DNA from: Moniliella sp. 'wahieum'
Lineage: Eukaryota
NCBI GenBank assembly: GCA_003971905.1
Contig: RSEE01000134.1
Span: 1-64,000 of the forward strand
Direction of reading: 5' to 3'
DNA: 64,000 nt
Shown here: positions 1-64,000 of the stretch, in pieces
Layout of the letters: each line of letters begins with the position of its first letter
Position numbering within the stretch: the stretch's first letter is position 1
Translations under genes and position numbers: made by a program
The notes under the pieces: generated by a model
Seen by the model: only the letters and a program-made list of their open reading frames with translations
What the model was told of the DNA's origin: nothing
Database searches by the model: none

Positions 1-750
1 GTCTCTCGTGCGCAGTACCTCAAGAAGTTTGCCAAGCTCGGGATCGAGGTGCACGAAGACGATGATTTTTCTTCGGCTATGCAGCGGCGTGTACGTGTCG
101 CAAGTGCTCAAGATTAAGGAGCAAGAGCGCAACAAGGTCTACTACTGGGCATGGAAGGAATTGAACATGAACTTGATCTTGAAGTTGTGGAGCACATTGC
201 GGGACCAAAGACCCCTACCATCGTTCCCCTGGTCTGCCTTCCGACCACCCTTTCGAGGCCCTCGCCGCTCCTGGTAGCATGACCCCAAGGTGGGCGCTGT
301 GGTTGTGGGCTTTGATGGGACCAGAACTATGCCAAGACAGCCAAGGCGGCCAAGTACGTGATGGATCCCGAAGTCCACTTTATCCTTACCAACGAGGACA
401 CTACCACGCCTGCGATTGGTGGTCCTGCCCGAGGCGGTGCGACAGTGGCGCCCGTCACACGCTACTGGTCGTCATCCCATTGTGATTGGTAAGCCGCACC
501 AGCCCATTCTGGACTGTGTAGTCAAGGCGCACAACGTCGATCCTTCCCGTGCGATCTTCTTTGGCGATCGCCTCGATACCGATATCCCTTTGGTCGTCGC
601 GCCGGTTTCGCCACCTGTCTCGTCCTCAGTGGCATCACGTCGAAGGATATGGTCGACCGTCCTGACCGCCCCATCACGCCTACGTATGTGGCGACCGACA
701 TTGCTACGGCTGTCGACTTGGCCAACCACACGCCCGACAAGTGGCACTAA
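1..750 (+). CDS. PHO13: HAD-IIA 4-nitrophenylphosphatase / phosphoglycolate phosphatase (Pho13-like), 5'-truncated by the window edge, frameshifted
   Basis: Fragments in shifting frames: SRAQYLKKFAKLGI, DPKVGAVVVGFD, FILTNEDT, and IVIGKP...IFFGDRLDTDI (HAD-IIA motifs III/IV). Probable stop TAA at 748-750. Confidence 0.8.
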
Positions 751-1562
751 ATCCGCTTGGCTAGCTCTCCTAATTCTGAGAGCAAGTACAAGTACAGGAG
801 GCAAGAAGAAGACCAATCCCCCCTCCCCTACCTTTACTCTCCTTACAACCCCAATGCCTTGCTTTCACTGTGCGCTACGTTTAACGCTTAACCCGCCCTA
901 ATCGACAACGTCCCACGAGCATCTACATTCGCCTCTATCGGTTTTGCTGGTTACAATGGTTACAAAAAATGATGGCAATGTATACTGCAGATTCACAGCA
1001 TGGCCGCCGTGCATGACCGCATGACCCTCTATCCCAGTAGGAAGGCAACATCATGCAGAAAACTTAATAGTTGGGTCATTAAGACGAGGAAAGATTGGGG
1101 TCCTACCGTGCAAGCTGGTTGCGTCTAGTAGTAGTAGTGGGAACAGCAGGCCCAGCCTGCCACCTGGGGAAAGACGACGAAACCGGTGACAACGCGTTTG
1201 GAGAGCTCACATGTCACAGCAGCCGCCTTCGCAAGGAGGGGCGTGTAGTAAGTACGCCATCCATCCACCTGGGGGATGACCTTCTGGCCCGGCAGCATGC
1301 GCACCTAGTGCTCGGTGCTGGGGGAGCAGGAGCGAGGTGACCGGTGAGGCCGGGGCGGAATCGTGCACGGACGCTGAGGACGGGTGAGCCGGACGGGTGA
1401 CGCAACGTCACGCGTCGCATCACCATCAATATTCAACGTTAGGCGACGCTGGGCTCTGCACTGAAGAGCGGCGATGGGGGCGTGTGCACGTGCCGCCGGG
1501 AGGGACTGACTACACCACGTGCAGGGCCAGTTCAGCCACCACCAGCACCAGCACGCCGCGCC

Positions 1563-3704
1563 ATGCCCGCGACACCCGCCGACGCGGCCGAGGCAACCTC
1601 ATCCGCCGTGCAGAAGCTGCGGACCACATCTACCTCCACTTCCACCTCCGCCTCCGCCTCTGCCGCGCGGCAGCGCAACGCCCCCGCCCCGGCTGCTGCG
1701 GCTGACTCTGAGTCCCCCGCTGCGGCTACTGCGGCTGCGCCTCCCCGTCCCCCCGGGCCGCCCGGCTGGTTGGCGCCCCAGTCGCCCATCGTCCATCCAT
1801 GCGTTTGTGCGTGCGCGTCTTGCTCTGTATGTATGTGTATGTGTTGGTACTGACCGCTGCGCCGCGACTGGCTGCTCTCTGCTCCCTCGCTGCTCGTTGC
1901 CGCTGCTGGCAGATGGTGCGGTGTGCGAGCGTGTACGGGTTCTTTTCTCCTGCTTGCTGCGCTCCCCTGGGTTCAAGACGAGTGCGTCCCACTTCCCTTC
2001 TGCTGTTGGTGTGCGGATCGAATAGCCACTAACCACGCCCACACAGGCTGACTACATGCACCATGCGCGCTGGCCATGGAAAGCCAACTTTAGTTCTCCT
2101 CAGCTGTACGGGCTGGAACCTGCGCGCGCGCGCAACCTGGTACTAACGACACAGGACAATGTGCGTCTCGGGCGTGGCACGTCCTTCCGGACGAGTATAC
2201 CAAAGTGTCTCTTCTCACGATGGGTTACGGAGGGGACCCTTTCCCCGATGGGATCTACGATGCTGCGCTAGGCTCCTTTCCCACCGTCATCTTTCTGCAT
2301 GGCAATGCGGCCAGTCGAGCGGTCGGCTTCCGCGTCGATTGTACCGGGAATTTCGCAGCAGTTCGGGGCGAATGTGCTGGCGCTAGACTACCGCGGGTTT
2401 GGCGACTCGGCCGGACACCCTTCTGAAAAGGGACTGGTGTTAGATGCCAGAGCGGCATGGGACTTTGTGCAAGCCACGCGGTCCCGTCTTGAACTCAGTC
2501 CTGATCTATGGACTGGTCTTCCAGGTGCTGGCATCACCATATTTGGCCACAGTCTAGGCACCGCCGTTGCGGCTCAACTCACCCGCGAGCTTACGCTAGA
2601 ACGTGCTGTTATTCTTTTTCTTGATTTGTTGTGCGGCGCAGGAGTGGGTTGGTGGGCCGAAGAAAGCTGACTGGTATCGAACTGGATGGGTGGGTCGGCA
2701 TTTGACATTCGACATTCGACATTTGACATTTGACATGGCACCACAGATAATCCTCCTCAGGGCGTGGTGCTAGCTGCTCCATTTGCTTCGCTGAAGGAGG
2801 TTGTGACGGGGTACGGTCTGCTGGGGTTCCCGATATTTGGTCCGCTCGAGTTACTGCCTGGAGGTCCTTGTGCGTATCTCTCTCTCTCTCTTTCTTTCTC
2901 TCTTGCTTGTCCCGTGGCGCGACATACATGGGTGCGTAGGTGGGAAACTAATATGATACGATACGATGTGATCTGGGTTTGGCAGTACTGCTCAACAAGG
3001 CGGTGCATGCGTCGTGGAACACGTCGGGCGCGTTGCACGACACGATTGCGCAACTTCCCTGGCTTCCTGAGACGGACTTTCCGCACATTGTCCTGACGCA
3101 CACTAAGGGCGACAAGGTGATTCCGTGCGAGCACAGCGCGAGGTTGATGGAACGTGCGGTGCTGACCGTGGGAGCCGACTCGCTTCCGCCCAAGCCGTAC
3201 GAGTCACTGGCCATGGTACCCAAGTTCGGGCCGAACGCCCAACGCGAGATGGAAAAGTTCGACCAGTACTTACTTGCCGTGCACACGCTCAAGGCCGAAG
3301 CGACGATCACGGAGCTAGTGCCCGGCATCGCATTGGACGGTGGCGATGCGACTGTCGAGACGCTTTATGTTGCTCATGCGCTCGCGCAAAAGTCGGATGC
3401 TAACCAAGTAGATCGCGCACCACAATCTACCACTCTCTCATCACCTCCGACCGCGGAGGACACGATTACATCGCCCGGCGGTATTGGGGCTCTGCCACGC
3501 TGCTGGGTACCAAGGTGTGACGGCTTGCTTCCATGGCGCATGGCGGATGTGCAGGATGCACGATGCATGATGCATGGTACAAGACCAGGACCGGACTCAA
3601 TTGGTGATGATGCTAGTGCAAACTCTACACGTACGCAAGGGCGTAAATTTGTATCCCTGATCGGGACACTGGAGGCTAGTCGTTGGTCGGTCTCGTTGGT
3701 GTAG
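1563..3704 (+). CDS. ABHD12/Bem46-like alpha/beta hydrolase (multi-exon, frameshifted; both ends uncertain)
   Basis: Motifs VIFLHGNAASR, NVLALDYRGFGDSAGHPSEKGL, nucleophile elbow GHSLG, VVLAAPF and HTKGDKVIP. Intron-like segments near 2605-2760 and 2871-2985. Confidence 0.75.
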
Positions 3705-4170
3705 GTCTCTCGAGCCAAGCAACGGAGAGAAAGGGTAAACGCATCAACGCAACAGGCAGGTCTGGCCAGGTCAGATTCAAATTGAATCCCACGAGGGGGG
3801 AGCGTGGGAGACAAATTGAAGCGTAGGCTGAGGCCTTAGGGTTGGTCCTGCTGAAGCGACGGGAAAGTTTCAAGTGGCAGATGCGTCACAGGCCAAGGGG
3901 CTTGGATGACACTGGCGCTGTGCTGGGTGGCGCATGCGGGCGGGGGCGGTATAGAGACTCAGTCAACCGGCCTCTGCCTAAGTACTATAGTACCCACCCA
4001 GGCAGGCCAATGTGGCGTTCTACCTTCTCCTCCAACTATCCATCTTTCCATCTTCCCATTCCCACCCTCTGCTCCCTCTGCTCCACCTACTGCTCCCACT
4101 CGCACCCCCCCCCACCGCATCCAGACCGTACTTCACGTCCGCGTGTGCGCAGTGGTTTGATTGCGTCCCA

Positions 4171-7100
4171 ATGCACAGCAGCTACCTTCGTGCGCCCCAG
4201 CCGACCTGGACGTCCCCCCCCCCCCCCGCCGCCTCCGCCACCACAGCCCCCGGGTCTTTCGTCACAGCCCTCACTACGCCTCACCACCCCGCACCCCATT
4301 CCCCCCCCGCTACCACCACCGCCACCGCATGCCCCCCCCCCCCGCCCCCGGGTTTTTCTTTTCCCCAAGAGCTCCGCTCCCGCGAAGCCCACCCAATCCC
4401 AAGCCCACCCTCAACCCAAGACCAAGGCTACTCTCAAGCCCACCCTCAAGCCCAGTACGCTCCACCGCCGCGCGCCCCGGCTACGCAGCAAGCGCCCGGC
4501 TGGCGTGGGTGGATGCGCCGTCCGTCGTTCGGTCGTCGGCGGGCGCCCGCGCCGCAACCGCAACCGCACCAAGCTCCAGTGTGCCCTATGGGCCACTGGT
4601 CCCGTTCCTACCCCTGTTCCCGCCGGTTCCTGCGCCAGGACTTGCGCCGCCGCCGCTGGGTGTGGGGTACGTGGACCAGGGAGCTGGGCAGGGAGCGCCC
4701 CCTCCTCCTTCGGGTGGATGCACCCAGCAGGGCCGTACCCTTCCACGACCTCCTTTCCCGAAGCCGAGAAGGCCGGTGGGTACAGTAGTGCCCCTGGGGG
4801 CTACGGCTACGCTGGATCTGGGATGCCGTTACTGGACGGCGGGTATCATGCGCCTGGGGGGTTTGATCCCAACCTGTTAGAGGAAGGGTTACAAGATCCG
4901 GACGTGCACCGTATGTGGGGTATTCCACCGCGTGTGGAGCGGCGGAACGCGGTGAAGCGTATCGAGTTGTGGCGGGGCCATTTGGTTATGGAGACGCCGG
5001 TGCCAGGACCCTTGTTGGATATGCTTCCTGATCGGAATGGGAGGGAGTTTACCCGTGTACGTTATACGGCGTGTACGGCGGATGCGAACCGGTTCGGAGC
5101 GGAAGGCTTCTCGTTACGTCCGTCGTTGTATGCTCCCCCACGGACGACAGAGTTGATGATTTGTTTGACAATGTACAATGAGGACGACGAGTTGTTTGCC
5201 AATACGCTGCATGCCGTCATGCACAACATTGCCTACCTCAGCCACACGCCCGAGTGGGACGAGCAAGCGTGGAAGAAAGTCGTGGTGGTCGTCGTGTCCG
5301 ATGGACGACTGAAGATCAATCCTCGTACGCTCGCTGTCTTAGCTGCCTTGGGCGTGTACCAAGAAGGTGTGCCCGAGACGCATGTTGGAGGCGTACCAGT
5401 TACCGCACACATATTTGAGTACACTACCCAGTTTAGTCTGGACCGTCGACACAATGTGCACTACGAAAATATCACCCCGGTTCAGATCCTGTTTTGCCTC
5501 AAGGAAAAGAACCAAAAGAAGATCAATTCCATCGATGGTTTTTTGTACGTATCTACCGTGCTCTCCTACCGTGCACCTCCTGCCGTGCACCTCCTGCCGG
5601 GCTCCTCCAGCCATGAGAAGCGGGACCTTACCAGCATTCCCCCATGGCAGCGAGGCAGGGTGCACGCCCATCCCCCATCCTCCATCCCCTACTGACCCTA
5701 CTCTACTCATCTACTCTGTAATCCAGAACGCATTTTGCAACGAGCTCAAGCCCGAGGTGACGATGCTGATTGATGTGGGTACCGTTCCGCGGCCCAAGGC
5801 GATCTATCGGCTCTGGAAGGCGTTCAAGACGGACCCCAATGTCGCTGGCGCATGCGGCGAGATCGTAGCGAGCAAAGGTAAACTGTATCATGACCTGATC
5901 AACCCTTTGGTCGGTGCACAGAACTTTGGTACGTCTCTCTCCTCCTTTTTTCTCGGTGTGGTCGTCGTTGTCGTCGTCAAAGCTCCGTTCCCGTTCCACT
6001 ATTTGGGTGGGGTGCTAGTAGGGTACGCGAAGAGGGTCAGGGCTGACATGTGGTATGTGCATGTGCATGTGCATGTGGGTTGGGTTGTGTGCAGAGTACA
6101 AGATGAGCAACATTCTCGACAAGCCGCTCGAGTCGGTGCTGGGGTACATTTCAGTGTTACCAGGAGCGTTCAGTGCGTACCGGTACTCTGCGTTGCAGAA
6201 CGACATGGGCGGTCACGGGCCGTTAGCCGAATACTTCAAGGGGGAACTGTTGCATGGCGGGACAGCCGAATCGGACGTGTTTACCAGTAACATGTACTTG
6301 GCCGAGGACCGAATTTTGTGTTGGGAGTTGGTGACCAAGCGCGATGCGCATTGGAAATTGCACTATGTCAAGCGGAGTCAAGCTGTGACGGACGTACCTG
6401 AGTCGGTACCTGAGTTGATGGGTCAACGGCGTAGGTGGTTGAACGGATCGACGTTTGCTGGTATCCACTCGATCGTCAAGTTCTACTACATTTACCGTTC
6501 GAACCATTCGTGGATGCGCAAACTGATCTTGCACCTTGAGCTGCTGTACCAGCTGGTCAACTTGGTCTTTGCCTGGCTTGCGTTGGGCAACTACTTTATC
6601 TGTTTTTGGATCATTACCAAAGCAGTGGGAGAGGCTGTGCACCCAATGAAGATCCCAAGTATCATCTTGACTGTCATCTACCTCATTGCGCTCGTCATGA
6701 CGGTCATTTTGGCAATTGGCAATCGCCCACAAGGCAGTCGGAGGGCCTATACGCGTCTCATGATCGTCTTTGCCATCATCACACCTACATGACAGCCTGT
6801 GCTGTTGTACTTGCCGTGCGAGCATCAAGCATGTCCTGCATACCATCCACGGTGCCAACCGCGGCCTGCAGCTCATCAAAAATTCCGTCTTTCGCAATAT
6901 CGTCGTCTCGGTCGCATCGACCTTTGGGGCTGGACCCTAGCCTCCTTCCTCTGGCTCGAACCCTACCATATCTTTACCTCTAGCATCCAGTACATTCTCA
7001 TGTCCCCAACGTGGGTCAACGTCTTTAGTACCTATGCCTACTCCAACATCCGATGTCAGGTGCGTCCTCCTGCCTCTCTTCTCTCTGTTGAGGCGCACAC

Positions 7101-7758
7101 GCTCACGCGCTCACGCTGGGTCGTGCCACGGCGGGACCGAGAAAGGGTACTACTTGCTGCTTACTGCGTACTTACTGACCACTATGCATCCTGTTGGTTT
7201 TGTATTTGTTTTTGTTGTTGTGCAGTTGGGGTACGAAGGGCGAGACGAGCAGTGGCGGGTCCAAGCCCAAGCCTGGGGCCGTGACGAACGAAGGGGACAA
7301 GACGATGGTGGAGGTAACTTTACCAGGGGCAAAGAAGATGCGAACGAAGCGTACGTGGATGCGTGGGAACTGTTACCCAGCCATCTGATACGTCCCCTCC
7401 ACCGGTCAATGCGGCAGCCAAGACGAAAGATTACTATGCCAACATTCGTTCCAACGTGCTTTGGCATGGATGATGTCCAATGGCGGTCTGGCTATTGGCA
7501 TCTGCGTCATCTCCAACACGAATGTTCAGATTCAGTACATGGGCGTACTGCTCTACAGCGCAGCGGCGATTGCGGCTATCAAGCTCGTGGGCACCATCAT
7601 TTACTTGTAAGTACTTGTACCCTCTTTCTTTCCCTCCGGGTTCGGGTTTTGTCGGTGCGCTTTGCGATGGGGGAAAAAGACTGACCTGTATGTGTGTGCG
7701 TGTGTGCGTGGGCCTCGGCCACGCTCCTAGGATCAACTTCATCTTTGAGAAAAAGTGA
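4171..7758 (+). CDS. Chitin synthase, division 1 (class I/II/III type), with Pro-rich N-terminus
   Basis: TMYNED, KEKNQKKINS, LIDVGT, LPGAFSAYR, MYLAEDRILC, QRRRWLNG and SWGTKG motifs. Introns at about 5545-5727, 5929-6094, 7060-7225 and 7607-7730. Ends INFIFEKK-TGA. Confidence 0.95.
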
Positions 7759-9727
7759 CTGCCAACCGCATGCCCATCATGTCTCCTGCCCCATGCTTCA
7801 TGCACATGCATCGTACATCGTGCATCGTGGGCGGTACCGAGTACTGAGTCCTGATGGGGTCTCTACTGTCCCCCCTCCCCACCCCACTGGTGGAGCCACT
7901 GGCGTATCATCTGCGCACTTATGTTTCAATCATCCCTTTCCCATGTCCCCGCCAAGCACCATGGAACAAGCCACCCTATGGATCCTCTCTCTCTCCCAAA
8001 TTTTCTCTCCCAGCTTTCCTCTTCCCGCTTCTCTCTCCCAGCTTTTCTCTTCCGCTTCCGCTTTCTTCTTCCCGCTTCCCTCTTCCCGCTTCTTTCTTGG
8101 AGCTTCGTTGTACCTCGCTTTCATGTCGAGGACTGAAGAGCACCCTCCGATTTGCCGCGCACTTGCGATACCCCCCCCCCCCACACACACACAACACACA
8201 CACTTTTTCGCGTGGACTTTGATTTTGGTTGCTTGGCTGCTGGCTGCGTTTTGCCGGCTCTGCAATCGAGGGGCCCAGCATCGTACCGTACCGCACACCG
8301 CACCGGTCGACGGTCGAGATCTGTGCTGTGCTGTGCTGTGTGCCTCGGCGTCTATGAATACTGAGTACTGAATCTACCTTGCGTTCTCGGTCTGGCTTGC
8401 AGCTTGCGTCTTGCGTCTTGCGTCTTGAAGGTTGGGTGCGGAGTGGCAATGTAGGTGTGTAGGTGTGCGTAGACAACTAGATCCGACAGCAGCTGTGGTG
8501 GGAGGTGGGAGGTGGGAGAGGAGATTGGATGTGGATCCTGTTGCATGACCAACGTTGCACGTTGCACGTTGCACGTTGCACGTGTACCTCGAGTAGGCCG
8601 AGTACTAGGCTGCTGGAAGGAGCTGGGTTGTGCTCGAGAGCACACAGCTGCTGCGTGCTGCCATGGTGCCCAGCGGAGACTGCGATCTACCCTCTGCATC
8701 TGCATCCTGGCGATCAATCATCAATCATTCTAGCACTGCAGGGAGAATCCGCCTGGCTATTCGCCCGAACTTAAGCAGACCGTCGGTCCTTTTCTCTCCT
8801 CCGCATGGCAGTCTCATCCTCAGTCTCGTCCTCAGTCGCGTCCTGCCCAGCTCCCGCGGCGCCTCTTGGCCGGGGCAAAGAACCGCTGGGGTGCATTAGC
8901 CGGTACGAACGCGCAGGAGGAAACTGGTGAGAGCCTTGTGGTTAGCCGCATCCTCAGCAGAGAACGCACCACGTGTCGAGGCGCCGCTGCCCAGCACATG
9001 TGACATGCACATCACACTGCCACATCCCATGCATCCCATGCATGTTGCACCCCAGCGCCTCGGCCCGCTGCCATGTCCCAGTTCCCAGCCGACGCCGTGC
9101 TCATGCATTCATGTGGCGCCGTGCGCCACCGCGTAGGAGATCATCGATCATCGATCAGGACTCCGTCGCAGGGGCAGTGTGTGGGCAGGGGACAAGTGGG
9201 GCGCAGCCAAGCCATGCGCTGCCATGCGCTGCCGTGCACCCTGTACGTCATGCGTCATGCATCATGCATCATGCATCATGGACCATGCGGTGTGGACCGG
9301 TCTCTCGCATGCGGCGAGTGTCCAGACACCGGAGCACGGAGGCAGGAGGCAGGCTGCAGAGTGGTCGCGTGCGGGTGAGGCTTTAGCCGCGACACTGCGC
9401 TGGTGCGGGGCGGCGGGTGGCCGGGGCCAGGGGCGATTGATCGTTTCAAGAGGGGACGGGGCGATTTGGTTTGTTTTTTGCGTGTGGTTGAATTTAACCT
9501 GAAGAGCTTAAGGTTAGCCTTGGACGCCGGCTGTCTGCTCGGCTGTTCGGCTGGAGGCGTCGTGTGGTAGACAGGAGGTACTGGTTTTGCTTTGGCCTGT
9601 GGCGCGTATTGCCCCCCACCTCGCCTCGCCTCGCTCGCACCCTACCACACACACCATCGCCAACCCTCTCACCACCATCTATACCTTCTTCATCACGCCA
9701 CACCAACACCAACACCACCCCCCCACC

Positions 9728-12450
9728 ATGGCCACTGCCTCGTCGGCCACCAGCGCCCCGCTCGTCTCCAGCCGCATGATGAAGTCGGGCCTGCGCAACC
9801 GACCCTATACCAAGGTACGCCCTCTCTCCCTCCCCCCTCTCTTGTCGCCCCTGCCCCGCGCTCATCTCCTCATCTCCCCACCTTCTTATTCCCCCCGTTA
9901 CCGACCCACAGGACCTACACGACCTATTTGCCACGCTCATCGTCTCGCTCCGCCTCGCCTCGCACCGCACGCTCTTCCGCACCTACCCCTACACCTTCAC
10001 CACCGACCAAGCCGTGGCCAATCTGAGTGCGCTCAAGTCCCAGTCGTCGCGCCATCCCGACCCGCAGGAACCGAACCGCGTAATCACCACCACCACCACC
10101 ACGACGTTTACCATGAACCGGGAGATCGCCAAGGAAATTTGTCAGCACTTGTGGATGCGCACCTGATCCACAGTGCGTCCGATGTGGGTCTGTCTGTGTT
10201 TCGGGACAAGGGCATATGGGGGTTGACGCCCAAGGGTTACAGTCTTCTCGAGCGGTTCATTTCGATCAATGGGATTTCAGCTGACCACAACCTGCGCTCG
10301 CTGCACACCGACCTACGCTCCGCCTTGTCGTACTGGACCGCCGAGCTTCGGACGACGAGATTTCCATCCGACTTGCGCTTCTCGACTCGCTCTTCCGACG
10401 CTTTGCCGGTGTACAAGCCAACTACCCTAGCCGCGAAGCGTGGTACGGCAGCGCAACGTTTCGCCCGAGTACGGTGTGCCGTCACCTACGTCGCCATCGC
10501 CTTCCCCCGGACGCGGGGTTCGATCGTTCGCGCGGGGTGGAGATGGTGGATGTGGTAGAACGGCTGAGGGGGGGAGAGACGCGCGTGACACGACACGCAT
10601 TTAGTGCGCTCGGGGCGATCGAGTGGATGCTGGACCATACCTCCACATGTGGGCAGACGAAGCAGGGGAACTGTTAGCGCACTTTGAACGGCTCGACCTG
10701 ATCAAGTTGGTGGCGGATAAACCAAGACCGCGCTACCTCGTTCCCGTCCTGGCCAAACCCACTGACCCAGATATCGTTCTTGTTCGTGGCGCCGACGTCG
10801 GTGCCATGATTACCGAAGGCGAGTTCCGGTGCCACTACAAGTCGGTCTATGCCCTGACGATCGAGGTCGCGAGGTCGCTCGCTGGGAAGGCTTTACAAAC
10901 GTGCGTCGCCGGGGCAAGGTCTGGGCCTGGGCCTGGGGGCGGGGGTAGGAAGTGCAAGCACCGCACCGGGTCTAGCGTACCGCCATCGCCCCACCGCCAC
11001 CGCCACCGCCACCGCCACTGCCAGGGCTGGGCGTGCGGCATGCGCCCCTGGCCTCCTCGGGGATGGACCAAGTGCGGTCGTCAGCCGAGGACGATGGGGC
11101 GTCACTACATTCGGTCGGGAGCAAAGGTCCCAAGTCGGACATTTCTCCCGTCTTGGATCGGGCTCCCGGCCAGGGAGCGATCAGCATCAGCATCCGCTTC
11201 GGCATCCGCCTCGGTATCGGCTGAGAGGGCAAGCGGGTCAGGGGGCAATGTGGTGCCTGTCCCTGTCGCTATGCCTGTCCCTGTCCATGGACCTGTGGCG
11301 ACGAGCGTACGCGTGACCAAGGGAATCGTACGCGGCTTCGTCAGATCCTTGGGGACGCATCGCTGTGTGCGCTATTCCAAGCGTACCTCCGCACCAACTT
11401 TTGCGAGGAAAATTTATCCTTTTACCTGGACGTGCAAGACTTTAAACGGCGGTTTTCTACCACGTCGTCTGCCTCGGCTGTGCGGCCATCGAGCGCGGAC
11501 CGGTCCGTGCACGCCGACAAGCACGACAAGCACGATAAGGATAAGCACGATAAGCACGACAAGCACGACAAGCACGACAAGCACGACAAGCACGACAAGC
11601 ACGACAAGCACGATAAACACGACACTAAGCCCATTACGCGCGCGCCACGGTTCGTACCTATACCTACCAGCTGGCTGTCGAGGGGAGGATCCGCAAGTCC
11701 CGACGCAAGCGGTGCCGGTGCAGACCCCATCGAGGGAGGGGACGATACGACCTCAACCTCAACCTCAACCTCCAACTTGATGACCGAGCCTATGAGTGCG
11801 ATGGAACGCCACCCTCGACCTAATCGTGATTGCGTTTTGATTTTCAACACGTACCTTGTACCTGGTGGCGGCGGAGCTCAACCTGACCATGCGTACGCCG
11901 TGACCTGTTGGCGTACATGGGCAAGACGGCACCACAGGCGCTCCAACGTCCGGTACCCGTACCGCTACCGGCTCACGTGCCCACGGGGCCCGTGAACCGC
12001 GTACCCCTTCGCGTGGTAGTAGTCCTGCTCGTGTGGGTGTGGGTGTGGGTGTGGGTGTGGGTGCAGGTATGGGTGGGGAAGCACGTGAGGCAGGCAGCAC
12101 ACCGCGCATGGCAGCTATCGAACTAGGTTTGCCCACGGAAGAAACGCAAACAGGGAAGAAAGTACCGGTGCTTTCGCTCGAGGAGCGTAAAAGCTCGTGC
12201 TGAGCCAACTATCATCTCCCCAAGGTCAAGGTTCCGGCCAAGGTTCGGCCAAGTGTTTGGTTCCGGTCCATACCATGCATCGCAACTGCAAACGCTTCTG
12301 CGACTGTACAGTAAGATCCAAGAGCATATTTTATTTGAGGCGACGGATTCCGTCCCGCGGTTTGTGCGTGACCCGACGTTTGGCAAGGGGCTCAACAGAT
12401 CGCTGCGGTTTCGGCCAGGACGCTTGGACGTACGGTGTGGTGCCCGATGA
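9728..12450 (+). CDS. Fungal RGS protein (Sst2/FlbA/Crg1 type: DEP-like region plus split RGS domain), frameshifted
   Basis: N-terminal MMKSGLRNRPYTK|DLHDLFATL across intron 9815-9911; KGIWGLTPKG; RGS core FCEENLSFYLDVQDFKRRF; IFNTYL; C-terminal ATDSVPRFV. Confidence 0.85.
11516..11626 (+). repeat. Coding 9-bp tandem repeat (CAC GAY AAR)n = (His-Asp-Lys) x10 inside the RGS gene
   Basis: Directly visible. Substitutions between units (GAC/GAT, AAG/AAA) fall at third codon positions of the HDK frame. Confidence 0.95.
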
Positions 12451-12707
12451 TGAATGGGACTGGATGTGATGGTTTGATCGTTTGATCAATTTGATCAATT
12501 TGATCTCATCCGCTCGATTCGATTCGTGTGGGATAATCGATAATCGATAATCGATACTTTGCCCCCACTTGACACTTGCTTTGACACTTCGCTTTGACCT
12601 CCCGTTCGTGCCGTTCGGTGCGGTTGGGACTGCGCCTCCCCCTCCCCCAACCCAGTCCAGTCCGTAGCGACGGCCGGTTTTGGTCAAGCAGGGTTTGGGG
12701 CACCAGC

Positions 12708-12755
12708 TTGGCTTGGTTTGGTTTGGTTTGGCTTGGTTTGACTTGGTTTGGCTTG
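12708..12755. repeat. Pentanucleotide microsatellite (TTGGY)n
   Basis: ttggcttggtttggtttggtttggcttggtttgacttggtttggcttg in the RGS/EF-2 convergent intergenic region. Confidence 0.9.
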
Positions 12756-13926
12756 CGTTTGGGCCAGTCTGCTTGGTCTGCCTCTCCTCTCCCTCTTCCT
12801 CTTCCTTCTTGCTATTCTTTTCCTTTTGCTATTCCTCTTCTTCCTTGCTATCCTGTCGCCTCTTCCGCTACGCGTTCGCTCTCTTGGGCTTGGACTTACT
12901 TGCCCGCGCGTCTCCGCACACACCAGGCTGCGCCACCGTACCCTCCCACACCGTGGATCGTGGCTCGTGGCTCGATATGGTACCGTGTGCACACTCCCTT
13001 CTCTCCGCGCTTACTTCCGCCTTCCTCCCTCCTTCCTCCTTGCTCCCGCTCCCCATTGCTTGCCATTGGCCTGTCCACTCGCAGCTGTACGACCTTGCAA
13101 CGGCACACAGCACGACACGGACGGCTTTCTTTCCACGGCGTTTCACTGTGCGTTGTGCGCGTTGTGCGCCTTGTACGGTCTATTTGTTTTTGTTTGTTTT
13201 TTGCATACGTGCCTTGCTACATCTCACGACCCCACCATGTGCAATTGTCATCTCTCTCTCTCTGGGTGCTAGGTGCTGGGTTCTGGGTGCTGGTTGCGCG
13301 TTTGGGCTTCGGGTGCTGTGTTCGAGATGCTGGATGCAGCGTTCGGGGTCTGCGTTCGGGGGGTTAGGTTCTGGGTTCGGGGTTAGTCTAAGGTGAGTAG
13401 TGAATAGTGAGTAGCGATGGTATGGCTGCCTTTGGAGTCGTCTTACGTCTTACTCTTACCGATCTGCTCCATCACTAGCTTGATCTGGCTTAGTTAGGTA
13501 CCGGCAACCTGCCCCTTTCAATCAGTCAATCGTGTGTCCTACCACCTTCCAATCAATCAATCAAAATCGCATGTCGCGTCCCACCCGTGCGCTTCATTCC
13601 CGCTTCGCCACCCAGTAGTACACGACCGTCTAAAATACGTCGACCGTCAGCTCCCCCCACTCACACTCACACTCACACTCAACCTAAACGTTAACCGCTG
13701 AACCAACAGCAGCTATAAGCCCAGGTTGAGCCACGGCAACAGGACAAAGACAAAGACAAGGGAAAGGGGAAGACGCATACAATTCGCCCCACTAGCCCAG
13801 CTGGACAGGCAGACCGACAGCGAGGCATAGCACCCCGCCACCGGTCCACCCAGTCCGGCGGGTCAACAGCGTAGAGCCAAGAGGCTAGAGCCAAGAACCT
13901 AGAGCTACCAGCGCAAAGCGCAGAGC

Positions 13927-16511
13927 TTAGAGCTTGTCGTAGTACTCGGTGTAAGGAGGGGGAGTCTCCTTGATACCCTTGCGAACACGAATCTTGGTGA
14001 CCAATTCGTAGACCTTGGACTTGGGGTCGGACGCGTCGCCGGGGAGCTCTTCCCAGTGGTCGAAGACGGATGGGGGAAAGCCTGGCCACCCGTAGCTGGC
14101 GGAGAGCAGCGTTGAACCCAAAGGATTCCGAGACGGGCAGTAAGCCTTGACGGTGTACATGGGCGTACCGGGCGCTGCTCCTCCATGACCACTTGGCCAC
14201 GACGCTTGTTGAGCGTCGAGTAGATACCGCCGAGACCCGATTCGGGGCACTGGATCTCCACGAGGTACATGGGCTCTTGCAGCGCGGGCGTGCAAGCAAG
14301 GCAGCAGCGTAGCACACACGACGGGCGGTGGGGATAATCTGTCCACCACCACGGTGGATAGCGTCCGTGTGCAGCGTCACGTCAACGACGTTGAAGCGAA
14401 CACCACGCATGGGCTCTTCGGCCAGAGGACCTTCCTTGGTGGCCCACTGGAACGCAGCCACACACGAGTCCTTAATTTCGTTAAGGTACTGCACACCCTT
14501 CGTCACGTCCACCATCAAGTTGGGGCCAGTCGTGTCCGGGCCAAAGGTCCAGATCTTACGAGCGTCCGTAACGTCCCAGCCAAACTCGTCGGCAAGGTAA
14601 CGAGCACGCGACTTGAAGTCGTCACGGGGGTTGACCTTGCCCTCCTCAATTGCGCGCGACAGTTCCTCACCAAGGGGAAGAGCGTCAACGTACAGACGGT
14701 TGTGCTTGTTCTGCGACTTGGACAGGCAGTCATGCTGCTCTGCGTGGTCACCGTCTCACGGTAGCCAACCACAGGGTCCGACTTCTTGAGGGGAACCTGG
14801 GCGTGGTCGTTCTCCAAGTCGTTGAGGCAGATCTCGAGGTGAAGCTCACCGGCACCGGCAACAATGTGCTCACCCGACTCGCCAATCCACGCCTGCACAC
14901 AGGGGTCCGACTTGGTCAGACGCTTCAGACCCTCAACCAGCTTGGGCAGGTCGTTGGCGTTCTTCACCTCAACGGCAACTTGCACGACGGGCGAGACAGA
15001 GAACTTCATGACACGCATGTTGTGCGCCGTCTCCGACGAGGTGAGGGTACCGCTCTTGAGCAGGAACTGGTCAACACCAACGAGACCGAGAATGTTACCG
15101 GCAGGGCAGTCCTCAATCGGCTCGACGTAACGGCCCATCATGAGCACGGTACGCTGAATCGACTTGATAAACAGGTCGTCCTTCTTGCCCGGGCGGTAGT
15201 TAGGGCCCTGGATGCGGATCTTGGGGCCCGAGCGGACGGTACCCGAGAGATACGGCCAAAGGCGTAGAAGCGGCCCTTGTCCGAGGTGGGAACCATCTTG
15301 GAAACGTAGAGCATCAGCGGCCCTTGGGGCGCAGTCACGGATACCAATGGCCGACTCGTCGTCCATAGGGCCCTCGTACAGCGTCTCCACACGGTAACGC
15401 TGCGCCGTCTTGGGCGAGGGGAGGTTGATGACAATCATCTCCAGCAGAGCGTCACCAGCGGGGAGGAACTTGCGCATGACAACCTTGAGGAGAGCCTTGC
15501 CCTCGAGGTCCTTCTCGTCCTGGGTCAGGGGCACCTCGAGCTTCTCGAGAATCTTGGCCGTCTCGTCCTTCTTGAAGTTCATCACCGAGTCAAAGATACG
15601 GTAGATGGGGTCGAGAACGAACATGTTGAACGCACGCTCGAGGGGCTTGCCGTCAGCGTCGGTCGACTTGGTGGTCCACTTCTTGGTCTTGGGTTGAAGT
15701 AGTTGTCGCCCCACAGCTTGCCCATCATCTTCTCCTTGTCCACACCAACTTCTTGGCGTAGCGGGCAGCGAACTGGGACAGGGTGAAGGCCCAGCCGTGG
15801 AGACCCGAGGCAAAGGCGACAGTGCCCTTCTCGGGGTAGACCTGCGACTCGCCGAGGACAGGGTCGTTGTAGGTGGCAATGACCACGTTGACCGACTCGA
15901 CCGTGCGCTGGAAAGAGGTGTAGAGCTCCTCCTTCTCGACCTGCAGCTCGAGAAGAGCGCGGTCAACCTTGTTCAAGCAGCAGACGGGCTTGATACGCTC
16001 ACCAGCGCCTGGCGCAGCACCGTCTCGGTCTGCACGCACACACCCTCAATGCAGTCGACGACCACAAGGGCACCGTCGGTGACACGGAGCGCAGCAGTGA
16101 CCTCCGAGGAGAAGTCAACGTGGCCGGGCGAGTCAATGAGGTTGATCAAGAACTCGTTGCCCTGGGACTCCTGCTTGACGTTCTTCATCTCCTCGGGCGA
16201 GAGGGGGAAGAACATGGAGATGGCGGTGGACTTGATGGTAATGCCACGCTCCTTCTCATCGTCACGCGTGTCGGTGAAACGCATGTCACCGGCCTTGGCC
16301 GAGGCAATGATACCGGCCTTGGAGACGAGCGAGTCGGTGAGGGTGGACTTGCCGTGGTCGACGTGGGCAATGACACTCATGTTGCGGATGTTGGTCGACT
16401 TGTCCATGAGACCACGGATCTCATCGACGGTAAAGTTAACCCTGGGGGGGGGAAGGTCAGTGGATGCTGCGCACGCACGAGAGCATGGGCGGGGCAGGGC
16501 AGGACGCACAT
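13927..16511 (-). CDS. EFT2: Translation elongation factor 2 (eEF2), frameshifted by sequencing errors
   Basis: [49 protein letters not shown], diphthamide loop [18 protein letters not shown]-terminal YYDKL-TAA. The start codon is split AT|G by intron 16442-16509. Confidence 0.98.
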
Positions 16512-18003
16512 TTTGGAAGAAGGCCCGGACGGGTGGTGGTGGAGGGAGGAGGGAAGAAGGTGGCGGTGGGAGGAGGGCTGGGGCTGCGGCCGGACGCAGG
16601 GAAGGAACCAGGCCGAGGAAAAAATCTCCTGAATTTTCGCCCCACCACCCCACTGTCCCCGCCCGCCCATGCGCCCCCCAGCCACCGCACGGGGGCGCTG
16701 TGCCCTCCACTGCGCCCGCTAGGGTTCCTGCCGGCCCAGGCGCCCGTGCCCTCTGGCGCTGTGCCGGGGGCGCCTGACACTGGCCCCGCCGGGGGGGGGA
16801 CCGCCGCGGGCTCGAATGCCGCGGCAATGCACCCCAAAGTGGGGTGGATTAGGTAAGACTTGTCGGGGTGGGGGGCGCGGGCTGGGGGCGGGGCGTGGGG
16901 GCAGTGTCTGTGTCGGGGGGCAGGCACAGCGCCTCTGCCTGGGCTGGCCACACTCGCCCCGGGCCAGGCGGCGAACGAGCGTGGGCTGCAGGGTTAGCCT
17001 AACCGCTTAGCGCAGCCAAGAAAGCTCAACTTGAGCCGCACCGGGGAGGCCAGCGTTCGGCCGTCGCCTCTTCCCTGCCGAGCCTCAGCCGTGCGCACCT
17101 CCGCCGTCTGTCTGCGTGGGCAGCGCCTGCCAGCCTGGCCACGGACCCACGTTGTGGCCGATGGGTGCTCACCCCCCCCCCTTACTCCAGGTGAGCACGT
17201 TGACCATCCCGATCATAGATCTCAGAGTCAAGTAGGGTAGAAGCACACTCGAAGAGGTGTAGAGAAAGGTGGTCGCCGTCGCCGGCAGGGACGGGCGGCT
17301 CAGGCTCAGCGTTGTCCAGCGTTCGGTACGTTCAGCCGCTCAGCAGCGGCGTTCACCGACACTAACCCTCTGCTGGCCAGACAAACACGCGGGGGGCAGG
17401 TGGCAGCGCCGGCGGTACGTTGAACCGATCCCTCCAAAGTGGGCGCACCTCTGTTCTGCGCACGGCCCCCCGCTCCACTGTGCCCCCCCATCGTGGGGCA
17501 AAAGCGCACGGGCCATCTCTTGCGCGGGGGCTTTGGGATGTGGTAACCGTCCGCTGGGGACATGCGCTGGCCTGCGGCGACGAAGACACCGGGCCAGGCA
17601 ACTCGTCGCGTCTTGGGGAGAATGGAGAATGAAGCCACCGCCTCTGTGGGCCCAGGCCGAGAACCAGCATCTACTGGATGCGCATCGCCCACTGCCGCCG
17701 TGGCTTTACAATTCGCTCAGACACATGACGGTTCTCGCACCGCACCGGCACGGCCCGTCGTTTTGGGTGCTGACGCCTTGGGGGCTGACAGCTGGCATGC
17801 TGATGGTGTCTAGGGCTGGCTGGCTAATCGGTTGCCGCTTACGGTTACCACGGCGGATACAGCACAGGTGCAGACCCCAGATCCGCCTCGCGGTTAAACG
17901 TTAATCGAGTTAATCGATAATCGATCGATAATCCCTTAACCCTTAGGCCTTATGGCCGATCGCCCCGTCAGTCTCGCCGGCCGACTTGGGGAGACGATGG
18001 CCG

Positions 18004-18011
18004 TATATAAA
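18004..18011 (+). promoter_or_regulatory. TATA box (TATATAAA) of the SDR gene
   Basis: About 110 bp upstream of ATG 18120, followed by a CT-rich leader. Confidence 0.6.
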
Positions 18012-18119
18012 GCCGGCTGAGGCGCCATGCTTGCTTGTCGGTCGATATCCTCCCACGCCTCAGCTCACCTCCCTCTACTCTTCTCCACCCCCACCTTCTC
18101 GCTACTCCCACGCGCACCA

Positions 18120-19041
18120 ATGTCTCTCGGTCGTGTTGCAAACAAGATTGCTCTCGTGACGGGCGGAGGCAAGGGCATCGGGGCTGCTACCGCCCGTCTC
18201 CTGGCACGCGAAGGCGCCAAGGTGGTTGTTACTGACATTGACGAGGTCGGTGGTTCGGAAGTAACCAACGACATCAACAACACTGGTGGCCATGCGCATT
18301 ACGCCCTGAATACTTCTTCCAACAACGAATGGAATTCGGTGATGAAGAAGGTACGTCTTATTCCAGTTCACATCCTTTCGGTTGCGATGCGGTGGTGCAA
18401 TAAGAGCGAGCTGACACACTGAATGTGGACGTGGGGGGGGCGTAACTAGATCGAGTCTAAGTATGGCCAGCTCGATGTTGTCGTCAACAATGCCGGTATC
18501 TTGCAACTAGGAACGATTAGCAACACTTCGTATGAAAACTGGCGCAAGGTTCAATCGGTCAACTCGGACGGTGTCTTCCTCGGAGTGAAGCATGCGGTAG
18601 AGATGATGCGCAAGAACAAGACGCCAGGGTCCATTATCAACCTGTGCTCCATTCTCGGCCGCGTGGGGACGCGGGACTGTGTTTCGTATCCGGCCAGTAA
18701 GGGGTTGGTCAAACTTTTGACCAAGTCGGTCGCGCTGGACGAGGCACACCGAACGGGATTCGGATCAACAACGTTTGCCCTGCGTACATCGAGACTCCTT
18801 TGCTTGACATCATGTCCAAGGAGGAGCACGACGCCTTGTTGTCGTTGCACCCTATGGGCCGTCTGGGCAAGCCTGAGGAAGTGGCCAATGCCATTCTGTT
18901 CTTGGCCTCGGACGAGTCGTCGTATGTGACGGGTAGCGAGCTGATGGTCGATGGAGGGTACACGGCGCGTAAGTGTTTCAATGTGCTGGTTTGTGTTGCG
19001 TACTATGTGACTCAACTGACTCGGTTGCGCTGGCAGAGTGA
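18120..19041 (+). CDS. Classical short-chain dehydrogenase/reductase (glucose-1-DH / 3beta,17beta-HSD / R-ADH-like)
   Basis: TGGGKGIG, VVNNAG, catalytic YPASK, [41 protein letters not shown]. Introns 18351-18449 and 18969-19036; the second splits the last Gln codon C|AG before TGA. Confidence 0.92.
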
Positions 19042-20327
19042 ACAAAACACTTTCCCACAAAACTGTGTTTCCCATTGTTCGTCAACTGAACCGCTTCTCA
19101 GCCCGCATAATGCTCATGCTTGGTGTTGGTTCATTGAACGCACCAGAAGAGTCGGGTTTGTCCACGCCAATAACCAGAGGCAATACTATATGGAAACGGG
19201 GATGGTAATAATGTTGTTTCGGGTTGATCTATACGAGGCGGGCTGGGTTGTAGGTTGTACGAGACCGGAGTGTAAAAGACCAGTGTAGAAGCCCAGAGGA
19301 GCAGGCAGCTGATGGTGCGGTGTGTAAGACCGGAGGAACCCAAGGGGTTGGGCAATGAACCTCTGGAAATGCAGAGCAATGCAATCGCGGTGGTGGTGAG
19401 GTCTAAGCTCTAAGCATGATACCACACCTAGAGGAAACAGGGGTTCAAACAAGCCTGAGTATACACGTGGAGCTTCGGAGGTCAAATAAGGGGCAAAGGG
19501 TGATAATCGATAATGCCTAAGGCCTAAGGCACCTTGGCCTATGCGCGTCCCAACATGTTGCATACTGACTACAGGATTGAGTTACATGACGCTACTACGG
19601 GGAACAGCGTTCCCGAGTACCTCGGAGCTCCTGGACTGCTGCAACTGGTCCGACGACCTACGTACGCGGCACCTACCGCGAAGAGGGCTTGAGGCTTCAA
19701 TCTGCTGCACCTGTCTACGCCGCAACACTAGCGGCACTGGAACAATGTTCCAGGGTCTATACCCATTAATCAAGAGCGCCACTTTCAGTTTCCCTATTTG
19801 CGACTTGCTGTAGGACTAGTGGGCACTATGATACTCACTTGAGCTGCGGGTGATCTACGGCGCTAGTTGAACGTTGAGACCGTGACTTTATTAAAGCTTA
19901 GAGGGTCAAGCTTCAAGCTGGCTCTGACGAAGTGAGCGCATCTGAGAGGCGATTGTGCGTCACGCGTCACACGGGGGGGGGGAAGGCCCATCAGTTTGTA
20001 TCAGTATATCATAGCTGTCCCACAATGTATCTGAGGAACCGGACGCGTGCCCTGACCCATGCCTCGAAGGATGGATCAGAGAGCCAACAGGAGCGGGGGC
20101 CGTCACAGCACAAGGCCAGCTAAGAGCGAGCACCAGGCTCCAGTCCTAGTTCGTCCACCCTCTCGCACTTTCCCGCCTATCCTGTCCTACTCCTGCACGT
20201 TTTCCAGCAAATTGATCCAGTGAAGGTAGGATCCTCTTAGGATGACTCCCGACTCCTCTTCCGACCTCGTCCTCCAGCGCTCCGTCAGTACTCGTCAGTC
20301 CAGTCGCGCGAGCCGTCCTCTGTGGAG

Positions 20328-20472
20328 GCACCAGAGGGCAGGCATGCTCGGCAGTACATTGACTAACTAAGCGTGAGCACAAGAGTCTCTCTCAGTGCGA
20401 AGCACAAGAGCTCTCTCAGTGCGAAGCACCAGAGAGCAGGCCAGCTCGGCAATACAGTGACTAACTAAGCGT
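20328..20472. repeat. Compound direct repeat: two 47-bp copies flanking two 24/25-bp copies
   Basis: 20328-20374 vs 20426-20472 (5 mismatches). AGCACAAGAG(T)CTCTCTCAGTGCGA at 20376-20400 and 20401-20424. Confidence 0.9.
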
Positions 20473-22865
20473 TTGGACAAGAGACGAGCGCAAGTGTCTC
20501 TCCCAGTGGGAGGCCCCAAAGGGCAGTCTGTCGCGGCATCAGTCCGACTATTCGAGCGCACCAGGCGACAGTGCTCTGTCTCAGCTCACGATTTACCATT
20601 AAACGCGGGTGCACCAGGCGGCAGTGATCGTGTGATTGACGGTCGGTGATATGTCTCAGTAAGTGCTCCCGCCGGCAGTCCGCCTCGTTAGGCCGTAGGC
20701 CTTAGGCTTAGGATCTGATGTTTGTCTCAGCCAGCGCAGCCCGCGACAGTTATATGTCTCAGTGCGCGCACCAGGCTACAGTTGTCCGTCTGAGGGATCC
20801 CACGGGGATCCACTTGGCCGTGTCAGCGAACGCACCAGGCTATGCCACTGAAAGGGAACGGGGACTGAGGCGGCAGCCGTCGCAAGGATACCGGAAGCTC
20901 ATTGGCCTCATTTAGGCCCCAGCCGAATTGGGACTTGGGCGGGGGCGACTATTGTCGCGCAGCTGTGGATGGCTCTTCGGGGACCACGGTACCTAATTTA
21001 GCCAAAACCATCAATCATCACACTTGTTTGTTGGCCTGCGGTGCACGATCTACTGGGGTATGTGCAGAGCAGGTGGGCCTTAGCTTGGGTCGGACCATCT
21101 CGGGTCCGCCGCAGCCCGTAACAGGAGCCAGCCAATGTGACAAGAAAGCTAAGTACCAGAGGCGCACCCGACGCCCTCTCCGGACAAACAGCACACATCT
21201 TGGAGAGAGACTGGTATAGTGGACAATATCTCATCCCTCTAGAAACACGCATGTTTTCTACCCTGTCAGGTCACGTAATGTTATCTCAGATCTCAGATGC
21301 GCTGAGCCGCTCAGACCGAGCGGTCGTCTTTGATTTGCCGAACCCCCAGTGGAGGGCTTCGCGTGGTCGAGTCCTTTCGTGACCCGTTTTTTTCGGGTCT
21401 TTTGGGTTAGTGGGATTGATGTGCAGCTAACTGGGAATGGAAATGGTAAAGTCATAACATTCTCTACATCGCTCCCACAAGAGCTATGCTCCAAATCACA
21501 AGACGTAGCACACATAAGCATATGTTTGCCACACCCCATTCGACGGCTTCACCGACTCCACTATAATCTTACCACAATAGTCGAACAGACTCTGCGACCT
21601 TTGGCCGAGGATAGAGTATCGCGGCGTAGTTGCGCTCCAGCCTATCGTCGAGAGGCCGACAGTTGGGGATCTTTTGGTATGGTTGCCTTCCTGTGCCCTT
21701 TTCCCTCATCTCCGCTCTTCTGCCCCACTCATCGATCATCGCTCATCTCCAGTTTCGCTCCCCCGTCGATCCTCTTGATCGGCGCGATCATCGCTGATCA
21801 GTTGGTTCGAATTGACACCCCACACAGTCTCAGTATCATGTTTATCCCCTTTGCATACGCTATTTGGTCTAGCACGCACCCTATCCGCAGATCGGATCTG
21901 TCGCCCATCTTGGGATGCTCGCACGTGGCTGCGGCATACTTATTGGAGCGTAACCCTCCCGCGTTGTGCGCCAAGGGACTCTGTGACAATTGTGACTGGC
22001 GACTCGCGAGACCAGTCGGCGGCAGTTGTGCCAATGATGGTGAGACGAAGTACGAAGTACACTGAAAAGGGGTTTCTTCTCTGTTTTTTGAGACCCCCCC
22101 TCCCGGGGCCCTGTGCGTCATACGCACTTGCCGCCTGCCCTTCCCGCTCGTCTCCCGGTTCTCGCTCGGCAAGGGAAACGAGACCTGTCGCTCCGAGCAG
22201 GATCCTACCATTTCCCAATACTTGTCCTCTTAGTATTTTACCAATGGGGCGTGCTCGGGCGGTCCAGATCGGGAGACAGGCTGGGTCCCGAATTTCAACT
22301 CTTTTTCATCCGTCGCGGGACGTTGGAGAGTAATATGTAGCATCGATAGTACCAATCGAGGGGAGAGAGATGGTAAAGCTACCTTCCCTGCCTAGTTCAT
22401 TGAAGGTCTGCGTAAAACCTGACTGGCCGGTCATGCGATTTCGACACTATGTCCCTAAGCGCTCCTTCCACCTCGGTGCCAACCCCGGCCCCCAGGCTGG
22501 CAACCCCATCAAGAGAGAAGGGTGCAGCGTGCCTGGGGGGCAGGCGAGAGCAAAAACGATTTATGTAGCAGACCAGGGCGATTGACTTGACCGTTCCGGA
22601 CTGTCCAATGTACAAGTACCATGCGAGAAAGCTAAGAACATGCAGACAACTGAAGCCATTGTTGGACATGGGCCGGCGGAACAGAGCACAAAAACAAATG
22701 GAAGCGTGGGTCGTACAAGTGCCAAAAGGTAGAGAGGGAGGAGAAGGAGAAGGAGAAGAGGGAAGAGAAGGAGAAAAGAGGAGGGAGGAGAAGAGAAGAG
22801 AAGAGCGATATGGTGGGTCGTGGATTGTGGATCGTGGATCATAAGCGGCAGGGGGTAAGTGTGCC

Positions 22866-24237
22866 TTAGTTGTACAAATAAGTGTGTTCCTCAAACAAGT
22901 GTCCGTCGACCGAGCTCGATCCAGCGGGGAGGCCGCCAATGGCCTCCGGGAGCTGGAGGGTAAGCGTAGCTGGGTTGATGGTCTGGTACACGTACGGCTT
23001 GAGCCCAGCGGCGTACGAGATGATTTTCTTGACCAAGTACGGGATCTCAGCGAGCACGTCAACCTTGTCGACCAAGCCCTTGGCTTGGGACGCCGGGTAA
23101 GGCGCGCCCAAGTCGACGGTCAAGTCAGCGGTGATCGTCTGGGAAGCAGAAGGTGCCGGCCAGGGAGGTGGGGAGAGGGCGGGGCCGTGCCAATGATACG
23201 CGATCTGCGTCGGCACATGGTAGCCCGTATCTTGGTCTAAGGCGAGCTTGGCGTGCTGAACAAACGCACTGAGTTTCGCGTCGGCACTGGCCTCGCCCAG
23301 TGGCGTCCCCAGCCGACCACGGGTGGCCGCGACGACAGCCACCAAACGACCTGCGATCGACACACTGCCAATTGTCACGGCCAAGGGATGGCGCGTGGTC
23401 GCCTGTGGGTTGGCCGGGTCTTTCTCCGCACTCTCCTCGTACGGGTCGCCATAGGAAGCAATGGTTGTGAACTCCATCATGATCGCCGTCGCCTGCGGGG
23501 ACTGGAAGTTGGCAAAGTTCCATTTGGACGCGACCAAGTTGGGCCGCATGCCCTGGATGGCATGGATAAACATGCCTTGCCCTTGGCCGTCGATCACGGC
23601 GCCCTGAGCCAAGATCACGCCCTCGGTCTTGGCCACGGGCCAGAAGGCATGGAACACGTACCCATCCGGTTCGGCCTGCGGCGTCGGTGGTGGCTGGGGA
23701 CCAAAGATACTCTTGCCGCCCTGAGGGCCGGCTCCGATCTTCCACCCCACGCTGGCGCCGGACGGACAAAGGACCAGCTCAGCTGCACCTCGGCATCGTA
23801 CGTCACGTCCAGCACGAACTTTTCGTCGCCGTTGGGCAGGGTGACAAAGTCGACCAGCAACTGATCTGACTTGCACGTCCGCTTGTCCTTGCTCTTGGGC
23901 GCCGGGGAGACAAATTTGGTTACGCTGACGCTCTTCCAGATCTTGGCGCCGGTGCGCGGGTTGAAGAGCTTGAAGGTGACTTGGATCTGGGGGAAGGGAT
24001 GCCGATGGCACTGTGGATGATCTGGGCAGAGACGAAGGTGCCGTCGGTGAGGATGCTGTACCAGGTAAACGTCTCGGTGGTGAAGCCGCTGGCCTGGACC
24101 CAGCTCAGGTCGGCGGGGGTGAGCGCGCCAAAGAGCTGGTGCTGCGGCGTGTCGCTGATGGGCTTGAAGTTGGGGTTGTGCGTCGCGGCCTCGACCGCGG
24201 CGGGGTCGGGGGTGGAGCCCCAGAGCCAGGAAGACAT
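22866..24237 (-). CDS. SVF1: Survival factor 1 (Svf1-like), frameshifted
   Basis: GFTTETFTWY...AQIIHSAIG, DGYVFHAFWP, FIHAIQGMRPNLVASKWNFANFQS, VDKVDVLAEIP...KPYVYQ, FEEHTY. Confidence 0.88.
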
Positions 24238-25341
24238 GGGCGGGGGGGGGGGAGGAGATGGAAGGGAGAGGGGAGATGGGAGATGCGCAGGCGCAGGCGG
24301 GTGGGTGGTGGGTGGCCTGCTGCCCCGCTTCTCAGCGTACGCCTGTCCTGGTCGGCCGACGCCGCGGGCACTGGGGCACTCGGTCACTCGGGCACTCGGC
24401 CCCTCAGATGTTTGTGCTTGGGCGCCGCCTGATGCATGATGCATGACGCATGACGATGGCTACGGGGGCTGTCACATGTCAGGCGCTGGCTCGCGCACGC
24501 AGCGCCTCTCTAGTACTTTTGTACTAGTTCTGGTCTACGCCGCTCATTCTGCCTTCTTCGCGGCTGCTCTTACAGAAGTACTTACTCGCATACCCCTTGC
24601 CTCCATGCCCTCGGCTCCGCCACAGCGCAGCCCCCGATCGTCCGTTCTTGCCCCTGCGCGCGTTTGGGTTGGGATCTGGGATCTGGGAGCAGCAGCAGTG
24701 CCACTCGGCTGATCACCACAATCAAACAGCCGAAGATCACGCTATAGAAACGCCGCACATCATAGTGCGTAGTGTGGCGCTACTACGATAGCGACGTTTC
24801 CTCCCACGTACTACTACGTGCAGCGTTTATCGACTGGCCAGAGCATCTACCACACACCCCTCCCTCACCCGCCTCAGCCTGCCCCCTCATCTCCTCACCT
24901 CTGCCAACCTGTCGATGCAGGTATCGATCAAAGCGCTGGGGAGCGCGGGGGGGAAGACCTCCAAATTAAGCGACAAAATGGGGTTAGCCGTCGCAATGGT
25001 AGAAGTTCACGCTTATATTATTGGGAAGAACAAGACGAGCCCCCGTCCATCCTTCACCCTCTCCTCCCACCCGCTCTTTGTTCTGCTGTGTGGCTAGCCC
25101 TTCTTTCATGCTATATTGGTAGACAAAGAAGCAAAGAGCGGTTAGCCGCGGGGGTGTTGTGCGATGGGACAGATACGTGTTGTCTCCTTTTTTGAGAATG
25201 CATTAGAGTGGTCCCTTGCGCAAGGGAGAAGGCGGCACGGGATGGCATGCGAGAGAGGGAGTCAGAGGCAAGTGTGTGCTTTCGCTCGGCCTCTTCGCCA
25301 CTTGACCTTGCCAGCTTGCCACGTGTTCCTTCACTGTTCCT

Positions 25342-26875
25342 TCACTGCGCCTTGACCGGCGCCGCAAGGGTAGAGTGCATATCATGGATCAAATCGAGGG
25401 CACGGCGGGTAGATGCATGGGTGGGATCTTCCAGTGGAGGCGGGGCGGGCGACCAAGGGAAAGGGAGCCACTGTTGCAAGTACTCGTACGCCACCAGCGT
25501 GGCGCCAAATTGCGGTGAAGAGCGCAGGACCCGGGCCAAGGATCCTTTGAAGAACGCCGGGACCTTCTTGCGCCAGGATCTTGCGGAAACAATCGAGGAT
25601 ACCATGGTAGGTCGCTTGCCCCTGCCGGGCTTCGACTTGCAAGCGTGTCTTGATCACGTCGGCTGGGGTGGAGAGGAAGGCAGCGGGCATGCCACTGATC
25701 GCTGCTGCGGCCAACGTCTCGCCAAACCCAAGCTGTTTGCCATTGAGCCCTTCTTGGAACACATCCTTCTTCAGATGCGCATACGCCGGGAAGTAGATCG
25801 CGCTAAAGGGAATGTCCCGCAACAAGCACGCTCCTGCACCCTTGTACAGGCCCCGCACACCCAACTGCCGCACAATTTGCATCCCACCCAACTTGGCTGG
25901 CGCCGCCGCACCGTCGGCAGCGGCCTTGGCCAGCTCGCCTTGCACTTGCAAGCGAATCTTGACAATCTCTGTATGTGGGGACGAGGTGAAAGTGTGCTCC
26001 ATGTCAGTATAGATCAACAGTTGGGTAGTGTTGTTTGCAGAGGCAGACAAGACAAGGCGGATCATACGTACCCAAAGGGTTGGTAAACACGACCTGGCAT
26101 CCGCCCGCTGATCCACCAGCAACGAGTTCCCACACCAGTCCGATCTCCCCTGTGAGCGGGTCCTTGGTCTTGGCGCGAACCAGGTCGTTGACCGTCAACT
26201 TGATCGCCTTTTCCGGTGCGACACCAACCAGCTGAGGTCCCAGGCCCGAATAGAATCCGCCCAGACCCTCGTTGCGAAACACCTTGGCCACACAATCGAG
26301 ACTGTTCTTGTACATCGGCGCCTCCCCCACGGGCGCACGTTGGTTCTGCATCCGCGTCTTGACCAGATCAATGGGGTAGACCATCGTCGCACCCACCGAA
26401 CCAGCCACGCCGCCCAGAGCAAAGTGGTAGACCGACTTGCTAATGTCATACAACACCGACTGCGCCGACTCGTGGGCCAGGTCGTGGTGCCGGGGCAGGT
26501 GGGTGGATCCCACCTCGTCCAAATAGGCCTCGGCGTCGACCTCGGTCGCTGGCGCAGATGCAGATGCAGATGCGGGTGCGGGATGCGGGCAGGCGGGATC
26601 CGCATGCGACGGCTGTAGCGTATCGCCAATCCGCAGCTGGTGCACCATCTCGCTCGTGCCCGGTTGGGCCTTGGGGTCGGCCGGTGTGCGCGTGTAGCGA
26701 ATCAGGCCGGCGGGGCGGTGTTGGCTTCGTGCTGGAACGCTTCCAGCTGGGCGTGCAGCTCGGGCGACAGGCGCGGCGGGGCGGAGGGTGGCGTTGACGA
26801 CAAAGGGAAGGTCGCGTTCCGTGGGAGCTTCGCACGCAAGCGGCGCACGCAGAAAAGGGGGACGAGGGCGGACAT
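25342..26875 (-). CDS. AGC1: Mitochondrial aspartate/glutamate carrier (Agc1/aralar/citrin-type carrier domain) with a short N-terminus
   Basis: [54 protein letters not shown] (intron 25969-26071), [35 protein letters not shown]. Start ATG at 26875 is tentative. Confidence 0.88.
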
Positions 26876-28520
26876 GGGGGGGGTGGAGGAGGGCCAAGCA
26901 AAGAACAGCAGCAGGGGCGGACGGACGGGAGGAGGAAGACGTCTCGCGGGCGGGTGGAAAGGTGCTTAAAACAAGGAGCGTGGGAAGGGGAGGGTACGAG
27001 GACCGAGCTGCTGGTACTCTCCCCTGTTGCGCATGCTGTCGCTAATCGATCTTGGTGATCGAGTAAGATAACCCACCGAAAGGGACAAAAATATATCGAT
27101 GCCCCATCCACGCTCCCACCGATTGGCCAGCCCAGGCGCGGGGCAATTGCTACTAGTTACTAGTTGCTGGCGCCGCCCCGATGACATGTGCCACGCGCGG
27201 AGGGGCGTAGGCGGGGGCACAGGGGCAGTGTGCCAGGAGGCGCAGCGCCAGCAAGGGGCCAGTGCTCGAAAGCTTAGCTCGCCCGCTGGAACCAGGTAAC
27301 CCACCCGAGGAGAGTGCGGAGCCTACCCAGCTGGGCCGCTCGGCTGAAGCTGAGGCTGAGCCTCGGCGCGTCGGCGGCTCAGCCAGACGCTTTCCGCGGC
27401 ACCCGTCTGGGCCAGTGCCAGCACTGCGCCGCCCACCTGCTCCCATCCCACCCCGTAGTCCCACGCCTCCCGCCCATGCCACCCTCGCCTCGTCATCTTC
27501 CCATTGCCATTCCCACTGCGATTCCCATTGCGATTCCCATTGCGCTGCCCACTCCCATGCCCCCGTTCATGCCCACTGGCACACAGTACGCCCATGCACC
27601 GCTACGTACCCCCCCATCCCTCGGCCCTTCTCAAGCATCACGACGCACACCCATGGATTCAGCACGCGCACCAAGCACCCCCACGCAGCAGCGGATCGAT
27701 CGGGCCAGAGAGACCGATCGAGATCACGTCCCGTCCACCCAACCCGGCGGGACGAGCACGGTGCCACGCTCGAGTGATAAGATCCACAGGCGATCAACTA
27801 CCTGGTGCTGATGCATATGATACTGGAGATGGTTGATGATTGATGAGAGGCTTTAATTTACTTTCAGCGTGGGACGGAACGTTCATCTTGTACCAAGTTG
27901 CAAGTTGGAGGCTGGAGGCTGGAGGTTGAAGGCTGGAGGCTGCAAGCTGGAACCGAGCGCGAGGCAGCAGAGAGAACTGAAAACTGGAGTCGGTATGGCG
28001 AGTAGAATGAGATAAGCGTGGAAGGGGGCTCGGGGGGCAACTTTCCCACTGCACGTCTTGGAAGGCAGCGCGCATGGCAGCCAGCAGGAAGGGTAGCATG
28101 GTAACAACATGAAACAGAGTGGTGAACGCGGTGGGAAACGGAACATAACAACAGCAGTGAGAGATTGCTTGGGTGGTGCGCGACGCGTAGCGAGTGAGCG
28201 AGTGCCAACAGGCACACGCTACGCGTCGCAGCAAGGAAATGAGCTGAAGAGACGAGCGCACAGTAGGATCGCTCTGACGCGGATGCAGGACGCAGAACGC
28301 GTCATATGTGTGTGCTTGGCTTAAAGATAGGGGGGAGGAGAGACATCCACTTGGTCAAACCCGTTCGAGGGAGGGAATGGGCATGGGGTAAGGATATTGA
28401 CACGTATCCACCTAATCCACGCGTACACGCACCCAAACCTAGTGCTGCGCGGCAGGGGATAGAGTCGCCGTGCTTTGTTCGACCCTGGAGGCCAGCTTGC
28501 CTCCAGACTCGTACGTGCGC

Positions 28521-28634
28521 CTATTGGTCACGAGGGCGATCGTACTTGCGGAAAGGGTCGTGGTTGCAGTAAGGGCACAGCGGCGTGTCGCTCTTCAACC
28601 CCTCGTAGCACCAGTTGCAGATGATCGGGTCCAT
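28521..28634 (-). CDS. Putative 37-aa zinc-ribbon microprotein MDPIICNWCYEGLKSDTPLCPYCNHDPFRKYDRPRDQ
   Basis: CNWC-x10-CPYC motif; tctaccATGg start context; GC-ending codons; upstream TATA (29089-29099), CT-rich leader and 5'UTR intron 28750-28920. First AUG of the predicted spliced transcript. Too short for the supplied ORF track. Confidence 0.7.
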   Translation of the reverse strand: MDPIICNWCYEGLKSDTPLCPYCNHDPFRKYDRPRDQ

Positions 28635-29088
28635 GGTAGAGGATAGAAAGGGAGATGGTGAGGGGCCAGTTGGCAATAAGGCAGATTGGAAGCGAGAACA
28701 GCTTGAGACTCAGAAGGGACCCGGTTGAGGTTGAGGACGGCACGGGAACCTGCAGTGATGCAAAGGATTGGAGAATGCGGTCATCAGGTCAGTACAACTC
28801 TGCTGTGCGAGAATAATAAATGTGGCCTCGGCTCTGGCATATCAGCAGGTATGTACATGCACAGGACTTGGTACAATGCCATAATGCAAGAGACGCGAGG
28901 GTGGCGCGGAAGATACGCACCTTGATCAGCGAGCAGACGAAGGCGACGGGCAGAGGAGTGGCAAAGCAGAGGAGATGGTGATGGAGCAAACCAGAGGGGA
29001 GAAGCGTGCGCGAGAAGCACTACTAGGAGAAGAGAGAAGACGCAGGCGAGGGATGCCGAGATGCTGTGCGATAAGATGATCGTCGCGG

Positions 29089-29099
29089 ATATATAAATA
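29089..29099 (-). promoter_or_regulatory. TATA-like element (TATTTATATAT) of the predicted microprotein transcript
   Basis: Isolated AT island in GC-rich DNA, followed on the minus strand by a pyrimidine-rich, AUG-free leader and a CAAG|GTGCGT splice donor. Confidence 0.55.
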
Positions 29100-31129
29100 C
29101 CCCACGTCTCGACAGGGGGGCAGCACAGCGCTGCACCGCTGCCCAACCGGCAAGTGGCTCGGCATAGGTCCGAGTCATCTTGCTATCATTGCCATCCGTC
29201 TTGAAGCTTGAAGCTTCACAGCTTCGCCTCCTCTGCGTCATCGCGCGTGCGCGCCATCATGCATCGTGCGTGTGAGTCGTGTCCGCTGTGTGTTGACCAA
29301 CCACGAAGAGATGCCGAGTGCGACGGGGCGTCAGATTGTCCGAACAAAATGGTACAGGGGGAGGAACTGTCCGAACGATGGCCTCGTGCATCATCGAATC
29401 ATCCACGTTCAATGTTCAACAAGGCGCGACGTTGGACGCTGGCCTCGTTCCCCTCCTGTCCCGTTGGCGATTCAGGAGGACACTCTCCGGGGGCAGCCGG
29501 GGGCCTCCTGTGGCCCCACGGCGCAACACGTGCCGCCGCCTGCGCCATCGCCCAATCTCCCCATCCGGGATTGATAACGCGTAAGCGCGTAAGGCCTAAG
29601 GCCTAAGGAGCGAAGCAACGTGATGCGTGACATGTGACACACCGGTGCTAGGGTTCGTACTTGGTGCCTGGGTGGGATGCGGGGTGAGCCGGGGAGGGGG
29701 GCAGTGTGCTCCGGCTGAGCGCCACGTTGTACCGCGCCCACACCCGCAGTGCTAGGCGCTAGGCGCTAGCCGCCGCCTGCCCCAGCGTCCCATCTGTAGT
29801 GGCAGGCGGCGCAGCCTAATCGAGATTCGCTGGCCAACGTGGCGCTCATTGTTTACCGCCGCAGGCGACAGCACGCCGGAACAAAGAGCTGCTGTGGCTG
29901 GCGGGGGGGATCTGTATGTGTACGCGCCTAGTCTGACCGACCTAGTCGGCTCCATTGTTATCCATGGTATCGAGTACGGGTTACTAGCTAATTCAGTTAT
30001 CAAGCTACCCAGCTACCAATCGTACCCGGTACTGCCGTACTGAGTCAAGTGCACTGCCCCTGCGATGGCGTAGCTAGCTTGCCCAACGCCCAGCGCCCAG
30101 CGCCCACAGGTGATTCCGTCCGCCGTGCGAGCACGAAGGCGAGGGGAAGATGTGATGCATGTGACAGGAGTGTGACACGTGGTGGGAGGGCGTGCGGGTG
30201 CGTGCGCTTTGGGCTGTTGTCGATCCGTGATATACAGATCTCAGATCAATCTATCAATCCAATCTGAATCACGCGATCACGTGCCCCACCAGCGGCGGCG
30301 CCTCTGGCCTTAGCCTCTGGCCTCTGGCCTCTGGCCTTAGGCCTTATCTCTGGCGGCAACCTACCACCTGGTCTGGGGATTGGTGGATTCCCCCTTGCTG
30401 GTGCGGCGGGCAACTACTCTGCACGTGCAGCCCAGCTGCAAAGAGTACCGCAAGCACCACGCACGGATTGATGAGTGCTCCAGGCCTCGGATTCAGGCCT
30501 CAGGCTGAGGCACCAGAGCACGCATCGCGACAGGAGACTATGTAACCCCCCCCCCCCTTTTTGCGTGCGTCGCCCCCAGCTTCCAGCAAACAAGGTGGGG
30601 CGGGGGGGGGGGGGCGGCGGGGGGCAGGGTCTGGCAGGGGAGGCGCGCTACGCCTAGGTATGCAGTATGGCCAAACCGTTCAGGTTCAATGTTCAGACGT
30701 TCAGGTGTCGATCAGATGGCCGCGCACGCGGTCACGTGTGCATGCTTCGGCCGTAGCAGAGGTTCGATGTCGATGACCGGACCATAGCTGCCTTTTCTAT
30801 AGCTACCACGGTCAGGTTGGCCTTTCTTTCTGGGGAGGACTCGGACTCGGCGTTCAGCGTGCCAAGACGGAAATCTGAGGCGAGGAGGGCGCTGAACCAG
30901 CGCTAAACGCGTCAGCTGAGCGCTTAGGAGATCCGGACCGGTGGCCATACTGACAACCACCATCGATTCTTGAGATCACCACAATCTCGCCAACGTATCG
31001 TCAAGACCCACCCATCAGACACTTGCATCAGATTCAGAACTCAGACCAGTCCTGGGAACGGAGAGGAGAGGTCCAGGAAGCCACATATAGGCTTCTCTGA
31101 AGTATGGGGGCCCCTATATAGAAGCCAAC

Positions 31130-31525
31130 TTCAGCTTGAAGCTTGAAGGAGCGGCGGAGCGTTCGCTGTGAACGTTCGGGCTGAACTTCAGCGCGCAGAC
31201 GTTGAACGTTGAACGTTGAACTTCAACGCTTGAGCGCTTGAGCCAGAATGGGCTTGCTTTCTTGACCCTGTGTGGCTTGTTGAAAACGTTGAAGCTTTGA
31301 GTACGTTGAGTACGGCGAGTCCGAGAGTACCTGTGTTGTTGGACAACTGAGCCTCAAACGCTGAGGGGCTGAGGGGGTTGAGGGGCTGAAGGGCTGAAGG
31401 GCTCAGGCTGAGCGCTGAGGGTTAGCTGAGACCAGAGGCTCAGCCGCTCAGCGTTCAGCTAAGCTGAGCCCGGCTGAGCGCTGAGGTCGCTGAGGTCGCT
31501 GAGGCCTGAGGCCTGAAGCTGAGTG
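31130..31525. repeat. Dense degenerate array of YTGAR/YTCAR-core short repeats
   Basis: gttgaacgttgaacgttgaac, gctgaggggctgagggggttgaggggctgaagggctgaagg, gctgaggtcgctgaggtcgctgagg. The ORF track has no ORF between 30963 and 31866. Confidence 0.8.
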
Positions 31526-34104
31526 CTTTTGTACCAGGGAGGGTTGGCGTTTGCTGGTCTTCTTGGCCTTGAAGTTTGACGTTTGACATGTGGCACTTGA
31601 CGCTTAGCGCTGGCAAAACACTTGGCCCGTCAGACGTCTGACGCGCGACGGGGTGTGTGCGGTACTACGCCGACGACGCCGACGTGAACGAGAGGATGAG
31701 GGGATTATATCGATTACCGATTATCGACTATCGAGTATAGGTGCTGGGCGTTTGGTGGACTTGAGGCTTTTTAGGAGTTACTAGTTACTGGGTATCGGTT
31801 ACCACAGCTGTCGGAGGTACTAATAGTTCCCGGTTCCCGGTTACCAGCTACCACACAGCCTATAGTTACCCATTGTAGTAAAGCGGTGGGGGGCACGCAG
31901 CGTAAGGCGTACATGTAAGAGGGGACCGGTGACGGTGAACGGGGACTCGCAAATAGGCTAACATTTTAGGCAGTGTGCTGGTGTTCTTGTGCCTGGGCAG
32001 CATATATAGGAGGAGGCAGCTGCGCAGCAAGCGCATGATCTGCATGCTCACTCGATCACACGTCAAGCTTCAAGAGTCACATGCACATACGTACTACGTA
32101 GTCCGGAGTACGTACCGAGCACTGCGTCTTCCTATCCGTCTCAGATCTCACGTACGCGTACGGGCGTCCCCTACTTGAGCATCGTTTCCTCGTTCTTGTA
32201 GCGATGCCACATTTCGATTTGGGTGGCACGTCAAGCGGTACAAACGATCAATGACGTCGATGGGGTGGACTGTAAAAGCAGCTAGGAGATGATACAGAGG
32301 TCAGTGTAGGGTGAGTACTAAGCCGCCGGTGACCGGTGACCGTTCCCCAAGAGCGTGACGGGCGGTGTGGTTTTTGGTTTGCGGAAACGTCCATGGTTCA
32401 AGCCAGCAGCAGACAGGAACCCAGGAACCTGGATGCCATTTTCCACACAGCCATAGGGGGGCGCACAGCCATTCCGTATGACTGCTATTGCACCCTATTG
32501 TACAACGAATTTCACTCCATTAAAAGTTGAACCCAACCGTTTCGCGTTGATACGCCTTACTGCGTTACCGCCTGCTTCACTAGCAGAATGCCGGCCTATT
32601 TGATTGGCCGAACCAAAGGCATGGGTCTGTGCTTGCGAGAGCCTGGGCCTGCGGTCTGAGGATCGCGGAGGCCGCTCTGCCTTCCATCTGAGACAGACCC
32701 GAAAGCTCGGTCTGAGCCGTGCGCGCATGGACGCATGAGCATGAGCGCATGAGTGCACGAGCACAGAACATCAGGTGGCGGCAAGGTGGGGGCAGGGAGG
32801 CGTCGAATTTTGGGCTCCTGCCAGTGGGTTAGGCACCACAATGGGTTGTGGCCACAGTTCAATTGAGCCCCGTTTTCTCACGCCTGCCAGGGAGCATTGG
32901 GCAATACGGCGGCATCGGGCTACGGGATGATCGATGGATGACGCGTCGATGACGGCATGCCGTCGCCAGTCTGATCGTGGTGTAGGAGTGGGGTGACCGG
33001 TGACCGTCACCGACTGGCTGGGCCGTGCGCGTTTGCGTTTGCGTTTGCACTTGCGTTTGCGTTTGCGTTTGGCTCTGGACAGGCGATGACATACCCAAAC
33101 GGCAAGGAACATGGAACGCAGGGCGACCGTCATTTTGATTTGCGACTCGCATGGGCGTGCGCGGGCATAGCGTCTTGCCTGCGTCTGTCTGTTGTGCTAG
33201 CCGTGGTGACTGAGGCCAGGTGGTGTCTTGGGGGAAATCCGCCCCCGCGTTAGAAATCCCTCATGGCGTCATCGACGACGCTTGGGCAGCGGCAGGGCGG
33301 AGGAGACAAAGCAGCGGCTGGGGGTTGGGCGGGGCAAGGGTGGCCCTGCAGGCGCGGTGAGTGGGTGGGGCTGTGTGTGGGATAGTGCCGTGCCGCTCGC
33401 AGCAGGACGCAGACTGAGGTGGTGCCGGCGCCGACAGTGGCGCCTGGGCCGACAGGGTGCGCACGGGGGCTTTGAACGCGGCAGGGCGACTGGCGTGGTG
33501 CCTGCAGCCCTCGCCGGGCACTGTGCCGTCCTGCTCGGCGCCACGCCAGCCGGCCGACGCAGGGCCGACCCTGCCGAGGCCTAGTGCACCCATGCCTGTC
33601 CTGCCGCGCGGCTGCTGCCCTGGGACATGGAATCACTAATCACTACCAAAGAGCTCGTGCACGTGCCTGCTGCCACAGCAGTGCTCCCACCCCCTGCCGC
33701 CCCCCTGCGACCACCAATATACAATGCGCGCGCACCGCCTTGTCTCATGCGGCCATCACCAGCACCAGCGCAGCGCGGCGCACGCGCATGCGCACTGGCC
33801 ACTCGGTACTGCGGCCCTCGCCGCGCACACACCCCAACACCGGCCCCGTGCGCCTCCCGCATTTCCCCAGCGCCGGCGGGGGGGCAGCGTCGCGGGCTGT
33901 GCGCAGGGCACACGGCCGCTGTGAAACGCTGCGTCCAGTGATGCTGGTGCATGATGCATGATGCATGCAGAAGAGGAAATAATGCAGAACACAGTGCACC
34001 GCCGTGCGAAGAGGCTGTGCGTGCTTGGCTGCGCTTGGCCCAGCACACCCGCCCCCTGCCCCCTGCCCATCTTCCCACTCTTCTTCGTGTCGACCCGTCG
34101 GGGC

Positions 34105-34120
34105 ACGCGCATGTATATAA
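34105..34120 (+). promoter_or_regulatory. ACGCGCATG-TATATAA core promoter element of the fasciclin gene
   Basis: TATA box about 80 bp before ATG 34203. An identical 16-mer occurs at 45202-45217. Confidence 0.65.
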
Positions 34121-34202
34121 GCTGCCCAACCGCACCCCAGCACACCCGCCTTGGTCTGCCCATCTGCCCCTCTTCTCTTCTCCTCTCACTCCTTCTCGTA
34201 CC

Positions 34203-35617
34203 ATGCGCACCTCCGCTGTCTTTGCCGCTGCCGCCGCCGCCGGCGCGTACGCCCTGCCCCAGTCCCGCCAGGCCGCCAACGCCAGCGAGACGCTCATCAA
34301 CGACCTCAAGTCGCACAACCTCACCCAGCTCGCCAACCTCCTGTCCAACAACATGGTTGTTGCCGACAAGATCGTTGCCAATGCCGGCGAGAAGCTCTTC
34401 CTTGCGCCCGTTGACGCTGCCATCACCGGCCTCCCCGCCTGGGTCTCGGGCAACCAGACCGAGCTCCAGGCCACGCTCCTTCAGCACGGTATGTCTTTTT
34501 TGCTTCCCTCCGGTTCATTCTTTGTTGCAGTGTATTGACTGGCGTTTCTCTGTGCAGTCCTCAACGGCTCCTTCCCCGTGGACCAGATTCCCAACGCGCC
34601 CACGCACGCTCTTGGCTACTCGCTCCTTACCGACGGTGCCTTTGCTGCTCAGCCCGGTGGCAATGGTCTGCCCATTTCGCTGTCCAAGCGTGGCGACGGA
34701 CCCTTTGACGTGTTTGAGGGTCTCAACTCGGATGCTGTTACCGAGACGCCGTTTGGCATCTCGAACAACATCACTGTTGCGCCTATTGCCCAGGCCATCA
34801 CTGTGCCCGGCACCACGTCGTACACGCTTGGCTTTGTCGCTCACCAGACGCAGCTGGTCAACACGCTGGCCAACTCTACCTACTTCAACGTCAACGACCT
34901 TGACTCGCTTCCTGGTGTGACGGTGTTTGTTCCTACCACGGAAGCCTGGACGGCCGCTGCTGACAAGATCAACGCGACGGGCAACGCTACCATTGTGGCC
35001 TTGCAGCACATTATTCAGAACCGTGCTGCGTTTACGCCGTGCTGCTGCGCACCCAGGGCTCGCTCGTCAATGCTGCTGGCCAAGACGTGTACTACGAGGC
35101 GAGCAACAACTCTGTCCGTGTCGGTTCGAGCTGGGCCCAGATTATCCAGTCGGACATTATCTCGAAGAACGGTGTGATCCACACTGTGAACAATGTCCTG
35201 ATTGACTCGAACTACAACGAGTCGCGCTCGATTGCCGCTGCCCTGTCGGCGCGCAAGTCGTTCCACGGCCCCGTTACTGGTTTTATCCAGGGCGACAATG
35301 CTGGTTCGACCCAGGGTCCTGCCGTGCCCGGCCCCGACGCCAACAACCCCGCTACAGGCTTCTCTAACTCTACTGTGGCCGGTAACGACAACGGTGCCAA
35401 CACGACGGGTACCGGCGGCCCCAACGGCACGGGCAACAACACATCTGGCAATGGCACCACCAGCGGTTCCGGCAACGGTACCAGCGGCAGCGGCAAGGGC
35501 AACGGCAACGGCAACGGTTCCGGCAAGGGCGGCAAGCCCAACGCTGCGGGCTCGTTGTACGTCAAGATGGCCGGTCTGCTCGGTGTGGCTGCCGTGTCGG
35601 CGGCTTCGCTGCTTTAA
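34203..35617 (+). CDS. Secreted, probably GPI-anchored fasciclin (two FAS1 domains)
   Basis: Signal peptide MRTSAVFAAAAAAGAYA; LFLAPVDAA...LLQH|VL (intron 34489-34557); VTVFVPTTEA; DIISKNGVIHTVNNVL; G/N/T-rich stalk; hydrophobic C-terminal tail after NAAG. Confidence 0.9.
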
Positions 35618-36592
35618 ACGCCGTCTGCACAGCGCCTATCTCCCTCTTTTCCCCGCTGGGTGGTCTTGGCTCCTGTCGTGAGCAGTTTGCCCTCCCCCCC
35701 CCCTAGCGCCCCTTCTCTATGTTTGAAAAAAGCCCCGTGATTCTACCCGTTATACCTTTTTACGGCTCCTCTCCGTCCGTCGATTCCCCCTCCGTTTTCC
35801 AAAACTTCACTCCCCTCGATCCCCCGTATGCCCCCCCCCCCTCGTATTCTTCTTGTTTTTTCTCTATCCCCGTTTTCTCGTTTTCATGTCTCTTGTGCCG
35901 GTCTCGACTGTTGTCGGGTCCGTTGCCCCCCTCCCCTCCCCCCGCTACAAGTTCCATATGCCCCTTTACCCCACTGTGGCGTGCGCTGGATTCAGCTGAA
36001 TTTCTCTTCCTGCTGGACGTAGCTCTAGGAATACTGTATGCATTACCCCATCTTGCTCCTGATTCAGTCGGTTGTTTTGCCTTTGGGCCCCTGACGCTTG
36101 AAGCCGATCCCGCGCATGGTGCGGTGCACCACCGCCGTTGTCCGGATATTGGCGTTCGTATCAGCACGGTTGACACAGTTCTTAAGTTTTGAGCCTCAGC
36201 TCATCCCTCAGTTGGTCTGGCGCTTGACGGCAGTCGGATTGCCTTGAGAGTGTGTCCCCTGGCAGTGGTCTTGCTTTGTGATGCACGCGCGCGACTTTGT
36301 GCGCAGGGCCACGGGCGCATGTGATGCTGAGTGCTATGCAAGCATTCGCATGTGCGAGTGAGCCGACATGGTAGACTTGGGCCTTGCTGAGCTCAGCGCT
36401 GAGATCCAATGGTGAGGCGGATTGTGCGTGTCTGGAAGCTGGAAGCTGGAAGCGCGACGGCAATTGGTAAAAAGCGCTGGCGCTGATGGGATGTGTCTCG
36501 GTGGGACGGAAGGTGTGGGTCTGACAGAAGCCGATAATGTAAGTGAGCAATGAGTGTTGTTATTATCCTTTGCTTCACCGTCAAAGCATTAA

Positions 36593-36673
36593 GGACGGCT
36601 GGCGCAATGGTAGCGCGTCTGACTACGACTGGTTGTAATCAGGAGGTTGCAGGTTCGACCCCTGCGTCGTTCG
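36593..36673 (+). tRNA. tRNA-Arg(ACG) with 9-nt intron (36629-36637)
   Basis: Acceptor stem GGACGGC/GTCGTTC, D arm GCGC-AATGGTA-GCGC, anticodon arm TCTGA-CT-ACG-A|intron|A-TCAGG, T arm GCAGG-TTCGACC-CCTGC. Confidence 0.95.
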
Positions 36674-36693
36674 ACCCGACAGGGCGTCCTTTA

Positions 36694-36699
36694 TTTTTT
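36694..36699 (+). terminator. RNA polymerase III terminator (T6)
   Basis: TTTTTT about 20 nt downstream of the tRNA 3' end. Confidence 0.8.
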
Positions 36700-36858
36700 G
36701 GGCGGGCGACTCAGCACCATCTCCGCAATCTCCGGCGTGTGACATGAGATGGTGCACGGTACCACTTTGGGAGCTGGCCACTGGCGCGGGCGACGGCAGC
36801 GTGGTACTCGCATCCATCTCCGCCCGACGGCGCACATCGCATCCTTACCACTGGCCGG

Positions 36859-38101
36859 ATGGCAACCTTCTCCTCCTCCACCTTCTCTGCCGCGGGCTAC
36901 CTGGCGTTCCGGCCGAGCTACCCGGCGTGGGTGTACGAGCTGGTGGCGCAGTACCATGCCACGGGGCGCATCAGCGCACAGGCGCTGCTGGCTGCGCAGC
37001 GCGGCACGCCTGCGTCGCAGCTGCATCCGCCGCCTGCCGTGGCCGGCGTTGGGTGGGCGCGTGCGCTGGACCTGGGCTGTGGCCCTGGGATCGGGTCGCT
37101 GCCGCTGCTGACGTACTTTGACTCGGTCACCGCCGTGGACCCGTCCAAGAAGATGATTGAGCAAGCGCTGCGGGATGCGCACGACGCCTCCTTGCCCGAC
37201 TCGATCCGCCCGCGCCCGCTCCTGCCCGGCTCCGTGTCCGCGGCTGTCACGCATGCTGAACCGCATGGAAAGCTGGGCTCCATCACGTACCTGCTGGACG
37301 ATGCGCTGAGCCTGGCCACCTATCTCGGCCAGTTTGGCGTCCAGACCCCCACCGATCCGGTTCCCGACCAGGCCAAGGTCGACCTCATCGTTTCCTTTCA
37401 AGCGTCGCACTGGTTCACGCCGTATGCACGCATGTGGGAGACGTTTGATAAGGTGCTACGGCCGGGAGGCAGCGTCATCTGTGTCATCTATTCCGAAGTT
37501 TACTTTCCCGACTACCCTGGCTTGACCCCGCTGGTTACCCAGTACACCCAGGGCCAACCTCTGCCCGATGCAGAGGATGGCCTGGGGGGCTACTGGGAGC
37601 CCGGGCGACAGATTCTTAACGATGGGATGATTGACTTGCCCGCGCCTTGGGTGGTGGAGCGAACAGGATCGTCCGCATCCGCTTCCGCGTCCGCCTGGGA
37701 CAAGAGTTCCTTCACCCGTCGCATCTTTAGCAATGCTGAAGGAACCAATGCGACGCCGCGTTGGCCCGCGCAGACTGTTCCTGCACCAGAGACGGAAGGT
37801 GCTAGTGGGGGCACTCCGTTGTCGAAGGAGGAGCTGGTAGCTTCCTCTGAACTGGCCATGTCCAAGCGTGCAGATTGGGATACCCTCCCGCTACCTCAGC
37901 ACTTTTTCCGCCTTGCACAATTACCGTCAAGCGCGCCCAGATGACGCGAAGAACCAGGGGGGCATCGTAGAACGGTTCCTTGTCCGGTTACGAGCTGCGA
38001 TGCTCGACGTGGAGCGGACGGCGGACCCGGATGCGTCGCTGCCGCAACACTTTACCCTTCAGTGGCCACTGCACGTGGTCGCAGTCAAGAAGACGGGGTA
38101 G
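36859..38101 (+). CDS. Class I SAM-dependent methyltransferase, trans-aconitate 3-methyltransferase (Tmt1/Crg1)-like
   Basis: MATFSSSTFSAAGYLAFRPSYP, ALDLGCGPG, AVDPSKKMI, VDLIVSFQASHWF, VLRPGG, GGYWEPGR. Frameshift near 37885; ends WPLHVVAVKKTG. Confidence 0.85.
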
Positions 38102-38299
38102 GCTACTCACCGGCGTGGCGTGCATTCCTGGCTGCGCTAGTAATAAACAACCAACTGCAAGATGGAAACTGCCTCGACCAGATTTAATCCGTTCCACTTC
38201 GTCTATACTGTCTATCAGGTTCGGGATGGAGGTCGGGACTATCGGTAGAATAGATAGATGATCGATGACGTGAGCGAGAAACGTAAAGCGTAAAACTGG

Positions 38300-39954
38300 T
38301 TAGGACGAAAAGTACATGAGTTGGACGCCGACCGAGGCAATTGGTCGTGCACGATTGTTCAGGTTGCCGCGGAAGCCCGCCGAGACAAGCGAGTTGCGCA
38401 GCCGGCCCTCCCAGAGCAAAGCCATGTCGGCCGCACTGCTCAGACGCAACTTGAGCAGGCCCAGCACATCATGCGGTAACCTCGCCGCACCTTGAACTTC
38501 CCCTGGCGGAACACAGTCTGTGCCATGCGCTCCATGCCACTATCGTCCATCATGTCCTCCAACGCCAGAACATCCACGCTCTCTCCCGGCCGATCGGGAT
38601 CTGGAGGCACGAGCGCAGACCCAGAGCGGGAAGCAGAAGCAGGAAGCGCGTGGGCTGGATCGTCACGTGGCGCACGCAGCCAATACTCCAGCCCGACCGT
38701 CAGCTCCGACTCGTACGAGTAGACATTAAAGTCAAACCGGGAGCAAGCGGCCACGTCGCGGGCCATGCGCGCGGCATAGGACATGGACAGATGGCCAAGT
38801 AAAGGATTAAGTGTGGCGGTCAAAATGGTAGGTGGTTGAGGTGGCTGGCTGGGCTCGGGACCAACGGCAGAAGAAGTGTCGGGGGTGCCAGGTTCAGGTT
38901 CAGGTTCGGGCTCTGGCAACGTCGCAAAACGTACCCCGGTCGATAGGCCCGCGCTCTTGCGAGCCCGGCTGAAGAACATTTCTGCCCCCGCACTGAACCG
39001 GCCACGTAGCCCTCGCCCGGCAGCCCAGCTGCCATCCTCGGAGAACAGAGCGCGCACCTCCTCAGCAAAGGGTACTCTAAGCCGGTCCCTGTGTTCGCCT
39101 TCGATCGGAGGGAGAGAATCGGGAGGAGACACCGCCTTGTCCTCCGCCGAGGGTACAGGGAGCGACGAGGATGGGTCCGTTCGGGCAGCCGGGTCAGAAG
39201 CGGCGGGAGCAACGCCACTTGCGCCCGAGGCACTAAAGTTGTGCAGCACGCGGAACCCCCACAGATCATCGTCAACCGAGTACGAGTACTCGGTGCACCA
39301 TGCGCCCGTGTCACGCTGGAGCAGAAGTTGGACGTTGGTAGGAGTAGCCCAGTGGGCTGCTGAGCCGAGCGCAAAAGAAGAAGACCCAAGTGAACCCGAG
39401 TACACACCATCGTACTCGGGGTACAGGCCAGCGAGGTGAGCCAGCTGCGTGACGAAAGGTACTTTCGGAGGGGCACTGCTGGCCGTGACGATGGCTTGCA
39501 TCGACTCGGACAGGCGCCAGGAGTACAGCCCGTCGACTCGGTACGAAGGGATGTGAACCGATCCGTACAGGAGATAGTCGCCTACGTGCGACGCTTCCTC
39601 GCCGGCGCCCGCCGCGGCTGGGGGTTGTGGCAAGGCAGGCACCTGGAAGCGCTCCATCATGCGCTGCAGCCCCACCTGGCCCGACGACTGGCCAATGTCC
39701 AGCGCAGCACCACGGTGGCCCTGGACGCGGGTAAACATGTACCCAATCGAGCCCTGGAGGACAGGGAGCGTGTGGAGGTGGTAGGTGGTGAAAAAGGGCG
39801 GCGAGGGGCGGGAGGAGACGCTGAAGCTGACGCCGGGCGGCGTGGGGGTCGAGGAGCGCACTGCTGGTGGCATGGAGGTTGAGGTAGGAGTTGTACTCGT
39901 TCCACCGGTCGCCTCAAAGTAGCGGCGCAGAACGTGGGAGACAAAGTCGTACAT
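38300..39954 (-). CDS. MDM10: Mitochondrial outer-membrane beta-barrel Mdm10 (ERMES/SAM)
   Basis: LRRYFEATG, YLLYG, LQRDTGAWCTEYSYS, RFSAGAEMFFS, TLNPLLGHLS, SRFDFNVYSYESE. Last segment ALLWEGRLR...GVQLMYFSS-TAA is in another frame. Confidence 0.92.
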
Positions 39955-40377
39955 GGCCGCCGCGCGCGACGAGAAGGCGGTCAGGTCGCAGTGGCGGTGG
40001 AAGAAGCCAGTTGGACCAAGACTCTGCGGCGGTTAATTTGCAGCCGCGGCAATATTTCAACGCACATACCCTTTGCCTCCACGCTCTGGTAATAAACACA
40101 CAACGAGTCCATGGCCCGCGGTGTTCCCTCTCGCACCAACCCACGACGCAAGTACCCGGCCTCTAGCTGTGGTCCAGAAACGTGGCCCGTTTCTCTGTCC
40201 CTCCCCGATACCCAGACCGCCTAACCCAGGTCCCGACCAGAGCTAGCGCACGTTCTGTTTGTCTGTCTTTGCGTATATAGGGCATCACAAGATATATATA
40301 CGTGTGTGTGGTGGTCACTGTATGTCAAACAGTGCAACGTCAGTCAGTGGTGTGGACAACCCATATTATCTTCCTCA

Positions 40378-41368
40378 TCAAAGCACACTACTCTTGGCCG
40401 TTCGCACTTCTCTCTGCGCCCGCCTGACCTGGTCCTCTGCCGCAGCACCCTGCATAGGCGCCATTCTAGGTCGGCAGGGCAGCGGATGAAGCGTGCGAGG
40501 CAGGTGGGAGTGGATGTGGTCTGCGCCATCGGCTTGGGTCCAGTGCTCCTGCTGCTCCGGCCACCAGCCCCAGGCTTGGCAGAACCAATTCCACTCTAGC
40601 GGCACGGAGAACCAAGCATGGCACCCGCGGCACCGCATCCGGCGTCGATGCGAGGCAACTTTCATGCTCCAACGGCAAAACAGGCAGTCGGACACTCCCC
40701 CCATCGTCGGCATCTCGCACTGGGCACATATCGACAGAAAAAAACGTAAGCACCACTCGCTCTCAGTGGCAAAATCTCTTATGTCCAACGAGAAAAGGGG
40801 GTGCAGTGCATACCAGAGGAAGCCAACACCGGAAGTGAGGGTCGTACAGTGAGTTTAGCCATTGCGTCCTGCCGTCGACATTGTCATTGTACGGCACAAG
40901 GAGTGTCTGGTGGACATCCTGAACGTGAACAGGAGTACAGTTCCCCCACGGAAGCAGCCTAGGATACATCGTCACGCTGGAAGGTGAGGCGGGGGTCCAG
41001 ACGAGGGGGGCTGACTCCTCAGGCGATGCACTCGATGGGACAGAGTAGACGGCATATTGTGGGTTAGGAAATGCAAAGGGAGAAGGGTAGACAGTGCCGC
41101 CCCCACTGGCATGAGTAGAAGAAGGGAAGAGAGCTGATGGTGGGGCGGGAACGATTGAGCCGCGGATAAGCTGCTGTGCTTCTTTTTGCCCTTTCAACTT
41201 CGGTTGCTGCTGCCTTGGCACAGCAGTGCCTCCGGATTCGTTCGCGGACGGTACGGCGAATGTGGGGCGAGGGGGCAGCAGTGCCGAGGCAATGCGGTTC
41301 GTCTTGCCTCGGACGTGCCCTTGGGGTTGGCAGCCCGATGCGGAAGGGGGACCATCAATGTGTGGCAT
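40378..41368 (-). CDS. Putative orphan protein (about 298 aa): Pro/Ser-rich N-terminus plus CxxC-x14-CxxC zinc ribbon
   Basis: A phase-0 intron 40720-40813 (GTATGC...GCTTAC...CCCAG) joins the two minus-strand ORFs in frame: ...DPHFRCWLPL|CEMPTMGGVSDCLFCRWSMKVASHRRRMRCRGCHAWF... Confidence 0.55.
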
Positions 41369-42032
41369 GCTTCAGGAGCGAAATATACACAGCTGGGAAT
41401 GCTCTGTTGGGCGCGAGAGACGATGATGTGTGTTGGGAAAGAGGGTATATATGTGCTGTTGGAGACTTGTGTAGGCCTTGTTCTTGCAAAGCCTTGTCTG
41501 TGAGAGAAAGAGGGCTGGCACAATACAGTACAGCACAGAAGAGACGAGGGTGGGGGCTGCTCTTCTCTCTCGGTCGGCGGGTTGCGATCAGAGACGCTTA
41601 TGGTGTGTTGGCGGGGCGGGAGAAGAGTGTGCCCGTGCTTCTTTGTGGTGGTTTGCAAGGACGGCTGCCGGGGCAAGTGGCCATCCGAGCGTGGTGGATG
41701 ACAAAGGGCGCGGCATCTTGGCTGTGGCATGGCCGATTATATAGTGGCGCGTGCCGGGGCGCGGAAGGGCCGTTGGGGCGCCAGGTGGGGGTTACTAGTA
41801 TAGTTACTGCTTAGGAGAAATTGTCCCCCCGGTGTACACGCCATGGAACATGTTTCAATCTTGCAATCTGCTTCCTCCCGGCTGGTCCGGCCGTTTCAAG
41901 TTTCACGCGTCACATGTAACGCGTAACGACGCAGGACTGACTGGGTGGCGCTGGGCCGGCTAATCCATTCACTTGTCCATCGTCCGACACCCAGACACAC
42001 CATCCGCCACGCCCTCCACCATCGCGACCACC

Positions 42033-43410
42033 ATGCGTTCCGTCCCACGCCTATGCCTCCTCTGGCAGTGTGTCTGCTGGACACAAGTCCTCCCAGTCTG
42101 ATCGCATCGCCGCGGACGGCCGCACTGCCTTTCGCGCGCTGCTGCAGTACGCCGATCAGCTCGATGCCCTGCCGCTCGAGCTCACGCGCAGCATGAGCGA
42201 CCTGCGCGAACTCGATGCTGTTCTTGCAGGACACGTCGGCAGCTTGAACGCGCGTATGGCCCAGCTCGTCTCACTGGTTGAGAGTCGAGATGCCACGCCA
42301 GGCGAGCGTCTTGTGACGCTCAAGGAGGTGGCGGAAGAGGCGCGTGCCTACAAGATGGGCGGCGACGACAAGATTCGTGTGGCGGTCGCGGCGGCCGAGA
42401 CACTGACTGTGTCAGAAAAAATGCTCGATGACGCTTTCAACAAGATTGCTGCCCACTCCTCCATTGCTCCCTTTGCCGACCCGGTGGCCTATCTTCGCCA
42501 CCTCAACCTCATCCCGGGCGCTGTACCCGACCTTGACTTGTTAGTTCGTGCGCCGGGCGGTCCGCCTCCCCCTCCGTCGGGCGCCTCGGCAGCAGCACTC
42601 GATACATTGGCACGTGTTGCCCAACGCACTGGCCTTCCCTCGCCTTCATCGGCGCGTACCACTGCTCTCCCGCCTTCCGTGGCTGGAGGGAGCAATGTTG
42701 CTGCTGATACGTCCCATGGAACACCTAAGCGAAAAGGGACCAAGACGACAAGTGGAGCACAAGGGGTACCCAGCCGATCGAACACGCCTCAAGCTGAAAT
42801 GCCTCGCCGTGGGGCAGGTGGACAGCGAGCTTCGCCCTCTGCTGCACCTGGTACGGCGGGGACTAAGAAACGCAAGGCTCCCACTACTGACGATGGGGCT
42901 GCCAAGAAGCGGCGTGGCAAGGCGGTGGACCAAGGTGATGCTGCTGAGCTTTCGGAGGATGTGCGGACCAAGAACGAGAAGGCCAAGGCCAGTCCCCGCC
43001 CGGGCAGTGCCACAGCCACGCTGGTGCGGCGGCAAGAGCGGAGTGGTACGCCTGCCGGAGCGCGGTCGCCGGCACTCGGTAGTCGACGCCCTGCACCCCA
43101 AGGTCGCGGGAGCAGTGTCACACCTACTGTCCATCAGACGTTTAGCGCGGGGGGCAAAGGCCCACCACCGGAGGCCATCGCGTTGACCGCGCAAGCCGGG
43201 AAAGACGAGGCGCGGTACTGTTTCTGCAACCAGGTTTCGTTTGGCGAAATGATTGCGTGCGATGCACCCAACTGCCCTCGGGAGTGGTTCCACCTCTCGT
43301 GTCTCGGGCTCACCACCACTCCGGAGGGGTCCTGGTTTTGTGCCGACTGTCAAGCGCGAGGCGCAATGGGAACCAGCAAGAAGAAGAAGCCACAAACGCG
43401 CCGGCGGTAA
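42033..43410 (+). CDS. ING-family chromatin reader (Yng2/Pho23-like) with C-terminal PHD finger
   Basis: N-terminal ING helix [58 protein letters not shown]...GSWFCADC. Start codon uncertain. Confidence 0.93.
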
Positions 43411-43775
43411 GGAGACGCCCTGGTGCTGGCTGGATTTCCCCCCTGTGCTTGCCTTCATCTAGCGCATCTTCTCGACCGTTGAACTCATTTTCCCCATTCA
43501 ATGCACTCGACGCCCGGGTGTGGCCCTTGTGCCCCCTCTCCTTTTTGGTAGCGAAGGGAAAAGTAGCGGCGGTCGATGGGTGGTTGCGAAGGCTCAGGCT
43601 GAGCGCTGATCCATAGCGGCCTAAAAGTCACGTGATGCACCGACGCGCACGTTCCTCCGCCGCGCACGTGGAAGGTGGCGTGGCGGGGATTAAGGATTCC
43701 GCAGCTGGCAGGCCGATGGGCGCCGGCGACACCAACCCACCAGCCTGCCCATCCGCTTTGTCTGCCGCGCCCATC

Positions 43776-44457
43776 ATGCCCCTTACGCCCAACGACCAGC
43801 TTGACCTTGCCTTTGACGCGTCCTTGATTCCGGCGTCCGTGTTGGACGTGGGGCAAGGCCTGGTGTTGCGTCCGCTGGCGTCGGACGACCGGGCGCGGGG
43901 CCACTTGGACGTGCTCAAGGTCCTGACCCGCGTGAGTGATCCTGGCGCCGAGGCGTACGCGGAGCGCTTTGCTCTGATGAAAAAGAGCGCCACTTCTTCG
44001 CCCTACTTTCCCCTCGTGATTGTGGAGGCGGCCTCGGACCGGGTGGTGGCTACCGGCACCGTGTTTCTCGAGCACAAGTTCCTTCGTGGCCTCGGTTCCG
44101 TAGGCCACATTGAAGACATTGCTGTCGATGCGCATATGCAGGGCAAGTCGCTGGGCAAGAAGATCATCCTTGCGTTGACCGCCGTGAGTGAGCAGGCGGG
44201 TGCCTACAAGACCATTCTCGACTGCGACCCGAAAAACACTGGTAGGTTGGCTGCTGTTGGCTAGCTTGTGATGCCAACATACTAACCTGCTCTTTCGGCG
44301 CGATCAGGATTCTACGAAAAGTGTGGGTACAAAAACGCAGGGGTCGAGATGGTATGTTGTGGCTCTCTTTCTCGCTGGTGTCTAGTGACTGTTGTTGATT
44401 GCTGACTTGCCTTGCGGGATTGTGGACACTGCTCACGTTCAGGCCAAGTACCTGTAA
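43776..44457 (+). CDS. GNA1: Glucosamine-6-phosphate N-acetyltransferase
   Basis: LRPLASDD, EHKFLRGLGSVGHIEDIAV, QGKSLG, YKTILDC, GFYEKCG. Introns 44242-44307 and 44352-44442; ends AKYL-TAA. Confidence 0.95.
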
Positions 44458-45201
44458 CCGTCATGTAACATGGAAATGCAGATCGATCCATTCTTCTACA
44501 GGGAGGCACGCCTATAGAGGGCATCGATTCTCATAATACTAGTGGTAAACTCTGAACGGCGAGTGAGAGACAATTGATGCGGGCCGTTTTAGCCACAAGG
44601 ACCGGCAGAGGCCCAGGGTGCTGTGGCAGCAGATTCGCCTGTCTGAGTATAACCGGCCAGCCGGAAGACGCTCGCGACGGCTCGCCTTAAGTTGCCAGCC
44701 GAGCCCCAATCCAACTACGAGTCGCCCAGATGCCGGCTGGGTCAAGCAGGCCAAGCAGGCCGGCAGAAGACGCCAAGCCCATCCGCCACGACGATCGGCA
44801 TGGTGCATGATGCGGGATGGATGATGGCTGTGTGATGTGTGTGGCTCTCGGGGTGGGGCGTGGTGGGGCCAGGCGGGCGGCGTGGCGGGGCGCCACTTGG
44901 GCCGGGCCAGCCGGCGCCACCGGCGGGCGGCGTTTCGACGGGGCCGCATGGTGTGTGGACGAGGGAGGAGGATGTGCATCAGGATGGCTTGGAGAGTGCT
45001 CGTATAGTGTGCCCCCCCCCCCCCCGACCTTCTCTGATCTCTCCCCTCTTCGGCCGGCAAGGGTCCGCGCCGATCGGGCGCCATCGCAGGCTCACCCTCC
45101 GCTGAGCACACGCCCGTATGGATGCACACATCCCATGTCCCTCTCTCGCCTGCGTGTTCCTGTGCCGCTGTTGGGTGCCTGGAGTGGCATCCAATATCCA
45201 A

Positions 45202-45217
45202 ACGCGCATGTATATAA
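45202..45217 (+). promoter_or_regulatory. ACGCGCATG-TATATAA core promoter element of the MP88-like gene
   Basis: Identical to 34105-34120; about 115 bp upstream of ATG 45331. Confidence 0.65.
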
Positions 45218-45330
45218 CCGCCGACAAGCGAATCTAGCGACTCGAGATCGCTGTCCACACCGTCTCCTTCCCCCTCTCTGCCGTCTCCCAACGTTCTTTA
45301 CCCACCCTCGCCATCGTGTTGGTTGCAACG

Positions 45331-46799
45331 ATGCTGTCCACCACGCTCCTTCCGCTCCTCACCCTTGCCGCCACGGCCGCCCCCGCGCTTGCCAAGGACC
45401 AGTACCAAGGCAAGTACCCCAACCCCAACAACCTCCCAGCCCAGGTGGATGCCAAGGGCGGCCAGACAGGGTACAACGACTGTGTCTCCCGTTACGGCTC
45501 TTCCAACCCCAATGCCAACTGCACCAACCTCTACGTCAGCGACCAGACCTCCTTTTGTCTCTATGGCCCCCCCACCCCCAACACCACCATCGGCGATGCC
45601 GAGGCTGAGGTGGTGAGCTGGTGTCTCAAGGACGGGTTTGGTACTCGGCTCATTCCCGAAGGCACCATTACTGGCGCTCACTTTGTCAAGACGCCCAACT
45701 TTGTTCAGGTTCGTCGACTCCCCCACGGTTTCTCTCCCCCCCCCCCCCTTGTTCTGCTTTCCCTCTGATGGCCCGCTCTGACCGGTCATTTGATCCACCC
45801 TGCGGGTTTCCGTACAAACAGGTCACGGGAGTAGGCGACTTTACCAAAATCAACCTCGCCAAGGGCGACGACGGCGGCGAGCTGGATCCTCATGGTGCGA
45901 CCGGATCGGGCAACCCGGTTGGCGGGCTGGTGTTTACCGATGCCTTGACGGGAAGCTTTGAGCGTATTCCCGAGTGGACTCACTTCATTGGCTTTGACAC
46001 CTTCTGCATCCGTCTCTGCACGGGCGGCGAGTCGCTGGACGCACAACAGTACTGCCAGCACATTTACGATGTGTATGTTTTTCGATTCCTTTGAATTGCG
46101 TGTGGTTCTTGTGGTCTCGATTGCTGACAAGGGTGCTGTTTCGGGCTTCGTTTTCGATTTGTTACCTACTTTGCTTTGCTATCTTTGGGGTCATCTATTT
46201 GCTCCTGCAGCATGGGGTACGTTTCATCCGTCTACTTACCGTTCCTCTTACCACTGGACCAGCCTACTGACTTGGGATCGACAGCTGCTACTGGGTCATG
46301 CCTGCCTCGTACGACGAAGGTATCTTTGAAGCGTGTGAAGGCGACTCGGGCGAAAAGCCTGGCATCTACTCTGTCAATGGCACGCTCTCCACCTTCTGGC
46401 AAGGATACAAGACTACCCCCGCGGCCCACACGGCTCCTTCCAGCTCCGACTGCAAGTCGGTCGCAACCATTGGAACTAACAGTTACCCATCCTCGATCAA
46501 GCCCTCATCTTCCGCCAAGACCGCCTCTTCCTCGTCCAAGGCCCTCTCTTCGTCCACCAAGACTCCTTCTTCTTCCAAGGCATCTTCTTCCACCAAGGCG
46601 CTCTCTTCAACCACGTACGCCTCCTCCAAGATGCACACCTCCAAGGCACCCACCCCACCACCACCACAGCCACGCTAACCATCACCATCATCCCGCCCAA
46701 TCCACCCAGTCGGCCGATGGCAGCTGGCCGTACGGCGGCGACGGCTGGTACAATGGGGACAGTGACAACGAGGACCCCTGGTGGTGGTGGTGGTGGTAA
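45331..46799 (+). CDS. Secreted basidiomycete mannoprotein (Cryptococcus MP88 / 'macrophage-activating glycoprotein' family) with Ser/Thr-rich stalk
   Basis: Signal peptide; QTGYNDC, FCLYGPP, GTRLIPEGTITGAHFVKTP, DGGELDPHGA...GNPVGG, CQHIYDVMGCYW. Introns 45709-45821, 46073-46210 and 46217-46284. Stop is at 46678 or 46799 depending on an indel. Confidence 0.85.
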
Positions 46800-47309
46800 G
46801 CACTGATCCAACTGAGGTCCAGCCTATGGGCAGTGGACCATCACACAGTGGCCTCCCCCCTCCCCTCTCTCTCCGTTTTGGCTCTGTTGTCTCTCTTTTT
46901 CCTGACAGCGTCAAACCCGGGGCCTTCTGTCACCATGTCGCGTTGCTTCCGACTCAGACTCGGCATATCGGATAACTTTGATAACTTGGTTGGGGTTTTT
47001 GCTTGTCTCTTGGCCCAGTTTCCCATCGCTTATAGCGTGTAGTTCCTAAAGAAACAATCTGCTGAGGAGGAATAAACGGTAACCGGTTTGTGTGAGGTTC
47101 CCCCCACCCCGACGAGAGCTTCGGGTAGAAGAGGTACATCAGGAGGCGAAAGCTAAGAAGAGATCCTTCTTGGTCGTGAGCTGGTGCCATCGACTCAAAG
47201 AGAAAAGAAAAAAGGATATGAGATGGGTGGTATTGACGTGAGGTTAGACAGGAGGCGAAGCGAAAAGGGGACATGGGATATAGTTCCTGGATTTTGGGCA
47301 TGGAAATGG

Positions 47310-52809
<5,500 letters not shown>

Positions 52810-52904
52810 GGCGGATCACAAGAGCGATGCACGAGGGAAGCGGGACGGGAGGGGGGGAACGAGGAGCGCAAGCGCACGTGCAGATGGGCAAGGAGAGGAG
52901 AGGA

Positions 52905-52978
52905 AAGGCAGGGCAGGGCGAGGCAAAGCAGAGCAAGGTAAGGCAAAGCAGGGCAAGGCAAGGCAGGGCAAGGCAAGG
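52905..52978. repeat. Pentanucleotide microsatellite (GGCAR)n in the RPB1 upstream/5'UTR region
   Basis: aggcagggcagggcgaggcaaagcagagcaaggtaaggcaaagcagggcaaggcaaggcagggcaaggcaagg. Confidence 0.85.
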
Positions 52979-53380
52979 CCGCGCGGGCAGCGGGCGCAGG
53001 TGGGAATGCGGGGCAGTGGGAGTGGTGGGAGCGGTGGTGGAGGTGGTGGTGGTGGCGGTGGTGGTGGTGGAGAAGGCGGCGGGCAGCGTGAGGAGTGCGT
53101 GGGAGCTGACGGCGGCAATGGTGGTGGCGACGGACGCCCAGGAGGCGCCGAGGCGACGCAGCCAAACCATTAATCAGGGCCAAAGCCAGGGGGCGTTACG
53201 CTTTAAGTACTTGAGTGGCGCATGCCCCTCTGCGCCACTGCCCCCGTGCACCGTGCATTCCGCCCCAGCCCCATTCCGCTCGGCGTCCCGCACTTATTAC
53301 AGGTGCAGCGCAGCTATAACGAGTAACTAGTAACTAGCAACTGCGGGTCTGTCGTCAGCCCCTGCGCCACCCACCTGTAA

Positions 53381-53449
53381 CCACCATCACCAGCACCACC
53401 CACCACCACCACCACCACCACATCACCACCACCACCACCATCCCCCACC
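53381..53449 (+). repeat. (CAC)n trinucleotide tract running up to the VPS27 start codon
   Basis: Directly visible; mirrored by a (GGT)n tract at about 53020-53070. Confidence 0.9.
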
Positions 53450-55828
53450 ATGTCCTGGTGGTCCGCCGACCCATTCAGCGCCGCCGTAGACAAGGCCACG
53501 TCCGAGCTGCTCCCCTCGGGCACCGAGGACATTGCCCTCAACCTCGACATTGCCGACCAGATCAAGAGCAAGGACGTCAACGCCAAGCATGCCATGCAGG
53601 TCCTCAAGCGCCGCATCAGCCACAAGAACCCCAACGTCGTCCTCCTCGCCCTCGGCCTCACCGACATTTCCGTCAAAATGGCGGCGATGAGTTTCTCACC
53701 GAGGTGGGCTCGCGCGAATTTATCGACAACCTCGTCTCCATCCTCCAGATGCCCCTCGCCGGCGGCACGCTCAACCCGGATGTCCAGCAGCGCATTCTCG
53801 CGCTCCTCCAGGCCTGGGCCCAGATCAGCGAGGTGCGGCCCGGGTATATGACGCATGCTGCGGCGGTGTATGAGCAGCTGCGCGCGGACGGGTACCAGTT
53901 CCCGCCCAAGGACCCCGTCCAGTCCGTCGTGTCTTCTTGCGCCGCTGCGTTCGAGACGCGCACCATGCCCGAGTGGATTGATGGCGAGGTGTGTCTGCGC
54001 TGCCGCACGCCGTTTACCACGTTTACCCGCAAACATCACTGCCGCAACTGCGGCAACGTCTTTTGCCACCAGTGCACCTCCCGCACCATGGCGCTTCCCT
54101 GGTTTGGCGTCGGGCAGCCCGTACGAGTGTGTGACGGCTGCTTTGCCCGCAAGTCCGTCCCGCCCAAGGCCGCCGTGGTGCGGCACAAGTCGCTCGACTC
54201 GCCGCCGTTCGCCACACCTCTCTGGCCGAGGCGGGTTGTGCCGCGCGTGCGGCGGGCAGTCCTCGCCACACGATCCAAGACGATGGACCCCCGTGCGGCT
54301 GCAGCGCGGCGCAAGGAAGAGCAAGACCTGCAGTTGGCCATCCAGCTCTCCCCCAAAGTTCAGACGCGCAGATCCCCTCCCTACCCTCTGCACCCAGCAT
54401 GCCTTCCCTACCCGGGCGTCAGGTGGAGGGAACGGACGAAGGCACCCTCGACGTTGACGCTGAGAATGACCCAGACTTGGCGGCGGCCATCAAGGCCAGC
54501 TTAGAAACTGCCCCCCCAAGTGCTAGCGGCCCAAAACTCGACCGTTCCGACTTCGATCGAAGCACCGGTACCCTCGGCGCCTACTTTGGCCTCCTCTGCT
54601 CCACCGGCCTCCTCTGCTGCTCCCGCCGTGCCCGCTGCAGAGAGACCGGCGTTACCTAGTGTGGAGATGGACGCGGTCGACATTGACTCGCTGTTGACGT
54701 TTGCCCAATCGGTATCGCGTCTGGACCAGGCCATTGCGGCGGGCCAGTCTCCGGCCCAGATGGCTCGGCCTCCGCCGCCCGTTCAAGCTGCGCTGGAAAA
54801 GTCGCTCAGCGCCCGCCCGAGGCTGGTGCGCAATCTGAACGAAGCAGCGAGCCGACTGCAGCGCCTGAACGAGATGCAGGCCAAGATTGACTTCTCGATC
54901 AAGTTGTATGATCGGCTGCTCGACGCCCAGCTTGCTGCCGCACCACCGGCGCCTGCGTTTGCTCCTCCCATCGCGGCTTACCCGCCCCCCGTGCCTGGCT
55001 ACCCAACTTACCTTCCCTATGGACACGCTTCCCATGCGTCCGCTGACCCCAGGCCCCATCCTACACCAATCCATTGGGTACGACTCCGGCTCAAGGCCAA
55101 GGTCAAGCCCAAAGCGAAGCATATCCCCACCCACAAGCCTACCCGCAAGGATACCTTCCACCTCCTGCCCCCGCTTACGCACCCAGTCACGCCATCGCCG
55201 CCCCTCCTACGCCGCACATCGCCACCTCCGCATCCTTTTCCCCCGCCGTGGAGAAGCAGGCAAACATTTCCCCCGCTTTGACCGCCTCGGGGCCAGTCCC
55301 GACTACCACGCCCTACACTCTCGCTGCGTCTCATGCGTCTGGTGCAGCCTCGCCTAATGGGCCCGGGGTGGTGTCACCGCCACTGTCGCCGCCAGCGGGC
55401 CTCGAAGCCAGCCCCCTTCCTTGGCGGCCGTGACGCCATTGCATGCCCCACCTGCTTCTTCGGGGCCGGAGCTTGTTCCTCCCAGGCAGGAGCAAGCCCA
55501 ATCGCCAGCTACTGCGACGCCGGTGCAGGCCGACCCATCCAACTCGGCCGCGTTCTTGGCGCCAACTGCGTTGCCCTCTACGGGAGCGTACCCTCGGCCT
55601 TCCTTTGTTCCGCCTGGGCCTGGGGAAACCGTTGCTCCCTCACCAGCAGTGCCTGCACAGGCATGGGATCCCCAAGGCCTGCACCTTCCCTCGGCCCCGA
55701 CGGTGGCGCCGGCGACGCACAACTGGCTTGCCGGACCCGAGTCGCAGGTTCCTGCCCTGGCTCCCCAATGGGCTGAGCCGCATAAGCAAGTCTCGCCTCA
55801 ACCGGAAATCTCGTTGATTGAACTATAG
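53450..55828 (+). CDS. VPS27: ESCRT-0 subunit Vps27/Hrs (VHS, FYVE, two UIMs)
   Basis: VDKATSELLP...HKNPNV (VHS); CLRC...RKHHCRNCG...VRVCDGC (FYVE); EEQDLQLAIQLS and DPDLAAAIKASL (UIMs); C-terminal LIEL clathrin-box-like motif. Confidence 0.95.
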
Positions 55829-55962
55829 ATCTGCTATTTTTTTCTCGGCACTCCCCTTTCGCACTGTCCTTTCACTTCATATGGTCCTCCCGCACCCTCA
55901 CTCCCACCCTTTCTCCTTTCTCTCTTTGATAAACAGAGATGCAGTGTATATATGTAGGACGG

Positions 55963-56963
55963 TCAGGCTGTCGCCGAAGCCGGCTCAGGCTGGGGCTCCG
56001 AGCCGGCCTTGCCCTGACCGCGTTTGCGCCGCTTGGGCTTGGGCGCTTCTGGCCCGGCCCCAGCCCCGGCTGGCTCGGCTGCGACCGGCGGGGGCGATGC
56101 TTTCCTCTTGCCTGGCCGTGCGGGTTCGGGCGCTCCACGCTTCTTTTTCATGCTCAACGGATTGGGTGCCTTGGGCGCTTTGCGTCGCCGCACGGGCTCT
56201 GTCACGGCGGGCACCTCGGGGGCGTGCCCGTCAACGGCAGCAACGTGAGCCGCCGCCGCGGCGGCAGCAGCAGCCATGTGGTGAGAGCCAGTGGTTTGGT
56301 GGGCAGCGCTAGCGGTTCGGGAAGAGCCGCCCAGCTTGGCTTGCTCAATCTAAAACCGTTTCAAAGAGAAACAAAACAAAAAGAAGTTAGTGTTCCGTTC
56401 GGGGTCGGGGACTGGATCTGGATCTGGGGACCATCAATCACATACCCGCTTGATCTCGTCCTGCGTCGGCTGGCTCATGGGCTCCAGCACGATGACACCC
56501 GTCTCATTGGTGTGCATCACTGGGACGGCAAGCACATGGTTGCGGAGGTGAGCGCGGAGGCGGGGCGAGTTGGTGGCAACGAGGTAGCGGTGCTTGTTGG
56601 TGGGGCCGAGGGTGAGCTTGATGCACTCGCGGGATGGAGGGCGTGGTCCTGGTGGCCGCATCGCCTGCGCTCGGCGGTCTTGGCAATGCGGATGGCGAGC
56701 TGGGCAGCCTGCTTGCTGTCGGGGGTGCGCGCATCGGTTTCGGCCTGGTAGAGCGCAGCGATGGCACACTGGGTGACCATGAGCTTGGTCTTGGTGGCCT
56801 GGAGCACGGCGGCGAGGCGGGCGGGTGCGTCGTGGACCTTGTAGCTGGCCAGGGTGGCGACGAAGCTGCTGTCGAGCAGCACCTGGAGGGGCTCGCGGAA
56901 GCCAAAGTGGAGGATGTACTTGTGGAGAAGCTTCTTGTACGTCTTGGCGCGCCGCTGCCGCAT
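55963..56963 (-). CDS. UTP23: rRNA-processing PIN-domain protein Utp23
   Basis: MRQRRAKTYKKLL...FGFREPLQVLLD, MVTQC, ERRRCGH, NKHRYLVAT, C-terminal KAPNPLSMKKK. Intron at about 56350-56445. Confidence 0.92.
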
Positions 56964-57244
56964 GGTGGTGGTGGTGGCGGTGGTGTGGTGGTGGTGGTGG
57001 TGGTGGTGGTGGGGGAGGTGGTGGGGGGGGAAGTGGTGTTGGAGGGAGGTGGTGTTGGAGGGGGGCACCAAAAATTAAGCACGTGGGCGGAACAGCCAGG
57101 CGGAATGGACTAAACGTTGAGGCTGAACGTGGGCAACAATTAAGCAACCCAGCCTAACGTCTAACCCTTATCGATAATCGGCCCCAGATCGATAAGCACC
57201 CAGCGCAGGCCACTGAAATTTCACCCCCTCCTCCCCCCCCCGCC

Positions 57245-57390
57245 CCACCACCACCACCACTACTAACCACCACCACCACCACCACCTCCATCCCCATCAC
57301 CACCACCACCACCACCTCCTCCATCCCCATCACCACCACCACCATCCCTACCACCATCCCCTCCCCACCACCAGCGCCACCACCACCCCC
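57245..57390 (+). repeat. (CAC)n/(CAT) tract upstream of the YML020W-like gene
   Basis: Directly visible; mirrored by a (GGT)n tract at 56964-57060 upstream of UTP23. Confidence 0.9.
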
Positions 57391-57415
57391 ATCGCCATCC
57401 CTGTCGGCGCCCTCC

Positions 57416-60400
57416 ATGCCCGCCCGGTCCTCTCGCAGCGTCTCCCGCCGCTCCGCTGCTGCCGCCCCCACCCCCATCCCCATCCCCACCCCCCGCAGCC
57501 CCGCCCCCCGCTCGCCGCCCGCGTGCATGCGCGTGCATCCGCCGTGTACACCGACCCTCTCTCCTCTCCCGATGCGCCCCATGCCGACAGCCCCACCCCC
57601 TCTCCCGCCGCTGCTGCGCCCACTGCCTCTGCCCCCCGACCAGCAGCGTGGCGCCCTGCATGCCCACCCCCATCAGGCCCCGTGCTGCCGCCAGTCTCCG
57701 TCGCGTGGGCAGCATTGCCTCCCTCACCCTCGCTCCTGCCGCCCACGCCGATCCCCCTGACCCGCCTCCTGCCGACGCGCCGCCACCAGATCATGCCTCG
57801 CCTCCGTCCGCTTCCCCGTCGGCGCTGGGTGACAAGCCCAGCCGTTCGGTGTCCCACCCGTTGTCTGCGGCGCCTTATCGCATTCCCAAGTCCGCCGCTG
57901 TGCGACGGGTGACCAAGATCTCTACCGCCAGGAACGCCCCGCCCGAATCCAGCCAAGCCACCGACCGTGAGCTCGAGCCCGAGTCCGCGCCCGCGCCCGT
58001 GCCCGAGACCCAGCCCGATCATGAGCTGGTGCAGCCGCCGGGTTCCAGCTCAGGGGAGTCTGGCCCGCGCAAACGGACTGTATCGTGGTTTGGACGAAGA
58101 GCCCCTAGTCCACCGCCACCGCCACCGCCAATCCACCGGCAGCGGACCCTACTCCTGCCCAGGAGCCGCCGCCTCCCGAATCGGAAGCACACCAGTACCT
58201 CCGCCATTTGCGCGACGGACCCACGCACGCACCATCCATGGAGCCTGTTGCCGAGGAAGGAAGTGAGCCGCCTACCCTGGACCCTCCTCCCTCTCACACT
58301 CTGCACGCTGCAGACGCCTCAAAGCCCTCGCTACTACGGTCTTTGTTCCTTGGTGGTCCAGCTCCCGAGCCGGTTCCCGCTGCCTCTGCTGACGACCCCG
58401 TTGGTCCTGATCTACCACAAGAGGAGGCCACCTGCTCTACTTTACCTCTTCCCCAGGAGGCGCGAGGCCCGGACTCGCCTCTACGATCTGGATGGGTATG
58501 GCCATTTTGGACGCCCCCGCCTGAAGAGGGTGAGCCCTCTTTGTCCCAGAACCCCCCCTGGCACCACATCGAGAAAAGAGATGCCTGGCCCTGAAACGGA
58601 CCCCATGGACATTAGTGATGTTTACTACCACCCTCCGCGGCAGGGTGCTGAAAATGGCACTCCTTCAGCTGGGTCGGGAGTTACATCTCCTCTTGGCTGC
58701 CAGGCCTGCCGCGGTGGAAGGAAGGGGAGGAGGAGTCGGCTGTTTCTCCCGAGGCCGACGAGGCAGCTCCCAAATCAATGCCTACACAGTTGACCCCGGC
58801 CGAGCGAATCAAACGGGATGCGCTCCGCCGGTACGGCTCTCCTGAGCAACTGGCACGAACCACCAATGCGCTCTACCATCCCGACCAAACGCCCGGTGCC
58901 GATGTGGTGGCGCGTCCCACGTGGATGTCGCTTTTGCGTTGGACAACCCCGGCTGCCCGTGCGTTGCCTAGTACCGAACAAGAACAGTCCGAGGGGCCGG
59001 AAGTGATGGATTTGGATGAGGACCCGAATGCGCCGCCTTTGCCTTTGCTGCCGCCGTCTGCGGCTCCAGCTCACCCCGCAAGAAGGGTGCTGCCGCGCCG
59101 GAGCCAAGCACGGCCAAGTCGTCCAAGAGTGTCAAGGAGGTGGCCAGGCGCAAGGTCAAATCGGATCTGGGCCCCAATCGGTCTCGAGCCCATCGCTGGT
59201 CCCACGCAAGCCTGGCACACCCCCTGGTACAGCTGCCCAAGGCTCGCTGCAGCCGTCGAAACCCCCAAGGCCGCTAAGGAACCCAAACCCGCTACCAAAC
59301 CTGGCAAGAGCCCAAGGACCCAGCTGTGCTTGCGCCCAACTTGGTCGTGCCTAGTTTTGAGGAGACATTTTTATCCCCGCCTCGGTCGCTGGTGCCCAAG
59401 TCGGGGGTGTGGGAGCGGACCATGTCGTATCTCTTTGCTAGTTCCTCCTCCAATGCGTCCGAAGGCCAATCGACGTCTGCAGTCCCCGATGCCTCGTCGC
59501 CCGTCGACCACTTGCCCAAGGCGTGGACCGTACTGGACCGGCCAACGGACACGCGAATACGCAAGGTGGTCGTGGTAGGCGTGCACGGATGGTTTACCCG
59601 AGTTTCCTCAAGACGGTGATGGGCGAGCCGACGGGCACATCGCACAAGTTTGCTACGATGATGAGCCAAGCGGTCTCGACGCAGCTGGACGCGTTGGGCG
59701 TGCCCGCGGCCCAGCGCCACGTGACCAGCATCCCACTGCATGGCGATGGCAAGGTTTCGGAGCGGGTGGAAATGCTGTATTCGCAACTGGAGGGCAACGC
59801 GCAGTGGATCGCTGCTCTGCGCACGGCCGATGCGGTGTTTGTCGCGGCCCATAGCCAAGGTGCGATCGTTTCGGTTCATTTGTTGGCGCGGATGTTGGAG
59901 GAAGAGGTGGTACGGACGGAGCGCACGTCAGTGTCTGCTGGCCATGTGTGGTATCCACCACGGTCCGTTTACCCATCTGCAGGGCAGCCTGTCTTCTACG
60001 TATCTGCACTACTTTGAGACGGCAGCAGCGAAAGAACTGTTTGAGTTCCAGTCGGCTTCGAGCGGGGTGAGCCAAGCGTACCAAGCTGCGCTGCAGCGCG
60101 TGCTCGTGCCCCCCGTGGCTGCCAACGGCCATGCCCCGCCCGGGGTGAAGATTTTGTTTGTGGGTTCGGTGGACGATCAGGTGGTGCCGCTGTACTCGGC
60201 GTTGAACGTTTCGGTAGACCATCCGAACGTGTTGCGAGCGCTCTATGTCAATGGCCAAGCCTTCCCACAGGATCGACCGACTTTTTGGTTCACCTACTGA
60301 GCTTTTTGGTGCGCATCCGGAATGCCGGCTTGGACGACCACGGGTTACTGGCGCTGCTTTCGCCCGCGGTGGCTGGTAGCGTGTTTGGTGGCTCGGGGCA

Positions 60401-60816
60401 CAGCCTGATCTACCAAGACACGGACGTGTACACCTTGGCAACTCGCTACCTGTTCCAAGTGGACTTGTACCGCCCACCCCCGCCGGCGCCCACAGCACGT
60501 ACCAAGCGCGGCAAACGCAAACGCCCACGTCACCTGCGCGCCTCCCTGTCCGCGGTCCAGGTCAGCTCGGACGACCGCCGTCTGGCCCTGACAGACGGCG
60601 CATTGAAAAATCCGTACCAGCTGCCATGGGTTTCGCGGGCTGTTGGAGGACGATGGGATCAAGCATTGGTTTGGCACCGAGCTGGACCGGCTCATCGATG
60701 CGTTTGATCAGTGGCGACCAATGACCAAGCCGTTGAAGGACATCCAGTTCCGACTTCAGCCCTTGGGACAGCAACGCCGCTTGCTCGCCGCCCAGCAGGC
60801 CAAAGCGCGGATGTGA
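57416..60816 (+). CDS. Conserved fungal YML020W-like protein (alpha/beta-hydrolase-like C-terminal domain, long disordered N-terminus), frameshifted
   Basis: VVVVGVHGWF, GEPTGTS, FVAAHSQG, AMCGIHHGPF, ELFEFQ, GSVDDQVVPLYS, RNAGLDDHGLL, GHSLIY, NPYQLPW, LKDIQFRL...AKARM-TGA. Confidence 0.8.
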
Positions 60817-61692
60817 TTGAGGCGCGTCGAGTTGGATCCCTGTTCGTTGCCCGTTGCTGTGTTCATGCGCAGCTGCCTCTTTTGGTTGGGTCCGGCTCGG
60901 TTGGGTTCGGTTGGGTTCAGCTGTGCCTTATCTTTTTGTCTGTCGGCCGTTTTCGCGCTTTTTTTGTACTTTTGCACACGGGGGCTTGATGATGATGTAG
61001 ATCCCCTTTGACCCCACCCCCCATCCCCCTCCGCATGCCGTAAGCGATTGAGATCCCCACACCACATTTCCTCTCCTGTACCATTACCCCGTTCCACACC
61101 TCGTTATCTGCATGTGCTGTGTCTCTCTTTTTACTAGCCAATACCTCCTGCTCGCTTCTCCCTAGAGCAAGAGAGCAACAGAGCAAGAAAGCTGAATCGG
61201 GAGGACAAACTAAGGCAGGCAGCAGACCGTCACCGGTCCTTCACGCCCCGAGCAGGTGTAGACACGCATCGAGCCAGTCTGATCAACGGTAATAACTTGT
61301 GCTATTTCCCACCCAGGGGCAGGACATGTTGGACCGTGATGCGTGACAGCATATGGGTACGCCAAAGTAAGCATAGTGCGAATGGGGAGAGCAAGAGGAA
61401 GGAGGGACCACGGAAAAAATGACAAGGAGAAGGTATAGAGCGTGGTCAGCCGAAAATAAGTATGTCGGGCCAGCAGGCTGCGCGGCCGGAACGTCTGAAC
61501 AGTGAAAACCAAAGGGCGAAGGGCGAAGAGTTAAACCAAGTCTGGGGGGGGGGGGGGGGGTAACGTGTAACATGTAACTTGCCGTCCCAACTGGAAGAAA
61601 GAAGTGAGGAAAAGAGGGATGAGCAGGTGAGCAGGAAGAATCGAATAAACACAAAAGCAAGTTGGAACCGCATCCTGGTTCAACGTTGAAGT

Positions 61693-62749
61693 TCAACGCT
61701 CAACGTTCAACGGTTCCTCGTCCCACTGGTCGTCGGGCACGAGGGGATCAACCGACTTGGTAAACCGATTTTTTCGGCCGTGCCAATCAATGTAATCTTC
61801 ATCGAGCTTGCGGCACTCTTGGGACGTGATGGAATGGACCTTGTGACCGCGCAGGTCAAACACAATGTCGAACCGTTTGCGCGGATTGAAGAGTTTGCGG
61901 ATACCCAGCGCCGCCGCAATGTCCGTCATGGCCGTGTGCTGCCAGCTGACCAACACGTTTTCGCCCTTGGACGTAAACCGCTCAGCGATCCGCTTGACAC
62001 ATTGCGCATCCTCCCGGTCACATGCATGGTGGATGGGCAACCAAGCTTGCGGCCGAGCGGGACCAGCGTATCGTACGGCCGAGACCGACGGCCGTCCTTC
62101 TTGAACTGCTGTGCGACCAGACCCGTGATCGGAGCGTGTCGTGGCGATAGGTACGCCACTTTTTGTGCTTTTTGGGTTTCTGCCACGCGACCGGGTTGCC
62201 TCGGCCTCGTCTTGTTCGTCTGCCTGCTGCGCGCCAGGCGTGGTAAACAGGTCGGTCAGACACCACGAGCGAAGCTCGCCGTCGGGAGACAAGTCGACTC
62301 CCTTGCCCTTTTCGGCGTGCCGGATAAGCGTGGACAAGGAGGAGGAAGGGGGGGAGGTGGGTTAGCGGGCCAATCGCATGTGCTGCATCGGCAAGATGGG
62401 GGGCTAAGAAAAAAAATACACACATAGACATGGCCCCGGCGGCTTTCGGGTACCACAGGCAGCGCATCGAGCCAGGCCAAGTGCACAGCCTCGTCCTCTG
62501 CTTCGATGAGTGCAAGCTGATCTGGCTGGTGCGCAGAGGGGAGGGCCAAGGGGAGCTGGAGCGGCGCGGCGGGGGGCTGGGTCAGCCAGGCGTCGGCGCG
62601 CGGGGTGGCGTCCGTGGGGGGGCTGGCGGGCAGGGCACGGGCGAGGCCGCGGCGGGACGGAGGGTGGCGCAGGCGATGGCGGCGAGGGCGAGGGCCAGCG
62701 ACAAGGCGGTGCGGGGGCGGCGGTGGGCGCCGGTGCGCGAGGGAGGCAT
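61693..62749 (-). CDS. Secreted histidine-phosphatase / phosphoglycerate-mutase-family protein
   Basis: Hydrophobic signal ALSLALALAAIACA; HVY|LIRHAEK (RH motif) across an intron at about 62330-62423 whose acceptor looks miscalled; RSRPYDTLVPL; CDREDAQCV; NVLVSWQH. Confidence 0.8.
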
Positions 62750-64000
62750 GGTGGTGGCCGAGGAGTGAATGTGGGGGGGGGGGGGCTGCGCGCAGTTGTC
62801 CGTCGCCCATCCCACATTCACGGCAAGACGCAGCGGAGGTGAAAAAATCACAGCACCCTGCGGCACCACTCCACCCGCTGAACATTTCATACCACCGCCC
62901 GCTCGCAGCACGATGCATGACGCTTTCACGCTTCCCGCCGCCGAGGTACTGGTTGTGCGCCCCCGGCCTGCCCACCACAAACCGCCCCCGTGCCTGCGGC
63001 TGGTGTGCACCCTCTTTTCCCCCGCAACGCCCCTGCGCCCACCGATTCCAACGCAGCGCAGTCACTAGTACTAGTCACCTCCTAGTCACATCCCCCTCGT
63101 CGCCGAGCGGAATCTGCCACCCCCTTCGCCTGGTCCTCTCGTTCCGCCGTATGCACTCCACAATCCGCCTTTCCGCCCGCCGCTGGCCTTTTCGTTCGCC
63201 TTGCAACCAACCATCCACCCGAGAGGCCACCCCCCCACACCACGCGCGCATCCAGCCTCCTAGGGTATGTGTCCTCCCTCCTGCGCTCATCGGGATGAAA
63301 TCTACGACAGGCGGACCTACCCCCACGCTTCTCCCTGCACCCAATTTACAGGGGGGTGCACAGAAGCAGTGGCTGCGGATCTTACTCGGCTGCTGAACTT
63401 TGCTCGCGCATCCATCCATCTGCGTACGACCGTTTTGACCCTCTTGTCTCTCTTCAGATCCCTGGATGGCCGTCGCCCCCCCTTCGTCTTGTACGCCGTA
63501 CCATGCGCTCCCCCTCCCTTTCGCATGTCCTCCCTCATCCTCCCTGTATGTTGACGACAATGAATGGCATTCAACACAGTTCTGTATTCGCGTCTAGGTT
63601 CATGTTGCGCTTGTCCTGGTGGGGGATGGAGTACGGCCAGCCGGAATGCGTGGGAACGTGTCAATATATCATGTCAATGTTCACCCCGCAGGCGCCAGAC
63701 TGGGCGGGGGGGCCCGTCAGCGGCCAGGCCCAGTTCCGACAGCGGAATGGATTGTGAAAGCACGGGGGGCGCCGGGCGGAAAAGCCAGGCGACGCGGACT
63801 TGTCCCCACGCGCGGACTTGGTCTGGCGGCACACGGAGATGGTGCCCGTGTCCCGCGCCCGCACCGCAGCAGGGTCCCGCGCGCCGCGAACCTTCGGGCG
63901 GCGCCTTTCTCCGCTCCGACGCCCGTGCCCAGCGGCTTTTAAAGCGGGCGGCGGCAGGAGACGCAACTCCAGATCCAACCCCCCACCCACCCACCCGCAC

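Follow-up and report, generated by a model that had tools for sequence, protein, structure and literature searches.

A candidate TATA-driven, spliced minus-strand gene that may encode a 37-residue single zinc-ribbon protein upstream of AGC1

The window analysed here is a stretch of 64,000 nucleotides from a smut-related fungus of the Ustilaginomycotina. The assembly is indel-prone, with many frameshifts caused by 1-2-nt indels, and any 114-nt frame in it is therefore at some risk of misreading. Between the mitochondrial carrier gene AGC1, whose closest relatives in the protein database are distant (74-78% identity at best), and a fasciclin gene lies a gene-poor stretch of about 6.9 kb in which no recognisable coding content was found. 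In 26.4-34.5 kb, no Pfam family is matched at E<=0.01 by any of 112 stop-to-stop frames with a length of 45 aa or more (112 of 113, the known AGC1 ORF at 26007-27041 having been left out), which argues that no RING or nuclease remnant lies nearby. That the gap derives from a transposon or from repeats was also considered and rejected, only short low-complexity repeats being found. Within this gap, on the same strand as AGC1 and 1.65 kb upstream of its ATG at 26875, a 37-codon frame is preceded by a series of gene-like elements (Table 1). The initial annotation had proposed an overlooked small gene here, and its TATA element, donor, branch site, acceptor, start and stop are all present where it had placed them. 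It had also suggested that such a gene explains part of the 7-kb interval between AGC1 and fasciclin, which would hold for about 0.6-0.8 kb of it but not for the rest.

Table 1. Elements of the candidate locus, with positions in the window
Feature	Position	Strand	Remarks
TATA element	29089..29099	minus	minus-strand sequence TATTTATATAT; plus-strand sequence TATATAAATA
Exon 1, CT-rich ATG-free 5' leader	28921..29060	minus	5' end is an estimate, 30-60 nt downstream of TATA
Predicted 5'-UTR intron, 171 nt	28750..28920	minus	GTGCGT to CTGCAG; donor CAAG/GTGCGT (G of GT: 28920), acceptor CTGCAG (last base: 28750)
Branch-site motif TACTGAC	28788..28794	minus	38 nt before the acceptor end
Exon 2 leader, CT-rich	28635..28749	minus	0 ATG; 72% pyrimidine
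Coding sequence (predicted), 37 codons and TAG	28521..28634	minus	start tctaccATGg at 28634; stop TAG at 28523-28521
Perfect 8-bp hairpin, 6-nt loop	28485..28506	minus	CTGGAGGC / GCCTCCAG; begins 15 nt past the stop codon; may lie outside the gene

By a rough, unsimulated estimate, a few hairpins of this 8-bp kind would arise by chance per 64 kb.

The TATA element had been assigned to the minus strand, and the CT-rich leader does lie on its minus side, but the strict TATAWAWR consensus is found on the plus strand, at 29090-29097 (TATATAAA) and 29092-29099, and not on the minus. This consensus is enriched 6.7-fold in the window (9 observed vs 1.34 expected; 0 of 100 shuffles reach 9), and four of its plus-strand matches precede plus-strand coding regions, two of them Pfam-confirmed genes and two assigned by position only. 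Downstream of the TATA boxes of two Pfam-confirmed genes (SDR 18004 and fasciclin 34114) the pyrimidine fractions on the sense strand are 0.74 and 0.77. At 20-120 nt from the candidate TATA, the fraction is 0.74 on the minus side (99th percentile of background) vs 0.55 on the plus side, and the CT-rich leader thus lies on the minus side in the same way as in the two confirmed TATA genes of the window. The spliced candidate leader would be about 225-255 nt long, which is more than the 81-108 nt that separate TATA and ATG in the SDR and fasciclin reference genes. In addition, the fasciclin leader at 34164-34198 shows 74% complementarity to the segment 29011-29045, and each of the two is about 50 nt from its TATA box. 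A plus-strand gene driven by the candidate TATA was considered and rejected, the best frame (29756-30040) having neither a homologue among 52-167-aa proteins nor a Pfam match.

Counted from the TATA element, the exon-1 leader (29088-28921, 168 nt) is 72% pyrimidine and 11% A and contains no ATG; the exon-2 leader (115 nt) is equally free of ATG, and all four upstream ATGs reside in the candidate intron, as had been claimed. As many as 283 nt without an ATG are seen in 3.5% of random sequence stretches, and in 9.7% when these are pyrimidine-rich. The pyrimidine fraction is 0.72, 0.59, 0.72 and 0.52 in exon 1, intron, exon 2 and coding sequence, respectively, with steps exactly at the predicted borders. 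The branch motif TACTGAC is overrepresented in the window (11 observed vs 4.43 expected; 0 of 100 shuffles reach 11), and so is the strict architecture GTRNGT..TACTGAC..YAG (6 observed vs 1.22 expected, approximately 5-fold, 6 being also the maximum of 60 simulations), one of the six being expected to be a chance match, whereas a loose intron pattern with CTRAC shows no enrichment (52 observed vs 45 expected).

Two of the other five strict architectures are confirmed introns. The AGC1 intron at 26071-25969, confirmed by the ends of tblastn HSPs, has GTACGT, TACTGAC (26009-26003) and CAG at +34, and the chitin synthase intron at 5545-5726, confirmed by continuity of the Pfam profile across the junction HRWFF/NAFC, has a GTACGT donor, TACTGAC (5690-5696) and CAG at +30. 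The candidate intron, with GTGCGT, TACTGAC and CAG at +38, conforms to the pattern of introns in this genome, that is, GTRNGT, TACTGAC and YAG 13-46 nt downstream. A second GTGCGT donor is that of a putative chitin synthase intron at 7060-7225, which is unconfirmed, its flanking exon pieces having no Pfam or PDB match; its junction would read DVS/WGTKG, a known motif. A snoRNA or other RNA inside the candidate intron was rejected, with no Rfam match and folding no better than that of shuffles (z 0.49).

The frame that follows would encode the 37-aa peptide MDPIICNWCYEGLKSDTPLCPYCNHDPFRKYDRPRDQ. Its four cysteines (Cys6, Cys9, Cys20 and Cys23) form CxxC-x10-CxxC, i.e., two CxxC knuckles with the short, hairpin-length spacer of a zinc ribbon, the second knuckle being CPYC; the tryptic peptides expected from it are MDPIICNWCYEGLK and SDTPLCPYCNHDPFR. 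Only one of 333 ATG frames of 20-60 aa in the window contains CxxC-x6-25-CxxC, compared with a mean of 0.09 over 100 third-order Markov simulations. The start context ACCATGG, which is perfect, is shared by 10 of 1780 ATGs in the window (0.6%), taccATG is common to this frame and the fasciclin gene, and an in-frame TGA at 28712-28710 bars upstream extension. The codon score of the frame is 0.246 bits per codon, and real 37-codon exon pieces have a mean of 0.245 (sd 0.236, n=135). It ranks 7th among 211 small frames; above it stands the first exon of RPB1 (52672-52809), a true exon piece, and several of the other frames outranking it are probably true exon pieces as well. All five other frames at the locus have negative codon scores, and no coding signal was found in the frames flanking the ORF. 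The summed coding score is 10.9 bits, within the range of noise peaks in the same gap (6 to 16 bits). GC3 is 0.84 vs 0.70 in confirmed exons. Both the arrangement of the four cysteines and the predominance of codons ending in G or C reported by the initial annotation were thus borne out. No paralogue of the 37-mer was found in the window.

Taken together, the elements of the candidate locus exceed chance. It is quite improbable that they represent a chance constellation in intergenic DNA, in which there would be no minus-strand transcript, the TATA element would serve the plus strand or nothing, and the intron and ORF would be coincidental. Such an explanation is favoured by the plus-strand position of the strict TATA consensus, by the approximately 1.2 strict intron architectures expected per window together with the unenriched loose CTRAC pattern, by the selection of this frame from the whole window in the initial annotation, and by an extrapolation according to which several hundred windows would yield tens of small frames with CxxC..CxxC by chance; but the features are to a large extent independent of one another, every one of them is rare by itself, the shifts in composition coincide exactly with the exon/intron borders, no CT-rich leader follows the TATA element on the plus side, and the best plus-strand frame has neither a homologue nor a Pfam domain.

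It is also possible, although unlikely, that the promoter and intron are real and that the product is a spliced non-coding RNA, for example one transcribed in tandem upstream of AGC1 and influencing it, in which the 37-codon frame would be a fortuitous and unproductive first ORF. The shortness of the frame and its low total coding score are consistent with this, as are the failure of protein searches to find a conserved relative, the lack of recognisable coding content in the surrounding 6.9 kb, and a 3' part that would reach about 670 nt if the RNA continues through the CT-rich block at 28400-27900 as far as an A-rich stretch near 27860. However, a random first ORF would show the four-cysteine pattern in only about 3 of 10,000 cases (0.09 per about 333 small frames), an exon-like codon score (top 3%) and ACCATGG would have to coincide with that pattern, and the clearing of AUGs from the leader by the intron is relevant only if the downstream AUG is used.

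Relatives of the predicted peptide were sought at the levels of sequence and profile. A phmmer search produced no orthologue: only two of 1,835,955,588 representative proteins matched at E<=0.001, both being tandem-repeat zinc-ribbon proteins with C..C..GL.S..PLC..C repeated 5-6 times, and they were rejected as orthologues because the similarity is that of the generic C..C..GL.S..PLC..C knuckle. A word-based search of 34-109-aa proteins (with the stop-to-stop frame as query, region 23-62) found nothing, and the peptide is unannotated, its exact sequence being absent from a collection of 15 billion proteins. All Pfam matches are below the cut-off of 27 bits, the best having 17.1 bits (E 0.0047), and are due mainly to the cysteines. 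Zn_ribbon_3 (PF13248) reaches 12.7 bits (E 0.093) vs the cut-off of 27, and PF13240 was not reported; both are mostly prokaryotic families. NCBIfam returned nothing meaningful, and none of nine PDB sequence matches at E<=10 is significant. AlphaFold2 run without an alignment gave a poor model (mean pLDDT 60.1, pTM 0.28) in which residues 3-12 are helical and neither hairpins nor strands occur. In the ESM Atlas, the peptide has a recognition of 2845 vs 1084 for a neighbouring 101-aa frame, and the nearest clusters are zinc-ribbon proteins of 39-57 aa at 0.87-0.91, where 4-10% of shuffled sequences reach 0.9; taxa are recorded for only two of these clusters, one bacterial and one viral.

With respect to protein class, the initial annotation had described the cysteine spacing as that of a zinc ribbon or rubredoxin-like knuckle pair. 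The two CxxC knuckles at a short spacer agree with the first of these, but Pfam scores remain sub-threshold and the likeness to rubredoxin did not hold, as the spacer is 10 residues and no rubredoxin match (PF00301) appears at E<=10; the rubredoxin knuckles, CxxCG ... CPxCG, flank an aromatic core and have a spacing of about 30 residues. The zinc-ribbon fold consists of two beta-hairpins by which four Cys are positioned about a single metal ion, and one zinc ion is bound per domain. Judged by the general criteria of these classes, a pheromone precursor was rejected by inspection (no C-terminal CaaX), and so was a metallothionein (only four Cys in 37 residues, six aromatic residues).

The RING models deserve separate consideration. 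The C-terminal half of zf-RING_4 (PF14570; 17.1 bits, positions 24-45/48) and of zf-C3HC4_3 (PF13920; 16.2 bits, 24-44/49) aligns below threshold with candidate residues 4-25, which fall on the last two cysteine pairs of the RING. Weak local PDB matches include the Slx1 RING domain (4zdt_A, E 0.17), the start of which aligns with the N-terminal 24 residues of the candidate, the TOP3B zinc ribbon (9cah_A, E 0.11) and bL32m (E 0.41). A RING domain has eight ligands in a cross-brace (C3HC4 or a variant), whereas the candidate has four Cys and one His after the last Cys; it lacks the first RING half (C-x2-C ... C-x-H), and neither an exon nor a domain was found upstream.

These partial matches, along with the position on the AGC1 strand 1.65 kb upstream of its ATG and the frequency of frameshifts in the assembly, could suggest that the frame is part of something larger, be it a uORF of an exceptionally long leader of AGC1, what is left of a RING or zinc-ribbon exon after decay of its gene, or a longer coding sequence cut short by an assembly indel. 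We regard this as quite improbable. AGC1 has a CCAAT box, a TATA-like element and a CT-rich leader of its own near 27125-26876, so that the candidate unit is not needed as its promoter, and AGC1 orthologues begin at the position that corresponds to ATG 26875. The possibility that the frame is spliced to exons further downstream was examined and rejected: a single weak donor-like site (28545) and no acceptor with a CTRAY branch were found down to 26900, and the frame would therefore be terminal. Besides, the domain-free frames of the gap, the lack of coding signal in the flanking frames and the non-significance of the PDB matches all argue against a larger unit.

Some of the closest known parallels to the candidate come from another domain of life. 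The one-domain zinc-finger micro-proteins of haloarchaea mentioned in the initial annotation are indeed described as stand-alone proteins of <70 aa (PMC11241148, PMC10716476, PMC6562870). Among them, the C(P)XCG proteins of Haloferax volcanii (HVO_0758) and Brz of Halobacterium salinarum have two cysteine knuckles, one of them CPxC, like the candidate. The brz gene, according to PMC2253796, lies directly upstream of the gene that it regulates and in the same orientation, which resembles the position of the candidate frame relative to AGC1. On the other hand, the C(P)XCG family is described in PMC11241148 as requiring a Gly after the second Cys, which is not seen in the candidate knuckles CNWCY and CPYCN, whereas the length of the candidate agrees with the family. 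The candidate is predicted to be a spliced eukaryotic gene, unlike the haloarchaeal ones, and no sequence relationship to them was found by phmmer. With the Pfam zinc ribbons (PF13248 and PF13240) it shares CxxC-x10-CxxC and a CPxC second knuckle. Among eukaryotes, Rpb12, eS29 and bL36m are stand-alone zinc proteins of about 38-70 aa that hold one zinc ion and serve as structural adaptors in complexes; this adaptor mode is the one proposed for the candidate, although similarity to any of them was not detected by phmmer, and bL32m, with its non-significant E of 0.41, was the sole PDB match related to them. In the literature searched, no fungal zinc-ribbon microprotein was found, the matches being prokaryotic, general or off-subject by title, and the word 'zinc' does not occur in a review of the fungal 'hidden genome' (PMC11413187).

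Considering these data together, we slightly favour the reading that the TATA element drives a real mRNA, that this mRNA is spliced, and that a single zinc-ribbon protein of 37 aa is the one product it can sensibly have. The locus would then be a small independent minus-strand gene upstream of AGC1. RNA polymerase II would start at a site that we infer to lie about 30-60 nt downstream of TATA 29099-29089, within the CT-rich block; the 171-nt intron (28920-28750) would be spliced from the 5' UTR, removing all four upstream AUGs, and scanning ribosomes would begin at what is then the first AUG (28634, ACCAUGG), giving the 37-residue peptide. The knuckles C6-N-W-C9 and C20-P-Y-C23 may hold one zinc ion, so that a single zinc ribbon would be formed by the first ~25 residues; a charged tail, FRKYDRPRDQ, would come after it. 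For so small a domain, the most likely function would be that of a zinc-dependent adaptor docking onto a larger protein or nucleic acid; a metal- or redox-sensing role, as suggested earlier, is speculation. The original proposal, a genuine gene overlooked because of length cut-offs, is thus partly supported, on statistical grounds, by promoter, intron, start, codons and motif, all of which are gene-like; no conserved relative, Pfam membership or confident fold was found. The locus might even be a lineage-restricted, TATA-driven and intron-containing eukaryotic gene with a single 37-residue zinc ribbon as its entire product. It would then be the counterpart in fungi of the one-domain archaeal micro-proteins and, like Brz upstream of bop, may regulate AGC1 or mitochondrial metabolism in a zinc-dependent manner, an idea that we consider quite improbable.

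If the candidate is not real, it would serve as a warning of how gene-like chance constellations may look. If it is real, it would be an unannotated fungal gene, missed by standard gene callers and without a relative in current protein databases, and its product would be among the smallest stand-alone zinc-binding proteins of eukaryotes. It would also provide a compact and chemically tractable test case, as the 37-mer is synthesisable and a single-gene deletion could be made next to the mitochondrial carrier gene. Such a gene would show how much small-protein coding capacity goes missed in fungal genomes.

Direct reading of the window located on the minus strand every sequence element from which the initial annotation had built a small zinc-ribbon gene at 28521-29099 (see the table), and its frame translates to the 37-residue peptide P0001, MDPIICNWCYEGLKSDTPLCPYCNHDPFRKYDRPRDQ, with all four Cys in register as assembled. 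The favoured explanation, held with somewhat more confidence than doubt, is a real, spliced, TATA-driven minus-strand mRNA on which translation would start at the first AUG and yield a single zinc-ribbon protein of 37 residues. The start context ACCATGG is found at 10 of the 1780 ATGs in the window, and upstream extension of the frame is blocked by an in-frame TGA (28712-28710) that follows the acceptor and precedes the ATG. The two leader parts, 283 nt in total, contain no ATG, a property of 3.5% of random stretches and 9.7% of pyrimidine-rich ones, and all four ATGs lie in the intron. The pyrimidine fraction starts at 0.72 in exon 1, falls to 0.59 across the intron, returns to 0.72 in exon 2 and drops to 0.52 in the coding sequence, changing in steps at the predicted borders. 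It is very unlikely that the joint pattern of these elements is a coincidence. A perfect 8-bp hairpin with a 6-nt loop (28485-28506, minus strand) begins 15 nt past the stop codon; by a rough estimate, a few such hairpins would occur by chance in 64 kb.

Features of the candidate gene, strict-architecture introns, core-promoter layouts and Pfam-identified genes in the window
Feature	Position	Strand	Basis or remark
TATA element TATTTATATAT	29099-29089	minus	direct reading
CT-rich leader, no ATG	between TATA element and donor	minus	direct reading
Donor CAAG/GTGCGT	intron start 28920	minus	direct reading
Branch TACTGAC	28794-28788	minus	direct reading
Acceptor CTGCAG	end 28750	minus	direct reading
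Second CT-rich leader, no ATG	between acceptor and start codon	minus	direct reading
Start tctaccATGg	28634	minus	direct reading
Stop TAG	28523-28521	minus	direct reading
AGC1 intron, strict	26071-25969	minus	confirmed; tblastn HSP ends 26073 and 25969
Chitin synthase intron, strict	5545-5726	plus	Pfam Chitin_synth_1 profile 126 before, 131 after
Strict case	46217-46284		flanked by coding segments on both sides
Strict case	7060-7225		would join DVS/WGTKG
Strict case	19320-19607		unassigned
Core-promoter layout	18004-18120	plus
Core-promoter layout	34114-34205	plus
Core-promoter layout	29011-29099	minus
Mitochondrial carrier (AGC1 orthologue)	~25360-26875	minus	Pfam
Fasciclin-domain gene	from ~34200	plus	Pfam
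Chitin synthase, Svf1, methyltransferase, MDM10	elsewhere in window		Pfam
ING/PHD protein, RPB1, VHS/FYVE protein	elsewhere in window		Pfam
EF-G-family GTPase (EF-Tu GTP-binding domain, EF-G domains III and IV)	elsewhere in window		Pfam

The branch sequence TACTGAC occurs 11 times in the window against 4.43 expected, a count reached by none of 100 shuffles, and the strict intron architecture (GTRNGT, TACTGAC within 300 nt, YAG 8-50 nt after) was observed six times, with 1.22 expected (sd 1.08; none of 60 simulations exceeded 6); a loose version with CTRAC was not enriched (52 observed, 45 expected). The junction of the chitin synthase intron reads HRWFF/NAFC. That of 7060-7225 presumably restores a known motif, and the exon pieces flanking it gave no match in Pfam and PDB searches. 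On the strength of the enrichment, the candidate intron has a roughly three-in-four chance of being real. Its structure is ordinary (z 0.49) and it has no Rfam match, thus giving no sign of a hosted snoRNA.

The strict TATA consensus, TATAWAWR, was also enriched in the window (9 observed, 1.34 expected; 6.7-fold), and a recurrent core-promoter layout was observed, in which the TATA box is followed ~50 nt downstream by a block strongly CT-rich on the sense strand and then by an ATG. Pyrimidines make up 74% of the sense strand 20-120 nt beyond the TATA box of the SDR gene (18004) and 77% beyond that of the fasciclin gene (34114), with the ATG of each gene at +108 and +81, respectively; for the candidate TATA the share is 74% on its minus side, at the 99th percentile for the window, compared with 55% on its plus side. 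Independently, a repeat finder paired 29011-29045 with the fasciclin leader at 34164-34198 (74% complementarity), each lying ~50 nt from its own TATA box. Two observations argue against the minus-strand reading. The strict consensus of the candidate TATA lies on the plus strand (TATATAAA), like that of the four plus-strand matches that precede coding regions of that strand (two Pfam-confirmed genes and two assigned by position alone), and the predicted spliced leader would exceed those of the two reference genes two- to threefold in length. A plus-strand gene served by this TATA was considered and rejected, the best plus-strand frame (29756-30040, 16.4 bits) having no Pfam match and no homologue among proteins of 52-167 aa.

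As to the coding frame, CxxC-x6-25-CxxC is present in 5 of the window's 597 ATG frames with 20 aa or more and, among the 333 frames of 20-60 aa, in the candidate alone, compared with means of 0.7 and 0.09, respectively, in 100 third-order Markov simulations. For the pattern as a whole, pure coincidence appears quite unlikely. A 102-aa frame at 11422-11730 (minus strand), opposite an RGS-domain gene region, was set aside as a simple-sequence artefact in which SCL repeats (SCLSCLSCL...) mimic CxxC. Codon usage was scored with a log-odds table from 5332 codons in 17 exon pieces; ORFs with a Pfam match supplied 16 of these, and the EFG_IV ORF (13694-14755) is the seventeenth. The candidate scored 0.246 bits per codon, against 0.245 for real 37-codon exon pieces (sd 0.236, n=135), and ranked seventh of 211 small frames, below at least one true exon piece, the first exon of RPB1; the five alternative frames of the candidate all scored negative, and its GC3 is 0.84. 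The small size of the frame is a caveat, the total coding score being just 10.9 bits, and a maximal-segment scan of 26.5-34.5 kb gave several noise peaks of 6-16 bits. That the transcript is real yet non-coding is judged rather unlikely. Spurious open frames whose codon scores are inflated arise from each of two short tandem repeats, at 27498-27574 and 33024-33077 (five copies of a 12-nt TTCCCATTGCGA-like unit; a GCGTTT hexamer array).

The window has 97 stop-to-stop frames that reach 180 aa, and Pfam scans of 66 of these identified the neighbouring genes. The best named relatives of AGC1 (62-78% identity) belong to Tilletia, Sporisorium, Pseudozyma, Thecaphora, Testicularia, Meira and Ceraceosorus, which makes the organism a member of Ustilaginomycotina without a close relative in the protein collection; this search gave no 100% self match. 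Alignment of AGC1 orthologues begins at the ATG at 26875, and the gene has its own promoter (CCAAT box near 27125, TATA-like ATATATTTTT near 27090, CT-rich leader 26960-26876); the candidate, which lies 1.65 kb upstream on this strand, is therefore a unit of its own. No recognisable gene was seen in the ~6.9 kb from 27100 to 33950, which is unusual for a compact fungal genome; this gap lacks tRNA genes and transposon-like repeats, gave no significant match to Rfam, and its coding peaks are all weak (best 29888-30040, plus strand, 16.4 bits, without homologue). The sole tRNA gene in the window (ARAGORN) is a tRNA-Val (anticodon TAC) at 36593-36673 on the plus strand. Downstream of the candidate, a second pyrimidine-rich block (28400-27900, minus strand) is followed by an A-rich stretch (27900-27801) and harbours a 101-aa ATG frame (28099-27794, minus strand) with a taccATG context, a hydrophobic N-terminus and no Pfam match; the region 27794-28400 may represent a 3' UTR, a further small transcript or neither.

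Apparent indels of 1-2 nt affect several conserved genes. Four frame switches, at C5T4, C4, C4 and CCCGGCG runs, are needed before AGC1 matches its orthologues, and in chitin synthase (plus strand, 5520-5545) TCCCAT is short of one C. RPB1 (minus strand) has an in-frame stop at 50954-50956, beside which IPKGINV would, if read as in yeast RPB1, seem to fit a shifted frame. Among 118 adjacent high-scoring coding segments in the window, 42 meet their neighbour in another frame; this is an upper bound, since antisense shadows and one or more true introns are counted. As RPB1 is essential, this looks like an unpolished, indel-prone assembly and not pseudogenes, which brings extra risk for any ORF-based inference in the window and favours the possibility that the candidate is part of a larger feature or an artefact of the assembly. 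Such an origin nevertheless seems quite improbable: Pfam scans of 112 stop-to-stop frames with 45 aa or more in 26.4-34.5 kb (of 113 listed, the known AGC1 frame being left out) gave no domain at E<=0.01, the candidate frame contains just one weak donor-like site (28545, CAA/GTACGA), and between that site and 26900 there is no YAG acceptor preceded by a CTRAY branch.

P0001 stayed below the Pfam cut-off of 27 with zf-RING_4 (17.1 bits, E 0.0047), zf-C3HC4_3 (16.2), Prok-RING_4 (14.2) and Zn_ribbon_3 (12.7); a 62-aa stop-to-stop version of the frame had no Pfam match at E 0.01, and NCBIfam gave nothing useful. A phmmer search of the 37-mer recovered no orthologue among 1,835,955,588 representative proteins: the two matches at E<=0.001, P0002 (165 aa, tandem 14-residue units) and P0003 (445 aa, five zinc-ribbon repeats), were rejected because their scores accumulate from a generic knuckle pattern that is repeated 5-6 times. 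A word-based search of 34-109-aa proteins gave no match, the exact peptide is absent from a 15-billion-sequence protein collection, and no paralogue was found in the window. None of nine matches to PDB sequences at E<=10 was significant; in the best two, which span residues 1-31, PLCPYCNHDPFR resembles a zinc ribbon of topoisomerase 3-beta (9cah_A, PLCPYC.NH.PFR, E 0.11) and MDPIICNWCYEGLKSD the start of an Slx1 RING construct (4zdt_A, E 0.17), a hint that P0001 may derive from a larger zinc-binding protein. ESM Atlas recognition of P0001 was protein-like (2845; the level of 2300 is reached by 91% of known families and 9% of shuffled sequences), with 1084 and no usable match for the neighbouring 101-aa frame (28099-27797) as internal control. 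The nearest Atlas clusters are zinc-ribbon proteins of 39-57 aa, at 0.87-0.91, a level also reached by 4-10% of shuffled sequences. AlphaFold2 without alignment gave a pLDDT of 60.1 and no hairpins, which says nothing either way about a metal-dependent mini-domain.

One-domain zinc-finger micro-proteins are well documented in haloarchaea, as the initial annotation had stated (PMC11241148, PMC10716476, PMC6562870), and Brz is another example (PMC2253796). No fungal counterpart appeared among the literature titles retrieved, which were prokaryotic, general or off-subject, and the covered text of a fungal review (PMC11413187) has 0 occurrences of 'zinc'. Judging from general knowledge of zinc ribbons, the candidate protein would bind zinc and may act as an adaptor or regulator; a role as a metal or redox sensor, as first proposed, is speculation.
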